Numbered from the stretch's first letter, positions 1 through 64,000 are shown. The stretch is 64,000 nucleotides of DNA from Candidatus Multivorans sp. (GCA_965224025.1 OZ245033.1:1888001-1952000); one strand, 5' to 3'. Made by a program: numbers and translations. Notes: generated by a model from the letters alone, not told the origin.

Positions 1-175
1 CTGGGCCGAGCGAGTTTCCGCAGAGATAGATCAGCCCTTCCGGCAACTCGAATCGATCGCGAAAGCGCGCCAGCGGATCGCACCGGTCCAGCTCCAGCAG
101 TTCACCCCGCTGGAGTGCGCCGGAGGCCTCCCCTGTACCCACGGTCACGGGCCGCGAGTCGCGCTTCGGAACCAT
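1..175 (-). CDS. kynU: Kynureninase, 5' part (runs off the window start)
   Basis: Manual translation from ATG at 175: MVPKRDSRP...[31 protein letters not shown], matching the kynureninase N-terminal D-P-L-x-x-F-R-x-x-F...IYLxGNSLG signature. Not in the ORF track because it is truncated. Confidence 0.85.
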
Positions 176-239
176 GGACGGAATCATAGAGAAGCCGGCT
201 GCGCCTCCGTGTCACATCTGTCCGCACATCGGCCGTAGA

Positions 240-428
240 TCGTGGTGGGATTCTCCACACTGATCAGCAAGTCGTTCCGCATCCGGCGCCGGATCATTCT
301 GAACCGCGTTACACCCAATGCCGCTCTGCGCTGCGCACAATGCTGCTGGGGTCGGCCGCCTTCTCCATGTGCCTCATGCATCACGTCGGGCGCCTGGGCG
401 GCGACTTCACCGAAGACTCGAAGCGCTG
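240..428 (+). pseudogene. Internally deleted, frameshifted remnant of an MpaB/DUF2236 oxygenase paralog
   Basis: Encodes GFSTLISKSFRIRRRIILN, then MPLCAAH / MLLGSAAFSMCLMHHVGRLGGDFTED. These match two separate segments of the intact gene at 9085-10260 (GFSTLISKSFRIRSRITLN and LPLSTAHMLLGAAAFSARLMDHVANLGGDFTDE). Confidence 0.8.
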
Positions 429-433
429 ATGGC

Positions 434-1351
434 TCAGCGGCTCGACGCGCCGGCAGCCGGCCGGCCCGCGTCCAGGTCGGCGTGCATGGCGGCGACCATT
501 GTGGCCACCTCGGGCCGAGTCAGCTTCGAGCCGGGCCCCTGCTCCTCCACCCGGTCCAGCGTCGCCCAGGCGAGACGCACCGGCAGGCTGGCGAAAGCGA
601 TGTAGCCGCGCGGTGCGCCCGCATTCTGCAGGTGATCCACGTACTCCCCGGCAACCACGAGGTCCGCGCGAGCGAGTTCGAAGGCCAGCTTCCGGTCGCG
701 AGCGCTCGGAATGAAGGTCCTGCCCTCGTCCGCATCCGCAGTCGAGTCCTTGAGGATGTTCACTAGCTGCAGCGCCTCGCCGAAGGTCGCGGCGCGGCGA
801 CGAAGCGCTTCCGCGACCGGCTCCAGGGATGCGCCGAGCAGGAACAACTCGGTCAGCATCTCGCCGACGATGCCGGCGACGACGTAGCAGTAGTCCCGGA
901 GATCGGGGATGCCGGCAAGCCGGAGCTCGCCGTCGTGGTCAGCGCGCCTCACGATGTGCGCCATGCCGATGCAGGTGCGGCGTACGTGATGGCCGACGAC
1001 CCGCCGGGCAGCCGAGTCGAGAGCCTCGTATGCCGAAAGCACTTCGTCTGTAGCCTGGAGCAGCTCCAGATAGCCCTCGTGACGCGTGGGAGGCTCCCCA
1101 AGCCAGGACTCGACCACTCCCCTTGCCACGCCATCCACCGTCTCGCCCGAGTCCGTCAGCAGATCGGCGAAACGAAACAGAGCCTCAACCCGTTGCTCGC
1201 GGCGCCAGACCGCCGCATCCTCAAGTGTGTCGGCGATACGAAGCAGCAGATAGCCCAGCGTCACCTGCCGCCTCGTCCCACCCTTGAGTTGCGGAATCGA
1301 GAGAGCGAATGTCCTGCTCGTCTTGACCAGTAGATCTTCGAGATCAGCCAT
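434..1351 (-). CDS. Squalene/phytoene synthase family protein (squalene-synthase-like)
   Basis: Start trimmed to MADLEDLLVKTSRTFALSIPQL. Motifs SRTF, RIADTLEDA (DxxED), YCYVVAGIVG and LQLVNILKD. Confidence 0.88.
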   Translation of the reverse strand: MADLEDLLVKTSRTFALSIPQLKGGTRRQVTLGYLLLRIADTLEDAAVWRREQRVEALFRFADLLTDSGETVDGVARGVVESWLGEPPTRHEGYLELLQATDEVLSAYEALDSAARRVVGHHVRRTCIGMAHIVRRADHDGELRLAGIPDLRDYCYVVAGIVGEMLTELFLLGASLEPVAEALRRRAATFGEALQLVNILKDSTADADEGRTFIPSARDRKLAFELARADLVVAGEYVDHLQNAGAPRGYIAFASLPVRLAWATLDRVEEQGPGSKLTRPEVATMVAAMHADLDAGRPAAGASSR

Positions 1352-1465
1352 TGCCGGAACGCCCCAGTGTACCGATGCTCCAACGACAGAGTCCCGAGAC
1401 CCGCCAACTGCTCCAACTGCTATCGTGACGTTTCTACCGAGCATCGACAGCACCAGACTGCCCAA

Positions 1466-2980
1466 ATGACCGCTACCAGGATCGCTTCCTTCCAGCTCCT
1501 CGCGGCCCTCACGCTCGCCTCCTGCTCCCTCGCCCCGCCGCCGGAGTTGCCACGGCCGGGCACGGAAATGCCGGAGGACTTCGCGCGAAGTCCGGCCCCG
1601 GGCCCTTACCAGCCGCTCCAGTGGTGGAAATCGTTCGGCGATCCGGCGCTCGACCGGGTGGTCGACTCGGTGCTTGAGTCCAATCTGGACATGGCGGTGG
1701 CGGTCGCACGTGTCGAGCAGGCCCGAGAGAGGGCAAGAATCGCGAAGGCTGCGGTTCCGCCAGTCGTCCAGGGCCGCGCGGGGATCAACGATCTCAGCAC
1801 GCCGACCAACGCGGGGTTCGGCGCGCAGATACAGGAGTTGGGCCTGGGAGACTTGGCGCCCGGCTTCTCGTTGCCAGAGCGGCTGGGGATCACGACCTAC
1901 TCGCTCGGCGCGGACTTTTCCTACGAAATGGACTTCTGGGGCCGCGTCCGCAGCGACGCGCTCGCGGCCGGCGCGGAGTACCTCGCCTCGGAGTCGGACT
2001 ACCAGGCGGCCCGCATCGGGATCCTGGCTGAGACGATCAAGACTTACTTCGAGATCGCGGACCTGAGGCGGCAAATCGATCTCACCACCGAAATGGTCGA
2101 TGTCCTTCGGGAGCGCGAGAACGTGGCTTCAACCCGGTACGACCGCGGGCTGTCCGACTCGCTCGACCTCTACCGGGTGCGCCAGGAACTGCGGAACACG
2201 CAGGCGGGCCTGCCAAAGCTCCAGAACCTCCTGGCGAGCGCCGAGGCCCGCCTCGCCACGCTCCTGGGCGGCTACCGGACTGACTTGGACGCGATCCTGC
2301 CCGGCACGCTCTCTCCGGCGGATGCAACGGGGTCCGTGCCGGTCGGGATCCCCGCGGATCTCCTGTTTCAACGGCCGGACGTCAGGGCGGTCGGCCTGAG
2401 GCTGGAAGCTGCTCGGCACCAGATCAGCGCTCGCCGGGCGGAATTGCTCCCCACCCTCTCCTTCTCCGGCTCGATCGGACTTCAAAGCTCCGAGATCGAC
2501 GGACTGTTCAAGGTGGATCAGTGGTTCACGAACCTGGCCTCGAACCTGCTCGCGCCTGTCTTTCAGGGTGGCCGGCTGCGCAGCAACGTCACATTGGCCG
2601 AGACCCGCTTCCAGGAGGTTGCTGCCGCGTACGCACAGACCGTAGTGACGGCCGTCAACGAAGTCGAGGCGGCTCTGGCCGTGTTGCAGAATGAGGGCCA
2701 GAGATACACACTGCTCGCCTCGCGGCTCGAAGAAGCCGAGGCGACAGTCGAACTCCGGTCGCAAAGATACGAAGCGGGAATCGGCGGCTACGCCGACTTC
2801 CTGGACGCCCTGCTGACGCGGCTGAACGTGAGACTCGCTCTCGCGGGCGCGGGCCACGATGTGGCTCTGGCCCGGCTCGCCGTCCACCGTGCCCTGGGGG
2901 GCGCCTGGACCGCTTCAGAACCGATTGACACACCGCAGATGGCATCGGCATCAGCCGCGCCAGACGAACCAACTGAATAG
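1466..2980 (+). CDS. RND efflux outer-membrane lipoprotein (NodT/OprM family)
   Basis: Lipobox LASC; WWKSFGDPALD, YEMDFWG, PADLLFQRPDV and C-terminal ALGGAW motifs; first gene of an OMF-MFP-RND operon. Confidence 0.93.
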   Translation: MTATRIASFQLLAALTLASCSLAPPPELPRPGTEMPEDFARSPAPGPYQPLQWWKSFGDPALDRVVDSVLESNLDMAVAVARVEQARERARIAKAAVPPVVQGRAGINDLSTPTNAGFGAQIQELGLGDLAPGFSLPERLGITTYSLGADFSYEMDFWGRVRSDALAAGAEYLASESDYQAARIGILAETIKTYFEIADLRRQIDLTTEMVDVLRERENVASTRYDRGLSDSLDLYRVRQELRNTQAGLPKLQNLLASAEARLATLLGGYRTDLDAILPGTLSPADATGSVPVGIPADLLFQRPDVRAVGLRLEAARHQISARRAELLPTLSFSGSIGLQSSEIDGLFKVDQWFTNLASNLLAPVFQGGRLRSNVTLAETRFQEVAAAYAQTVVTAVNEVEAALAVLQNEGQRYTLLASRLEEAEATVELRSQRYEAGIGGYADFLDALLTRLNVRLALAGAGHDVALARLAVHRALGGAWTASEPIDTPQMASASAAPDEPTE

Positions 2981-2992
2981 AGAAGCAGACAC

Positions 2993-4219
2993 ATGAGTCG
3001 ACGAACAGGCTGGCTCATCGCCGGCGTCATCCTGATCGGGTCCGTTGCCTTGGCCGCCCTGATGGTCTCCCGTAGGCCCGAGCCGGAGCGCCGGCCGCAA
3101 CCCTCGCAGGTTCCTTTCGCGATCACGGCGCCAGTCGCGGCCGGCGAGGGCGCAATCCCGGTCCATGGGGCCGGGACCGTGCGGCCCCGCGCCGAGATCG
3201 ACATCGCCGCGGAGGTCAGCGGCAGGGTGGGTTGGGTAGCGCCGGCGTTCCAGAGCGGCGGACGCGTGCGCGAAGGACAGCCGCTCTTCCGCGTTGAGGA
3301 CGTGGACTACCGAAACAGGGTGGAGCAAGCGCGCGCCGACATCGCGGTACGGCAACTCGAACTCCTGAAGGTGCAGGAGGAAGCCAACGTTGCGCGCGCC
3401 CAGTACGAGCAGTTCAAGCAGCGGCAGGCGGACGAAGGATCCGCTTCGGATGCCAGCCCCCTGGCTCTGTGGCAGCCCCAGATAGCGGCCGCGGAGGCCG
3501 AGCTGGCCAGAGACAGCGTTGCGCTGGCCGAAGCCGAGCTGAACCTCTCACGCACGGAGGTCAGAGCCCCCTTCAGCGGGGTCGTGCGGACCGAGTCGGT
3601 CGACGTAGGACAGTTCGTAGCGGCCGGCCAGGGTGTTGGACGGCTCTACGCATCCGACGCGGTCGAGGTCGTGGTCCCTCTTTCCGACGCCGGCGCCGCC
3701 CTCCTCCCGGGCCTGTGGGACCTGAGGGCCGGCGACGGCAACCGGCGGATCGCGGCCCGCGTCACCGCCGAGTATGGCGACGGCAGATACACGTGGGAGG
3801 GCTACGTCGATCGCGCCGAGGCCTCCCTGGACGAACAGACGCGGACGATCGAAGTGATCGTGCGCGTTCCGAGACCGTTCGCGGGCGGCGCCGGGAAGGA
3901 GGCCGGCGACGAGGATCCGGTAGCTGAGGCGGGAGGCGGTCCGCCCCTTCTGGTCGGCAAGTTCGTGGAAGTAGAACTTGAGGGCGTCGCGCCTGACAGG
4001 TATTTCATCGTGAGGCGGCCGGCGCTCAGGCCCGGCAGCGAGGTCTGGGCGGTACGAGACGACACCGTGACGATCGTCCCCATCCGTGTCCTTCAGCGTT
4101 CCGATGACAGCGTGCTCGTGATCGGAGAGCTCCAGGCGGGTGAGGCGGTCGTCGTGGGCGGAATTCGGGTGGCTACCGAAGGCATGGCGGTGCGGACTGA
4201 AGCCGCGGGGAACTCGTGA
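2993..4219 (+). CDS. RND efflux periplasmic adaptor (membrane fusion protein)
   Basis: N-terminal TM, lipoyl-like halves (EVSGRV, RAPFSG) flanking a coiled coil; stop overlaps the RND permease start. Confidence 0.93.
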   Translation: MSRRTGWLIAGVILIGSVALAALMVSRRPEPERRPQPSQVPFAITAPVAAGEGAIPVHGAGTVRPRAEIDIAAEVSGRVGWVAPAFQSGGRVREGQPLFRVEDVDYRNRVEQARADIAVRQLELLKVQEEANVARAQYEQFKQRQADEGSASDASPLALWQPQIAAAEAELARDSVALAEAELNLSRTEVRAPFSGVVRTESVDVGQFVAAGQGVGRLYASDAVEVVVPLSDAGAALLPGLWDLRAGDGNRRIAARVTAEYGDGRYTWEGYVDRAEASLDEQTRTIEVIVRVPRPFAGGAGKEAGDEDPVAEAGGGPPLLVGKFVEVELEGVAPDRYFIVRRPALRPGSEVWAVRDDTVTIVPIRVLQRSDDSVLVIGELQAGEAVVVGGIRVATEGMAVRTEAAGNS

Positions 4220-7200
4220 GCAGAGACGACGGCTCCGCGCGCGAGTTGCGCGGCCCCATCGCCTACATGGTCAGGAACGGCGTCGCCGCCAACCTCCTGA
4301 TGTTCTTCATCGTGGCGGCCGGCCTCGTGTCGATGAACGGGCTCGTGCAGGAGGCGTTTCCGGTGCTTGCCTTTGACGCGGTCGAGATCGTCGTGGCCCA
4401 CCCCGGCGCCACACCCGACGAAGTAGAAGAGTCGATCGTCCTGAAGATCGAGGAACAGGTCAAGTCGCTCGACGGCGTGCGGGAAGTCACTTCCATCGCA
4501 GGGGAAGGCGTCGCGTCAGTCATCGCCGGGCTCAAAGCGGGCGCCGACATCAGCCGGGCCGTCGACGACATCGAGTCCGCGGTCGGCCGCATCCACACTC
4601 TCCCGGCCCAGTCGGAGCGTCCGGAAGTCCGCGAGATGACGAACCGCCAGAGCGTGATCCGTCTGGTGGTATACGGCGATGTCTCCGAGCGTGCACTCAA
4701 GGAACTGGCGTATCGCGTCGAGGACGAGATCGCCACGCTGCCCGCAGTGTCCTACGTAGAGACGAGCGGCGTACGAGCCTACGAGATCTCGATCGAAGTG
4801 CCCCTTCACCGGCTCCGGTCTCTGGGCCTGACGCTCGAGGACATCTCGAACGCGATCCGCCGTGGTTCCCTCGAGCTGTCGGCAGGCAGCATCGAGACCC
4901 GGGACGCAGACGTGCGAGTACGAACCACCGGCCGGGCCGCCAACCAGCAGGACTTCGAGGAGATCATCGTCATCGGCCGGAGCGACGGCACGGCGATTCG
5001 TCTGGGCAATATCGCAGAGATTCGAGACGGCTTCGCGGACGTGGACGTCATTACCCGGTATCAGGGGAAGCGAGCCGCGTTCGTCGAAGTCTACCGGGCC
5101 GCGGGCGAACAGGTTCTCGATGTTGCAGAGGCCGTAGAGACGCACGTCGAAGAAGACATCAGTCCCTCCCTGCCCGCCGGCGTCGCGATCGACATCTGGA
5201 GCAACGACGCGGAGATTTACGAGGACCGACTAGGGCTCCTCCTTGAGAACGGCATTCTGGGCCTACTGCTCGTCCTCGTCGCGCTCACTCTCTTCTTGGA
5301 GATCCGGCTCGCCATCTGGGTTGCCCTCGGCATAGGCATCTCTTTCGTCGGGTCTCTCTCTGCCGCCATGGTATTGAACGTCTCCGTCAATACGATCTCC
5401 CTGTTCGCGTTCATCCTCGCGGTCGGCATCGTGGTCGATGACGCGATCATGGTCGCAGAGCACATCCACGCCGAGCGCCAAAGGGGCACGCCCGGGTTGA
5501 CCGCGGCAATCCGCGGAACCCGGCGAATCAGGAGGCCCCTGGTGTTCGCGGTGCTAACGACCATCGCCGCCTTCGCCCCGCTTCTTTTTCTACCCGGACC
5601 CCTCGGAAAGGTGATGGGCGCGATCCCGATCATCTTGATCGCGGTGCTCGTCGTCTCGCTGATCGAATCGACGCTGATCCTGCCGCGGCACCTGTCCCAC
5701 CTGCCCGATCCGGATTGGAAACCCACTCATCCCGTAGAGCGCTTCTTCTCCTCGGTTCAGACCCGCGTGGACGCAGAGCTGAAGCGGTTCGTTGAGGGGC
5801 CCCTCGACCGCGGCGTGCGGGCAGCCACTCGCCACCCGGTAGTCGTGATAGCGGCCGGCATCGCAATGCTCATCATCTGCGTTGCCCTTGTGCCAGCCGG
5901 AATCCTCGGAGTCGTCTTGGCGCAGCGCGTCGAGAGCGACATCGTCGTCGCCAACCTGGAGATGCCGGCCGGCACACCCGCGCGCCGGACCGCCGACCTT
6001 GCGACGACTCTCGAAGCCGCCGGACGGCGGGCTATCGACCGTCTGTCAACAGGCCGACCCGACTACGCGGCGCCGCTCCTGGCAGGAGTCAACCTCGCAG
6101 TGGGCATGAAGCCCCGAACGTTGGGGGGAGCGATCGCTCAGGAACCCCACCTCCGACCACAGGCCAACATCGCCGCCGTGGAGTTCAAGCTGCTGGAAGC
6201 CGAGAGCCGAGACATCAGCTCCGGTACCTTCCTGCAGGCGTGGCGCCAGGAGGCGGGCACGATGCCGGAGGCGCGCAGCCTCACCTTCTCGGCCGAGCTG
6301 CTTGACTTGGGTCTACCCGTCCAGGCCGAACTGTCGCACCCGGACACCGACCGCCTCGGCCAAATCGGTGATGCGGTGAGCGAGCGCCTTCGTCAGCTTG
6401 AAGGGGTCTTCGACGTTCAGTCGGATCATGCAGTCGGCCTCCAGGAGATTCAGCTCGAACTGCGACCGGAAGCCAGGAGCCTGGGCCTGACCCTGGATGA
6501 TCTGGCCCGACAGGTGCGATCCGCGTTCTTCGGCGACGAATCCCTCCGCATACAACGGGGACGGGAGGATGTCCAGGTCTACGTTCGCCTTCCCGCGCGG
6601 GAGCGAGATGCGATCGCCGACGTCGAGAGCTACCTGGTTCGCACTCCGGCCGGCGCGGAGGTGCCGCTCCACCGCGTCGCCGAGACGAGCCTTGGCCACT
6701 CGCCTTCCTCCATTCGGCGCAAGGATGGCCAACGGATCGTCACGGTAACCGCGGATGTGGACACCACCATCGTCACCGGTGCGGAAGTGAACGACATCCT
6801 GGCCACGACGATCCTGCCTGATCTGGCCGATGACCATCCCGGGCTCAGATACGCCTTCGGCGGCGAGCAGCAGCAACAACTCGAGTCCTTCGACTCTCTG
6901 GCGCGCGGCTTCGTTCTTGCGCTTCTCTTCATCTATTCGTTGCTTGCGATTCCCCTCGGGTCCTACACCAAGCCCCTCATCATAATGGCGGTCATTCCCT
7001 TCGGACTCGTCGGCGCGATCCTGGGCCACCTGATCATGGGAATCGATCTGAGCATCGCGTCGATGTGGGGCATCATTGGACTCACTGGCGTCGTAGTGAA
7101 CGACTCCCTCGTCATGATCGATTTCATCAACGAAAAACTGCGGCAAGGCGCACCGGCAAGGAGCGCGATCATAGACGGGGCCAAGGGACGCTTCAGACCG

Positions 7201-7422
7201 ATCTTCCTAACCTCGCTGACGACATTTCTTGGATTCTCTCCCCTGATTTTCGAGCAAAGCATCCAAGCGAAGTTCCTGATCCCCCTGGGTGTGTCAATGG
7301 GCTTCGGAATCGTTTTTGCCACCCCGATCCTGATGATGATCGTGCCTGCGCTCTCCACTCTGCACTTCCGCGCTACAGGTCCCCACCGAGCCCACCCAGC
7401 CGTGCGCGTCGCGTCCGGGTAG
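4216..7422 (+). CDS. RND efflux permease (AcrB/AcrD/AcrF family)
   Basis: 1068 aa; GIVVDDAI proton-relay motif, GVVVNDSLV, RFRPIFLTSLTT; two large periplasmic loops. Confidence 0.95.
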   Translation: MSRDDGSARELRGPIAYMVRNGVAANLLMFFIVAAGLVSMNGLVQEAFPVLAFDAVEIVVAHPGATPDEVEESIVLKIEEQVKSLDGVREVTSIAGEGVASVIAGLKAGADISRAVDDIESAVGRIHTLPAQSERPEVREMTNRQSVIRLVVYGDVSERALKELAYRVEDEIATLPAVSYVETSGVRAYEISIEVPLHRLRSLGLTLEDISNAIRRGSLELSAGSIETRDADVRVRTTGRAANQQDFEEIIVIGRSDGTAIRLGNIAEIRDGFADVDVITRYQGKRAAFVEVYRAAGEQVLDVAEAVETHVEEDISPSLPAGVAIDIWSNDAEIYEDRLGLLLENGILGLLLVLVALTLFLEIRLAIWVALGIGISFVGSLSAAMVLNVSVNTISLFAFILAVGIVVDDAIMVAEHIHAERQRGTPGLTAAIRGTRRIRRPLVFAVLTTIAAFAPLLFLPGPLGKVMGAIPIILIAVLVVSLIESTLILPRHLSHLPDPDWKPTHPVERFFSSVQTRVDAELKRFVEGPLDRGVRAATRHPVVVIAAGIAMLIICVALVPAGILGVVLAQRVESDIVVANLEMPAGTPARRTADLATTLEAAGRRAIDRLSTGRPDYAAPLLAGVNLAVGMKPRTLGGAIAQEPHLRPQANIAAVEFKLLEAESRDISSGTFLQAWRQEAGTMPEARSLTFSAELLDLGLPVQAELSHPDTDRLGQIGDAVSERLRQLEGVFDVQSDHAVGLQEIQLELRPEARSLGLTLDDLARQVRSAFFGDESLRIQRGREDVQVYVRLPARERDAIADVESYLVRTPAGAEVPLHRVAETSLGHSPSSIRRKDGQRIVTVTADVDTTIVTGAEVNDILATTILPDLADDHPGLRYAFGGEQQQQLESFDSLARGFVLALLFIYSLLAIPLGSYTKPLIIMAVIPFGLVGAILGHLIMGIDLSIASMWGIIGLTGVVVNDSLVMIDFINEKLRQGAPARSAIIDGAKGRFRPIFLTSLTTFLGFSPLIFEQSIQAKFLIPLGVSMGFGIVFATPILMMIVPALSTLHFRATGPHRAHPAVRVASG

Positions 7423-7647
7423 GTCGCAGGCAAACAACTGCAGGGAGGCTCTCACAATTGCCGCCGCGCGCGTTGTCTGAAGAAGATCTCGTAGACCGTG
7501 GGCTGACCGTGGGCGAACCCGTTTCGCCGACCAATCTCGCATGTGCTAAACTGTCGCGTCTGAGCAACAGCCTCCTACGCACCCGTACCCTGCGTGGGGT
7601 CCGAACACCGACAACCCCAGGCCGCAACGCCGGCCCTACACAGGCAC

Positions 7648-9030
7648 ATGCTGCAATCCAGTAAAGGCAGCGCCAAGCTGCCGCCCGGTCCCGAAGGACG
7701 CCGCCTGCGCAACCTGCACGAGCGTTTGTTCGCCTGCGAGGCTCTCCTGTTGCGGCTCAACAAAGACTACGGCGACGTCGTTTCGTGGAAACTACCGGCC
7801 ATGGACTGCTGCGCCATCTTCGACGCGGATCTCATTCAGGAAGTCCTCATCGAGAAGCGGCCGCACTTCCCGAGGATGCGGCAACTGGCGACACAGTGCA
7901 CAATGATCCCCAATGCAGGGCTCGCAAGGGTGAACTACGACGTCCACGCCCGCAAATTCAAAGCGGTCAACGCCGTGTTCGCCGAGCAACGCTTGGGAGC
8001 CTACGCCGAGATCATGCTCCATCATCTACACGGATTGCAGAGCTCCTGGCGAGTCGGACGTACGATCGACGCGAAGGAGGAGATCTATCGCGTCACGGCC
8101 CGCATCATGGCAGATTCCTGCGTCGGCGGGGACCTGCAGCTCGGTCAAGGGCTGGTCAGAAAGGCACTGAAGGGAACAAAGTGGGACTACGGCTTGGACT
8201 ACCTGCCTTTGAAGTCTCTTCTGAGAAGGCTGCCGCTACCGCAGAATCTGAGCGCCCGCCGGTCGTTCGGCGCGATGCATCGAATCGTTAACGAGTCGAT
8301 GAGAAGAGGCCGCAAGCCCTCCAACGGGCGTAGCGACTGGGTGTCCTGTCTGGTCCGTGACGGATCCGCGGCGAGTCCCCCCTTCAGCGACGAAGAAGTG
8401 CGCGACGAGGCAATCGACCTGCTGGTTGGCAACCTCGATCCACTGGCCGTAGCGCTCACGTGGTGTCTCAGCTACGTCGCCAGGAACCCGTCGGTAAGCG
8501 AGCGGATCGAACAGGAAGTCGATGAGGTCCTTGGAGGCCGCGCGATGGCGGCCGAGGACTACGACAGGCTCCCATACGCCCGTGCAGTGTTCCAGGAATC
8601 GCTGCGCCTCGCGCCGCCAGCGTTCTTCATGGAAAGGGAGGCAACCGAGGACTGTGTTCTAGGTGGCCGGCACCTCGTCCCGAAGGGAACCGTCGTGCAG
8701 CTCTGCATGGGGATTGTCCACCGCAAGCGGAAGCACTTCGATCAGCCGGACCAATTCAAGCCGGAACGTTGGCTGCACGATCCTCCCCCCGGTTGTCCCG
8801 CACACGTCTACATGCCCTTCAGCTACCAACCCCGCCGCTGTGCCGCCTGGGAGTTCTGCACGATGACAGGAACCTACCTCGTAGCCAGCGTCGCGCAGCG
8901 GCTGCGCCTCGAAGCCGCGACGGACAGACCCGTCGAATCGGACTTCAAGCTCCTCTTCGCCCCGAAGGGCCCCGTACCGGTTCTGGTCACGGAACGCGAG
9001 TCCCGGACCGATCGGGTACCGATCTGGTAA
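7648..9030 (+). CDS. Cytochrome P450 with atypical motifs
   Basis: PPGP N-terminus, ExxR (ESLR), FKPERW meander, heme Cys in FSYQPRRCAA; I-helix reads VGNLDP instead of AGxE/DT. Confidence 0.9.
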   Translation: MLQSSKGSAKLPPGPEGRRLRNLHERLFACEALLLRLNKDYGDVVSWKLPAMDCCAIFDADLIQEVLIEKRPHFPRMRQLATQCTMIPNAGLARVNYDVHARKFKAVNAVFAEQRLGAYAEIMLHHLHGLQSSWRVGRTIDAKEEIYRVTARIMADSCVGGDLQLGQGLVRKALKGTKWDYGLDYLPLKSLLRRLPLPQNLSARRSFGAMHRIVNESMRRGRKPSNGRSDWVSCLVRDGSAASPPFSDEEVRDEAIDLLVGNLDPLAVALTWCLSYVARNPSVSERIEQEVDEVLGGRAMAAEDYDRLPYARAVFQESLRLAPPAFFMEREATEDCVLGGRHLVPKGTVVQLCMGIVHRKRKHFDQPDQFKPERWLHDPPPGCPAHVYMPFSYQPRRCAAWEFCTMTGTYLVASVAQRLRLEAATDRPVESDFKLLFAPKGPVPVLVTERESRTDRVPIW

Positions 9031-9084
9031 CTTGCTGATCGTGCGCTTCTCCTCGTTCACGCAAGACCACGAAGTGCGGAGACA

Positions 9085-10260
9085 ATGACGATCCCCTCGT
9101 GCTACCGCGACGGCTACGAAGCCGCCCGCAAAGTGGATCCCGAGCTGGCGGACATGTACATCCGCTACACGACGCTCGGCGATCCCGTGGCCGATGCGGT
9201 ATGCGCCGAGCTGGCAGAAACCGCGGACCCGGGCGGGGTGCACCGGATCATTGCCACCACCGTCAATCATCACGATGATCCGCCGAAAGACACGCCGGAC
9301 TCGCTGTTGAAGCTGATCGCGGACGCGAACGTCGTCCCCGAGTGGTTCGACCCTGATCTGGCCCTGAAGGGCACGCGCGCCTTCATCCGCAACTCGGACA
9401 TGGTATTGGGCGGGCTCGTGGGTGGAGCGATCATCGAGGGTTTCTCAACGCTGATCAGCAAGTCCTTCCGCATCAGGAGCCGGATCACGCTGAACGGCGT
9501 CCGGCGCCTCAAGCAGAACCTCCTGCAGTTGGTGGAACAGTTCATGCCCGGCGGACTGGAGCCGGGCGGAGACGCATGGAGACTGAACCTTCGAATCCGT
9601 CTCGTTCACGCCCAGGCCAGGATGCTGATCAAGGACTCCCCGGAGTGGGATCAGCGAACCTACGGTCTGCCGCTCAGCACGGCGCACATGCTGTTGGGGG
9701 CCGCCGCCTTCTCCGCGCGTCTCATGGACCATGTGGCGAACCTCGGCGGCGACTTCACGGACGAGGAACGGGAGGCATACATCCATGTGTGGAGGTACAC
9801 CGCGTTGATCATGGGCATCCCCGAGTCGATCCTGTTCACGGACTACGCATCGGCGATACGAACGTTCGAGATCGGCACCACCTGCGAGCCGCCGCCGGAC
9901 GACGACGCGATCATCATGGCGAACAGCATCGTCAACAGCGCACCGATCGTGCTGGGATTCACCGACACCAATGAGCGACGCGCCAAGGCAGCGTTCATGT
10001 ACCAGGTATCTCGGGACCTGATCGGCGACAAGATGGCCGACGACTTCCGGTTCCCTCCGCCGCGAAAGCTCAAGGAGGTTCCTCTGCTGCGTCTGCGAAA
10101 CCGCACGAGCAGGGTGGCCTCGCGTCTCCTACCCGGATGGGGATCGCGTCATGCGAGGAACAAGTTCAGCGACATGCTCAGCGTCTCGAACCTGGGCAGC
10201 TACGACCTCTCCTACGCCCTGCCCACTTCGGTCTATGACGAAGACTCGCGTGAATGGTAG
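9085..10260 (+). CDS. MpaB/Lcp (DUF2236) family heme oxygenase
   Basis: GDPVADAV N-terminus, PEWFD, RIRLVHAQAR heme-ligand motif, WDQRTYGLPLS, EREAYIHVWRY-(x)-MGIP. Confidence 0.85.
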   Translation: MTIPSCYRDGYEAARKVDPELADMYIRYTTLGDPVADAVCAELAETADPGGVHRIIATTVNHHDDPPKDTPDSLLKLIADANVVPEWFDPDLALKGTRAFIRNSDMVLGGLVGGAIIEGFSTLISKSFRIRSRITLNGVRRLKQNLLQLVEQFMPGGLEPGGDAWRLNLRIRLVHAQARMLIKDSPEWDQRTYGLPLSTAHMLLGAAAFSARLMDHVANLGGDFTDEEREAYIHVWRYTALIMGIPESILFTDYASAIRTFEIGTTCEPPPDDDAIIMANSIVNSAPIVLGFTDTNERRAKAAFMYQVSRDLIGDKMADDFRFPPPRKLKEVPLLRLRNRTSRVASRLLPGWGSRHARNKFSDMLSVSNLGSYDLSYALPTSVYDEDSREW

Positions 10261-10360
10261 CCAGTGCGGCCGCGCGGCCGATCCGTCCAGGCGGCGTGGG
10301 TTTGGCCTCTCGTTCGCCGACCGGCGTTGAGGAGATCCTGGAGGTCCACGGTTCGGCAGT

Positions 10361-10975
10361 TCAGGTCGAATCGGCCGCCAGCGCCTTCTGGTACGCCGGC
10401 CTCGCCAGGCAGCGGTCCGCATAGGCCTCGAGGATCGGCGACTCCGGCAGCATTCCGAACATGCGCAGGAACACGGCACTGCTGCCGAGCATCACGTCGG
10501 CCGCGGAGAAGCGGTCGCCGAGGATCCACGGACCGTCCCCCAAGCCCTCTTCCCAGGCCTTGATCGTCTGGGCGAAGCTGCCCCAGCCGAGACGGCCCGG
10601 ATGGAACGCCTCATCCTGGTGTTCTGCCGGCACCACGGTTCTGAGACCCGACTCGAACATCGCCGGTTCGATCATGCCGGGCGCGAAGATCAGCCACTGC
10701 ACGAAGCGGGCCCGCATCGAATCGTCCAACTTCGGCGCCAGGCGTCCCGAGGCGTAGCGATCCGCCACGTACAGGCAGATCGACGCTGAGTCCCACATTT
10801 TCACGTCGCCGTCCTCAAGCGCGGGCACCTTGCCCATCGGGCTTGCGGCGAGGTGCTCCGGGCTGCGTTCCGGCTTCGTGACGTCGACGCGCACGAGTTC
10901 GTAGTCGACGCCGACTTCCTCGAGCATCCAGACCGCGCGGCTGGAACGGGTCTGAGGGAACCAGTAGAGCTTCAT
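10361..10975 (-). CDS. Glutathione S-transferase family protein
   Basis: MKLYWFPQTRSSR, SPMGKVP, DSASICLY, GDRFSAADV, ARPAYQKA. Confidence 0.93.
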   Translation of the reverse strand: MKLYWFPQTRSSRAVWMLEEVGVDYELVRVDVTKPERSPEHLAASPMGKVPALEDGDVKMWDSASICLYVADRYASGRLAPKLDDSMRARFVQWLIFAPGMIEPAMFESGLRTVVPAEHQDEAFHPGRLGWGSFAQTIKAWEEGLGDGPWILGDRFSAADVMLGSSAVFLRMFGMLPESPILEAYADRCLARPAYQKALAADST

Positions 10976-11598
10976 TCGTAGGCCTCCGAGTCCTGATGTT
11001 CCGTGCCCGCCGGAGCGCGGCCGATCTCCTTCATGCCGGCGTAGAAACCGCGCACGTCGAGTTGGAGCACAACAGGCGTGTCGTCGTCGTTGCGCCAGAA
11101 CCAGCCGTGGTTGCCGGAGTAGCCGGCGGTCAAACCGCCCCGGCCGCCCGTGATGTCGAACTCCTCCGCGTAGCGAACCGGCTCGTCGTCGAGATCGTTG
11201 AAGGGGTCGGCATGAAAGTCCGAGTACAGGGTGCCGCCGTCCGTCTGCCAGGAGTAGACGATGGTCATCCCTTCGATCATCTGCAGCTTGTACTCCATCT
11301 GCTCCTTGGCGCCGATCTCGATCGTCACCGTCCCGGCACGCAACTCCCGGTTTCCGGCCATGTGCGCGGAGAGGCCGGCTTCCGCTTCGGCCATCGGCTC
11401 GGTGCCGGCGGCGGCGTAGAGCCGGTCGAGGCCGAGCAGGCCGCCGATGCGGGTCGGGTCGATCCCGTACTCAGCGGGCAGGATGACGACCACGAACACC
11501 ACCGCGGCGGCGGCGAGCGTGATCGCCAGCGTCTTCAGCAGCCTGCGAAGGGGCGGCGTTCCGAGATCGCCGCCTGGAGCGGAAGAGGAATCCGTCAT
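10972..11598 (-). CDS. Membrane-anchored hypothetical protein of HupE/UreJ operons
   Basis: True start MTDSSSAP overlaps the HupE/UreJ stop (ATGA); single TM then LPAEYGIDPT, EYK, YSW, DFH and GNHGWFWRN motifs. Confidence 0.75.
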   Translation of the reverse strand: MTDSSSAPGGDLGTPPLRRLLKTLAITLAAAAVVFVVVILPAEYGIDPTRIGGLLGLDRLYAAAGTEPMAEAEAGLSAHMAGNRELRAGTVTIEIGAKEQMEYKLQMIEGMTIVYSWQTDGGTLYSDFHADPFNDLDDEPVRYAEEFDITGGRGGLTAGYSGNHGWFWRNDDDTPVVLQLDVRGFYAGMKEIGRAPAGTEHQDSEAYE

Positions 11599-12287
11599 GA
11601 CAAGAAGTACCCCGTCAACTGGTAGGCCACGAGCAGGAAGCCGACCGTCATCAGCACCGCGTTCGCCGCGTAGCCGTGAGACTGAAAGCGGCCGCTGACC
11701 CGCCACAGGTTGAAGCTCAGCAGGATGATGGCGAGGGCGGCGAACTGCCCCAGTTCGACGCCGACGTTGAACGAGACGATGTTGCCCACGAGGCCGCTGG
11801 CCGAGATCTCCACCGGTTGCAACTTGGTCGCCAGGCCAAAGCCGTGGAACAGCCCGAACACCAGCACGGCTGCTTTGGTGTCGATCCGCACCCGAAGCGC
11901 CCGGAACCCTCCCAGGTTCTCGAACGCCTTGTAGGCGACCGACAAGCCGACCACGGCGTCGATGAGAAACGGGTTCGCGTGGATGCCGCCCAGCACGCCC
12001 ACCAGGAGGGTGATGCTGTGGCCGACCGCGAACAGGGTGACGTAGAGGGCTACGTCGCGGAACCGGTAGAGGAAGAAGATGACCCCTGCGAGAAACGCCA
12101 GGTGGTCGTACCCCGTGACCATGTGCTTGGCGCCCAGGTACATGTACGGGCCAACCGCGAGACCCTCGTTGTTGGTCAGGAAGATCTCGTCCTGGTCGGC
12201 GACGCCGTGCGCCCAGAGGCCGGAGGCGAGAAACAGGGCGGCAGCGGCCAGTAGAGCGGCCCGGGTCATGGTCCGGCGAAGGGTCAT
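11595..12287 (-). CDS. HupE/UreJ family metal-transport membrane protein
   Basis: Signal peptide ending AHG; LGAKHMVTGYDHLAFL, FAVGHSIT, FGLFHGFG, FNVGVELGQ motifs. Start uncertain (12269-12353). Confidence 0.88.
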   Translation of the reverse strand: MTLRRTMTRAALLAAAALFLASGLWAHGVADQDEIFLTNNEGLAVGPYMYLGAKHMVTGYDHLAFLAGVIFFLYRFRDVALYVTLFAVGHSITLLVGVLGGIHANPFLIDAVVGLSVAYKAFENLGGFRALRVRIDTKAAVLVFGLFHGFGLATKLQPVEISASGLVGNIVSFNVGVELGQFAALAIILLSFNLWRVSGRFQSHGYAANAVLMTVGFLLVAYQLTGYFLS

Positions 12288-12379
12288 GCGAGCCGCGGAT
12301 CGTACCAGTCCAGCCGCCGCCCCGGCCAAGCCCATACGATCCGTCGCGCTCACAGGTAAGCGAAGAGGACAAGCAGATG

Positions 12380-14707
12380 TCAGAGTCGCAACCGCAGCGA
12401 GGCCCGGAACGCACGCGGCTCGGCAGGGCTCAGGAAGCGCGGATTCTCGAATCCCTCGCCAAGCACATCATCCGGTTCGCCGAGCGCCCCGAAGGTCTCG
12501 TACTCACGGTCCGTGACGTTCGAAACTTCGAGGTCCAGGTCCAATGAAGGCGTGAGCTCGATCCGGCTCCACAGGTCGCCGCGCCAGGCCGACCCCAGCG
12601 GTTCCAGCAGGTTCGCCTCGTCGCCGCGCAGGTAACGGCCGGAGTCACCCAGCACGCGGGCGCCGAGCACCACCCGATCCGCGATCCGCACGTCGGCGCC
12701 GGCCCGGAACTGGCGCCTCGGCACGCCGGGTAGGAAATCGCCGGGTTCGACTTCGATCTCACCCTCCGCCGCCATCGGATGAGCCGGACTCGACAGGGCT
12801 AGGCGATCCTCGAAGGTCGCATCCAGCAGCGTGTACGAGGTATCCCAGTGCACCGAGCCGCTCCGACCGCGAATCCATAGTTCCAGCCCCTGCCGGCGGG
12901 TCGCGTCGACGTTGGTGAAGTATCCGGCGCTGGTCCCGGCGCCGCTGGACACGAAGATGATGTCGTCGCCACTGTCGCTGTGGAAGAGAGCCGCGCTCCA
13001 GCGCATGGCCGCGCTCCTGCCGCGCAGGCCGATCTCGGCGCTGGTGGTCACCACCTGGTCGAGCGGCGGATCGGCGACGAAGGCGTTGGGCAGCCGGCAG
13101 GGATCGTCCGGGTCCGCACAGGTCAGCTCCACCGGCGTCGGCACCCGGGCCGACTGCGAGACGTTGGCGAACAGCAGGACGGTCGACCCCTCCCGCGCGC
13201 TCGCCTCCCAGACGAAACCGGCCGAAGGCAGGAGACGGGAGTAGGCGTGATCGCCGTCAAGCGCCGTCCCCAGACGGTCGTCCAGTTCGACCGAGCTGTC
13301 GTTGTAGCGGGCCTGCAGAGTCCAGGTCAGCCGGTCTCCAGATGTCGTCCAGTGCCGCATCGCCCAGACGCCGTAGTGCCCTGTCTCCGCGCGCAGGCCA
13401 ACTGCGGAACCCGGGAGCAGCATGCCACTGCCGACGGTGGTCCTGGTCGGGGTCAGTTCGGCGAGTTCGGTGTCGAAGGCGAAGTCCGCCTGGCCGCCGT
13501 CCCACGACGCGCCGGCGAGCCAACGGCCCGAGGCTGTCAGGCCGGAGAGTTGGACCGAGCCGCCCCAGCCCTCCTGCTCGGTTCGGCTCCTGTTGTTCAC
13601 GGCGTTGAACTCGTCAAAGGCGAGGCCGTTCATGCGGTCGTCGCCATCCTCGTCGTCACCGTCGTCGTCATCGTCGGCCTCGAAGGCGTCCGCGTTGTAG
13701 GTGTCGACATCGTTTGCCCGCAGATAGACGGACGCCTCGAGCTCCAGGTTCGGCCCGAACTGGCGCCCGATCCGCAACCGCGGGAAGAACAGGTCGTTCC
13801 GGGTGCGGTCGGGGTGGGTGAAGACCTCGCTGCGGTCGAGTTCCAGCAGCTCCACGGGCGTCGCGCCGTTGCCGATCAGTTCGTTGTCCGCGACGCCCAC
13901 GGTCAACGAGAGATGGCCGCGCTCGCCGCGCTGCGAGAGCTTCGCCAACACCTGGCGAAGCGAACTGGGCGAGAAGTCGCGCCAGCCATCCTCCTCGTAC
14001 GAGCGCGCCGCCACGAACCAACCGAGACCGTCCTCCGAGCCGAAAACGCCGCCCGCACTCACCTCCCCCGATTGGCGGCCGAACGATCCGGCTTCGAGCG
14101 TCGCGTTCAGCCGCTCCGAATCGAAGCCGCTCCGCGTGTTCAGGGCGATCGCCCCGCCGAGAGTGTTCAGACCGAACATCGGGTTCGCGCCGGGAAGCAG
14201 CTCGATCCGCTCCGCCGCAAACATCGGCACCAGATCCCAGGCCACGATGTCGCCGAAGACCTCGTTGACGCGCACACCGTCCTCGTACAGCGACAGCCCC
14301 TGATTGGCGCCCAGGAGCGGCGACGCGCCAAAGCCGCGGTAGAGCACATCGGCCTGGAGGGAACTGCCCTGAGCCGCCGACAGGTGAACGCCCGGCAGCT
14401 CGGCTTCGAGCAGGACGCCGGCGCCACCGGCCACTCCTCGCTCCAGGGCTTCTGAAGAAACGCGATGGACCGTCCAGGGCACGCGGTCCGACGACTCGCC
14501 CAGATGATCCAGCGGAGCAAGGCCGATGACGTCGATCTCCTCCGAGAATGCCCCTCCTGCGCGCGAGTTGTCCTCCTCGCCGCGGGCATGGTCGTGTTCA
14601 CCGTCGCGCGGCTGCTCCTGCGCGGACAGATGAGCGCTCCCCGCCCAACACAGGAAGCCGGCCAAACCCAGGGGCAGAAGCCGGCGCCGGGACCAGGATT
14701 CACTCAT
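12380..14707 (-). CDS. TonB-dependent receptor
   Basis: Signal peptide, EEIDVIG TonB-box-like segment, plug motif ERIELLPGANPMFGLNTLGGAI, beta-barrel periodicity, NVTDREY...PRAF C-terminus. Confidence 0.92.
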   Translation of the reverse strand: MSESWSRRRLLPLGLAGFLCWAGSAHLSAQEQPRDGEHDHARGEEDNSRAGGAFSEEIDVIGLAPLDHLGESSDRVPWTVHRVSSEALERGVAGGAGVLLEAELPGVHLSAAQGSSLQADVLYRGFGASPLLGANQGLSLYEDGVRVNEVFGDIVAWDLVPMFAAERIELLPGANPMFGLNTLGGAIALNTRSGFDSERLNATLEAGSFGRQSGEVSAGGVFGSEDGLGWFVAARSYEEDGWRDFSPSSLRQVLAKLSQRGERGHLSLTVGVADNELIGNGATPVELLELDRSEVFTHPDRTRNDLFFPRLRIGRQFGPNLELEASVYLRANDVDTYNADAFEADDDDDGDDEDGDDRMNGLAFDEFNAVNNRSRTEQEGWGGSVQLSGLTASGRWLAGASWDGGQADFAFDTELAELTPTRTTVGSGMLLPGSAVGLRAETGHYGVWAMRHWTTSGDRLTWTLQARYNDSSVELDDRLGTALDGDHAYSRLLPSAGFVWEASAREGSTVLLFANVSQSARVPTPVELTCADPDDPCRLPNAFVADPPLDQVVTTSAEIGLRGRSAAMRWSAALFHSDSGDDIIFVSSGAGTSAGYFTNVDATRRQGLELWIRGRSGSVHWDTSYTLLDATFEDRLALSSPAHPMAAEGEIEVEPGDFLPGVPRRQFRAGADVRIADRVVLGARVLGDSGRYLRGDEANLLEPLGSAWRGDLWSRIELTPSLDLDLEVSNVTDREYETFGALGEPDDVLGEGFENPRFLSPAEPRAFRASLRLRL

Positions 14708-14947
14708 TTCGGCGGCAATACTCCATTCCAAGGTTCGCCGTGTCCACAGATTGTCAACGCTAGCCCGGGAAGGCCGCGCAGACTCGTGGTTACACTTCAA
14801 GCCAGGCGCGCAGGGAGCCGATGGAGCGTTCAAGACGAAACCGAAGCCGCGGCGGAAACACCGCGCCGAGTCCCGCCGGCGGCACGATCCAGGTGCCCGC
14901 GGGCGGTGTGAACACGGCGTTCACGTGGCCCGACGGACATCGGCGCC

Positions 14948-15178
14948 ATGCTGTTCGGCGTCGACTGCGCGCCGCGCGCCGCGGAACTCACGATGCCGGT
15001 ACTGATGATCGTCGGCTCCGAAGACCCGCTGTTCCGGCCGCGGTCGATCCGCACGATCGCCAACCTGCTGCCGGACGTCCGCGTCGTCGAAATCCCCGGC
15101 GCCGGCCACTCGCCGTACTTCTACCAACCTGAGCAGTGGAACCGGGTTGTTCTGGAGTTCCTGCGCGAGCAGGACTAG
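14948..15178 (+). pseudogene. C-terminal fragment of an alpha/beta hydrolase
   Basis: PVLMIVGSEDP...IPGAGHSPY...WNRVVLEFL carries only the catalytic Asp and His; no GxSxG-containing N-terminal half is visible upstream. Confidence 0.7.
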
Positions 15179-16032
15179 CGCCAGCGGCGGTGGCCCCAGA
15201 GATACTGGTCCGGGTCCCGGCGGATCGCCTCTTCGAGGTGCGTGTTCAGCGTGACGAGGATCGCCTCCACGTCGGCCTTCCGGTTTCCCGTCCGCTCCTG
15301 CTCGATCAGCGGCGACAAGGTGAGTTCGAAGGTCATCGGCGCCGCCCGCCGGCAGGTCGCGAAACACAGCGGCGCCCGGGTCACCAGATGCAGCATCGCG
15401 GCGGTCGTGTGGGTCTTCGCCGGATGACCGAAGAACGGGACGTCGACGCCCCGGCGCGCGTGCTGATCGACGAGCAGCGCCAGGATCTCGCCGTCGCCGA
15501 GGAGCCTGATGAACCGCCCCGGATCCGGGTCGTATGTGGGGATCATCCGGAACTCGCGCCGCGGCCGCCGGCTCAGCGCTAGCTCCTGCACGCGGGGGTT
15601 GTTCATCGGCCGCGAGATGCCCGCGACCGGCTTGTAGCGGGACAGCCACTGGCCGGCGAGCTCCCAGTTGCCGAAATGACCGGAGACGATGATCAGGCCG
15701 CGATCGGGATCGTCCAGCACCGCTTGCACGTCGTCCGGTATCCGGGCTCGAACGCGGTCCGGGTCGTCGAGGACCAGCGCCGACTTCATCGACTCCACCA
15801 GCACCATCCCCATGTGGCGTGCGGAGGCGCGGCCCATGGCCCGCGCCTCCGCCGGGTCGGCGGCCACGCCGGCACGCAGAATGTTGGAGATCGCCACGCG
15901 GCGCCGCGGCCGGTCGGCGGTCCACCACAGAACGCCCAACCAACCGCCCCAGCGAGACGCGGCAGCCGGCGGCAGCAGATCGACGCCGAACAGCGCCAGC
16001 CGAGCCGCCCAGTATTCGAGAAGGTGAAGCAC
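15175..16032 (-). CDS. Lipid A-type (LpxL/HtrB-like) lysophospholipid acyltransferase
   Basis: SGHFGNWE (H-x4-E), LLVDQ, VPFFG, PDQYLWGHRRW motifs. Confidence 0.9.
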   Translation of the reverse strand: MLHLLEYWAARLALFGVDLLPPAAASRWGGWLGVLWWTADRPRRRVAISNILRAGVAADPAEARAMGRASARHMGMVLVESMKSALVLDDPDRVRARIPDDVQAVLDDPDRGLIIVSGHFGNWELAGQWLSRYKPVAGISRPMNNPRVQELALSRRPRREFRMIPTYDPDPGRFIRLLGDGEILALLVDQHARRGVDVPFFGHPAKTHTTAAMLHLVTRAPLCFATCRRAAPMTFELTLSPLIEQERTGNRKADVEAILVTLNTHLEEAIRRDPDQYLWGHRRWR

Positions 16033-16075
16033 CCGGGCCCCTGGAGAAACGGAGCGCCTTCGGCGGCGACCGCGG

Positions 16076-16330
16076 TCAAGCTCCGTTCTGTTGCAGCAGG
16101 GCGATGATCTCGCCGACGGTACGCGTCTTGACGACCTGCTTCGGATCGAGGGCGATCCCGAACTCCTCCTCCACGTCGTAGAGCACGTCGAGGATGGTCA
16201 GGGAATCGAAGCCCAGAGACTCGATCGTGGTTTCCGGAGCCACGGCGTCCCAGTCCCGCTCCTCGACGGCGCTGTCGCGCAGCACGTCCCGCAGCCGGTC
16301 GAGGATCTCCACCGTGCCGTCGCCGTCCAT
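16076..16330 (-). CDS. Acyl carrier protein
   Basis: 84 aa, acidic; LGFDSL phosphopantetheine site; VEEEFGI and TVGEI motifs. Confidence 0.92.
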   Translation of the reverse strand: MDGDGTVEILDRLRDVLRDSAVEERDWDAVAPETTIESLGFDSLTILDVLYDVEEEFGIALDPKQVVKTRTVGEIIALLQQNGA

Positions 16331-16398
16331 TGGGCGGGAAGGTTATCGCCGATCCACCGGCAGCGGTCCCACTGGGTGCACCGGCGCCCTCGCCGGCT

Positions 16399-16441
16399 GC
16401 CGCCGAAGGCGGCCAGGTGACGCGCCGGTCGCAAGACCGGC
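16399..16441. repeat. Intergenic pair of GC-rich hairpins (REP-like or mRNA-stability element)
   Basis: GCCGCC-GAA-GGCGGC and GCCGGTC-GCAA-GACCGGC between fabF and acp. Confidence 0.5.
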
Positions 16442-16450
16442 ACCCTGTCG

Positions 16451-17686
16451 CTACTCTCCCGGACCCAGCACCAGCACGCCGTTGCTGCCGCCGAAGCCGA
16501 AGCTGTTCTTCATCACCAGGGGACGTTCGAGGGACTCGGTTTCACGCCCGACGAGGCGAACCCGGCACTCCGGGTCCGGGTTCTCCAGGTTCAGGTTCGG
16601 CGGCAACACGCCGCGTTCGATGCCGAGCAGCGCCGCGATCGCCTCGATCGCCCCGGACGCACCGAGGGTGTGGCCGAAGTAGGACTTGTTCGCCGAGACC
16701 GCGACCCGGTCCGCCGCGTCGCCAAGCACGGCGCGGATCGACTCGCTCTCGCAGAGGTCGTTGGCGCGGGTGGCGGTGCCGTGGGCGTTGACCGAGCCGA
16801 GGTCGGAGGGTTCGATCCCGGCCGATTCGAGAGCCGCGCGCATCGCGACCGCCTGACCCTCGGCGCTCGGGCTGGTCAGGTGGCTGGCGTCCGAGGACTC
16901 GCCGTAGCCGACGATCTCGCCGCGGACCCGCGCACCACGGCGGCGGGCGTGGTCCCACGACTCGACGACCAGCATGCCGGCGCCCTCGCCGAACACGCAG
17001 CCGTCACGGTCGGCGTCGAACGGGCGGCAGGCCTGAGCCGGGTCAGGGTTCTCCGACATCACGCCCAGGTTGTTCCAGACCCCGAAGTAGAACGGGTCGA
17101 AGAAACCGTCCGCGCCACCGCTGAGCACCGTGTCGGCGTAGCCGTCGCGGACCATGCGGTAGGCCATGCCGATCGCGTTCGTCGCCGACGTGCACGCCGA
17201 GACGACGACGTAGTTGATGCCAGTCAGCTTGAAGTGAATCGAGACCCCGGCCGAGATCGAGTTGTACATGCACCGCGGCACCGTCGACGGCCGCAGGCCC
17301 CGAACGCCGCGCTCATGGAACCGCTGCTGGCCGGTGGTGTGGCTCTCGGCCGAGCCGGCGCCGGTGCCCAGGATGACGGCCACCGGCTGCGGCTCGTAAG
17401 GCGGCGCTTCGTTGATCAGGCCCGCCTCCTCAAGCGCTTCCGCCGCGGCGACGAGCCCGAGGTCGACGGCCCGGTCGGTGGGTCGCCGGCGCAGGCGCTT
17501 CAGACCGGCGCGCACGGCATCCGTATCGACCTCCGCGCCGATGCCGACCTTGAGCGCCGACGTATCGAGCGACTGGAGCTTGCCTACGCCTCCCCGGCCG
17601 GCGACCAGGTTGTCCCAGAAGGACTCGACATCCGTGCCGACGGCGCAGGCGACGCCGAGTCCGGTAACGGCCACTCGCCTAGCCAT
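16451..17686 (-). CDS. fabF: Beta-ketoacyl-ACP synthase II family
   Basis: VAVTGLG, SACTS (catalytic Cys), NAHGTAT, KSYFGHTLGA, NSFGFGG. Confidence 0.93.
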   Translation of the reverse strand: MARRVAVTGLGVACAVGTDVESFWDNLVAGRGGVGKLQSLDTSALKVGIGAEVDTDAVRAGLKRLRRRPTDRAVDLGLVAAAEALEEAGLINEAPPYEPQPVAVILGTGAGSAESHTTGQQRFHERGVRGLRPSTVPRCMYNSISAGVSIHFKLTGINYVVVSACTSATNAIGMAYRMVRDGYADTVLSGGADGFFDPFYFGVWNNLGVMSENPDPAQACRPFDADRDGCVFGEGAGMLVVESWDHARRRGARVRGEIVGYGESSDASHLTSPSAEGQAVAMRAALESAGIEPSDLGSVNAHGTATRANDLCESESIRAVLGDAADRVAVSANKSYFGHTLGASGAIEAIAALLGIERGVLPPNLNLENPDPECRVRLVGRETESLERPLVMKNSFGFGGSNGVLVLGPGE

Positions 17687-18422
17687 ACATGGACAACCCG
17701 CCGTTGACGTGGAGCACCTGCCCGGTCACGTACGAAGACTCCGACGACAGCAGGAACATGACCACAGCGGCGACTTCCGCCGGCGTTCCCAGGCGTCCGA
17801 GCGGCACGCGCAGTCTTTGCCGCTGGTCGTCGGACAGCTCGACCGTCATGTCGGTTTCGATGAAGCCCGGCGACACCGCATTGCAGCGGACCCCGAAGCG
17901 GGCCGCCTCGAGGGCGAGACTGCGGGTGAGGCTGACCAGGCCGGCCTTGGAGGCCGCGTAGTCGGCGCCCATCCAGCCCCCCGGGCCGTGTGCCGCGAGC
18001 GACGCCATGTTCACGATGCTGCCGCTCTTCGCCTTGCGCATCACGCGGTAGGCAGCGCGCGCGGCGGCGAACGAGGCTTCGAGGTTCACGCGCTGGGTCG
18101 CGCGCCAGGAGTCGAGGTCGAGGCCTCGAAACGCGACGGCGCGGCCGCCGCCGGCGTTGTTCACCAGACCGTCGATGCGGCCGCAACGATCGACGACCTG
18201 CTCCACCAGCGCCGCCGCGTTCTCGGGCTCGTCGAGATCGGCGGCCAGCGGGAAGGCGGCGTCACTACCGAGTTCGCGGCACACCGCCTCCACCTGGGCC
18301 GGGTCCCGCCCGTGTACAGCCACCGTCGCTCCCAGTTCGGCAGCGGCCTCGGCCGTCGCCCGGCCGATACCGCGAGTCGAACCGGTGACCAGGACCACTT
18401 GGCCGGAGAGTGAGGCAGTCAT
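17679..18422 (-). CDS. fabG: 3-oxoacyl-ACP reductase (SDR)
   Basis: Start trimmed to MTASLSGQ; TGSTRGIG, NNAG, YAASK, PGFIETDM, GQVLHVNGG. Confidence 0.88.
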   Translation of the reverse strand: MTASLSGQVVLVTGSTRGIGRATAEAAAELGATVAVHGRDPAQVEAVCRELGSDAAFPLAADLDEPENAAALVEQVVDRCGRIDGLVNNAGGGRAVAFRGLDLDSWRATQRVNLEASFAAARAAYRVMRKAKSGSIVNMASLAAHGPGGWMGADYAASKAGLVSLTRSLALEAARFGVRCNAVSPGFIETDMTVELSDDQRQRLRVPLGRLGTPAEVAAVVMFLLSSESSYVTGQVLHVNGGLSMYG

Positions 18423-18485
18423 CGTGCGAACCGGGCGCAATGGTAGCGCCGTGCGGCGATCGCGCGGTGCGCGTACGATTCCAGC

Positions 18486-21400
18486 GTGACCCGCTTGGAT
18501 GTGGATGGCCGATCGATAGTCGCGGAGCCGGGCGACAGCCTGCTGGTCGCCATGCTGCGGGCCGGTCTGCATCCGACCGGAGGCGGCTGCCTGTGCCTGG
18601 GCGGCGACTGCCCGCATTGCCTGACCACGGTCGACGGCGCCGCCTACACCCGGAGCTGCCAGGTGCGCGCGGAGGCCGGCATGGTGGTGCGCCGGGATCA
18701 CGCCGGAGGCGAAGCGCCGCCCCTGTTACCCCACGTCGACGCCGGGCGGACCGCCAACATCAAGCCGGCGCCCGCCCACCACATCCACTGCGACACAGTG
18801 GTCATCGGCCAGGGCGACTCGGGCCGCCGGGCCGCCGCGGACGCCCGTGCCGCGGGGCAGGACGTGATCACCCTCGACGCCCGGGAGGGGCAGCACGTCA
18901 CCGGCGTCTACCCGGGCCCTCTCGTCGTCGCGCTCGACGACGCCGGGCGGGTGCTCCACGTTCATCCGAAGCGGGAGATCGTGGTTGCCACCGGCGCCGC
19001 GGAAGTCCAACCGGTCGTACCCGGCAGTGACCTCGAAGGCCTGATGACCGCCCGCGCCGCCGCCGAACTCGCCGCGGCAGGAATCGACCTCGGCCGCATC
19101 GTGGTACTGGGCGACTGGCTGCCCGACCTGCCGGCGGACACCTTCGGCCGCTTCCTCCCGCTCGGCGAGAACGGTTGGAACCTCATCCGTTTCGAGGGCC
19201 GGCGCCGCATCGAGGCGGTCGTCGTCCGCGGACGTGGCGACCAGGACGCGCCAGAACGACGGATCGAGTGCGACACCGCGATCCTCGACCTCGGCCGCCA
19301 ACCCCGGACAGCCCTGGCGCGGATGGCCTCCGACCTGCCGGTGCGAGTTGTCGGCCGCGCCGCGGAGGAGGCCGAACTGCCAACCTGCCCGCGCGAAGGG
19401 ACCGTCTGCCCGTGCAGCGGCGTCACCGTCGCCGATCTCGACGGCGTGTGGGACCGCGGCTTCCGCGAGATGGAGCTGCTGAAGCGCGCCACCCTGGCCG
19501 GCACCGGCGCCTGCCAGGGCGGCGTCTGCCTGCCCTACCTGCGGAGTTTCCTGCTCGAGCGTGGCGGCCGGTACCAGCCCGCCTTCACCGCACGGCCGCT
19601 CAACCGGCAACTGACCGTGCGCGAACTGGCGGCGGGCGCACATAGCCCGATCTCCGCCCGGTCGCCGCTTCACAATGAGCATCTCCGCCTGGGCGCCCAC
19701 ATGGAGCGCGCCGGCGGCTGGTGGCGGCCGTGGACGTACGGGCTGACCCAGGACGAAGTCGACAGTTCCACGGTCGTAGGTGAACCCTTGCCAGGGCGCG
19801 AACATTGCCCGCCGGAGTGGAGAGCCTGGGTCCAAGGCCTGTCCGACAGCGAGCGGCGGGAGTTCATGCGGATGGACCGCCGAACGGGCTGGGCGGAAGA
19901 GCCGGACGATGCGGAAGAGCCGGACGAACCGAACGCAGGCTGGCTGCGCCGACCGAGCGTCGCTCAACCCCACCTCGACTGGGGCGAACGCCCCCGGCGA
20001 CGCCGGATCGACGACACGAACGGCGACGAGTACGACTGTGTGCGTTACACCGTTTCCCTCGGCGACGTGAGCTCGCTGGGCAAGACGGTGATCACCGGCC
20101 TGGACGCCGGGGCATTTCTGGAGCGGGTCGTCCCGACCCGTGTCCGCACCATCGCGCCATGGACGTGCCGCTACGTCGTCCTTCTCGACGAGCGCGGCTA
20201 TGTGTTCGACGACGGCATCCTGTGCCGGGACGCGGCCCGGAGCGGCGCCGACCGCTTCTTCCTTACCTCGACCTCGGGAGGATCGGACTTCCTCGAGCTC
20301 TGGCTGCGCGACTGGGCCGAGGCTTTCGGCTTCGATGTTCACATCCTGAACCGGACCGGCGCCTTGGCCGCGATAAACGTCACCGGGCCTCGGGCCGCCC
20401 GCCTGCTGATCCGGGCCGGCGCTCACGAACTGCCCGACTTCGGGCATCACCGCAAAGTCCGGATCGCCGGCGTCGACTGCCGCGTGCTGCGGGTCAGCTT
20501 CACCGGAGAACTCTCCTACGAACTGCACCACGCCGCCGCCGACGCGGTCGATCTCTGGCGCCGCCTTCTGGCGGTGGGCGGCGAGCTGGGGGTGCGTCCG
20601 CACGGAGTGCAGGCGCTGCTCCAACTCCGACTCGAGAAGGGCCACATCGTGATCGGCCAAGACACCGACTACGACTCGACGCCGCGCCGCCTCGGCTGCG
20701 AGTGGGCCGTGGACCTCGACAAGGGCGACTTCATCGGCAGGCAGGCAATCCTCCGCACGAACAAGCAACCGCTCGACAGGCGCCTGGTCACGCTGGAACT
20801 GGGCGACCGAACGCTCCGCCCATTCCGTCCCGGCCGCCCCTGGCTTGAGACACGGGACTACGGGACCCTGGAAGGTTCGACAATCTCCGACGGCGACGCT
20901 TACGCCGGCCACGTCACGTCCGCTCCCACGGGAGACCTCCATGGCGGGAACCACTGGTGCATGTCGCGGGAGCATCTGAAGCCCTCACTCAGGAACGCCG
21001 GCGCCTGCGTCCTCGCCTGGGTGAACACCGACCGGAACGGCAACCTGCCCCGAGAAGTTACGATCAAGGCGTATCGCCGCCCATTCGCCACCGTGTCCGA
21101 ATCCAGCCCGAATGGCGAGCGGTACCAGGACGTGACGATCGAGGGCGTGTCCGCTCGCCGCATCGACGGCCCGTTCTACGACCCGGCGGGAGAATGGGCT
21201 CGGGTGGAGGTCGACCTGGCGAGCGAACCGGCCTCGTCCATCCGGTCGATTCCAGCCGTGAAACCACGACCGACGAACCTTGCCCAGGTACCGCCCGGCC
21301 CGCCGCGGCTGCGCCCGCTCGAAGCGACCCGGATCGTCGCCAAGCCGCCCGCTCTCGACGCTCTGCTCAAACTCGCACCCTGGCCGGGTCACTCCCTGCC

Positions 21401-21728
21401 CCTTCGCCTCGCCGCAGACGAACTCCTGCTGACGGCGCTGCCTGTGTTCGCGGTCGAGCAGGATCCGCACGCGATCGTCGCACGGGACACCGGTTTCTCC
21501 TACGTCTGGCTCGCTGCCGCCGAAGCCGCGACACTCCTCGACCGCGAGTGCGATTGGGAACGGCCGACCGCGCGGCCGGCGCTGGCCCAGGGCACGGTCG
21601 CCCGCATCCCGGTCAAGCTGTGGTTCGAAACCGAGCGGACCTTGATCCTGGCGCCGGCCCCGTTCGCAGCCGCTTTCCAGCGCCGTCTGAGCCGGACGCT
21701 CGGTCGCGACGCCCGAGGCGCGGCATGA
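18486..21728 (+). CDS. soxA: Sarcosine oxidase alpha-subunit-like multidomain protein (2Fe-2S, Rossmann, BFD-like, GcvT folate domain, SoxG-like tail)
   Basis: CLCLGGDCPHC...SC; VCPCSGV...KRATLAGTGACQG; TARP; DVSSLGK, DDG, SFTGELSYE and LRLEKG GcvT motifs; adjacent to soxB and soxD. Confidence 0.8.
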   Translation: MTRLDVDGRSIVAEPGDSLLVAMLRAGLHPTGGGCLCLGGDCPHCLTTVDGAAYTRSCQVRAEAGMVVRRDHAGGEAPPLLPHVDAGRTANIKPAPAHHIHCDTVVIGQGDSGRRAAADARAAGQDVITLDAREGQHVTGVYPGPLVVALDDAGRVLHVHPKREIVVATGAAEVQPVVPGSDLEGLMTARAAAELAAAGIDLGRIVVLGDWLPDLPADTFGRFLPLGENGWNLIRFEGRRRIEAVVVRGRGDQDAPERRIECDTAILDLGRQPRTALARMASDLPVRVVGRAAEEAELPTCPREGTVCPCSGVTVADLDGVWDRGFREMELLKRATLAGTGACQGGVCLPYLRSFLLERGGRYQPAFTARPLNRQLTVRELAAGAHSPISARSPLHNEHLRLGAHMERAGGWWRPWTYGLTQDEVDSSTVVGEPLPGREHCPPEWRAWVQGLSDSERREFMRMDRRTGWAEEPDDAEEPDEPNAGWLRRPSVAQPHLDWGERPRRRRIDDTNGDEYDCVRYTVSLGDVSSLGKTVITGLDAGAFLERVVPTRVRTIAPWTCRYVVLLDERGYVFDDGILCRDAARSGADRFFLTSTSGGSDFLELWLRDWAEAFGFDVHILNRTGALAAINVTGPRAARLLIRAGAHELPDFGHHRKVRIAGVDCRVLRVSFTGELSYELHHAAADAVDLWRRLLAVGGELGVRPHGVQALLQLRLEKGHIVIGQDTDYDSTPRRLGCEWAVDLDKGDFIGRQAILRTNKQPLDRRLVTLELGDRTLRPFRPGRPWLETRDYGTLEGSTISDGDAYAGHVTSAPTGDLHGGNHWCMSREHLKPSLRNAGACVLAWVNTDRNGNLPREVTIKAYRRPFATVSESSPNGERYQDVTIEGVSARRIDGPFYDPAGEWARVEVDLASEPASSIRSIPAVKPRPTNLAQVPPGPPRLRPLEATRIVAKPPALDALLKLAPWPGHSLPLRLAADELLLTALPVFAVEQDPHAIVARDTGFSYVWLAAAEAATLLDRECDWERPTARPALAQGTVARIPVKLWFETERTLILAPAPFAAAFQRRLSRTLGRDARGAA

Positions 21729-22933
21729 ACGAGTTCGTCGAGCGCCAGATGAAGCTGACCTGGGGGGCGCCCAAGTCCAGCTACGACGTGGTGATCGTCG
21801 GCGCCGGCGGCCACGGCCTCGCCACCGCGTACTACCTGGCGACGCGCCACGGGATCACGAACGTCGGCGTGTTCGAGCGCGGCTACATCGGCAGCGGCAA
21901 CTCGGGCCGCAACACGACGATCATCCGCGCCAACTACGGCATCCCTGCCGCGGTCCGCTTCTACCAGCGCAGCGTCGACCTCTACCGCGGCCTGGAAGAG
22001 GAGACCGGGCGCTGGCTCATGCACCAGGCCAAGGGCCTGCTATGGATGGCGCACACCGAAGCGGCCGCGCGGGCCGAACGGATGCGGGCGAAGCTGAACA
22101 CCGAGTTCGGCGCCGAGACCGAGTTCGTCGAGCCACGGCGGATCCAGGAGCTCTGTCCGCAGCTCGACATGGAGGGCGGCGGCCGCTGGCCCGTGCTGGG
22201 CGCCTCCTACCATCCGGCCGGCGCCACGGCCCGCCACGACCGCGTCGTCTGGGCGCTTGCCGAGGGGGCGATGGAGCGGGGCGCCCACGTCCACCAGAAC
22301 CTGCCGGTCGAGGGACTCGTCCTCGACGGCGACCGTGTCGCCGGCGTGCGGACCCGGGCCGGCGACATCGCCGCCGGCGTCGTTGTCTCGGCCGTCGGCG
22401 GCCACGTGTCCCGGATCGCCGCCATGGCCGGCGTGCGGCTGCCGATCCGTACTCACCGCCTGCAAGCCTTCGTCACCAACCATTACCGGCAGCAGTTCCA
22501 GCCCATCGTGGCCTCCTCGGAGCTGTTCTTCTACGCCTCACAGACCGCCCGTGGCGAGATGATCCTGGGCGCCGAGATCGATCCACAGCCGAGCTTCTCC
22601 TACCGCTCGAGCCACGACTTCGTGCAGCAGGTATCGCGGCGGGCGCTGTGCCTGCTCCCCTTCATGGCCGACCTGCGGGTGCTGCGGCAGTGGACCGGCG
22701 TCTGCGACATGAGCCCCGACTACTCGCCGATCCTGGGGGCCACCGGCGTCGACGGCTTCCTGATCACGACCGGCTGGGGCACCTGGGGCTTCAAGGCGAT
22801 CCCGGCCGGCGGCGAGCAGATGGCGCGACTCATCGCCACCGGCGAGATGCCGGAACTCATCGCGCCGTTCGGACTCGACCGCTTCGCACGCGACCGGACG
22901 ATGGCCGACCGCGGTTCGGCCGGGACGCACTAA
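21725..22933 (+). CDS. soxB: Sarcosine oxidase beta-subunit family FAD oxidoreductase
   Basis: GAGGHGLATAYYLA, GNSGRNTTIIRANY, ARHD, GWGTWGFKA; ATG overlaps the upstream stop. Confidence 0.9.
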   Translation: MNEFVERQMKLTWGAPKSSYDVVIVGAGGHGLATAYYLATRHGITNVGVFERGYIGSGNSGRNTTIIRANYGIPAAVRFYQRSVDLYRGLEEETGRWLMHQAKGLLWMAHTEAAARAERMRAKLNTEFGAETEFVEPRRIQELCPQLDMEGGGRWPVLGASYHPAGATARHDRVVWALAEGAMERGAHVHQNLPVEGLVLDGDRVAGVRTRAGDIAAGVVVSAVGGHVSRIAAMAGVRLPIRTHRLQAFVTNHYRQQFQPIVASSELFFYASQTARGEMILGAEIDPQPSFSYRSSHDFVQQVSRRALCLLPFMADLRVLRQWTGVCDMSPDYSPILGATGVDGFLITTGWGTWGFKAIPAGGEQMARLIATGEMPELIAPFGLDRFARDRTMADRGSAGTH

Positions 22934-22935
22934 CC

Positions 22936-23184
22936 ATGAGCCTCCGCATCCCCTGCCCCCACTGCGGCGCCCGCTCGGTCCACGAGTTCGTGCATGGCGA
23001 GATCCGGCGCGCGCCCGAGCACCTGACCGATCCGGACGAGCGCGACCTCGACCTCGCCTTCATGCACGACAACGAGGAAGGCGTCGTCACCGAGCGCTGG
23101 TTCCACGCCCAAGGCTGCCGCCGCTGGTTCGAGATCCGGCGCGACACGACGACCGACCGGATCGTCGAAACGGGCGAATCCTGA
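22936..23184 (+). CDS. soxD: Sarcosine oxidase delta subunit
   Basis: IPCPHCGAR...EF...ERWFHAQGCRRWF...RDT Zn-binding signature. Confidence 0.92.
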   Translation: MSLRIPCPHCGARSVHEFVHGEIRRAPEHLTDPDERDLDLAFMHDNEEGVVTERWFHAQGCRRWFEIRRDTTTDRIVETGES

Positions 23185-23236
23185 CCGGCCAGCCAGTTTG
23201 CGGCTACAATCCGCGCCTACTCGACTTGGAGGACGC

Positions 23237-24325
23237 ATGAACGCCCGACGCACCCTGACTCTCTTGACTCTCCTCGCCGTGGCGGCCTCCAGCGCCGTGC
23301 TCGCGGCCGACGACATCCCCCGCCGGCCCGACGGCAAGCCCGATCTCTCCGGGACCTACGACATCGCGACCCTGACCCCGCTGATGCGGCCCGCGCAGTA
23401 CGGCGACAAGCTGACCCTGACTCCAGAGGAAGCGAAGGCGATCGCCGAACACTGGCGCGGCAACTTCGAGAAGGACTACCAGCCCAGCGACCCGAACCGG
23501 AAGGCTCCGCCCAAGGGCGGCACCGGCATCTACGCGCCCGAGTTCACGGGGGCTGCAGGCAAGGTCGGCGGCTACAATGCCTTCTTCGTCGACATCGGCG
23601 ACGGCACCTTCCAGCTCGACGGCAAGTACCGCACCTCGATCATCACCGAGCCGGCGAACGGCCGGATGCCGGCGCTCACCGACGCCGCCAAGCAGCGGAT
23701 GGCCGAAGCGGCGATCTTCCGCCACGAGAACACCGGCACCGCCTGGTGGATCGACCGTGAGTTCGGCCCGTACGACGATCCCGAGCTCCGCCCGCACGCC
23801 GAGCGCTGCCTGCTCGGCTTCGGCTCCACCGCCGGCCCACCGGCGCTGCCCGTCATGTACAACAACATGAAGCGGATCGTGCAGACCGACACCCACGTGA
23901 TGATCCTGGTCGAGATGAACCACGACGCGCGGATCATCCGCATCGACTCCGAGCACGACGACAACGTCCAGAGCTGGCTCGGCGAATCGGTGGGCCGCTG
24001 GGAAGGCGACACCCTGGTCGTCACGACGAAGAACTTCGGCGACGACTACAGCTTCACGCAGGGCTCGAAGGAGATGGTCATCACCGAGCGCTTCAGCCGC
24101 ATCGACGAGGACACCCTGCTCTACGGCTTCACCGTCGACGACCCGAACACCTGGACCGAGCCCTGGAGCGGCGAGTACCCATGGCCCGCCAGCACAAACA
24201 AGGTCTACGAGTACGCATGCCACGAAGGCAACTACGCCCTCGGCGGGATCCTCCGCGGCGCCCGCCTCCTCGAAGAGGAAGCCCTGGAGGGCGACGCCGC
24301 GTCGACCGGCGGCGGCTCCGACTAG
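23237..24325 (+). CDS. Secreted conserved hypothetical protein, paralog 1
   Basis: GGAGG RBS, signal peptide, DGKPDLSG, ERC, GRWEGDTLVV, EYACHEGNY; close paralog at 59268-60392. Confidence 0.85.
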   Translation: MNARRTLTLLTLLAVAASSAVLAADDIPRRPDGKPDLSGTYDIATLTPLMRPAQYGDKLTLTPEEAKAIAEHWRGNFEKDYQPSDPNRKAPPKGGTGIYAPEFTGAAGKVGGYNAFFVDIGDGTFQLDGKYRTSIITEPANGRMPALTDAAKQRMAEAAIFRHENTGTAWWIDREFGPYDDPELRPHAERCLLGFGSTAGPPALPVMYNNMKRIVQTDTHVMILVEMNHDARIIRIDSEHDDNVQSWLGESVGRWEGDTLVVTTKNFGDDYSFTQGSKEMVITERFSRIDEDTLLYGFTVDDPNTWTEPWSGEYPWPASTNKVYEYACHEGNYALGGILRGARLLEEEALEGDAASTGGGSD

Positions 24326-24368
24326 TGCGCGAGTCTCATCGGCCCAGTGCTAGCGCGCCGCCATCGCT

Positions 24369-25094
24369 ATGCGAGCACCCATGCGAATGACCCTACTGTG
24401 CGGCACTCTATGCACCGCCATGGCCTGCGGTGGGGGCGTCCCCAATCAGGAAGCTGTCAAAGCTGAGGTGGTGACTGCCCTGGACACGTTGGTGGCAGAG
24501 CTGGTGGCTGACCGACCGGCCAACCCGGCTGGCTACACCGAGCGCCTGCGGGCTTACCTGGAAGCCCACCCCGGGTTCTACGGCAGTGCCGCCGCGCTAC
24601 TCGACGAAGCCGGCGCAGTCACCGCAAGCCCCTACGTCTACCGCACCGCTGACGGCTACAGCACCCTCGATCTTGCCCAACCCGACTACAACATCGAGGA
24701 GCAGGACTGGATCACGATGCCGCTGGCGGCCGGAGCAGGCATCTGGACGCCTCCCTACTTCGATGAGGGCGGCGGCGAGATCTGGATGATCACGCGCTCG
24801 GTTCCCGTGCGGGACGGCGGTCGGATCTTCGCCATCGTCACCACGGATCTGCCGGTTGAAGAGGCAGCCGTCCCCACAGCCGCCGCGGGGGGTCGGGACG
24901 CAATCGCCATGACCGCGTTCGCTACACTCGGTTTCCTCATTGTCGTGCTGGGCTATCCGCTGTTGATCGTAGGTGTGATCTTTCTACTCATGAACGCTCT
25001 CGATTCGGCCCGTCGTACCCGACGACCAAGAAACGGCAAGTCGCTTTGGCCGTGGCGCTACTCGATCGCGAAGCCCCGGAGCTGCCGCCGCTAG
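24369..25094 (+). CDS. Cache/PDC-like sensor-domain lipoprotein
   Basis: Lipobox-like AMAC; SPYVYR, WTPPYFDEGGG, MITRSVPV...IVTTDL Cache-type motifs; C-terminal hydrophobic segment. Confidence 0.7.
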   Translation: MRAPMRMTLLCGTLCTAMACGGGVPNQEAVKAEVVTALDTLVAELVADRPANPAGYTERLRAYLEAHPGFYGSAAALLDEAGAVTASPYVYRTADGYSTLDLAQPDYNIEEQDWITMPLAAGAGIWTPPYFDEGGGEIWMITRSVPVRDGGRIFAIVTTDLPVEEAAVPTAAAGGRDAIAMTAFATLGFLIVVLGYPLLIVGVIFLLMNALDSARRTRRPRNGKSLWPWRYSIAKPRSCRR

Positions 25095-25165
25095 AGTCGC
25101 GCCGCCAGCCGACGGCGCATTCGCGGCTGCTAGGGTCGGCGGCTCAACTCTCTGGAGGACAACCC

Positions 25166-25657
25166 ATGCGCCGCACTCTGTTCGTTCTGTCGATCGCTAT
25201 TCTCCTGTCCGTGACTGGCGTGGCCGCCGATAACCACGGTCCCAAGGTGGCCGACTTGGCCTGGATGACCGGGACCTGGAGTGGTGCGCTGGGGCCGGGC
25301 GGCAATTCTCTGGAAGAGAACTGGGCCGTGCCCAAGAACGGGTCGATGGCGGCTCTGGTGCGTGGTTTTTCGGGCGACGGCACGACGAACATGATCGAGC
25401 TGATCTCGATCGAGGAAGAGAACGACTCCCTCGTGCTGCGTTTGAAGCAGTGGAATCCCGGGATGGCGCCGCAGTACGACGGCTTCCAGGTGATGAAGCT
25501 CATCGAGTCGAAGGACCGGATGATCAGGTTCGAGAACATCGGCGAGGGCGGTCTCGCCAAGCTCGGCTACAGCCGGCCCGCCGATGACAAGTTCGTCATC
25601 TCCATCGAGCTGCCCAACGGCCAGGAGATCGACATCCCGCTCGACGCGGTCAAGTAG
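25166..25657 (+). CDS. Secreted hypothetical protein (DUF6265-like)
   Basis: GGAGG RBS, signal peptide, LAWMTGTW...EENW motif. Confidence 0.7.
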   Translation: MRRTLFVLSIAILLSVTGVAADNHGPKVADLAWMTGTWSGALGPGGNSLEENWAVPKNGSMAALVRGFSGDGTTNMIELISIEEENDSLVLRLKQWNPGMAPQYDGFQVMKLIESKDRMIRFENIGEGGLAKLGYSRPADDKFVISIELPNGQEIDIPLDAVK

Positions 25658-25723
25658 CGCCGCGCATCGTGCTGCGCCGTTGACCGGTGACCGCGCGCCC
25701 ATGGTGAAACTCAAGTTGGCCCG

Positions 25724-26404
25724 GTGGCGGTGAGCCGCTTCGGAATCACGGCGTCCGCGGCGCTCCTCGTCGCGGGCGTCGAGTTGCTTGCCGGCGGCGA
25801 CGCCGCCGTCGCCCAACGGAAGCCGGCCAGCCCGGCCGGCGAAGCCGCGGCCCAGATCGGCGGATACTTCGATCCCCGTTCCGGCTACGTCAACGGCGGC
25901 TGGATCGAGGTCAAGTTCGGGCGGCCGCTTCGCCGCGGCCGGGACATCTTCGGACCGCCGGACTTCATCGCCTTCCTGAACGACGGCGCCCCGGTTTGGC
26001 GGGCCGGCGCGAACTACACGACCCGGCTGATCACGGAGCTGCCGCTGATCATCGACGACACCCGCCTCGAGCCGGGCGAGTACACGATGTTCATCCAGCT
26101 CGGGCCGGAACGGTGGATCCTGATCATCTCGACCTGGCCGGCCCAGGAGACCTACGACTACCAGGAGCGCGAGGCGCTGTTCGGCGCCTACGGCTACACC
26201 CCGGACCGGGACGTGCTGCGCACCGACATGACGCTCCAGCCGCTGCCGATCTCCTTCGAGCAGTTGTCCTGGCAGTTTCTCGACGTGACTCCGGAGGGAG
26301 GGCGGCTGGCACTCCTCTGGGACCGGCAGATGGCGTCCGCGCCGTTCCAGGTCGCCGGCCCGGCAGACGAGTCCCCAGCCCCACCTGAGGAGAGCGATCA
26401 GTGA
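25724..26404 (+). CDS. DUF2911-like secreted protein
   Basis: PASP, VKFGRP...RGR, VWRAGAN...T, PGEYTMF motifs. Confidence 0.75.
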   Translation: MAVSRFGITASAALLVAGVELLAGGDAAVAQRKPASPAGEAAAQIGGYFDPRSGYVNGGWIEVKFGRPLRRGRDIFGPPDFIAFLNDGAPVWRAGANYTTRLITELPLIIDDTRLEPGEYTMFIQLGPERWILIISTWPAQETYDYQEREALFGAYGYTPDRDVLRTDMTLQPLPISFEQLSWQFLDVTPEGGRLALLWDRQMASAPFQVAGPADESPAPPEESDQ

Positions 26405-26844
26405 GCGAAACCGCAGCTACGGGTCAGAGAATGCGCGGCCAGTGCCTGTGCGGCGCCGTGGAGTTCGAAGTCGACGTGCCGGAGCGCACCTACAGCGTCT
26501 GCCATTGCGGCATGTGCCGGCGCTGGTCCGGCGGACCGCTGATGTCCGTCCACTGCCCCGAACCCAACACGGAATGGCTGAACGACGAGGGACTCACCTG
26601 GTACCAAGGCACCCCCTGGGCGCAGCGCGGCTTCTGCTCCGGCTGCGGATCGAGCCTGTTCTGGCGCCTGGCGGAGCAACCCGAGGGCATGCTGATCGTC
26701 AGCGTCGACGCCCTGGAAGACGCGGCCGGCTTCCATCTCGACCGTCACATTTACAGCGACGCCAAGCCCGACCGCTACGACTTCGCCGACGATCGGCCGC
26801 GGGTGACGGAGGCGCAGCTGATGAAGGAGCTGGGGCTCGGGTAG
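26401..26844 (+). CDS. GFA / CENP-V family Zn protein
   Basis: GQCLCGAV, CHCGMCRR, RGFCSGCGS. Confidence 0.9.
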   Translation: MSETAATGQRMRGQCLCGAVEFEVDVPERTYSVCHCGMCRRWSGGPLMSVHCPEPNTEWLNDEGLTWYQGTPWAQRGFCSGCGSSLFWRLAEQPEGMLIVSVDALEDAAGFHLDRHIYSDAKPDRYDFADDRPRVTEAQLMKELGLG

Positions 26845-26864
26845 GAAACCAGGGGGAGCGTGAC

Positions 26865-29168
26865 ATGAGTTCCAACCATGTACCGGGCGACGTGCGACTG
26901 CGGAGCGTCGTGGCGGCTGCCGCGATCCTGGGGCTCCTGGCCTCGGGCGCGGTTCTCGGCCAGTCCGGCCCGCTGATCGAACCCGTCACCGACGCCGAAC
27001 TCGCCGCCACGCCCGACGGCGACTGGTTGAGCTTCCGCGGCAACCTCGCCGCCTGGGCCTATACGGCGCTCGACGCGGTGAACACGGAGACCGTTGGGCA
27101 ACTCGACTTCGCCTGGGCGGCCCCGATGGAGGCCGGCCCCAACGAGGCGACGCCCCTGGTGCGCGGCGGCATCGTCTATCTACCGCAGACGGGCGACGTG
27201 ATCCACGCCCTCGACGCGCGCACCGGCGACCTGATCTGGGAGTACCGCCGTGAACACAACTACCTGGATCCCGAGGGTGCGGACCCGGAACGGCGCTTCG
27301 GCCAGGGTCTGGGGAGGATCACCCGCAACATCGCGATCTGGCAGGACGGCCTGTTCGTGGCCACGATGGACGCCTTCATCATCCGCCTGGACGCGAACAC
27401 CGGCGAGCTGGTGTGGGAAACCCGGGTCGGCGACAGCCGCATGGCCCACTCCTCCGGCCCGATCATCGCGAACGGCAAGGTGATCAGCGGCCGCTCCTGC
27501 AGCATGTCCGTGCACGGCGGATGCTTCCTGGCGGCCCACGACGCGGAGGACGGCCGCGAACTGTGGCGCTTCTACACGATCCCGAGGCCCGGCGAACCCG
27601 GCGACGAGACCTGGGGCGGTCTGCCGCTCGAGCGCCGCTACCACGTCGGCGCCTGGCACGTCGGCTCCTACGATCCCGAACTCGACCTCATCTACTGGGG
27701 CACGTCGGTGCCCGCGCCCTCGCCTGAGGTCCTCCGAGGCAGCGGTTCCGGCTCCCTGCTCTACTCGAACAGCACCCTGGCGCTTCGCCCCGACACCGGC
27801 GAGCTGGCGTGGTACTTCCAGCATCTTCCCCGAGACAACTGGGATCTGGACCATCCGTTCGAGCGCATCCTGGTCGATCTCGAGATGGAACCGGACGAGG
27901 AAGCAGCCTGGTCCATCAATCCGGCGCTCGAACGGGGCGAGCGGCGCCCGGTGATGACCGGCTTCCCCGGCAAGACCGCCATTCTCTGGACCCTGGACCG
28001 CGAGACCGGCGAGTTCCTGTGGGCGCGCGAGACCGTCTTCCAGAACGTGATCACGCACATCGATCCGGACACCGGCGCGGTCACGGTCAACGAGGAGGTC
28101 ATCCCGAAAGCCCGCGACGAGGAGTACGGCGTCGTCTGCCCGGCGGCGAGCGGCGGCAAGGACTGGCCCACCGCGGCCTACAGCCCGCTCACCGAGGCGG
28201 TCTACGCGCCCTTGCAGGACGTCTGCATGTCGCCGATCATCACCGGCACCGGCGAGGGACCGCCCCAAGGTTACGGCATCAACTTCCGGATGCAGTTGGC
28301 GCCGGGCAAGGCGACGGTTGGCCGCCTGGACGCGGTGTCCGCGCGCACGGCTGAGTCCCTGTGGCGATTCGAGGAGCCGGCCGGGATGATGTCGGTCATG
28401 ACCACCGGCGGCGGACTCGTCTTCGCCGGCAACACGAACCGCCGCTTCCGCGCCTGGGATGCTCGCACCGGCGATGTGCTCTGGGAGACGGTGCTCGGCG
28501 GGCCCGTCACCGGCTTTCCCGTGAGCTTCGCGGTGGACGGCGAGCAATATGTGGCCGTTCCCGCGGGCGGCGGCGATCTGCTGAGCGGCGCCTTCAATCG
28601 CTACGCCAACCTGACGGTCCGCTCCGGCTCGAACATGCTCTACGCATTCAAGCTCTCCGACACCGCCGGACGCGGTCCGATCGAACAGCCGGTAGTCGCT
28701 GACGCGGCCGCGGCCGAACCCGGGTGGCGCCCCGCGCCACCCGCGAACCAGTCCGCGCGCCCGTCATCGGGCGCGCGGATGGCACCGCCGCCGATGATCA
28801 TGATCGACGCTCCGCTGCTTGAGACATCGGCCCCCTGTGCGACCTTCTCCGCCGAGCAGGCCGAGCGCGGTGCAACCCTCTACCAGGAACAGTGCACCGA
28901 GTGTCACGGGCCCACGCTGCGCGGCGGCGCCCAGGGTGCGGCTCTAGCCGGCCGCAGCTTCACGAGCTACTGGTCGAACCGCGCCGCGAGCAGCCTCTAC
29001 CGGACGATCCGCGAGACGATGCCCCAGGGCAAGGAAGGGACGATCGGCCCCGCGGCCTCGGGCGACCTGGTCGCTTTCCTTCTGCGCGAGAACGGCGCTG
29101 AGGCCACCGGCGAACTCGGCACCGACGTCGAAGCGCTATACGGCCAGCGCACCTGCTTCCGGCAGTAG
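26865..29168 (+). CDS. PQQ-dependent dehydrogenase with C-terminal cytochrome c domain
   Basis: Signal peptide; EATPLV; repeated ALDARTG/W beta-propeller motifs; YDPELDLIYWGT; DNWDLD; GEQYVAV; CTECH heme motif followed by MP. Confidence 0.9.
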   Translation: MSSNHVPGDVRLRSVVAAAAILGLLASGAVLGQSGPLIEPVTDAELAATPDGDWLSFRGNLAAWAYTALDAVNTETVGQLDFAWAAPMEAGPNEATPLVRGGIVYLPQTGDVIHALDARTGDLIWEYRREHNYLDPEGADPERRFGQGLGRITRNIAIWQDGLFVATMDAFIIRLDANTGELVWETRVGDSRMAHSSGPIIANGKVISGRSCSMSVHGGCFLAAHDAEDGRELWRFYTIPRPGEPGDETWGGLPLERRYHVGAWHVGSYDPELDLIYWGTSVPAPSPEVLRGSGSGSLLYSNSTLALRPDTGELAWYFQHLPRDNWDLDHPFERILVDLEMEPDEEAAWSINPALERGERRPVMTGFPGKTAILWTLDRETGEFLWARETVFQNVITHIDPDTGAVTVNEEVIPKARDEEYGVVCPAASGGKDWPTAAYSPLTEAVYAPLQDVCMSPIITGTGEGPPQGYGINFRMQLAPGKATVGRLDAVSARTAESLWRFEEPAGMMSVMTTGGGLVFAGNTNRRFRAWDARTGDVLWETVLGGPVTGFPVSFAVDGEQYVAVPAGGGDLLSGAFNRYANLTVRSGSNMLYAFKLSDTAGRGPIEQPVVADAAAAEPGWRPAPPANQSARPSSGARMAPPPMIMIDAPLLETSAPCATFSAEQAERGATLYQEQCTECHGPTLRGGAQGAALAGRSFTSYWSNRAASSLYRTIRETMPQGKEGTIGPAASGDLVAFLLRENGAEATGELGTDVEALYGQRTCFRQ

Positions 29169-29242
29169 CCCTTGGGAACCCGTGTGGCGCGATCCGCGCC
29201 ATCCGCGAACCACTCCGCGCCCCCGTCATCCGGCGCGCGGAT
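28716..29242 (+). repeat. ~65-bp imperfect direct repeat with twin hairpins (copies 28716-28780 and 29176-29242)
   Basis: GAACCCGGGTGGCGCCCCGCGCCACCCGCGAACCAGTCCGCGCGCCCGTCATCGGGCGCGCGGAT vs GAACCCGTGTGGCGCGATCCGCGCCATCCGCGAACCACTCCGCGCCCCCGTCATCCGGCGCGCGGAT. Confidence 0.8.
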
Positions 29243-29277
29243 AGAACGCGGGCGTCTCGCCCGCATCCGCCGCATGA

Positions 29278-30384
29278 TCATCCATGATCGTGACCGGCCT
29301 CGTCATGATCGTCGTTACCGGCCTCGTCATCGCCGTCGTGACCGGCCTCGTCATCGCCGTCGTGACCGGCCTCGTCATCGCCGTCGTGACCCGCCTCGTC
29401 GTCGTCGTGACCCGCCTCGTCATCGCCGTCGTGACCCGCCTCGTCGTCGTCGTGGCCAGCCTCGTCATGGTCAGCAGGCTCTTGTTGCTCATGCCGCACG
29501 CCGTGATCGTGACCGTCATGCCCGTCGCCGGTGCGCGGATGCTGATGCCAGAGGCCGAGCACCGCCATCGTGCCGATGCCGATCAGCACGAGCGCGAACT
29601 TGAGCGACCGGTCCTTGTCCAGCTCGGGCATCGGTACGTCGTCGTCACCGATCAACGCGCTCCGCACGTAGTGCGCAATCCGGTCCCGCTCCCGGGAGAG
29701 TTCGGCATCGAGCACGTCCATCACCGCCACGTAGATGAAGGTGCCCGCCGCAATCGCGTTGAAGCTTCCCTCGAACAGGATCGCGGTTCTTCCCTCGAAG
29801 ACTTCTCCGGCGACGGTGCCCAGCACGATCCCGATCGGCGTCATGACCGAGAACAGCGCCAGGGTCTGCCACAGCGACCGGTTGCCCGCGGCGTGGGCCG
29901 TCACGATCAGGGCGAACGCGGCAGAGCCCTTGTGAAACAGGATGCCGAACATCACGACCAGTACGGCCGCGGCTTCGGGCTGAAGACCCAGGGCCATCCC
30001 CGCGATGATCGAGTGCACCGACAGCACGACGAGCAGGACGAAGGCGTAGAAGGGCGGTCTCGTCGGCTCTCCCTCCTCGCCGAGCCTCGAGTTGCGGCCT
30101 TCCAGGACGACCCGGTCGATCAGGAGCAGCAGGCCGACCCCCAGAGCCGCGAGCAGGGGCGCCAGGGGATAGTCGACCACTCCCCGGAGCGCTTCATCGG
30201 CTTCGGGCAGCAGGTGAACGAACCCAACGCCGAGGAAGATGCCCCCCGCGAGCGCATTCCCCAACGAAAGGTACCGGCGGCTCGCCCGCTGCTTCGCGAC
30301 CAGGATGGGAATCATGCCGCCGACCACGCCAATCGCCATGATCGCCAGACCGGCGATGATCTTGATGGCAAGCGGGGACATCAC
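29278..30384 (-). CDS. ZIP family metal transporter with His/Asp-rich repeat tail
   Basis: GNALAGGIFLGVGFVHLLPEA, LSVHSII-G, LFHK, AAGTFIYV motifs; about 8 TM segments. Confidence 0.9.
   Translation of the reverse strand: MMSPLAIKIIAGLAIMAIGVVGGMIPILVAKQRASRRYLSLGNALAGGIFLGVGFVHLLPEADEALRGVVDYPLAPLLAALGVGLLLLIDRVVLEGRNSRLGEEGEPTRPPFYAFVLLVVLSVHSIIAGMALGLQPEAAAVLVVMFGILFHKGSAAFALIVTAHAAGNRSLWQTLALFSVMTPIGIVLGTVAGEVFEGRTAILFEGSFNAIAAGTFIYVAVMDVLDAELSRERDRIAHYVRSALIGDDDVPMPELDKDRSLKFALVLIGIGTMAVLGLWHQHPRTGDGHDGHDHGVRHEQQEPADHDEAGHDDDEAGHDGDDEAGHDDDEAGHDGDDEAGHDGDDEAGHDGDDEAGNDDHDEAGHDHG
29284..29475 (-). repeat. Coding tandem repeat, 21/24-nt units encoding (H)D(G)DDEAG x8
   Basis: Repeated TCGTGACC(G/C)GCCTCGTC(ATC)GCCG units at the ZIP C-terminus. 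Confidence 0.9.
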
Positions 30385-30412
30385 GGGGCTCCTCCTCTAT
30401 CGCGTCGGCCGC

Positions 30413-31129
30413 TCAGGATGACCCGCCCACCGCTGCGGACTTGTCGTCAGCCAGAAACGGCGGCAACAGTTCCGGCCGCGCGTAGAGGTTCGCCTGAGCG
30501 GCTCGGACGTAGGCCGGGCGGGCGTTCAACCGTTCCCGGTAGGCGGCGAGCCGCGGGCCAATCGGCTCTCGGTAGGCCACCGCCCAATCGAGGCAACTGC
30601 CAAGCAGGATGTCGACCCCGGTGAAGCGGTCGCCGAGCAGGAACTCTCTCCCGTCCGCGAACTCGAGCTCCGCCACCGCGGACTGTTTCGCGAATCCCTC
30701 CGACGCCGCCTGGATCACCGTAGGGGCTTCGCCGTACAGGTGGGCAAGATCACGGTGCTTGCGGATGATGTAGAGCGTGTGGGCGTCGAGTTCCATCATC
30801 ACGAAGAACGCCCACTGGTCGTAACGCGCCCGCGCCTCGCTGCCCGCGGCCGGCATCAGGCCGTCCGGCTCACCGTACTTCTCCGCCAGGTAGTTCACGA
30901 TCGCCGCGCTCTCCGCGAGCGTCAGATCGCCGTCCTGGAGCAGCGGGATCTTCTGCCTCGGATTGAGCCGAGTGAACTCCTCCGTCTGGGTTTCCCCCGT
31001 GCGCGGACCGATCGGCCGGTGCTCGTAGTCGAGCCCCAACTCCGCCAGCGCCCAGTGCGCGCGCAATGTCCGCGAAGTGCTGCAGCCCCAAAGCACCAAG
31101 GGTGAGGCTGCGGTCTGCTTGTCTGTCAT
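30413..31129 (-). CDS. Glutathione S-transferase family protein
   Basis: Start trimmed to MTDKQ; SRTLRAHW, NPRQKIP, ESAAI, GDRFTGVDI, ARPAY. Confidence 0.9.
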   Translation of the reverse strand: MTDKQTAASPLVLWGCSTSRTLRAHWALAELGLDYEHRPIGPRTGETQTEEFTRLNPRQKIPLLQDGDLTLAESAAIVNYLAEKYGEPDGLMPAAGSEARARYDQWAFFVMMELDAHTLYIIRKHRDLAHLYGEAPTVIQAASEGFAKQSAVAELEFADGREFLLGDRFTGVDILLGSCLDWAVAYREPIGPRLAAYRERLNARPAYVRAAQANLYARPELLPPFLADDKSAAVGGSS

Positions 31130-31277
31130 GGGGCTGACCGAGGATGTCAGAAATGCCGGTGGATGGGAACGGCGGAGCGTTGCCCAGGACCGAAGCCAGC
31201 GGCCGACGCCAGGTTGCAGGCCCGCACACACCGCATGATATCTCCCAAGACGAAACGATGATACTATTCCCGGCACA

Positions 31278-31841
31278 ATGGCGACAACGAACCCCACCTC
31301 CACCAAGTCCGGCCGCTTCCTGCTTCGGATGCCCCCCTCCCTCCACACTGCCCTCGACGGCGCGGCGCGAGCCGCCGGTCTATCTCTCAACGAGTACTGC
31401 GTTCGCCGCCTTGCTTCGGCGGGGGCCTGTCATGGCGATGCAGCCGCGCTTCTCGCCCGTGCTTCAGCAGTCGCGGGCAACGCACTGAACGCGATAGTCC
31501 TCCACGGCTCCTGGGTCCGCGGCGAGGCGACGGCGGCGTCGGATGTCGACGCGCTCATCGTTGTCGACCAAAGCGTCGACCTCAGCCGCGAGCTGTACCG
31601 CCTCTGGGACGCCGAACCGGTGACATGGCAGGGCCACCCGGTCGATCCACATTTCATCCACCCTGCCGAGGACGACACCTTCAGCGGACTCTGGGCCGAA
31701 GTGGCGGTCGATGGCCAGGTGCTCTTCGACCGCTACGGCTCGCTGGACAAGCACCTGCTCCGCGTCCGCCAAGCGATCGCGGAAGGCCGGCTCGTGCGGC
31801 ACGTCGTCCACGGCCAGCCCTACTGGACGGAGGCCGCCTGA
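31278..31841 (+). CDS. HicB-like RHH domain fused to minimal nucleotidyltransferase (MNT antitoxin)
   Basis: SGRFLLRMPPSLH...SLNEY (HicB-type RHH) plus VLHGSWVRG...SDVD (GS...DxD); stop overlaps the HEPN start. Confidence 0.82.
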   Translation: MATTNPTSTKSGRFLLRMPPSLHTALDGAARAAGLSLNEYCVRRLASAGACHGDAAALLARASAVAGNALNAIVLHGSWVRGEATAASDVDALIVVDQSVDLSRELYRLWDAEPVTWQGHPVDPHFIHPAEDDTFSGLWAEVAVDGQVLFDRYGSLDKHLLRVRQAIAEGRLVRHVVHGQPYWTEAA

Positions 31842-32248
31842 TGCGGAATCCGGCCCTGGCGGCCGATCACTTGCGTCGCGCGCAGGCCCGACTGCGCGCG
31901 CTCGACGTGCTCTACGAAGAAGAGAGCTGGGCCGACGTCGTCCGCGAGTCACAGGAGGTCGTAGAACTTGCCTTGAAGGGACTGCTGCATGCGGTCGGTG
32001 TCGACCCGCCGCGGGTGCACGACGTGGCGGATGTCCTAGAGGCGGAACGGGACCGGTTGCCGCCCGAGTTGGCGGGCGATCTGGACCGGCTCGCAGCCGC
32101 CTCCAGGAGTCTCCGCCGCGATCGCGAGCTCGCGTTCTACGGCGCGTCGGACATCGTGCCGGTCGACTTCTACAAGGAGGCGGACGCCTCCGAGGCGAGG
32201 GAGGCGGCGCGGTTCGTGGTTGCCAGCGTCACACCGAGAGTAGAGTGA
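31841..32248 (+). CDS. HEPN domain protein (toxin of an HEPN/MNT pair)
   Basis: SQEVVELALKG, PPRVHDV, RELAFYG helical HEPN pattern; TGATG coupling. Confidence 0.82.
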   Translation: MRNPALAADHLRRAQARLRALDVLYEEESWADVVRESQEVVELALKGLLHAVGVDPPRVHDVADVLEAERDRLPPELAGDLDRLAAASRSLRRDRELAFYGASDIVPVDFYKEADASEAREAARFVVASVTPRVE

Positions 32249-32274
32249 TACGGCCCTATCGCTCGGGTGCCGCC

Positions 32275-32532
32275 ATGAGTCCCAGCATCAAGAACGATGA
32301 CGCTTGTCACCGCCCAAACGAACGTCCTCGCCAAACCGGCAAGCCCAAGACCGCTACGAAGGCCGCCGTGTTACGCGAGAGGCTGAACCCAGGACGGCGA
32401 CAGAACCAGGCAGAGGCCTTGGCCCGGGGACTTCACGAGATCGGACAACGCTGCGCCCGCCTCCTCCAAGCCGGTCCGTCCGCCGTTGAGCATGGCGACT
32501 TGCTGTACGACACGCGCGGACTACCGAAGTGA
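32275..32532 (+). pseudogene. vapB: Degenerate VapB-type antitoxin (Rv0623-like)
   Basis: MSPSIKN...TGKPKT...LRERL...HGDLLYDTRGLPK keeps the family ends, but prolines disrupt the predicted helices. Confidence 0.7.
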
Positions 32533-32642
32533 TCGTCGACCCGGCCGCGACCATGGCGATTCCCCGCGGCGACGCAGACGCCCAGTGCTACGGCTTCGCT
32601 TGGAGCCGAAACCTCGCACTTCACGAATCGGCGCCTCCATGA
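32529..32642 (+). pseudogene. vapC: Truncated VapC PIN toxin remnant
   Basis: GTGA overlap with vapB; MIVDPAATMAIPRGDADA resembles MIVDTSAxxAIL and stops after 37 codons. Confidence 0.6.
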
Positions 32643-32682
32643 AGATCGAGGATTCCGAATTGCTCTGCTAACGCCGGACCAT

Positions 32683-34812
32683 TCACGGACCCGTCACGAA
32701 CGGGCTCGGCTCGCCGAAACCAAGCACCAGTAGCTCCTTCTTCGCACGCGTCGCCGCCACGTAGACGAGCGCCCGCTCCTCCGTCTCGGCCGCCGCGCGG
32801 CCTGCTTCGTCGCCGCGAGCGAAGACGGCAGCGCGCAGTGGGACGAGTCCCTTGTTCACGCTCGCGATAGCCACGCGGTCGAACTCGAGCCCCTTTACGC
32901 GGTGCATGGAGGCCAGGCGGACGCCTTCCCGCTCGCGGTCGTCGAGGTCATCGGCCTCCAGCACGAAGACGGGGAGCTCGTGCTCGCCAAAGCTCACCGC
33001 CAAGGCGTTGCGTTCTTTGTGCGTCCGGGCGACCACACATGTGCTCCTCAGCCCTTCGCCTCTTTCGCGCAACGCCTGCAGCCACTCGACAAGGGCGGCG
33101 GTCTGCTCGTCCCTCGTCTCGAAGACCCGCACCTGCGGCTCTGGCCCGAGGGTCAAAGATCTGATGCCGTGGTTGTCGTCGACGCCGCCGTCGAGATCGT
33201 CGATGCTGCAGCCGGCAAGCAGGCCGGTCGCCCAGCTCCACGTCTGCTGCGTCGTGCGGTAGTTGAGGCGGAGTTTTCGAGCGCGACCACGGATCTCGAT
33301 CCCGCACCGCCCAAGCACGACCCGGTTCCGACCGTAGATGCGCTGGTGGCCGTCCCCGACGATGAACAGGTCGTCGGCCCCAGGCGAGGCCATGCTGCGG
33401 ATGAGGCGATACGCCTGCGAGCCCATGTCCTGGGCCTCGTCGACGATTACAGTCGTGTATTCCAGTGCGGGCGGGTCGGCTTCCAGCAGTGCAGCAGCGT
33501 CCCGATACGCGTCGTCGACCTCCTTCAGACCGCGCTCCGCGAGCTGCGCGCGGTATTCCTCAAACACCCGCCACACCTTGACCCGCGCCGCGCGGTGCAA
33601 CCGCGTCCCGCGTCCGACTCGAGGCACGCGCCGATACTCCTCTTCGGTCGTCACACCGTTGGCAAGAACGACCCGCTCCCATTCGTCGCGGTAGAAGGCG
33701 TTCCCGTAGTCGAGATCCTGGGGTTTCTGGTCGAGTGCCAACTCCCACGACTCCTGATGGCGCCCGTAGATGACGCGAGACTCGTAGCGACGACCCCGCA
33801 GGAAGCCGATCACCCAGCGGTCCAGGTTTGTCACCTCGATGCGCGCCATCTCGTCCGGCGTGCAGATGGACCGCAAGTTGTTCTCGATGTCAGCGGCCAG
33901 GTTTCTGGTGAAGGTCGTGAACAGGATGCGGCCGCTGTTCGAACTCTTACGGGCGAGCCACCGCGCCCGGTGCATCGCGACCACGGTCTTGCCCGTACCT
34001 GCCCCGCCGAGAACCCTCACCGGTCCGTTCCAGTTCCGTTCGACGAGCCGGCGCTGCGACGGATGCAGGAAGACCCGCCAGCGCTCCAGGGGCGCGTTCA
34101 ACATCGCCTCCAGTTCCACTTCGTCGTCCACGACGACGAACCGGGCCTGGGAATCGGTCCGGTTCAGCGCCTTCTCGAAATCGGTGGTGTCGACCGGCTC
34201 GCGGACGGCCTCGCGCTCCAGCACAAGCCTCTCGTAGGACTCGCCAGCCAGGTACAGGAAGAGCGCCTCGTACGCTTCAACCGGCAACCGCGCCTGCATG
34301 GCGTCGAGTTCCACGTCGTCGCGCACCGCGCGCACCTCCTCCAGCATGGCGGCAGGAACGCCGAGACGCGCCAGCTGGCGATCGCGCAAGTCCTCGAAGG
34401 CCGACGGTCGGTCGGCCGCGGCCGGCGTGGCATCCTCGCCCTTCGCCCCGAGGTCAGCAGGAACAGCCGGTTGGGGCTCGTAGACCTGGAGCGCTCCCGT
34501 CTCGGCGTTGATCCGGCATTCGTGCCGCTCGGCCCAGGCGTACGCGTCGTCATGCTTGGCGGCCCACAGCAGCATGTGGACGTCGCCGCGGTCCGGCTTG
34601 AGCACGATGGCCCGATAGCCGCGGTCGATGCGCAGCGACCGCATGTGCCGGTCCCGTGCCCCGTGGATCCGCTCGTAGTTCAGTCCGCTGGCCGTCGAGT
34701 CGACGTTGAACTTCGAGATGAGCGATCGCACGCCCTTCTGCTGAGGCCGCGGCAACCGTGCGTAGGCCTCGAGAAAGTCGCTCGACATCGCCATCGTTGC
34801 AGTGCTGACCAT
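32683..34812 (-). CDS. UvrD-like SF1 helicase with N-terminal RelE-like domain
   Basis: FLHPSQ, GGAGTGKT, FTRNLA, VDEAQD, GDGHQRIY, NYRTT, MHRVKGLEF, YVAATRA; N-terminus LNYERI...SLRIDRGYRAIV is RelE-like; TGATG-coupled to the upstream helicase. Confidence 0.9.
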   Translation of the reverse strand: MVSTATMAMSSDFLEAYARLPRPQQKGVRSLISKFNVDSTASGLNYERIHGARDRHMRSLRIDRGYRAIVLKPDRGDVHMLLWAAKHDDAYAWAERHECRINAETGALQVYEPQPAVPADLGAKGEDATPAAADRPSAFEDLRDRQLARLGVPAAMLEEVRAVRDDVELDAMQARLPVEAYEALFLYLAGESYERLVLEREAVREPVDTTDFEKALNRTDSQARFVVVDDEVELEAMLNAPLERWRVFLHPSQRRLVERNWNGPVRVLGGAGTGKTVVAMHRARWLARKSSNSGRILFTTFTRNLAADIENNLRSICTPDEMARIEVTNLDRWVIGFLRGRRYESRVIYGRHQESWELALDQKPQDLDYGNAFYRDEWERVVLANGVTTEEEYRRVPRVGRGTRLHRAARVKVWRVFEEYRAQLAERGLKEVDDAYRDAAALLEADPPALEYTTVIVDEAQDMGSQAYRLIRSMASPGADDLFIVGDGHQRIYGRNRVVLGRCGIEIRGRARKLRLNYRTTQQTWSWATGLLAGCSIDDLDGGVDDNHGIRSLTLGPEPQVRVFETRDEQTAALVEWLQALRERGEGLRSTCVVARTHKERNALAVSFGEHELPVFVLEADDLDDREREGVRLASMHRVKGLEFDRVAIASVNKGLVPLRAAVFARGDEAGRAAAETEERALVYVAATRAKKELLVLGFGEPSPFVTGP

Positions 34813-37800
34813 CAATCCTCCCGGGGAAAGGCCTCGACGACCGCACGCATCACGTCGTCAAGGTCGCCGGAGATTACCTGCCACCCCGCCGCCGCCATGA
34901 CCTCGGCCTGTTCCGGGTGCTCCGGCCACACGACGGCGAACCGGCGCTCGGGCCACGCGAGCTCCGCTTCCGCAACCACCACGCCGTCCTCGCCGCACAG
35001 CTCGAATCCCACCTCCGGCGCTGGCGCGCCGCCGCCTGAGAGCGTCTCCAGGACTGGCAGCAGGTCGGGCGCCGCAAACTCGAACGCCTCCCGCCAAAGC
35101 GCGTCGTCTCGTGCCGACGCGGGCGTCAGGGCCGCAAACCCGTGGAGGACATCGTAGAGCCGCCCTTTGATTCCCCGGCGCGTAGTCCACCAGGCCCCGG
35201 GCAGGAACTGGAGGAAGTTGAACAGTCTGAGCGTGGCGTTCCACACTTGGCGGTAGTTGTCCCTGGCTCGGCCCTCCACATCGTCGTGCAGATGGACGAC
35301 CGCCTTCATGCCGTCCGGGTCGCCCCGCTCCACGGCGGCCAGGGGCAGTGCGAGCAAGAGCTCCGCGGCATCTGGCGCCGTGCCTGCCCAGGCGCCCAGG
35401 CCCGCTCGGGCAACCGGTTGCTCCAGATCTTCGAAGGCCGCACGACCTCCTTCGGGCAGGGTCGCCGCCAGTCTGTCCTCGAACCGGGACCGCAGGCCTC
35501 CTCCCAGCATCTCTCCGGTGTCGAAGAGGCCGCACAGCATCGCGAAGACTGCCTGCTTCCACGGCTCGGGCCGAGGGTCAGCCAGGTAACGCGCGAGGAG
35601 TTGCAGCGACGATCCGGCCGCAAGACGGGCACGCAAAGCTCCAACATCCCACCGCCGGTCCAGTGCGGCTTGAAGCTCCGTGTCCCCGGCGCCGAACAAG
35701 TCGAAGGCAGCATCCTCGGGCTTCTCTCCCACGACGTCCCGCCACGTCAGCGACCAGACCAGATAGCCGGCCCGCACAAGCGCCAGCCGCTTCAGCGAAT
35801 CGTCGTCGGTTCGGTCACGGTGGAACTCGAATCCGTCGGTGAACACGGCAATCGGCGGCTGCCCGCTCGACGCGCGCGCCGGGCGGATGACGAAGTCCGG
35901 GCGGCATGGCGCCGCAACGCCGTCGGAAGGCCCTAGATCCACCTGCGGCTCCATGTACCAGGTCGAGCCAGCCACGGTCAGCACGTACCCCGGCTTGCCG
36001 CCAACCAGGTCGCGCCGAACGCGAACGGGTTCGCCGTCCACCGCAACCCCCGGCAGTGCCTCGACGAAACGCTCCTCCAACTCGCTCTCGACCGGCGGCG
36101 CGAACTTCACGGCAGCGAGTCCCTCGACCTCCTCGAGAGCCTCAGCCTGGGCGAGAATGGCCTCCAGAATCTCCACCGCCGTCGTCCTGGATATGCTGGC
36201 CATATCGCGCCCGCGCCGATACGCAAACACGCAGCGATAGCAGCCGTCCTTCTCCGGATCGTCGTTGCACAGACAAACCCTCAGCGCGTCCAGCGCCGTC
36301 CGGAACACGCCCAGCAGCTTCTCTGGTTCGCTCATCAGTTCCTTCAGGTAGCCGGTGCCGCCCGGAACCGTGTCGTAGAGCATCAGATAGCGGCGACGCG
36401 TACTCGTTCCGGCATCCGGGTACTCGCTCGTCATGACGCGCAAGTGGTCGATCTGTCCGCTGAACCACCCCTTCAGGCCCAACTCCAGAGCCGCAACGAA
36501 GGACGCTACGCGCCGCTCGGAGCCGAGTGCCACCGCCACGGGAAGGAGCATCCGAACCGCTTCGGACCGGAACTGGCGGTACAGGTAGAGGCACTCCACA
36601 ATGTCGCTGTCGCCGCCCGAATCGTCGCCCTCGACCGCTCCGAACGCGCTCGACTCGGCGCTGGCGCCACCCCCAGTCCGCGCGGCACTTCGCACCGGAC
36701 ACGTTCGCGCATGAACCGGCTCGTCCTCATGGCGCCCCTGGACCTTCCCGCACCGCCCGCAGATGCGGAAACCGTCCCGCGGCAGCTCACAGCCGGCGAA
36801 CATCGTCGGTTGGCCCTGCTGGCCCAGCCGACCGAAGTTCATCTCGCGGAACGTCGCCGACGAGATGTATTCGAAGCCGAACGGCAGATCGCTCCTGGGC
36901 ATGGCATACGCGCGCTCGACCGCGTCCGGCTCGAAGTCGGCAACGAGCTGCCGCGTGTAGAAGAGCGGCTCACGATCGTCCCGCTCGTCGACGATGCGGC
37001 TGTAACGATCGGGCGTGGTCGCATGCACGAGTCGGAGCGGCAACATGTTGCGGCGCTGGCCCTCGTCCGCCCACATCGAATCGCCGCAACGCGGACACGT
37101 CACGTAGCGGTCACGGACATCGACGCGCTCGCAGTAACTGCAAGTCCGGCACAGCCGCCACGACTCGATCTCCGACAGCCGCAGATCGATCCGATCGATT
37201 TGCACCCGACGACCTCCCGCGTAGAAGTGGTTCTCCGGCGCCAGTTCGCCGAGAGCGGAGGCCGCCGGTCGCATGTACTCGTACGTCTCGTGCGAGTATC
37301 CGGCCCGCTCCGGGGCAGCGGCGCGTTTGCCCTCGGAGTCCTGGTTGCCTCGTTCGCGCTGCCGATAGATGACCGACTTCAGCGTGACGCCCTCTTGCGG
37401 GAAGGCATAGTTCGGCAGGAGGCCCTCGTCGGTCAGGAAGTTGAACGTGTTGCGGCGGTTCAAACGGCGCAGCAGGCCCTGCAGGCCGGCGCGTTCGTCC
37501 TTCAACTCCTCGATCTCCCCCTCCACCGAGTCGTCCTCGGGAGAGCGCCGCAAGGCCCCGATTCGTCGCCGCAGCGTGTCGACCTCCGCGCGCAGCGACT
37601 TTCGCTCCCTGGCGACCTCGGCGAAGCGATCCAGGAGGCGAAGCCGCAGCGACGGCTGACCATCGGCATCGCCCTGCAGAAACCCGCGCAGGTAAGTCCT
37701 GGACGCCGGGTCCAGGTTGTCCGAGAAGGCAGCGAAGAAATCCTCGAGCAGGGCTTCCGCCCGTTCCTGGACGAAGTCGAACAACGGGTACGGGAAGCGG

Positions 37801-40800
37801 TCCAGCGCCGTCTTCTCCACGCTGTCGAGTACCGCGCTGATCCGATGCGGCACCGCGTCCCCGGCGACGCCGGTGGCCGCCCAGCGATCGAAACAAAACG
37901 CTGTGAGCTGCCGCTCCAGCACGGCCGACGCATTCAGGAACACGCCGGGCGGCTCGACCTTGCCCCCCAACATGTCGAGCGGCTCCTCGTAGAAGTAGAG
38001 ATCGTGCGGCCGTCCGGTCGCCACGGTCAGCGTGAGCGCGTTGCCGTCTCGCCTGCCAGCCCTTCCGATGCGCTGGAGATAGTTCTGCTGCGCCGGCGGA
38101 ACGGAGCAGAGCACCACCGTCGACAGGTCGCCGATGTCGATTCCCAACTCCAGGGTCGGCGTGGCCGACAGCACATTGGGCTCCCACGGTCTCGACTCCG
38201 GGTCGGCGAAGCGTTCCTGGATCTCCGCGCGCTCTTCCCGTGTCAGGAGCGCGGTGTGCTCTGCAGACACGAGGCGGCGGATAGCGGTCTTCCGGTACAG
38301 ACGCCCGAACCACGTTGGCGGCGGAGTTTCATGGCGGCCGTATGCGTCGAAGGCCGCAAGATCGAGGCAGGGAACGCCTTGCCAGAGATCCGCTTCCCGC
38401 TCCGGGACCACGAGCACCCGGTTCGACCTCTCACAGTGCATTACCGCAACGCGGGATGTCGCGTACAGGCCGGTCGGGTCGAGAGCCCATGCCCGGGCGC
38501 TGCCGGCATCTACGCGCTGGACCAGTCCGGCGGTCTTGAGCGAGTCGAGGGCGGCCAAGAGCACATCGGCCGCGTCGTGCGTGGCAGAGAGGGGGTCGAG
38601 GGGCGCCAGGACCTTGGCTGCCCAGTCCAGGTACCACGACCGGCGCGCCTTGCCCGTGGAGCGGCTCCAGGCCATCGCCCTTCGCGGCCCCGTCCGTCGG
38701 AAACACGGGCAGCGGCGAACGCGGGCCGAAGTCCGGAAGGGCGATCTCCCGCCTGGTCAGCCACCAGCGGCTCGCGCCGTTTGCTAGGAACCCCTGCACA
38801 AGGTCGGTCCAGATTGCCCCACGCGTCTTCATGCGGCGCAGGATGCCGAGCAACAGGGCGCGCACCGTGTCGCCGTCTACTTCGCGCAGGCCGCCAATCT
38901 CGCGGATGCGGCCGTGGGCCTCGCCGCAGGCCCCGTCGAGCCGTTCACGATCCACGCCAATCGCGGCCGCGCACGTGCGTTCCAGCGTCCGCCCGATGGT
39001 CGACCGATGGCCGAACTCGGCAAGGGCCTCCCAGCGCAACCGACGGGCCACGAGACCGGGCAGGTCGGATCCCCGCGGCAACCGGCCTTGGCTCTTCAGG
39101 GCTGTGAAGTCTTGAAGCCACAAGCGGTCCGGGGCAATGAACTCGCTCACGAAGCGCTTGGCGTCGAACGTTTCGGAAGCTCCCGCGCTCGCGCTTACGC
39201 CACGCCAGCGGGCCACCACCCCGCCGTCGTCATCCGCGCCGCCGATCAGCTCGGACAACCTGATCTCGCCGTGTTCTTCCACGACCTGAGCGATCGCCGC
39301 CCGCACGTTGTTCGGCCAGGTCCGCGCCGCGACGAAACCGGCCCGGTGAGCGGCATCCTGCACGTTGTCGGAGAACGCGATGACCTTGTGGTCGTCGTTG
39401 TGGCGCGAAGCGAAGGTCTGACCCAGCGCCACGCTGAGCAGGCTGGACGCTCGCGCACCAAAGATGATCAACGCCTCCACGGCGCCGCAGTAGGGACAGT
39501 CGCGGCTCAGTTGCATCCTGGAGCCCCGCCCACCGCGGAAGCTCTTCCTGACGACGGACTCCGGGCGGAACACGCGCAGCACCCGGTCTGCCCCGCAACC
39601 GGCGCACGGCTTGCCGGCATTCTCCGCACTCGCGGTGAGCCGGCCGCAGCCGCCGCAGATCGTGCCGTGGATGCCCCTGGCAGGCGACGGCGCCTCGCCC
39701 GGGAAGAGGTACTGCACGTCGACGTCGCGAGCGAAGAACCGGTTGTAGAAGACGGGCAGGTCGCGTTCGATGCCTTCCTTTCCGCCGCTCTTGACGGCGC
39801 CCCAGCCGGTGGCGCGACACTCCCGGCACTGAATCAGCGGCAGGTGGACAGACGGGTCGTCCGGCTTCAGGTCGTCGGAGTGACGCAGGCGATGCAGCGC
39901 GCGCGGACCGGCGCCGGCGTCCTCGCTCGATCCGCTCAACGCTTCGCCGTCGGACTCGAGCGTGGCACCCTCGTGGGAACCTCGGGAAGCGGCAACGTCC
40001 CCGACTCCGCAGACCATGCGGCGGAGCTCCCGAACCCAGAGGTGCAGCCCGACCTGCAGAAACGGCAGCAGCCGGCCTGTCGTGCTCCCGCCCTCACGCC
40101 CGCGCGCTACCGAGATCAGAGCGCACAGTCCATCGAGCACGGCAACAGCCTCGCGCTCGCTCGCCACGGGCAAGCTCCGGCGAAGTCGGTTTGCCACCTC
40201 CGCCACCGGCACGGGGCGCCCGTCGAGCACCCTCAACAGGTTCACGAAGGTGGCGTGCTCCCGCAGGCGGTCGGCCAACGCCACCCGCCAATCCTCCGAC
40301 TCGAAGTCGCCCTCGATGGGCACGCCGAAGAACAGTTCGTGCAGCGCGCGGACATAGTCCTCAGTCGACTCCTGCCGGCGGTTCAGCAACCCCGCAAGGT
40401 CGCCGCGCGGCATCAGGTAACCCTCGATCAACGAACCGGCCAGGAACTCGTCAATGCTCTGCCGCGACTCACCCACGATGGAACCCGGCCCGAACCGCTG
40501 ATCGAAGATCCGGGACACGTAGGCGCGCAACTCCGGCTCGGCGCCTTCGCCCCCCAGCGTCGCCGACGTGCCGGCGCAGATCAGGCCCTCGCCCGCGCCG
40601 AGCCGAGCGCGCAGGCGCCGAATGAGGCAAGCCAGGTCCGTGCCCTGCGCGCCGTCGAACGTGTGCAGCTCGTCGACCGCCAGGTAGCGCAGCGTGCCCG
40701 GCTCGTTGTGCCGCCAGAGCCGCTGGTCCGAGGGCCGAACCAGGAGGTAGTCGAGCATCTTGTAGTTCGTGAGCAGAATGTCCGGCGGACGCTCCAGGAG

Positions 40801-41367
40801 ACTCTCCCGGTCGGCGACGATGTGCTCCGGCCCCATGCCCACCTGCGGAGCGCGCGCCGCCTGGCCGATGAAGAGCCCCGCAGTGACTCGGCCGCGCAGC
40901 GGCGAGTTCCGATGAATCGTCTTCGCGATGCGCCGAGCCTGGTCAGTCGCCAGCGCGTTCATCGGATAAACGATGATCGCCTTGATCCCCTTTCGGCCCT
41001 CCGGCGTACCCGCCTGTTCGCGGCAGTAGTCGAGAATCGGCAGCAGGAAGCACTCCGTCTTGCCCGAACCCGTGCCCGTGGCAATGATCGTCGAACGTTC
41101 GGCATCCGCAGCCAACCGCGAGAACGCGGTCCGCTGGTGGCGGTACGGTGTGTAGCCGAGCGGCACCTCCGGGAACGGCTCGCCCCCTTCCGGCGCATGC
41201 CGGTACGGCAGAGCGACGGAGAGATACGGGCCCTTGACGAGGTTCTCGGGCTCGGCCAGGAAGTCGTCGACGACGCCGGCCAGCTCCGGGTTGGACGGGC
41301 CGAACCCAGTTCTGAGGAAGGACCGGAGGGCGTCGGCGACTTCGGAGGCGACGGCGGACGGGATCAA
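34812..41367 (-). pseudogene. YprA-like DEAD/DEAH helicase-DUF1998-nuclease (~2184 aa), split by a +1 frameshift near 38660
   Basis: Part 1: TGTGSGKT, YPMNAL, TNYKMLD, VDELH, GTSAT, Cys pairs, DNVQDA. Part 2: EHTA, ATPTLELGIDIG, QRIGRAGR, DTVPGGTGY...C-x-C...CYRC, RPDF...FTDGFEFH. Removing one C in CTCCACG gives LEPLTGKARRSWY. May be an assembly error. Confidence 0.85.
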
Positions 41368-41586
41368 GGGGGCGGTTCGACGGAAGATTACAGGAGCAGC
41401 GGCGGGATAGCCGACACTCTACGCGCGTTTCGTAGCCGCATCTGGTGAGCGCTGGGTCGTTTGTCGACCTGCGCTACGGGCCCGACGCTGGCCAAAGCCG
41501 CAATACGGCTATCCCGATGGCGCCGGCGGGCCGCGGCGAACTGACGACCCGCGTACTGTATCTTCCGGGCACGAAGGGAGACGAGG

Positions 41587-41829
41587 ATGCGAACGCACCA
41601 CTTCACGCTCGTCGTGGAAGGCGCCGACTTGCAGGCCGAGCCGTTGATCGACGAGGTCTTTGAGGCCGGTTGCGACGATGCCACTGTCGGGCGGAGCGAG
41701 GGCATCCAGTACGTCGACTTCGACCGCGACGCGCCCAGCCTCGGCGAGGCCATCCAGTCCGCAATCCGCGATCTCGGCCGGGTCGAAGGCATCCAGGTCG
41801 TGAGGGTTGTCCACCCGAGCGGATCATGA
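41587..41829 (+). CDS. Small HicB-like antitoxin-fold protein
   Basis: 80 aa; HFTLVV...FEAGCDDA...FDRDAPSLGEAIQSAIRD pattern; GAGG RBS. Confidence 0.65.
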   Translation: MRTHHFTLVVEGADLQAEPLIDEVFEAGCDDATVGRSEGIQYVDFDRDAPSLGEAIQSAIRDLGRVEGIQVVRVVHPSGS

Positions 41830-41855
41830 AGAGGTGGCCTCCCTCAAACGACGGC

Positions 41856-42998
41856 TCAGAGTTGTTCCTCAGTAAGGTTGGCCTCCAGGGCGTCCAGAAA
41901 GCCCGGTGGATAGCGGAGTCTGCCCTTTCTGGCCCTCTTCGCGAAACCACCAAGCGCGCGTTGCGAGAGGTCCGGCCACTTCCCCGTCGCGAACGCGGAG
42001 AGCCTGCCCAATCGCCTCTTCACCGGATACTCGGAGACCGATGCGATCATTCTCCGGCCATCGACGCTCCAGCCCGCGGTTGGCCAGCGCGTTCCGGGTT
42101 CCAGAGGAACGTCCGTCCCGTCGTCGTACTCCCCAGGGTCTGCCAATCGCTCCCCGATCCACTTCGCCACTGGCACCGAAACGGCATTCCCCACAAGGCG
42201 CCAGCGGTGCCGACCGGCCGGTCCCCGCAATGCCGAAGTCCAACCCGGTCGGAACCCTTGAAACCGCTCCACCGCCTCTATTGGCGGCGTTACGACGCGC
42301 CCGGTCGGCAGGAGAACCGCGGGCGGGGACGGTATCGCCAAAGACGATCCAGCCTTCAGCGGGGGAATCGCGTCGGCCGTCAGGCCGTGCCCAACCCGCC
42401 CCTCCGTCCAGTAGAAGCCAAGCGGTTGCGACCCCACCGGTTCGGTCAAGTCGAACCTGGGCGGCTCGCTCCCAGGGGCCTCGTCTGCCAGCAGTACTTG
42501 CCGGGGATCTCCCACCTGACTGGCGACGATGAACACGCGACGCCGGCGCTGAGCGAGTCCGAACGAGCGACTGTCGACGACCCGGTACGCCCACCTGTAG
42601 TTCCGGCGTTCGAGCCGGTCGAGGATCGAGGAGATCGCCGCACCTTTCCGCAGGTGCAGCATGAAGTAGACGTTCTCGATGACGACCCACGGAACGGCGC
42701 GCACATCGAGCAGCCTGAACAGGTGATCGACGATGACGCTCTTACTGCCCTTGATGCCCTCCTTGTCGCCGGCCATAGAGAGGTTCTGGCATGGGAACCC
42801 CGCCGTGACGATGTCGGCATCGTCCGGCAACGCCGCGAGATCGGCCACGTCATCATGGAAGCGTGCCTTAGGCCAGCGTCGTCGAAGCACTGTAGACGCG
42901 TAGTCGCAGTTCTCGCAGAGCAGCCTCGGGCGATGGCCCGCGCGCTGCAGGCCCAACTCGAAGCCGCCGATGCCGGCGAACAGCCCTGAAACCAGCAT
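41856..42998 (-). CDS. dcm: DNA (cytosine-5)-methyltransferase
   Basis: Start trimmed to MLVSGLFAGIGG; GFPCQ, ENV, QRRRRVF, RFQGF, VGNAV motifs. Confidence 0.93.
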   Translation of the reverse strand: MLVSGLFAGIGGFELGLQRAGHRPRLLCENCDYASTVLRRRWPKARFHDDVADLAALPDDADIVTAGFPCQNLSMAGDKEGIKGSKSVIVDHLFRLLDVRAVPWVVIENVYFMLHLRKGAAISSILDRLERRNYRWAYRVVDSRSFGLAQRRRRVFIVASQVGDPRQVLLADEAPGSEPPRFDLTEPVGSQPLGFYWTEGRVGHGLTADAIPPLKAGSSLAIPSPPAVLLPTGRVVTPPIEAVERFQGFRPGWTSALRGPAGRHRWRLVGNAVSVPVAKWIGERLADPGEYDDGTDVPLEPGTRWPTAGWSVDGRRMIASVSEYPVKRRLGRLSAFATGKWPDLSQRALGGFAKRARKGRLRYPPGFLDALEANLTEEQL

Positions 42999-44466
42999 GA
43001 ACTCTGGACTCTCCCCGGCGCGTCGGCTCACGTCTTTCGCAGACTCGGCCGCGACCAAGACCCAACCTGCCCCATCAATCCTCGAAGCTCGGGTTGTAGG
43101 CCACCGAATCGCGGAGTCCGAACAGTCCGAGCCCGTCGAGGAACTCCATCGGAAGTGCGGAGTGTATACGTCGCCGAAGGTGGCCGATGCCATCCTCGAC
43201 CAAGTCGGGTGGCGCGGCGACGCCGATCTCTCCAAGGCTCGTCTACTGGAACCGGCGGCGGGCAACGGCGAGTTCGTGCTCCAAGCCGCGAAGCGACTGG
43301 TTACCTCGTTCCGAGCACGAGACGTCGAGCCCCGGATCCGCGAACTGAGCGCCCGGATCACCGCTTTCGAGATTCACCCCGGCGCCGCGACCGAAGCCCG
43401 GAGTCGAGTAGAAGCCGGCCTTCGGGGCATTGACCTCCACCACAAGACGGCAGCCGCGTGCTCCGCCGCCTGGATCAGAACCTCCGACTTCCTGCTTTCC
43501 GCGCCAGCCGCCCGACCGTACTCCCACGTCGTCGGCAACCCGCCCTACATCCGCTGGTCCAAGATCCCAGCCCAGCTCAAATCCCTTTACGAGGAACGAC
43601 TCCCCTCCGCCATGACGCGCGGCGATCTATTCCTTCCATTCCTCGACCGGTCTCTCGACCTTCTCGACAGCAGCGGCAAGTGCGGCATTCTCTGCTCCGA
43701 CCGCTGGCTCTACATGGTATTCGCCCGGAGGTTCCGCGCAAAGTGGCTACCTCGCCTGACCATCGAGTCCAACGAGACCATCAACGCCAAAGACGCCTTC
43801 TCCAGTCCCGTCGCCACTTACCCGTCCATCCTCATCGCTACGAAACGCCGGGCCGCTCGCACCCAGACGCCAGCAGTCGTCCGCCATGCGGGCGAGACCC
43901 TGCAGGAACTCGGCTGCACGATCAAGGTCGGGCCGGCTCTGGGGCATACGCCCGCGTTCGTGATCGAGCCGGGCAAAGCCGACGTCGAAGCCGAACTGCT
44001 CCATCCTTGGCTCGATAGCTCCGAGGTCCTCGAAGGTGCCATCGCGTCGCGGGAGCGTCGCGTGATCGCCCTGTTCGACGACAACGGCGACCTCCTCGAG
44101 ATCGGCCGCTTTCCCCGCTTGGAACGCCGCCTTCGCCGCTTCGCACCGAAGCTCGAAGCGCGCTCCATCGTCAAGAATGGTGCCGTCTGGTATCGAACCA
44201 TCGACAGGGTGCGCCCCGCCGACTGGGTGCCGCCCAAGCTGCTGATTCCCGGTCTCGCAAAACTACCGCGAGTCGCTATCGACCGCTCGGGGGCCATACC
44301 CTCACACGGCGTCTACGCGGTCTTTCCCCCGGCCGGACACGCCGACGCGGTCTACGAGCGGCTCAGCGATGGCCAGCTTGCGACAGCGCTGGAGGGCGTT
44401 GCACCAAAACTCAAGCGGGGCTACGTGCGGTGCTACAAGCACTTCCTCGCAAAGATCCGGGTGTAA
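42997..44466 (+). CDS. Amino-DNA methyltransferase (N6-adenine type; TaqI/PaeR7I-like gamma class)
   Basis: GVYT, LEPAAGNGEF (motif I), VGNPPY (motif IV), C-terminal WYRTIDR...PKLLIP. Start uncertain (42997-43155). Confidence 0.88.
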   Translation: MNSGLSPARRLTSFADSAATKTQPAPSILEARVVGHRIAESEQSEPVEELHRKCGVYTSPKVADAILDQVGWRGDADLSKARLLEPAAGNGEFVLQAAKRLVTSFRARDVEPRIRELSARITAFEIHPGAATEARSRVEAGLRGIDLHHKTAAACSAAWIRTSDFLLSAPAARPYSHVVGNPPYIRWSKIPAQLKSLYEERLPSAMTRGDLFLPFLDRSLDLLDSSGKCGILCSDRWLYMVFARRFRAKWLPRLTIESNETINAKDAFSSPVATYPSILIATKRRAARTQTPAVVRHAGETLQELGCTIKVGPALGHTPAFVIEPGKADVEAELLHPWLDSSEVLEGAIASRERRVIALFDDNGDLLEIGRFPRLERRLRRFAPKLEARSIVKNGAVWYRTIDRVRPADWVPPKLLIPGLAKLPRVAIDRSGAIPSHGVYAVFPPAGHADAVYERLSDGQLATALEGVAPKLKRGYVRCYKHFLAKIRV

Positions 44467-44551
44467 CGCCACGCCCTGCCAAACCTGGGATCCGGATCTC
44501 CTCCATCAGTGCCACGCACCGCGCCTTCGCCGGCACCTGCGCCGCCCCCGG

Positions 44552-45202
44552 TCAGTCGCCAGCGACACCCATCGCCCGGAGTCTGTTCAGGCAGGCACGG
44601 GCCTCTTCCGGCCGACTCGCCTTTTGCCACAGGCTCCTTACCACGGCTTCCACACCGTTCGGGTACCCGTGAACAGCCGTCAGCATGGCGAGGAACATGT
44701 CCAACCATGACTTCCCCGGCACCGGAAGCGCCGGGTAGCTGTCGGGAAGCCAACCCGGCAGACGTCTCACGTCTATGTCCTTCCCGCCGGGCACCTTGAT
44801 TCTCCGGGCCAACTGCATGTGCCAGTACTGATGACGGCTCTCACTCTCCCATTCCCGCTCAAACCGAAACGCAAGAGGAGCCCTTTCCCCAGCGCCCTCG
44901 TCCCCTTGCTGAGCGAGCAGAAGCAGAACCAAGGAAACCAGATCTCCACCCTGCAGCAACGGCAGGAAGAACCACCATTCGTAACCGGATCGCCTCAATC
45001 TGGGCAGATCTACCATCGGCAGGAACCTCGGATCGTTGCCCTTGAAAACCTGTGTCACTCCTGCTTCGTTGTCAACAATCCGGCCACCCCCTATGAGGCG
45101 CTTGGCAGCCCTACGCGAATCGCTATTCGCCGGCTGTGTCCACTCTCTCACGCCCCGTAGCGCATAGAGCCGCATGAGCTCCCTATTCTTTGCTCCAATC
45201 AT
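44552..45202 (-). CDS. Hypothetical protein, third gene of the ATPase-HK / receiver operon
   Basis: 216 aa, RBS 18 nt after the receiver stop; FRFE...HQYWHMQ...WLPDSYPALP motif-like segment. Confidence 0.72.
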   Translation of the reverse strand: MIGAKNRELMRLYALRGVREWTQPANSDSRRAAKRLIGGGRIVDNEAGVTQVFKGNDPRFLPMVDLPRLRRSGYEWWFFLPLLQGGDLVSLVLLLLAQQGDEGAGERAPLAFRFEREWESESRHQYWHMQLARRIKVPGGKDIDVRRLPGWLPDSYPALPVPGKSWLDMFLAMLTAVHGYPNGVEAVVRSLWQKASRPEEARACLNRLRAMGVAGD

Positions 45203-45220
45203 TGGCCCTCTCTTCGGCCG

Positions 45221-46510
45221 CTATAGAGCGAACCGGCTCTTCGGGGTATAGCCCCAATCGTCCAGGAAGGCCACATGCCGTTGGCTCCACTCACCCTCCA
45301 CTTCCGCGACGAATTCCCGCGGCCCATCTCCCCCGCTTTCAACAGCCAGACCGAACCTTGACTGGTCCTCACAAAACACGGCGCGCTCCCACGGACTGTC
45401 GTCCTCATAGAACATCGCGTGGAGCTCGACGTCGCCATCCAGCTTCGGCCACCAGAAACAGGTCCGCCCTGTCCAAACCTCCTGGCGATACCGGGCCACC
45501 TCCAGAAACCGCCGAAAGGTCTTCTCCTCAAGAGCGAACGGCGGTTCACTTGCCGCGACCGCCTGGTTCCAGCGCTGCAGCACACCAGCACCATCGCCGA
45601 GAAGAAATGGCATTCGCATCAGGAGATGCGGCACATCTACAAGCACCGATTGAGGGGCGATGACGTCCCGCCTGAACCAACGGTCAAGCTCCGCCGCAAC
45701 GACTCGGGCCACAACCTGCCGAGAAGCCTCGTGCACTGGGTCCCCTTCCGAGGCGGCTCGTAAGCCAGCCGTGATCACTTTCCGCTCACTCGGAATCGGA
45801 AGAGAGCGGCCGGACGACCCGAAAAAGTCCAGGAAGGTCACCGCCTCAAGGGCTGCATCGTCCTCTGATTCTGGCGATAGTGCGCCCTTGGCATGGCGGG
45901 AAAGGTGCACGACGGATCCCCGGTCAAAGGCCACAGCGTCGAGGATCGGCTTCTCCAGTGAGTCCTGGACCAACTTCTCTTGACAACGGCGCCTCGCAGG
46001 CACCTCGTCCAGGCTCGGCCAGTACCACGGAAGGAAGCCCTTGCCCTCCCGCCTCCGCGACCCAGTCCACAGGCCGTGGTTCTTGAGATGCGGAAGGTTC
46101 AACGCCAGGTCAGCGGTCGTCTGATAGTCGCCAACCAAGTAGCGAAGATCAAAGTCCGTCTGCGGATTCTTGTTGAGCGACACTATGTAGGGAATGTCGG
46201 TAAAGGCGCGAACCAGCCCCGCCAGCCCTTCCGCCGTGTGGCGTGCGCCGCCAACGTCCAGCTCAGCCAAGTTGTTATCCAGGATCATCAAGTCACTGCC
46301 GGCGCTGGCGAACAGCGGGTCGCTGCACGACGCGCCTGCATCCGCCGCGTCGCTCAAGAACCGCCGACCATGGTCGACGAGCGCGTTCATAGCGCGCTCA
46401 AAGTCCTTGAAAGGAACGACGATCACTTCGTGGTCGACGCCGGCTGCATCGATGGCCTCTTTCGCCTCTTGGCCACGCTTCGGCACATCGTCACATACGA
46501 GGATCCTCAC
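45221..46510 (-). CDS. Response-regulator receiver domain fused to a large unknown C-terminal domain
   Basis: GTG start overlaps the HK stop (GTGA); ILVCDD acidic pocket and LMILDNNL phospho-acceptor; about 290 aa of unassigned C-terminus. Confidence 0.8.
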   Translation of the reverse strand: MRILVCDDVPKRGQEAKEAIDAAGVDHEVIVVPFKDFERAMNALVDHGRRFLSDAADAGASCSDPLFASAGSDLMILDNNLAELDVGGARHTAEGLAGLVRAFTDIPYIVSLNKNPQTDFDLRYLVGDYQTTADLALNLPHLKNHGLWTGSRRREGKGFLPWYWPSLDEVPARRRCQEKLVQDSLEKPILDAVAFDRGSVVHLSRHAKGALSPESEDDAALEAVTFLDFFGSSGRSLPIPSERKVITAGLRAASEGDPVHEASRQVVARVVAAELDRWFRRDVIAPQSVLVDVPHLLMRMPFLLGDGAGVLQRWNQAVAASEPPFALEEKTFRRFLEVARYRQEVWTGRTCFWWPKLDGDVELHAMFYEDDSPWERAVFCEDQSRFGLAVESGGDGPREFVAEVEGEWSQRHVAFLDDWGYTPKSRFAL

Positions 46511-48756
46511 TTCGTTGCCCCTTTCCACGAGAGCTCGATGGACGTGGAGAAGCCGGAACGCGGTCTCACAAACACGGCGCGCACTCCCCTTCGGGCGGCG
46601 ATTAGCCGTACCAAGGCGAGACCCAGTCCCTGACCGCCCATTGCCACCGGCCGATTTCGATCACTGATGCGAAGCCGGCGCTCGAATGGTTCGAACAGCG
46701 CCGGTGCCTCTCCGAGCGGGACACCCAGACCGACGCCCGTGTCGCTCACGCGAAGCCACTCCCGGAATCGCCCCTTGCGACCGCCGTCGAAGGCTACGGA
46801 AGCCTCTTCCGCATCAAGCATGGCGTTCCAAGCGTTGGACAGCAGGTTCTGGAGAACGGCGTTCCAATCGGCAAACGAACCGACCGGGAACCGAAGATCT
46901 TCGGGCACGTCGACAACTTCAAACGCCACGCCAGGCACAATGGGCCGCATGGCGCGGACGACGCTGCCGACAACAGGACCAACGCGAAGACGCGCCGTAG
47001 CCTCCCTGTCTTCCTCGGACACCAAGGGAGCAAAGAGCTCTTGGAGTGCCCGAAAGCGGCTCCCGGCGTCCGAAAGGTCCCTTGCAATCTCCGCGAGTTC
47101 CGGAGTCTCCAGTCTCGCAGCAACCGCAATCAGTCTATCGGCAAGTCTACTCACGAGCTCGGTTTCGCGAGCGAGCTCATGATTCAGGGCAAGCGCGGTC
47201 ATACCCGCAGTAGCCAGCGGGGCCAACAGTACCGCTCGCCGGTCCGTCTCCTCCTCTGCCTTCTTGGAAGCCTTCTCCGCCGCTACGACCGCACTCCTGA
47301 CTTCCCGGAAAACAACCCGCGGCATCGCGTCCCGGTTCCGGTCCAACGCCGTCACCGCCCTGCGAACGGTTCGTGCCGGTGACTCCTTGGCACGCACTTT
47401 CTCGGCCGCCTGGGCCGCCAGCATCCGATAGCGACTGGCATAGAAGTCCAAGGAGAACCGGACGAGATCGCCGAGTTGCTCGAACGCGGCGTTCTCGGCG
47501 AGCCGGTCTCGACCCGGCGAGAGCTGGAGCGACTGGCCCGGCACCACGCGAGTTCTCTCTGCGAGCCCTCGTTCGTGGTTGGTGTCGATCTCCACCGCAC
47601 CGAAGATCCTGCCTGGGGCGGGCAGATCCAATAGGTAGCGCCCTTCGACATTCAGCCGTGCGGGAAGGAGTTCGGAGGCAATCAACCGGCGACCTTGATC
47701 TCTTGTCACGTTCAACCAATCCTGCGATGCACCGTAGTAGGGGAGCCTGAACCCGCTGTCATAAACCGAGACGTTGCCGTACCGGCGCAGGTACTCCCTG
47801 ACTTCTCCAACTGCCAACCCACCTGGCTGCCTTCCTTCCGTCTTGAAGACCAGAATCTCGAATTTCGTGTGATCTATGGCACACGGGATGCTAGGACTTC
47901 TGGTCGGCCGGGACCTAATCGGCAGCGACATTCTCTCTCTGAAAGATCTAACCGCCTCTTGGCCCTCCGGATAGCCTGGCTTGAACTCCACCTCTACCGT
48001 CGCCTCTCCTCCACCCCGCCCGTCCCTGAGCCGCCCTCTGATCTTCGCCTTCCAGTTCTGGAACAGGGCGGTTTGCAGCTTGTCGAAGGCCTCCTTCGCG
48101 TGCCGGATCGCCGGTGCGTCGATGGCGATATGAAAGTCCAGCGCCGAACGTTCAGCCCGGTGAACCGGCGGTGCCCCGGACGGCGGTCGCAGCAGCCAGA
48201 TTTCTTGACCCAGCTTCTCGATCTCCTCCGTGTCCCACTCCCTCCTGAGCTTCTTGAGCACGATCCGGGTACCTGAGTTCCCAGCGATCGGACAGGTCAT
48301 CGGTGTGTCGCGCACCTCCCAGAGAACGTTCACCGTCTCCAAGTCCTGGCCCCGTCGAACAGCGGTCCAGTCGACGATCGCGTAGAGATGGCGTGAAGGG
48401 TCGTCGGCCGTGGAACTCTCAAGAGTCATTTCGTCAGCCAGGAACTGGACCGAAAGACGACCGATTCCCTTCGAGCCCGTCATCGGCCGACAAAGACCCC
48501 GCGACTCACGCGTCACCGTTTTGTGCGTCGTGCCGAGACGCATCCAATGCGCGTGGAACTCTCGCCGAGAAATGCCGTGCCCGTTGTCAGATACGATAAT
48601 CTCGTCGTCGCGGAATTCGATCCGACAATCGGTCGCGTCCGCGTCGTACGAGTTCTTGAGGAGTTCTGCCAGCGCTATGTACGAACGACCGATCAGTCGT
48701 TCACCCAACTCCTGCACCAAGGCAGCGTCTACCGTGAACTTTGCGGATTTCATCAT
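46507..48756 (-). CDS. MORC/MutL-type GHKL ATPase fused to a histidine kinase
   Basis: N-terminal ELLKNSYDADA, DNGHG, GSKGIGR; H-box ALNHELARE; second GHKL domain QNLLSNA, DTGVG, FEPF, GQGLGL. No TM segments. Confidence 0.9.
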   Translation of the reverse strand: MMKSAKFTVDAALVQELGERLIGRSYIALAELLKNSYDADATDCRIEFRDDEIIVSDNGHGISRREFHAHWMRLGTTHKTVTRESRGLCRPMTGSKGIGRLSVQFLADEMTLESSTADDPSRHLYAIVDWTAVRRGQDLETVNVLWEVRDTPMTCPIAGNSGTRIVLKKLRREWDTEEIEKLGQEIWLLRPPSGAPPVHRAERSALDFHIAIDAPAIRHAKEAFDKLQTALFQNWKAKIRGRLRDGRGGGEATVEVEFKPGYPEGQEAVRSFRERMSLPIRSRPTRSPSIPCAIDHTKFEILVFKTEGRQPGGLAVGEVREYLRRYGNVSVYDSGFRLPYYGASQDWLNVTRDQGRRLIASELLPARLNVEGRYLLDLPAPGRIFGAVEIDTNHERGLAERTRVVPGQSLQLSPGRDRLAENAAFEQLGDLVRFSLDFYASRYRMLAAQAAEKVRAKESPARTVRRAVTALDRNRDAMPRVVFREVRSAVVAAEKASKKAEEETDRRAVLLAPLATAGMTALALNHELARETELVSRLADRLIAVAARLETPELAEIARDLSDAGSRFRALQELFAPLVSEEDREATARLRVGPVVGSVVRAMRPIVPGVAFEVVDVPEDLRFPVGSFADWNAVLQNLLSNAWNAMLDAEEASVAFDGGRKGRFREWLRVSDTGVGLGVPLGEAPALFEPFERRLRISDRNRPVAMGGQGLGLALVRLIAARRGVRAVFVRPRSGFSTSIELSWKGATK

Positions 48757-48853
48757 GCGCTAGGACCGCCGTGCCAACGCCTTGGGGACCGCGAGACGAC
48801 GAATCTGCTCGCAGATGACCACTGAGAAAGTACCCGATAGAGCCTCGGCTGAG

Positions 48854-49279
48854 ATGCCGGTGGACCCGGCGCGTTCCGCGCTGATGGGGAGAGTTCGCGG
48901 GCGGGATACGAAGCCCGAGTTAGTCGTTCGTAGAACGGCACACGCCTTGGGCCACCGCTTCCGGCTTCACCGACGGGACCTGCCTGGTACGCCCGATCTC
49001 GTCTTCCCGCGGCTCCGCAAGGTGGTCTTGGTCCACGGGTGCTTCTGGCATCGGCACCCCGGCTGCCCACGGACGACGACACCGAGGACCCGTGTCGCCT
49101 AATGGCAGGACAAGTTCCGCAAGAACATCGAGCGAGACCGGCGGAGAATCCGGGAACTGCGGACGCTGGGTTGGGACGTGCTCGTCGTATGGGAATGCGA
49201 GACGTTCGAACGCACGAAGGTGCGGGCGTCGCTGTCCAGGTACCTCGACTGCCCTCCGCTTGGGCAGCCGGCCCCGTGA
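48854..49279 (+). pseudogene. vsr: Very short patch repair endonuclease with premature TAA (49100-49102)
   Basis: RSALMGRVRGRDTKPE, LPGTPD, VHGCFWH; after the stop the same frame continues WQDKFRKNIERD...LGWDVLVVWECE. Confidence 0.92.
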
Positions 49280-52200
49280 CTCTCGCCGACATCGCCGGGC
49301 CGGCGAGGGCCGAAACGGGGCTCCTGCCCGGCACATCGCAATCCGCTTCCATCAACCCCTTCCGTATCGTCGTTCGAAGGCCGTCCACGCGACCCGGTAG
49401 TCCGCCTCGCGGTCGCAACGGTCGAACGGAGCATGGTACTCGATGGTCCGTTCGACGGGGCCGCCGGGGAGGGTGTCGTCGGTGATACGGCGGGTCACGA
49501 CAGCCTCCTCGATGCCGTTGATGTCCTCCCAGCCCAAGGCGATGCCGTCCCGGTCGGTTCCCAGCGTGCGCAGGCCGTAGGCCGTGTCGCCCTTGCGCGC
49601 CTTTCGAGGCAGGCCGACGCCGGGAAGGCCCTTGGAGACGGTGAAGACGATGCGGCCGTTCCGGTCGTACCAGGTGTCGGCCTCGTAGTGGCGCATGACG
49701 GGGAACTGGACCCGGTAGACAGTCAGGAGCTCTTCCAGGGTCAGGCCGAGGGCCATCGCGGTGAGGACATCGATCTCGACGAGGGCTTGCCGGCGGGCGT
49801 AGTCGGTCCGCAGAGCGACCTCCCAGCGCCATTCCGGCGTGAGTTGGGCGAAGTCCTGCGGCAGACGGGGGCCCCTTTTCGCCCAGGCGTCCGTTCGGAA
49901 CGCTTCAATGGCCGGAGGGCCACCACCCAACGCGAGGCTCTCCGAGCCGAAGGTGGCTCCCGCACCAGCCGCCCGGCTACGAGCACCCACTAACTCCCCG
50001 GTGCAGATCTCGGACCACAGATCGGCGTAGTGGCTGGTCAGGCAGCAGAGACTGAGGGCCCTGATCCGAAGCGCGTTCCGAATGCGCGGGTCGCAGGCTT
50101 CTCCCAGTATCGGCAGGCGGCTCAACCAAGAAACGTTGACTTCCCCGGTACCTGCGCTCTTGACGAAGAAATCGAGAACGACGGACATTGATAGCGCCGC
50201 GAAGTCCAAGCAGGTCTCTGCCCTGCCGAAGACGTTAGCCATAACGGTGTTGATCAGGGCCGCGTCCCGAGGAACGAGAGCAGAGATCAAAGACCGCTCG
50301 GCCAGAGGGCCGACCATCCTTCGGTTCACGACACGCCAGTACTCCGTCGCCTTCAGAGGCCATCCTCGTTCCGGGCTCGACCACGGCACAGCAGGCGTTC
50401 GCCGTTCGTACTCTCTCCGCCCGCACGCCGCCACGTAGTTCCCTCGCGGCAGATAGTCCGCCGGGAGCGTGGTCAGGTCCAAGACGTCGTAGTCGCTATT
50501 CTTCGTGCAGGTCCTTCGCGGTGTCTTGTTGAACGGGTTGCCCACGAAGAAGTGCGGCCCCGAGAAGATCAGGTCCGCCGGCGTTTCCGGAAACGCGGTC
50601 TGTCTTCGAATGGTCGCATCCTTCTGCGAAGCGGTTTCGTGCCAATGAGAGGTCACGAAGAAGTCGTCCTTCAAGTCGCCGAGTCGCCGCTGATGCTCGG
50701 CGAACTTGCGGAGCACGGCCAGCAGCACCCTCGAATGCAGGGCCGGCAACCGCGCCTGTAACGATGGAGTCCCGGACGGGTCATACAACCTCGCGAAGGT
50801 GCTCAGGCCGTGGACGTCGATCTCGACGATCCGGTGCTCATGGCCGACGATGCTCCAGTTGTTCGCGTCATCCTTGATGCTGGGCACGGGCCCGGCGCCG
50901 TCGTGCTCCAAACAGGCATCCACCGTCGCAGGAGCGAAGAGGTTGGCGATATGAGCGAATCGGGGCGACGACCGCCGCTCACCGTACACATTGACGCTGA
51001 ACAGGGTGTGGTGATCAACCTCGGGGAACAGTCGTTTCTCGTTCTGAAACTGGAAGTGCCCACGGAGTCGCAGATAGAGCGCCTGTCTGAGCTCCCCGCC
51101 CTTCGGGTCGTCGTACACTCCCTCGGGATGCAGGAACCCTGCCACGCCTGCCTCGCTCGCCACCATCCATGCCTGCGGGGCGAAGCACTTGTACAGATTC
51201 GCCTGCTGACCGGAGAGTAACGGATAGTTCTGCAGCGCACTCAGGTACGTCCGCATCGCCTCCGCCGCTTCCAACGCGGTGAGCCAAGCGTTCCGCAAAC
51301 CTGCATACCGGTTGAGGGCTGCACCGCGCAGACCGGCGAGCGCGGCTGCCGAGTAGCCGCGAAGCGCGAGGAGCGGATTGTAGTCCCCCAGCAAGTCGCC
51401 CTCCTCCCATCTCACCTTCACCCACGGCGGATTCCCCACCACCAGATCGAAGCCGCCACGGATCTCCCCACCGGCCCGCTCCCCGTAGAACACGTCCGCG
51501 AACGCCAACTCCCAGTGGTGGCAGCGGTGCCGCGCCGCCAGTTCGTCGACGAACTTCAGCCGCGGAAACTGCTCGAACAGTTTGTCGAGGTCCAGCATCC
51601 CGATCGCGTTCGTGATCCGTTTGGCGATCTCGTCCCCGTGCTCAGCGTACTCCTCGCCGAACAAGTCGGCGGTCTGGTTCGGCCCGAGGCCGGGCTGAAA
51701 CACGGAGCCGGTGAGGACCAGAGTGATCTCGTTCAGGAAGTCGTCGCGGTCCGGCAGTTGGTCCGCCTTCTCGATGGGCCAGAACCAGAGAGCGCACCAG
51801 TAGTCCATGACCAGCTTCAGACGCCGGTAGGGGCTCGCCGTGCGCCCGCTCTCACTGAGTACACCCTGGGCGCGGATGCGGTCCTTCCAGGCGTTCGTCG
51901 TGAGGCGCTCGCGCTCCGCGGGCGGCTGGCCCCACACGGGCAGGGTGTCCTCTGTTGCCCGGTGGTCGCGGGCGAGCTGCTCGGAGTGAAGGGCCCAGAG
52001 TTCGTCCACCCGGTCGGAGAGCCTCTCAAGCTCGGCAATCTGGTCGCCAGCAAACGGCCGAACGAAGTCCCTGCGCCACTTCGAAGTGCGCTCGAAGCTC
52101 TCGGGCGCCAGTTCCTTCGCCGCCTTGTTCCGGTAGTTCGCCATGCCGGGGTCGGGGACGAGAAAGTGGTACACGGCACCGGGCGGTCGCCGCGGCGCGT

Positions 52201-52662
52201 GGGTCAGCGGTTCGACCCGTTCCGGCGGTTCGTTGAACCAGAGGTCGGCCTTCCGTTTCTGGCGACGCAACCTCGCCGAAGGGAACACCTGGCGCCTCGC
52301 GCCCACCAGCGAGTTGCCGCACAGGAGTTGGTAGCCGAACCACGGCACGTGGCCGTCTTGGTGGATGCAGTTCAGCCACAACGAGACCTCCGCCAGTTCA
52401 AGCGCCACGGGGTTCAGGTCCACCCCGTAGACGTTGCGGTCCGCGATGTAGTGCCGGACCTTCTGTAGCTCGCCGGCGTATTCGTCGTGCGGGATGCGAT
52501 CGCCCAGTTCGGCCTGCTTGCGGTCGAGGTACTTCTCGGCAAGCTGGTTCACGGCCTCGTTGAGGAACGCAGCGGAACCCATTGCCGGCTCGCACACGGT
52601 GAGGTCCAGGATGCGGTCGGCGGGCATGTCGTCCGGGATGAGTTCCTTGAGCGAGTACTTGA

Positions 52663-54160
52663 GGCTCTTTTGAATTGCGAGTGGGTCAAGCGGTGTGCGG
52701 GTTGAGCGTGTGGAAGTCGAGTTTGCCGGCGATGAGGAAGAAGGCGATGCGTATGGTGTCGAATCGCTTGTAGCCTCTGGCCTTGCGTTTGGCGGACTGG
52801 AAGAGTCCGTTGAGGGCTTCGAGGAAGCCGTTGGTCTGCCGGGTTCGCGCCCAGGCAGCGATCGCTTGCAGGTGCTTTCGGATGGTGCGGGCGACGGCCT
52901 TCATGGGTTCGACCTTGGAGCGGTTCACGTTGGTGCACCACTGATGGAGCATTCGCAGCACGACGTTGATCTGCTTGCGGTTGAGAATTTCGCGGAGTTG
53001 CTCCCGATAGAGCCAGGCGCGTGCGGTGCGTCGGCTGGCGACCCTCTTGACGAAGCGGTCGAGGTCGGCCCGTTGGGCCGGCGTCAGGGAGTCGCGGTTC
53101 TTGAGCAGCGTCCAGCGCAGGCCCTTCAGCGACGGATCGAGGCGCTGTTCGAGGCGCCGGGTCTCGTCCACCGCCTTCGAGGCCAGGGCCATGACGTGGA
53201 ACTTGTCGAGGGTCACCTCGGCGTTGGGGAGATTCTCGGCGACGCCCTTGAGGAAGGCGGCCGACATGTCGATGGACGCCCGGCTGATCGCGGCGGGATC
53301 GCCGCCGCGCCTTTGCAGATCGTCGGCGAACTCCTCGATCGTGCCGGACTTGCGTCCCTCGGCGAGGAACACCACGCGCCGGCGCTCGCTGTCGGCGACC
53401 GCGGTCACGTAGTCGTGCCCCTTGGCGCGGGAAGTCTCGTCAATGGCCACGTGGCGCAGTTCGGAGAGGTCGTCCCGGTCGACCGCCAGCTCGACGTAGC
53501 GCTTGCAGATCGCGTGCACCCGATGCCACGACACCCCGGTCAACCGGGCCACCGCAGCGAAGGTCATGTCTCGGCACATGGCCAGAATCAAGGCTTCGAA
53601 CAGCAGCGTGAAGCCGGACAATCTGCCCGACCAGGGCGGAGTCACCAACGCCACCCGCTGGTCGGGGAGTCGCACACGGGGCACTCGCGCCTCGAGCAGG
53701 CACTCGTGCTGGAAGAAGTTGAGGTGCCGATAGCGCTTGATCTGCGTGTCGTGCACCGGATGAGAACCGCCGTCCCCCTCGTGGGCGAATCGGCTGCCCT
53801 TCCTGAAGTCGATCCGTATCGTCAACCGACGCTCCCTCTCACAGAAGTCCACGCCGTCAACGAACCACGGCGCCGACACGCCCAGCGCTCTCGCGAACAA
53901 TTCCCTCTGCATCTCTCGTCCTCCTTCAGTCGGAACAGGAGAGACGAGTCTTGCTCATTCCGATCGCCCGCGACTACAGCCGCCACCCGAAATCGCCGCG
54001 AACGCCCTCCCCACCGGACAGCTTGCGCCCTCGCCGCTACCGGTCTTCCGCAGATTCCACAGCCCGACGGCGGCGGCTACGGCGGCGGAGGCCGCTATCC
54101 CAAGACCCCCTCAGCATCTGCACTCGCCCGCGCCCTACCCACTCGCAACTCGAAAGAGGC
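52663..54160 (-). mobile_element. Complete ISL3-family insertion sequence (1498 bp)
   Basis: 24-bp terminal inverted repeats GGCTCTTTTGAATTGCGAGTGGGT / GCCTCTTTCGAGTTGCGAGTGGGT (3 mismatches); 8-bp target duplication GTACTTGA at 52655-52662 and 54161-54168. Confidence 0.95.
52686..53912 (-). CDS. ISL3 family transposase
   Basis: RHL...VPRV, SGFTLLFE, IDETS, IDMS, DKFHV, TNGFLEALNG...KRKARGY DDE motifs. Confidence 0.95.
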   Translation of the reverse strand: MQRELFARALGVSAPWFVDGVDFCERERRLTIRIDFRKGSRFAHEGDGGSHPVHDTQIKRYRHLNFFQHECLLEARVPRVRLPDQRVALVTPPWSGRLSGFTLLFEALILAMCRDMTFAAVARLTGVSWHRVHAICKRYVELAVDRDDLSELRHVAIDETSRAKGHDYVTAVADSERRRVVFLAEGRKSGTIEEFADDLQRRGGDPAAISRASIDMSAAFLKGVAENLPNAEVTLDKFHVMALASKAVDETRRLEQRLDPSLKGLRWTLLKNRDSLTPAQRADLDRFVKRVASRRTARAWLYREQLREILNRKQINVVLRMLHQWCTNVNRSKVEPMKAVARTIRKHLQAIAAWARTRQTNGFLEALNGLFQSAKRKARGYKRFDTIRIAFFLIAGKLDFHTLNPHTA

Positions 54161-55835
54161 GTACTTGACGACGCACTTGGTGAGCGACTCGGGCGTGTAG
54201 TAGCTCGCCGTCTTCTGCCGGTCACGACCGGCCAGGCGGTAGACGAACGAGCCCTTCGGATGGACTCGGAGCTTCTTGCGGCCCTGTTCGTCCCGGTCGT
54301 AGACCTTCTCTTCGTCCTCGTACTCGCTCAGGTCACGCGCCGGCACGAACCAGACGCTGGCGAGAACGTCGGGCTTCTCTCCCGCCTTCTTTACCTCGTA
54401 CAGGTCCTCTTCGGCGAAGAAGCCCCGGTAGGAGAGCAGGGCCTCGTAGACCGCGCCCAATTGGTTGATGCCGAGCTGGGCGTATGAGATGCGGCCGCGA
54501 CGGCCGCGACGGCCCTTTGCCGGGCGGCTGAGGGACATCAGCTTGATCACCCGCTGGAGCACCCGGTTGCGCAGCTTCACGCGGTCAAGGAGCGGCGTGG
54601 CGTCGTCCCGGAAGAGGCGGCTGTCAAGGGCCCTCATCCGGAAGCCGTGGCTGCGAGAGGGGCTGCTGCCGAGCACGAACTGACTGCCCTGGTCGCCGAA
54701 GCCGTCGCGAACGAGCCGGAAGAGGATCTGGACGCTGTCATGCAGGTAGTACCCGTCGAGCGACTCCTCGCTCGTCAGACGCACCAACTCCAGGTCCCGC
54801 AGCCGTTCCAGGCTGTAGCCCTTCCGGTACGCCTCGGCGTCCACGGGCGCATAGCCCAGATCGGGCCGCGCCTCGATGTAGAAGAGAAACAGCAGCCGAT
54901 ACATGTAGCGCAAGCACTCCAGGCCGAGCTCGCCAGCGAGCTGGTCGTCGAGGTCGTACACACGGTCCTTGCTCACTTCGCGCAGGTACCGGATCGCCTC
55001 GTTCCCGATCAGCTCGATCGACTCGCGCAGCGCGTACTTCAGGTCCTCCGAGACGGCGAACGCGTGCTTGTGGCTGTTCTCGTCCAGACTGTCGAGAAGG
55101 CTCCCGCCCTGCGCGGGGACGAGGCACTCGCGGTGCAGAAGGGCTGCTGCGGCCTTGAGCGTGGCGCCGTCGCGGCGACCGAGAACCTCATTCAGGTCGA
55201 AACGCAGCAGCCGGTTGTGGGTCCACTTCCCGCGTTCGATCAGGAGAACCTGTCCCGCGGAAAGGAGCACTACCCAGCGAGGTGGTTGTTGCTGCCCGAA
55301 GATGCGGCGGGTGACGATCTCGCTCCAAGTGTCTCGGAGCAGCGCCTCCGGCGGCGGCGCCTCGCCGTGGAACTGGGCGCGGTGCGGCTTGAGGGTGAGC
55401 GGATCCTCGTCTTCCCCCGTGGCGTCGTAGGCGCCGAGCACCAGCAGGTTGATCCTGCCGTGCTGGCTCGCGGCGTGCAGTACCGGCACTTCATCGCCGT
55501 CGTCGAGGACGTGGTTGCCCGGTTCGTACTCGTAGCCGAGGGCGGCGAGAAGCTGGCGGAACCACTCCCGCTGACGTTCAACGCGGACCTCGGCCCGGCG
55601 TTCCCGACCAAATCGGTCACGGAACCGGAGGTAGTCACGGGCGAGCCCTCCGAGCGCGTCGTAGGGCGTCCTGGCGTCGGCAGTCGCGCCACGCGCCGCT
55701 TTCGCTTCGGCGCCCCAACGGGCGACGGTCTCTCCGATGTCCTTGGCGAAGATCTCCGCGAGGTAGTGCTGGCTGTAGAACTCGTTCTCGTTGTGAATGC
55801 CGGGGAACGTGGCGGCGGCGTTGGCGGGCATCGGC

Positions 55836-58733
55836 TCAGTTCCCTCCCGTTCCCGCTCCCGTCATCACGCAGATGACCTTGATCCAGGGACTCTTCTCGG
55901 TGGTCATCGTGTCCTGGACCCAACCCAGATAGTCGTCGAAGATCTCGTCGATCTCCCGCATGCCCTTCTCTTCGCGAGCACGCTTGAACATCTCCTTCTG
56001 CAAGGACCGCTCCAGCGTTTGCCTGAAGCGGGCGAGTTGCCGTGACTTGAGTCGTTCCAGGGCATCGAGTTCCTCCTGCAGCTTGATGTTCACGACGTCC
56101 TCGAACCGGTTGCGCCGTTCCACGATGTGAGCGCGGGCCCGCTCAACCGCGACCGGCAGGAGCTCCCCAAGACTCTCGACATCCACTGACGAACCGCGAT
56201 TCGGGACCGCCTGACGGTCCAGGCCCGTCCATTCAAGCAGGTCGTCGAACGGAACCAGCGAATCGAATTCGTCCCCGCGGAAACGCGCGCCGACCCACTC
56301 GTAGACGAGAGGATGGCTCTTGCGGTTCGGCACGACACCCGAAAGCACGAATACGGCCTCCCCTCGCTCCAACCCCGGCAACCCGGCCAGCACGGGCGCT
56401 TCGTGCCGGCTGAAGAGAGCCAGCATCCGGTCGTTCAACCAGCCGACCACGGGGTTCAGCCGCCAGAGATAGTGCTGCCGCGGCCACGCCGCCTCGTCGC
56501 GCCGGCTCTCGGCAATGGCGTCGTTCATGCGCTTGTGGTCGGCGGTGAGTTCGAAGCGCCAGTTCTCCGGCACAATCTCCCGCGGCAGATAGCCGAAGCG
56601 GTGGCGCAGGTCCTCGGGAGCATCAAGCGTCAGGGTCATCGAGTCCCGGTTCGCTTCGAAGCGCAGGTCGCCCCGAGCGACCGCTTGCCGCCGAAGCCGA
56701 TGCAGGGCCGCCTCGCAGTACTCCAGGTCGCCATCGAAGAGCGACTTCGACGGCGCCGGCGCTTCGCTTGGGCGTCCCGGATCGTCCTCCGCGCCGCTCG
56801 TGCCGAGAAACAGGGCCAGCAGGCCGTCGCCCTCGTTCGATCTCGGCTGGAGCCGCTCGTCGAACCGCGTCGGCTCCTCGCCGCTGGCCATCGCTTCGCG
56901 GGTGATCTTCTCCTCTTCCTCGATGTCGTGAACGTTCATGAACGCCGAAGGATCGCCCACGTTCTTGTACGCCTGTTCGTCCTTCTCCTGGAGCACTTCG
57001 AGGATCCGCATGTCGCCGCGGATCGTCTCGTTGGCGCTCCGGGTCACGAGGTAGACGATCCGGGGTTCGCGCTCCTGCCCGTAGCGGTCTATCCGGCCGT
57101 TGCGCTGCTGGAACACCATCAGCGACCAGGGCATGTCGAAGTGGATCAGGCGGTGGCAGTGGTAGTGCAGGTTGATGCCCTCGGACGCCACATCCGAGCA
57201 GAGCAGCAGGCGCACCGGCCGCTTCTCGTTGCCGAAATCCTCCACCACCCTTTGCTGCTCGATGTCGCTCATGCCGCCGTGGAGGACTTCGATCTGGTTG
57301 GCGCCCAGCTTCGGCTTCAGATCCTGCCGCAGGCGGTCTCGAAGCCAGTGCAGGGTTTCGATCCGCTCGGTGAAGACGACGAGACGATCGGCCGGAGCCT
57401 TTGCCTTCCAGCGGAAGGGCTCGCCGCCCTGGATTGCCGCGAGCAGCGCCCGGTACTTGGCGTAGTCGCCCGGGCCGATGCGGGTCAGAGCCGAGCGCAG
57501 CTTCTTCAGTGAAGCGACTTCGGCGGCGATGCCTTCGGCCAGCTCGCCTTCCAGTTCCCGGCGGCGGCGCGCGATGCGGTGGTCAACGGTCTGGACGCAG
57601 GCTGCCGGACTGGAGAAGAGCGCCTTCTCCAACGTGACGATGAAGAGGTCCCGGCGAGTCGAACCCGCCGAGTTCGCCACGCGCACCGCCAGCAGGGCAT
57701 CGTAGGCCGCCTCCTCGGCGGCGGAGGCGTCGAAGGCCCGACGGTAGGTGGTCCGGTCCCGAAACGCCTCGCGGACCTCGTGCTGAATGTCCTTCTTGAA
57801 GCGACGGACGACGAGACCCTTGCCCCGGAAGTCCTCCGCGCTGTAGTCGTCCGGGTCCGCGATGGCGGTGGCGTCGAGCATGTTCATCAGGCTCGCGAAG
57901 CTCCTCGCCTTGCCGTCGTGCGGAGTGGCCGAGAGCATGATCAGCGTGTCGGACCGCCGCGCCAACAGACGAGCCAGGTGGCTGCGCAGGGAGCCCGTGC
58001 CGCGGTCGGCCACGTTGTGCGCTTCGTCGATGACGATCACGTCCCAGTACGCCTGTTCGAGGTAGGTGCGGTACTCGGAAGCCTGCTTCAACGTGTCGAT
58101 GGAGATGATCGTCTTGTCGTAGTAGTAGAACGGGTTGTGGTTGGTGGGGATGCGCCGCCGCACCCGCTGGATTCCGACCGAGTCGAGCCGCGTGAGCGGA
58201 ATCGTGAAGCGGTTCCAGAACTCCTTCTGGAACTGCGTGAGCATGCTCTTGAGCACCAGCACGAGGATGCGCCGGCCACGCCCCCGAGCCATCAGTTCGC
58301 TGACCAGGATGCCCGCCTCCAGCGTCTTTCCGAGTCCCACCGCGTCGGCGATCAGGATGCGCTGCCGTGGCCGGGAAAGAGCCTGGCGAGCAGGGTCGAG
58401 CTGGTACTGGACCAGGTCCATGGCGGCCTGATGGCCGACGTGGATGCGTTCGTCGTTGGGCACGGTGGCACGTAGCTGGCTCTCCATGTAGAGCCGGCTG
58501 TCCACGAATGAGGGTGAAAGATCCGGCGTCAGTCGGGTCTCGGCCGGATCGAGAAACTCGATCTCCTCCAGGGAACTAAGGAAGACGGCCTCCTGCTCGC
58601 GGACGAGTTCCGAAACGCCGTCGCAGACGAGCTGGTAAGCCCCCTCCGACGTCATGTCGACGCGGCGCACAACCCATTCCGCGTCGCGGATCAAGACCCG
58701 AGCGCCGGGGGCAGGAACCGCGGTCAGACTCAT
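55836..58733 (-). CDS. SNF2-family helicase/ATPase (DrmD/RapA-like)
   Basis: LIADAVGLGKT, IDEAHN, LSATPH, VVFTE, SEGINLH, QRNGRIDRYG; ends 4 nt before the MTase start. Confidence 0.93.
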   Translation of the reverse strand: MSLTAVPAPGARVLIRDAEWVVRRVDMTSEGAYQLVCDGVSELVREQEAVFLSSLEEIEFLDPAETRLTPDLSPSFVDSRLYMESQLRATVPNDERIHVGHQAAMDLVQYQLDPARQALSRPRQRILIADAVGLGKTLEAGILVSELMARGRGRRILVLVLKSMLTQFQKEFWNRFTIPLTRLDSVGIQRVRRRIPTNHNPFYYYDKTIISIDTLKQASEYRTYLEQAYWDVIVIDEAHNVADRGTGSLRSHLARLLARRSDTLIMLSATPHDGKARSFASLMNMLDATAIADPDDYSAEDFRGKGLVVRRFKKDIQHEVREAFRDRTTYRRAFDASAAEEAAYDALLAVRVANSAGSTRRDLFIVTLEKALFSSPAACVQTVDHRIARRRRELEGELAEGIAAEVASLKKLRSALTRIGPGDYAKYRALLAAIQGGEPFRWKAKAPADRLVVFTERIETLHWLRDRLRQDLKPKLGANQIEVLHGGMSDIEQQRVVEDFGNEKRPVRLLLCSDVASEGINLHYHCHRLIHFDMPWSLMVFQQRNGRIDRYGQEREPRIVYLVTRSANETIRGDMRILEVLQEKDEQAYKNVGDPSAFMNVHDIEEEEKITREAMASGEEPTRFDERLQPRSNEGDGLLALFLGTSGAEDDPGRPSEAPAPSKSLFDGDLEYCEAALHRLRRQAVARGDLRFEANRDSMTLTLDAPEDLRHRFGYLPREIVPENWRFELTADHKRMNDAIAESRRDEAAWPRQHYLWRLNPVVGWLNDRMLALFSRHEAPVLAGLPGLERGEAVFVLSGVVPNRKSHPLVYEWVGARFRGDEFDSLVPFDDLLEWTGLDRQAVPNRGSSVDVESLGELLPVAVERARAHIVERRNRFEDVVNIKLQEELDALERLKSRQLARFRQTLERSLQKEMFKRAREEKGMREIDEIFDDYLGWVQDTMTTEKSPWIKVICVMTGAGTGGN

Positions 58734-58873
58734 GCGAGCGTTGGGCCGCAGCCGTCAACGAAGGCCGGCGCGATCATGCAACTTCTCCTTGCTCAGCCTT
58801 CACCCTTCGATCCAACTTGATCGTGACCGTCTTCAAGGCGCGGTTCGGGGATGAAGTGCCGCGGAAGTCTCGC

Positions 58874-59083
58874 CTACTCCGACCGCGGCAGCGACACCGC
58901 CAGGACCACGCCGAGGCAGGCCAGCACGACGACGTAGAAGATCGTCGTCACGACATCAGCCAGCACCGGAAAGTCGACTGGCCCGGCCAGCGATCTCCGG
59001 CAGGTGGCGAGCGGGAGGCCACCGCCGATCACCGCGAACACGATCCACTGAGTCCAACTGAGTCGCGATGTCTTGTCCGTCAT
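58874..59083 (-). CDS. Small two-TM hypothetical membrane protein
   Basis: 69 aa with two hydrophobic segments; fills an intergenic gap; GGGAAG upstream. Confidence 0.45.
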   Translation of the reverse strand: MTDKTSRLSWTQWIVFAVIGGGLPLATCRRSLAGPVDFPVLADVVTTIFYVVVLACLGVVLAVSLPRSE

Positions 59084-59267
59084 CTTCCCGGTCCGGTTGT
59101 CATGCGGTCAGGCTCGTGGCTTGCTGCCGGTGCGGTGGTGGAGGATGTCACAGATCGGAGGGCTTCGCAGCCTCACCGGACGAACCCGCCAGGCGGAGAT
59201 CGCCTCGCTCATCGAGGCGATAGGCTGTCCGGTAAACACAGCAGAAGCACACAGCCGGGAGGTCGAG

Positions 59268-60392
59268 ATGCGGATCAGGCAGCACAGGAGGTCTTCGTTC
59301 TGGAGGGTCTGGGGCACCGCGGTCATTTCGGCCCTGGTCGTTTTCGCCGCTTCCCCCGCGGCGGCCGAGGAGATCCCGCGCCGTCATGACGGACGGCCCG
59401 ACCTCTCCGGCACCTACGACATCGCGACGCTGACACCGGCTCAGCGGCCAGCGCAGTACGGGGAGCGGCTGGCGTTGACGCCGGACGAGGCGGCCGCGAT
59501 CGCAGAGCACTGGGAGACGAACTTCAACAAGGACCACGCTCCCAGCGACCCGAACCGCAAGGCGCCTCCCAAGGGCGGCACGGGCATCTACGCGCCGGAG
59601 TTCACGGGCGCCGCGGGCAAGGTGGGCGGCTACAACGCCTTCTTCGTCGACATCGGCACGGGCGCGTTCCAGCTCGACGGCAAGTACCGCACGTCGATCA
59701 TCACGGACCCACCCAACGGCCGCTACCCGCCGCTCAGCGCGATTGGCCAGCAGCGGACCGAGCGGCTCGCGCCGTTCCGGCATGAGAACACCGGCACGGC
59801 CTGGTGGATGCACCTGCCCGTAGGCCCGTACGACGACCCCGAGCTGCGGCCACTCGCCGAGCGCTGCATCCTCACCCGGGGCGCCTCGGGGCCGCCCTCC
59901 ATGCCAGGCATGTACAACAACCTGAAGACGATCGTGCAGACCGACGACCATGTGATGATCCTGATCGAATGGATGCACGACACCCGGATCATCCGGCTCG
60001 ACTCGGAGCACCTCCCGGACAGCGTCCGCAACTGGAGCGGCGACTCGATCGGCTGGTGGGAAGGCGACACCCTGGTCGTCGACACGACGAACTTCCGCGA
60101 GGTTCGAGACTCGGTCAGCCGGGCGTCGCGCGATCTGCACGTGGTGGAACGGATCAGCCGAATCGACGCGAACACCCTTCGCTACCAGTTCACGGTCGAG
60201 GATCCGGTCTACGAGACCGCCTGGAGCGGGGAGTACCCGTGGCCGGCGACCGGCCACCGGCTCTACGAGTACGGCTGCCACGAGGGGAACTACGCGCTCG
60301 GCGGCATCCTGCGCGGCGCGCGGCTCCTGGAGCAGGAGGCGATCGAGCAGGGTGCTTCCGGCACCTCGACCGGGTCCGGGTCCGGCGACTGA
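59268..60392 (+). CDS. Secreted conserved hypothetical protein, paralog 2
   Basis: GGAGGT RBS, signal peptide, DGRPDLSGTYDIATLTP, PSDPNRKAPPKGGTGIYAPEFTGAAGKVGGYNAFFVDIG identical to paralog 1, EYGCHEGNY. Confidence 0.85.
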   Translation: MRIRQHRRSSFWRVWGTAVISALVVFAASPAAAEEIPRRHDGRPDLSGTYDIATLTPAQRPAQYGERLALTPDEAAAIAEHWETNFNKDHAPSDPNRKAPPKGGTGIYAPEFTGAAGKVGGYNAFFVDIGTGAFQLDGKYRTSIITDPPNGRYPPLSAIGQQRTERLAPFRHENTGTAWWMHLPVGPYDDPELRPLAERCILTRGASGPPSMPGMYNNLKTIVQTDDHVMILIEWMHDTRIIRLDSEHLPDSVRNWSGDSIGWWEGDTLVVDTTNFREVRDSVSRASRDLHVVERISRIDANTLRYQFTVEDPVYETAWSGEYPWPATGHRLYEYGCHEGNYALGGILRGARLLEQEAIEQGASGTSTGSGSGD

Positions 60393-60410
60393 GGAGCGGG
60401 AGGTCAAGCC

Positions 60411-61267
60411 ATGCCAGACATCAACCTCATCCCCCATCCCTGACCGGCACGCCGATCGGCGCCGCGCTCGATCTCTGCGTCATCCTGGCGGCTCTGACCT
60501 GGCTGGCCACGGTGATCACCCGCGAGTACTCCTGGGTGGACCGCCTCTGGTCGCTCTGTCCGGCGATCTACTGTCTGATCGTGGCCGCGGACGCTGACTT
60601 TCAGTCACCGCGAGTGAACCTGATGACCGCCCTCGTCCTGCTCTGGGGGATCCGTCTCACCTTCAACTTCGCCCGCAAGGGGGGCTACCGGAAGGGCGGC
60701 GAGGACTACCGTTGGGCAACCGTCCGGGAGCGGTTCGGGCCGATCGGCATCCAGGTGATGAACATCACGTTCATCTGCCCGGGCCAGATGCTGCTGATCT
60801 GGTGGTTCACTTCGCCGGTACACGCGGCCTGGGAGGCGGGAGACGCGCCGCTTGGCGGACTCGACATTGCCGCCGCCGCGCTGTTCCTTCTGTTCCTGAT
60901 CGGCGAAACCGCCGACGACGAGCAGATGTGGGCCTTCCAGCAGGACAAGAAGCGCAGGATCGCCGCCGGCGATGAGGTCGTGCAACCGTTCATGACCACC
61001 GGGCTCTTCCGCGTCAGCCGCCACCCCAACTACCTGTGCGAAATGGCCATGTGGTGCGTGTTCTACCTGTTCGCCGTCGCCGCGTCGGGCCAGTGGATTC
61101 ACTGGACCGGCCTCGGCTGCCTGATGCTCATCGCCCTCTTTGTCGGGTCGATACCGCTCGGAGAGTCCATTGCGGCCGGCAAGTACCCGGCCTACCGCCA
61201 ATACCAGGCGGCCACTCCCTGCGTGATTCCGGGGCTGCGCATGGGACGCGTGGGAACTACCGACTAG
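60411..61267 (+). CDS. DUF1295 / steroid 5-alpha-reductase-like membrane protein (apparent frameshift in the C-run at 60431-60435)
   Basis: SWVDRLWS, WGIRL, GEDYRW, ADDEQ...F, TGLFRVSRHPNY. The RBS-linked ATG at 60411 is out of frame unless one C is added. Confidence 0.82.
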
Positions 61268-61331
61268 CACTGGGCGCGTCGGTGGTACGCTCGCCGACGC
61301 CCAAAACCAAGTTCCGAAGGAGGAACCACGC

Positions 61332-62630
61332 GTGATCCGATTGCGTCCTCGGGGGCAGTTCGCCCCGCTTGTCTTCGCCGCCGCCTGTCTGTTGCTTGCG
61401 GCATTTGTTCTCACACCGGCGTTTGCCGGCGAACGCGACCTCGGCATGGCCAAGCCGGCCGATGTCGGCATGGACCCGGCCAGCCTCGAGAAACTGGGCG
61501 CGGCAATGCACGGCATGGTCGACGATGGCAAGCTCGCCGGCGTCGTCACGGTGGTCTCGCGCCAGGGCAAGCTGGTCCACTTCGACGCTTACGGGATGCA
61601 GGACATCGCGAACGAGGTCCCGGTCGCGAAGGACACGATCTTCCGCATCTACTCGATGACCAAGCCGATCATCGGCACAGCATTGATGACGTACTACGAC
61701 GAGGGCCGCTTCACGCTCGACGATCCGGTGTCGAAGTTCATCCCCGAGTTCGCGGATCTCAAGGTCGCGAAGGAGGACGGGCCGGACGGCATGCCCGTGG
61801 TCGAGGACGCCGACCACCCGATGACGATGCGCGAGTTGATGAGCCACACGGCGGGTTTGACCTACGGGCTGTTCTCGCAGTCCCAAGTCGACACGCTCTA
61901 CCAGAAGGCCGGGATCATTCTGGATTCCAGCCTCACCGTGAAGGAAATGGTCGGCAGGCTGGCCAAGATCCCGCTGCGCCAGCAGCCGGGGTCGATGTGG
62001 CACTACAGCGTCGCGGTCGACGTGCAGGGCTACGTGCTGGAAGTGCTGGCCGGCAAGCCGCTCGACGAGGTGCTGAACGCGCGCGTCTTCGGCCCCCTGG
62101 GCATGGACGACACCGCCTTCTGGGTCGAACCGGACAAGGCGGACCGGTTCTCGCACATGTACCAGACGAGCCAGGGCAAGCTGGCCAAAGTGGAGTTCGG
62201 GCAGTACCTCGAGAAGCCGAACTTCCTCTCCGGCGGCGGCGGGCTCGTGTCGACGGCCATGGACTACATGCGCTTCGCCCAGATGCTCGCCAACGGCGGC
62301 GAGCTCGGCGGCGTCCGCGTCCTGAAGCCGGAAACGGTCGAGCTGATGCACAGCGACCACCTGCCCGAGAACGTCACCGACATGGGGCCGCTCTACCGCG
62401 GCAACCGCTTCGGCCTGGATTTCTCGATCGTCACCGATCCCCACCCGGCCAGCGACCACGAACGCGCCAAGGGCGAGTACTGGTGGTACGGCATTGGCGG
62501 CACTTGGTTCGGCATCAACCCGGTCCAGGATCTGGTCGTCGTCGGCATGATCCAGAGCCGCGATTTCCCCGCCGCGGCGGCCGCGCGCTTCACCAGCAAG
62601 CGGCTCGCGTACGAAGCGATCGTCGACTGA
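61332..62630 (+). CDS. Serine hydrolase, beta-lactamase class C / EstB family
   Basis: Signal peptide; FRIYSMTK (SxxK), LMSHTAG, PGSMWHYS, PLGMDDT, GGGGLVST. Confidence 0.92.
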   Translation: MIRLRPRGQFAPLVFAAACLLLAAFVLTPAFAGERDLGMAKPADVGMDPASLEKLGAAMHGMVDDGKLAGVVTVVSRQGKLVHFDAYGMQDIANEVPVAKDTIFRIYSMTKPIIGTALMTYYDEGRFTLDDPVSKFIPEFADLKVAKEDGPDGMPVVEDADHPMTMRELMSHTAGLTYGLFSQSQVDTLYQKAGIILDSSLTVKEMVGRLAKIPLRQQPGSMWHYSVAVDVQGYVLEVLAGKPLDEVLNARVFGPLGMDDTAFWVEPDKADRFSHMYQTSQGKLAKVEFGQYLEKPNFLSGGGGLVSTAMDYMRFAQMLANGGELGGVRVLKPETVELMHSDHLPENVTDMGPLYRGNRFGLDFSIVTDPHPASDHERAKGEYWWYGIGGTWFGINPVQDLVVVGMIQSRDFPAAAAARFTSKRLAYEAIVD

Positions 62631-62689
62631 GGCGCGCCGCGGGCGCCCACGTTTCCGGGAACCACCTGAACCGTCGAGGAGGTAGGAAT

Positions 62690-64000
62690 ATGAGTCTGTT
62701 CGCCTGGTCGTGGATGTTCCTCATCCTCTACATCGCCGGCATGCTGACGTTCGGCTGGATCGCCAGCCGGCGAATCAGCAACGCGGACGATTTCGCCACC
62801 GCGCGCAGCAGCTACGGCCCCTACTTCCTGGCCCTGGCCTTTGCCGCCACGACCGCCAGCGGCGCCACCTTCCTCGGCAGTCCCGGCCTGGGCTACCAGT
62901 TCGGCATGGCCAGCGTCTGGGGCAAGTTCCTCTACCCGATGGGGGTCTACTTCGGAGTCCTGATCACGATCAGGCTGGTCGCCAACTCGGGGCACAAGTT
63001 CGGCAACCGGTCGATCCCCGAGTACCTCGGCGACCGCTACCGGAGCGACGGCGTGCGGCTGCTGGTCTCCGTCTTCTCCCTGGTCCTGTTCTTCTACGTC
63101 GCCGGGCAGCTCGTGTCGGGGCTGGTCATGTTCGAGACCATGCTGGGCCTCAAGCCGATGACGGCGCTGATCATCACGTCGGGCGTGCTGCTCGTCTACG
63201 TCGTCCTCGGCGGCGCCCACGCGGACATCCTCACGGACGGCATCCAGGGCATGATGATGCTCGCGGTCGCGGTGGTCGTCATCGTTATGTTCCTCTTCGC
63301 CTCCGGAATGGACGGCGGCCTCGGGGCGCTGATCGACAACCTGCGCGCCCAGGACGAGCACATGGTCGGGCCGCTCAACCAATCCAACTCCCTCTACGAC
63401 TCGTGGTGGGCGATTGCGGTCGTTCTCTTCGCCCACATTCCGCTCGGCATGCTGCCCCACATCGGCAACAAGGTGTGGGCGCTCAAGAACGACGGCGACC
63501 GGATGCGCTTCGTCAAGCTCGCCTTCGCCGTTGGCCTGACGATGGGCATGCTGGGGCTCGGCGGCATCCTCGCCCGCGGCGTCCTCGGCGGCGAACTTCT
63601 GGCGGCCGGGCGCAACCCGAACGAGGCGCTGCCCGCGCTGTTCATCGAACTGTTCCCGACCTGGTTGGCGGCCCTCATCGGCGTGGGGATCCTGGCCGCG
63701 ATCATGTCGACGGCGGACGGACTTGTCGTGTCGTCGTCCCAGATCGTCGCCAACGACATCTACCGCCGGTCGATCGTTCCCAAGTACAGCCCCCACCTGA
63801 GCGACGAAGACGTCGATCGCAAGGTGCTGGCGATCAGCCGCTGGAGCACGGTGATCGTGCTGGTCCTGTGTACCTTGATGGCCTGGGCGATGCAGGACAT
63901 GAACATCGCGCTCCTGGTCTGGATCGGCACCGGCGGCATGATGGCCGCCTTCGCGGGTCCGCTGGTCGTCGGCGGGTTGTGGCGCGGCGTTACTCTCGCA
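62690..64000 (+). CDS. Sodium:solute symporter family permease (3' end off-window)
   Basis: GAGGAGG RBS; manual translation MSLFAWSW...DDFATAR...ASGATFLGSPGLGY...SIPEYLGDRY...AAIMSTADG. Missing from the ORF track because no stop falls in the window. Confidence 0.9.
   Translation, partial: MSLFAWSWMFLILYIAGMLTFGWIASRRISNADDFATARSSYGPYFLALAFAATTASGATFLGSPGLGYQFGMASVWGKFLYPMGVYFGVLITIRLVANSGHKFGNRSIPEYLGDRYRSDGVRLLVSVFSLVLFFYVAGQLVSGLVMFETMLGLKPMTALIITSGVLLVYVVLGGAHADILTDGIQGMMMLAVAVVVIVMFLFASGMDGGLGALIDNLRAQDEHMVGPLNQSNSLYDSWWAIAVVLFAHIPLGMLPHIGNKVWALKNDGDRMRFVKLAFAVGLTMGMLGLGGILARGVLGGELLAAGRNPNEALPALFIELFPTWLAALIGVGILAAIMSTADGLVVSSSQIVANDIYRRSIVPKYSPHLSDEDVDRKVLAISRWSTVIVLVLCTLMAWAMQDMNIALLVWIGTGGMMAAFAGPLVVGGLWRGVTLA

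Follow-up and report, generated by a model that had tools for sequence, protein, structure and literature searches.

A methyltransferase-linked cassette pairing a MORC-type histidine kinase with a divergent receiver-like protein in Candidatus Multivorans

A 64,000-nucleotide stretch of the Candidatus Multivorans sp. genome (GCA_965224025.1 OZ245033.1:1888001-1952000), hereafter the window, holds a compact group of genes in which a soluble ATPase-kinase and a receiver-like protein lie against two DNA methyltransferases (MTases) and a vsr gene. This raises the question of whether the group is a unit in its own right, what it might do and whether it has been described before. Our preferred reading, held with moderate confidence, is that of a self-contained, horizontally mobile five-gene module with vsr as a frequent sixth member, representing a divergent branch of the MTase-linked paraMORC-kinase/receiver systems and serving most likely in restriction-like defence against phages or plasmids. 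The genes named in a preliminary description of the locus were all recovered by open reading frame and Pfam analysis, as follows (window coordinates):

41856-42998, minus strand: C5-cytosine DNA methyltransferase of about 380 aa, starting at ~M122 of the over-long ORF 41856-43361
42970-44466, plus strand: N6-adenine DNA methyltransferase of Eco57I/gamma type, 498 aa, head-to-head with the C5-MTase and transcribed convergently towards the 216-aa gene
44552-45202, minus strand: 216-aa protein without a recognised family, predicted to partner the receiver output domain
45221-46528, minus strand: receiver-like protein of 435 aa, with a divergent REC domain (~1-190) and a mostly helical, conserved output domain (~190-435)
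46507-48756, minus strand: soluble paraMORC-type protein of 749 aa, with GHKL ATPase, H-box (DHp) and histidine-kinase catalytic domain
48854-49279, plus strand: vsr (very-short-patch repair endonuclease), divergent from the kinase gene, with a premature TAA at 49100-49102

The 749-aa protein matches HATPase_c_3 at its N-terminus (PF13589, residues 27-133, 1.1e-19) and HATPase_c at its C-terminus (PF02518, residues 634-740, 2.4e-15), and both domains are present in 15/15 kinase homologues. Between them, where it is expected, sits a His526-Glu527 H-box that is invariant in the 15 kinases; each ATPase domain likewise has invariant N, G1 and G2 boxes, bearing out the proposed succession of GHKL ATPase, H-box and second kinase ATPase. 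No transmembrane-like segment was detected in this protein (maximal KD19 1.37). A natural kinase-receiver fusion protein of 1162 aa was also found.

The receiver domain was likewise part of the preliminary description, and here the assignment stands at the level of fold and motif, whereas Pfam, NCBIfam and PADLOC returned no receiver match for the window protein. The AF2 model (pLDDT 90.2, pTM 0.92) is predicted to contain a REC fold, with a best VIA match at Z 8.1 (rmsd 3.7 Å, 131 aligned residues); nearly all of 50 VIA rows were receiver domains (Z 6.6-8.1, 112-134 residues), and the top Foldseek matches were mostly receivers (best E 5e-3). These structural matches are middling (Z 7-8, Foldseek E ~1e-2). 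Five residues (D13, D14, D84, S117 and K120) are invariant in 68 receiver homologues, none of which matches PF00072 or, at E<=10, PF19192. It is the predicted fold together with the invariant aspartates that supports a putative receiver identity. The sole invariant lysine, K120, lies three residues past Ser117, after beta-4, whereas canonical receivers place it after beta-5, and a feature-based search gave the iREC family (PF22563, 0.86) as its lead; phospho-acceptance by the modelled domain is not assured. The fold search that identified the REC domain found no solved counterpart for the 245-aa output domain taken alone (VIA best Z 4.8, Foldseek best E 0.86). This domain belongs to no Pfam family and matched none of the solved folds, including those that bind DNA; neither family nor fold comparisons yielded an HTH or wHTH at a useful score, a winged-helix excisionase appearing as a weak VIA row (Z 3.5, 55 residues). 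Four of its arginines (R286, R305, R417 and R432) are invariant.

The 216-aa protein has no match in Pfam, NCBIfam or PADLOC, and no consistent Pfam match emerged within its family (0/57 members), which numbers 770 representatives at E<=1e-3. Over the 57 members G17, P62, R113, H124, Q130, P157 and G179 are invariant, and E115, Y126 and H128 are nearly so, beside the R113...H124...Q130 signature. When modelled with the receiver-like protein, the pair reached an ipSAE of 0.68 in 3/3 runs, compared to 0.09 for the best of three controls, with at least 91% of predicted contacts common between runs and a partner pLDDT of at least 77. The mark used was reached by 58/80 solved complexes and 2/110 mismatched pairs, a calibration that holds only roughly here because the alignments were custom-made. 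The output domain and the 216-aa protein are thus predicted to bind each other. No signature of a nuclease, HEPN, HNH, PLD or other effector was found by Pfam, NCBIfam or PADLOC in the kinase, the receiver-like protein or the 216-aa protein, so that any output proposed for these three non-MTase proteins is a guess.

Both methyltransferases proved to be of the expected types and head-to-head orientation. The C5-MTase matches PF00145 (4.5e-38), TIGR00675 (8.7e-37) and PADLOC MTase_II PDLC03324 (9.9e-115, long-ORF residues 122-497) and contains the FAGIGG, GFPCQ, ENV and QRRRRVF motifs. The N6-MTase matches PF07669 (1.7e-12) and PADLOC MTase_II PDLC03313 (5.9e-82) and contains GNPPY; its N-terminal 45-57 residues are unconserved in six loci, hence the true start may be further in. 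The divergent vsr described for the other flank is present in that orientation (PF03852 2e-22 for the portion ahead of the stop; PADLOC Vsr 2.3e-10) but is not intact. Because its in-frame TAA replaces a Tyr/Phe of 10/10 homologues, and because contigs from two runs of one sample match the window with zero differences, vsr is probably a pseudogene in the Candidatus Multivorans window.

Searching for the cassette elsewhere, we found 15 loci in Acidobacteriota, Pseudomonadales/Gammaproteobacteria and Alphaproteobacteria (Allosphingosinicella). The kinase gene adjoins the receiver gene at all 15; the contig of one locus stops past the receiver gene, leaving 14 assessable for the 216-aa gene and the MTases. 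At 14/14 the core order is identical (kinase, receiver, 216-aa protein, convergent N6-MTase, divergent C5-MTase), with the 216-aa gene and each MTase present every time, an arrangement that exceeds chance by far. The claimed tight coupling, also apparent in ORF spacing (the kinase and receiver genes overlap by 22 nt, and 18 nt separate the receiver gene from the 216-aa gene), is therefore upheld, while the synteny anticipated with both MTases and vsr is complete for the former and partial for the latter, vsr adjoining the kinase gene in 10/15 loci. These five core genes are the sole non-overlapping gene clusters common to all assessable loci, and no further gene, nuclease included, is conserved across them. 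Occurrence is patchy, with 2/301 genomes in a phylum sample and 0/5 genomes of the same genus carrying the cassette. We conclude that it is a genuine gene set moving between bacteria as one unit.

The cassette lies within a decayed DISARM/Druantia-like island that includes a type IIG-like enzyme split by an insertion sequence:

34812-41367, minus strand: DruE-like DEAD helicase with an MrfA Zn-binding (DUF1998) domain, frameshifted near 38642-38650
49352-55831, minus strand: type IIG REase-MTase/DrmMI-like gene, C part 49352-52627 and N part 54095-55831, split by ISL3
~52640-54090: ISL3 element, transposase 52686-53912 (NF033550, 3.8e-91)
55836-58733, minus strand: DrmD-like SNF2 helicase with SNF2-rel_dom and Helicase_C (NF038317, 2.9e-107, 360 bits, below the cut-off of 610)

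The preliminary description had noted no recognisable restriction endonuclease gene, which is correct within the cassette, but the next gene is this ISL3-split type IIG-like one, matching PADLOC PDLC03614 at 1.5e-180 over profile positions 570-1417 and favouring type IIG models over DrmMI (1.5e-180 versus 1.7e-30). Its halves are contiguous in one frame in two other loci (L004 and L006). The halves of the DruE-like helicase match PADLOC DruE (3.1e-52 and 3.6e-44) and carry DEAD, Helicase_C and MZB domains; the gene is a single frame in locus L001, and a relative from run X4 that is 93-95% identical shows two extra bases at 38642. A complete, intact DISARM or Druantia system around the cassette was rejected, as the DrmD-like match is below cut-off, the MTase is split by ISL3 and the DruE-like gene is frameshifted. 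In 6/15 loci the cassette occupies the same site, flanked by a type IIG/DrmMI-like MTase on one side and a DruE-like helicase on the other; in the other 9/15 the searched flanks contain no DISARM- or Druantia-like genes, and the cassette is whole there. In the Candidatus Multivorans genome, too, the cassette is intact while the outer genes are damaged by IS, frameshift or stop.

The preliminary description regarded the set as its best candidate for an undescribed system, a claim that does not survive comparison with the literature. According to the accessible portion of a 2021 comparative genomics study (Bellieny-Rabelo, Pretorius and Moleleki, Genome Biol Evol; PMC8011034), HATPase_c_3–HEF_HK–HATPase_c kinases are paired with Response_reg_2 proteins near C5-MTases and Vsr; the HK-like and RR-like genes show 91.6% linkage across 644 regions, which are enriched in C5-MTase, Vsr and type II R-M. 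Our cassette resembles this class, as far as that text describes it, in its kinase, which is soluble and runs from HATPase_c_3 through a His-Glu H-box to HATPase_c, in the receiver-like product of the neighbouring gene, for which no further domain is known, and in its C5-MTase, N6-type MTase and Vsr neighbours; it differs in that both MTases are strictly kept. The same genome also encodes a canonical PF19191/PF19192 locus, to which the window kinase is homologous in its ATPase head and next conserved stretch (hmmsearch 2.4e-21; weak collinear BLASTP). However, PF19191 (HEF_HK) matches only 1/15 kinase homologues (1.2e-4) and not the window kinase (no match at E<=1; in a whole-genome scan, none within the window at E<=10). 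The only PF19192 match of the genome lies away from the cassette (C1:2320914-2321441), and hhalign of the two receiver families gave a 19-column match with a probability of 0.8%, similarity being confined to the phospho-acceptor motif. Searched with the receiver and 216-aa profiles, the canonical locus gave no match, and it has no counterpart of the 216-aa protein or the receiver output domain; extrapolation from the described class hence relies on architecture and context rather than on homologous output parts. As to whether a named system already covers this gene set, we would answer yes at class level and no at exact-family level: the cassette is a divergent branch of an already described methylation-linked kinase-receiver class, not a wholly new system.

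The sole experimentally tested relative of this class that we found is Ambrosia of Pseudomonas aeruginosa (bioRxiv 10.1101/2025.09.30.679545), comprising, in the accessible part of the preprint, AbrR (XRE), AbrA (N6-MTase), AbrB (HK/HATPase), AbrC (REC-wHTH) and AbrD (type IV HNH). It is reported there to block phages in a manner requiring the receiver Asp, and on reporter data its authors favour transcriptional induction over direct effector activation. By this published gene description, rather than by Abr sequences, the cassette shares with Ambrosia an R-M-like N6-MTase, a histidine-kinase/HATPase protein and a receiver protein in one cluster, and is set apart by its two MTases plus vsr, its 216-aa protein and an output domain with no recognisable wHTH. 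We rejected identity with five-gene Ambrosia, since the XRE and HNH families gave no match on the cassette proteins (Pfam, PADLOC, NCBIfam) and no further gene is conserved.

Other known systems are approached in single features. Kinase residues 6-183 correspond to positions 2-180 of the 659-position BbrUII/HgiDII profile NF050001 (1.8e-25), and PADLOC matched the kinase solely by two REase_II models, on its ATPase head (3.7e-12). The cassette thus shares with BbrUII/HgiDII an N-terminal GHKL ATPase head partnered with DNA MTases; profile positions 181-659 are replaced by the H-box and kinase domain, and since it scores 89.6 bits where the cut-off is 550, we rejected the kinase as a full enzyme of this family. 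Detocs reportedly consists of a kinase (DtcA), a buffer receiver (DtcB) and a receiver-effector (DtcC), and by these roles its logic would be comparable to that of the cassette, a defensive phosphorelay of three genes whose last member joins a receiver to an effector; the cassette differs by its MORC-type ATPase sensor head, the lack of a stand-alone receiver and of a PNP-type nucleosidase effector, and its obligatory MTase partnership. Prokaryotic MORC/paraMORC ATPases linked to R-M are said to have been set out by Iyer, Abhiman and Aravind in 2008. In the accessible portion of a further preprint (bioRxiv 10.64898/2026.09.30.754977), paraMORC ATPases are proposed sensors of unmethylated or hemimethylated DNA; as described there, the 749-aa protein has in common with them a GHKL head with a conserved follow-on module in a neighbourhood of MTases, helicases and nucleases, and stands out in that, in place of a nuclease or helicase, its head carries an entire histidine-kinase core to which a receiver is coupled.

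The methylase-linked MORC-kinase/receiver class is widespread and mechanistically almost blank, with defence shown in one preprint, and the Pfam PF19191 and PF19192 and PADLOC 2.0.0 models miss part of it. To our knowledge, neither the signal sensed by the ATPase head of this class nor the mode of action of its receiver has been shown in any study. The present branch offers a clean test case, because it comprises five core genes only, its catalytic residues are intact and its two novel parts, which show no likeness to effectors or DNA-binding domains already known, are predicted to bind one another. Solving the output would tell if His-Asp phosphotransfer gates restriction directly via an effector, not transcription.

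A methylation-linked immune role for the cassette is plausible, and we postulate the following scheme. The two MTases, identified as such by their domain matches, would mark the host's own DNA. The Vsr family repairs T:G mismatches arising from 5mC deamination, and an intact Vsr, where present, would do so here. The MORC-type head of the 749-aa protein may engage DNA and read its modification state; the C-terminal kinase domain could then autophosphorylate His526 and pass the phosphate to receiver Asp84, in line with the invariance of both residues. Phosphorylation would switch the 245-aa output domain, predicted to hold the 216-aa protein via an invariant R305-M306-P307 loop, and the resulting complex would perform the output, presumably as a direct effector rather than as a transcription factor. 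In its boldest and rather doubtful form, this scheme makes the 245-aa domain and the 216-aa protein a new phospho-activated effector in a phosphorelay-gated restriction system, with a MORC-type clamp reading m5C and m6A as a double epigenetic mark and triggering an enzyme of a new type. In that form, the placement beside DISARM/Druantia-like genes in 6/15 loci could mean that two systems work together there, not merely that they share an island.

Alternatively, the cassette could work by transcriptional control, as proposed for Ambrosia (bioRxiv 10.1101/2025.09.30.679545, accessible text): the kinase would sense infection and phosphorylate the receiver, whose C-terminal domain, alone or possibly together with the 216-aa protein, would bind DNA and induce the MTases and/or the DISARM/Druantia-like neighbours, and the killing activity would lie outside the three genes. 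We consider this possible at a low probability. The Ambrosia reporter data and model point this way, as do the lack of an effector signature, the shared site in six loci, the abundance of invariant arginines in the output domain and the weak excisionase row. Yet a plain transcription factor sits poorly with an output domain that has no Pfam family or solved fold, nor an HTH at a useful score. Nine loci keep the cassette whole with no such neighbours in the searched flanks, the outer genes are broken in this genome around an intact cassette, and in the absence of a universally linked nuclease gene there is nothing constant to induce apart from the MTases.

We regard as unlikely an ATP-dependent multi-subunit restriction enzyme in which the 749-, 435- and 216-aa proteins jointly cut unmethylated DNA, like single-chain BbrUII/HgiDII, with the kinase- and receiver-like domains serving as structural or ATP-driven switches without true phosphotransfer. 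The ATPase head is indeed nearest a bona fide type II restriction-enzyme family, its MTase partners are strictly kept, and the odd lysine position and iREC-like lead of the receiver would fit. Against this, it is hard to see without phosphochemistry why His526 and Asp84, along with the acidic pair and the ATP boxes of each ATPase domain, should be invariant (15 and 68 sequences), the restriction-enzyme profile is matched over 180/659 positions well under its cut-off, and no nuclease motif was found. This last observation, together with the MTases being the only constantly linked genes, would also suit a module unrelated to defence, which would use its cytoplasmic two-component pair to tune a couple of orphan MTases (e.g. 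to DNA damage or replication state) and persist as a selfish epigenetic or addiction element; signalling that controls R-M systems was in fact the speculation of the 2021 authors (PMC8011034, accessible portion). We find this quite improbable given the sporadic cross-phylum spread, the repeated placement in defence islands and the experimental defence reported for the related Ambrosia in the accessible preprint text (bioRxiv 10.1101/2025.09.30.679545).

The window has a G+C content of about 65%, so long spurious ORFs are plentiful in it, and we told real genes from spurious ones by family scans (Pfam, NCBIfam, PADLOC). These bear out the coordinates and gene list of the preliminary description, whose find is real and whose anatomy had been well read. 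Three closely packed minus-strand genes run from 48756 to 44552 and encode proteins of 749 aa (the kinase), 435 aa (the receiver) and 216 aa, in company with two DNA methyltransferase (MTase) genes and vsr.

Genes of the cassette
41856-42998, minus strand: C5-MTase (PF00145, 4.5e-38; PADLOC MTase_II, 9.9e-115), divergent from the N6-MTase gene
42970-44466, plus strand: N6-adenine MTase of Eco57I type with a GNPPY motif (PF07669, 1.7e-12; PADLOC MTase_II, 5.9e-82), convergent with the 216-aa gene
44552-45202, minus strand: 216-aa protein, starting 18 nt past the 435-aa gene
45221-46528, minus strand: 435-aa receiver, its ORF sharing 22 nt with the 749-aa ORF
46507-48756, minus strand: 749-aa kinase, with HATPase_c_3 at residues 27-133 (1.1e-19) and HATPase_c at 634-740 (2.4e-15)
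48854-49279, plus strand: vsr (PF03852, 2e-22), divergent from the kinase gene

The true start of the C5-MTase lies near M122 of a long ORF, and all five core genes are undamaged in the window. The vsr gene stands where it had been placed but is not intact: a premature in-frame TAA (49100-49102) occupies a position that is Tyr or Phe in 10 of 10 homologues. Contigs of two runs from one sample match the window without difference over 40688-49400; this sample is probably the assembly's own source and hence not independent support for the stop. A relative 93-95% identical, in sequencing run X4 from a different study, covers 38381-48738. A scan of 41300-49500 for promoters and terminators is uninformative: it returned no promoter-like site and four terminator-like ones, where chance predicts 5.9. 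A second ORF of 749-aa length (18726-20975) is not a paralogue of the kinase (BLASTP E 3.2).

Among 8000 candidates scored, 376 were full-length receiver relatives at E<=1e-3. The best 120 of these span 409-534 aa at 43-97% identity. They carry no precomputed Pfam domain, and only three have a source name, each time 'hypothetical protein'. A pattern scan with one genome per species yielded 15 cassette loci, hosted by Acidobacteriota (Ca. Multivorans, Vicinamibacterales, Thermoanaerobaculia, Blastocatellia), Pseudomonadales and other Gammaproteobacteria, and Allosphingosinicella. When gene presence was counted by tblastn with the window's proteins, the kinase gene lay directly upstream of the receiver gene in all 15 loci, and the 216-aa gene with its convergent N6-MTase and divergent C5-MTase was present in 14; at the fifteenth (L011) the contig stops just past the receiver gene. 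vsr adjoins the kinase gene in 10 of the 15, eight times divergent and twice co-directional. When the ORFs of the loci were clustered all against all, no additional non-overlapping gene proved common to every locus; the core is therefore a strict five-gene unit, which vsr often joins as a sixth member. Some copies from MAGs are broken: the kinase is frameshifted in L005, the 216-aa match is truncated in L003, and the N6-MTase of L007 has an insertion. The receiver family is scarce and patchily spread: in a sample of 301 genomes from the phylum two have it, one of them the window's own, and none of five same-genus genomes does, a distribution that fits a mobile accessory module.

Alignment of 15 kinases reveals invariant residues in the N-terminal ATPase (E31, N35, D57-x-G59-x-G61, G94-S-K-G97-x-G99), the H-box (H526-E527) and the C-terminal kinase domain (N641/N644, D672-x-G674-x-G676, G707-G708-x-G710-x-G712). 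The ATP-binding residues and the phosphorelay His are intact in the window, and both ATPase modules and the phosphorylatable His accordingly look competent from these motifs. No transmembrane-like segment was found in the kinase (maximum KD19 1.37). Judged by profile similarity, the sensor head is homologous to GHKL ATPases linked to restriction-modification (R-M): its closest named relative is the BbrUII/HgiDII restriction-enzyme family (NF050001, 1.8e-25), although in the window's kinase only 180 of the 659 profile positions are matched and the score, 89.6 bits, stays below the cut-off of 550. Two PADLOC 'REase_II' models match the same N-terminal head.

The receiver had no match in the Pfam, NCBIfam or PADLOC scans, and its profile had none at E<=10 against PDB sequences. 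AlphaFold2, given 68 sequences, models the protein with confidence (pLDDT 90.2, pTM 0.92), and residues 1 to ~190 of the model adopt a receiver (REC) fold. Nearly all of the 50 chains listed by VIA are receiver domains (Z 6.6-8.1), headed by 5m7n_A (Z 8.1, rmsd 3.7 Å, 131 aligned), and the Foldseek list is also mostly receivers (best E 5e-3); the assignment leans on this uniformity together with the residues, the scores themselves being middling. D13, D14, D84, S117 and K120 are invariant in the 68 sequences, and the receiver's phosphorelay residues are intact in the window; K120 lies three residues past S117, while canonical receivers have their Lys after beta-5. The ESM Atlas gives iREC as a lead only (0.86). 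The earlier naming of a receiver domain stands as regards the modelled fold and its invariant residues, but not as something that sequence models recognise.

Folded alone, the output domain (residues 190-435) reaches a pLDDT of 84.7, with the last 30 residues at low confidence; most of it is helical, and a small sheet lies at the C-terminus. Its fold search gave a best Z of 4.8 in a wide VIA run (rmsd 3.3 Å, 58 aligned), with helical-bundle rows only, and a best E of 0.86 with Foldseek; a missing match of this kind is no proof of a new fold. Invariant polar residues include R286, Q293, D298, H301, R305, E387, D388, R417, S431 and R432. Among longer proteins, the only fused form of the domain found is a single kinase-receiver fusion. 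This metagenome protein (P0391, 1162 aa) joins a kinase (PF13589 + PF02518) to an output domain whose identity is 45% across 97% of residues 190-435, and is either a natural fusion or a read-through miscall.

The 216-aa protein likewise had no match in the Pfam, NCBIfam and PADLOC scans, and its profile retrieved only chance-level rows from PDB sequences (E 0.78 or worse). Searched with this profile, 1.84 billion representatives yielded 770 relatives at E<=1e-3, of which 209 reach E<=1e-10. Nearly all relatives stand alone, at 200-250 aa. Among 57 of them there is no recurrent Pfam family, and DUF2290, an ESM Atlas lead (0.86) and a lead only, is matched by none of the 57. Two relatives that look miscalled or chimeric were left out, P0259 (986 aa, with repeats) and P0267 (DUF4011 plus a C5-MTase fragment). 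G17, P62, R113, H124, Q130, P157 and G179 are invariant in all 57, and E115, Y126 and H128 nearly so; this polar cluster might serve as a catalytic or metal site. The window's copy has a hydrophobic stretch (KD19 2.0) that is not a family-wide feature, a value of 1.6 being reached by only five of 57 members.

Structure prediction places the receiver and the 216-aa protein in a complex, with an ipSAE of 0.68 in three of three runs against 0.09 for the best of three controls, at least 91% of contacts in common between runs and a partner pLDDT of at least 77. In calibration, 58 of 80 solved complexes and two of 110 mismatched pairs attained this ipSAE mark, counts that hold roughly here because our own alignments were used. 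The models support binding of the C-terminal helices of the 216-aa protein (182-209) to output-domain residues 304-307, 367-384, 395, 405 and 413-418.

The cassette had been put forward as the best candidate here for an undescribed system, but systems of this kind are already in print. Bellieny-Rabelo et al. (2021, PMC8011034) defined HEF_HK (PF19191) and Response_reg_2 (PF19192), whose genes are linked in 91.6% of cases (644 regions). In that study, the main kinase architecture is HATPase_c_3 + HEF_HK + HATPase_c (174 of 222), C5-MTases, Vsr and type II R-M domains are enriched nearby, and descent of the kinases from paraMORC ATPases is proposed; the work was computational, without experiments. 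Our literature search under the two Pfam names found no later functional study. Ambrosia (bioRxiv 10.1101/2025.09.30.679545) combines an XRE regulator and an HNH nuclease with an N6-MTase, an HK/HATPase and a REC-wHTH protein; it protects P. aeruginosa from phages and is read by its authors as infection-induced transcription of R-M-like enzymes.

PF19191 has no match in the window's kinase at E<=1 and is matched by one of 15 kinase homologues (1.2e-4), and neither PF19192 nor PF00072 matches any of 68 receiver-family members at E<=10. Both models do work in this genome, where they identify a canonical pair about 370 kb away (L018; G000:C1:2311000-2330900). The order there is C5-MTase, HATPase_c_3 part, ISL3 transposase, HEF_HK + HATPase_c part, a 545-aa Response_reg_2 protein, an unannotated 203-aa ORF and an N6_N4 MTase; the transposase between the two kinase parts marks this kinase as IS-disrupted. 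This locus is laid out like the window's cassette, likewise having two MTases plus a third, small ORF, whereas the receiver and third-protein sequences are unrelated. The window's kinase profile detects the L018 ATPase head at 2.4e-21, and BLASTP gives weak collinear matches across the follow-on module, H-box and N/G1 boxes. The two receivers have only a 19-column phospho-acceptor motif in common (hhalign probability 0.8%; BLASTP not significant), and the 216-aa profile detects nothing at L018. By these comparisons, the window's kinase is a remote member of the canonical kinase lineage, whereas the receiver output and third protein are different families in the same architectural slots. What is new, then, is the receiver family and its partner family outside existing models, an output domain without a match among solved structures, the obligatory MTase pair and the recurrent nesting in a DISARM/Druantia-like island.

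As to mechanism, we suggest that methylation would serve as the self mark, that the ATPase head may sense DNA, that phosphate would pass from His526 to Asp84, and that an effector made of the output domain and the 216-aa protein would thereby be activated. Taken jointly, we hold this reading to be probable, if narrowly so. Transcriptional control, as proposed for Ambrosia with its kinase and REC-wHTH protein, we regard as rather unlikely for the present cassette. The restriction-enzyme matches of the kinase head might instead belong to a multi-subunit restriction enzyme working without phosphotransfer, which is improbable beside the invariant His526 and Asp84. Slightly less probable still is a non-defence epigenetic module, a role in keeping with two MTases and less so with the neighbouring defence genes.

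The cassette, for which activation of the two-protein effector by phosphotransfer is our favoured account, lies within a DISARM/Druantia-like gene set.

Surrounding island
32683-34815, minus strand: UvrD/REP-type helicase (PF00580, 1e-22), directly downstream of the DruE-like gene
34812-41367, minus strand: DruE-like DEAD helicase with Helicase_C and MZB/DUF1998 (family scans)
52640-54090, minus strand: ISL3 element (transposase 52686-53912), splitting the type IIG/DrmMI-like MTase
55836-58733, minus strand: DrmD-like SNF2 helicase (family scans)

The UvrD/REP-type helicase may be part of this outer system. The remark that no restriction endonuclease gene is present needs qualifying, as the adjoining gene upstream of the cassette is a type IIG REase-MTase/DrmMI-like gene (PADLOC 1.5e-180), cut in two by the ISL3 element. 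The DruE-like gene consists of two overlapping ORFs with a frameshift near 38642-38650, is a single frame in the related locus L001, and has two extra bases at 38642, the frameshift site, in the X4 relative. With the MTase split, the DruE-like helicase frameshifted and vsr stopped, the outer genes are decayed in the window's genome. Nesting between the type IIG/DrmMI-like MTase and the DruE-like helicase recurs in six of 15 loci (L001, L003-L007), from two classes of Acidobacteriota, and is absent from the other nine within the flanks searched; this recurrence points to a composite island that has been passed on, by inheritance or transfer, as a single block. The ISL3 element has 20 matches in the genome, 12 of them near-full-length copies at 99-100% identity, and the copy splitting the canonical HEF_HK kinase (L018:12248-13474) is identical to the window's (408/408 aa); a recent IS burst has therefore disabled two defence genes. 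Further along, a weak antitoxin-type match (Rv0623-like, PSK_trans_fac; 2.3e-5, below cut-off) falls in a 273-aa ORF (31711-32532, plus strand), and a PQQ-dependent dehydrogenase that includes a cytochrome c domain (26442-29168, plus strand) seems to mark the island edge.
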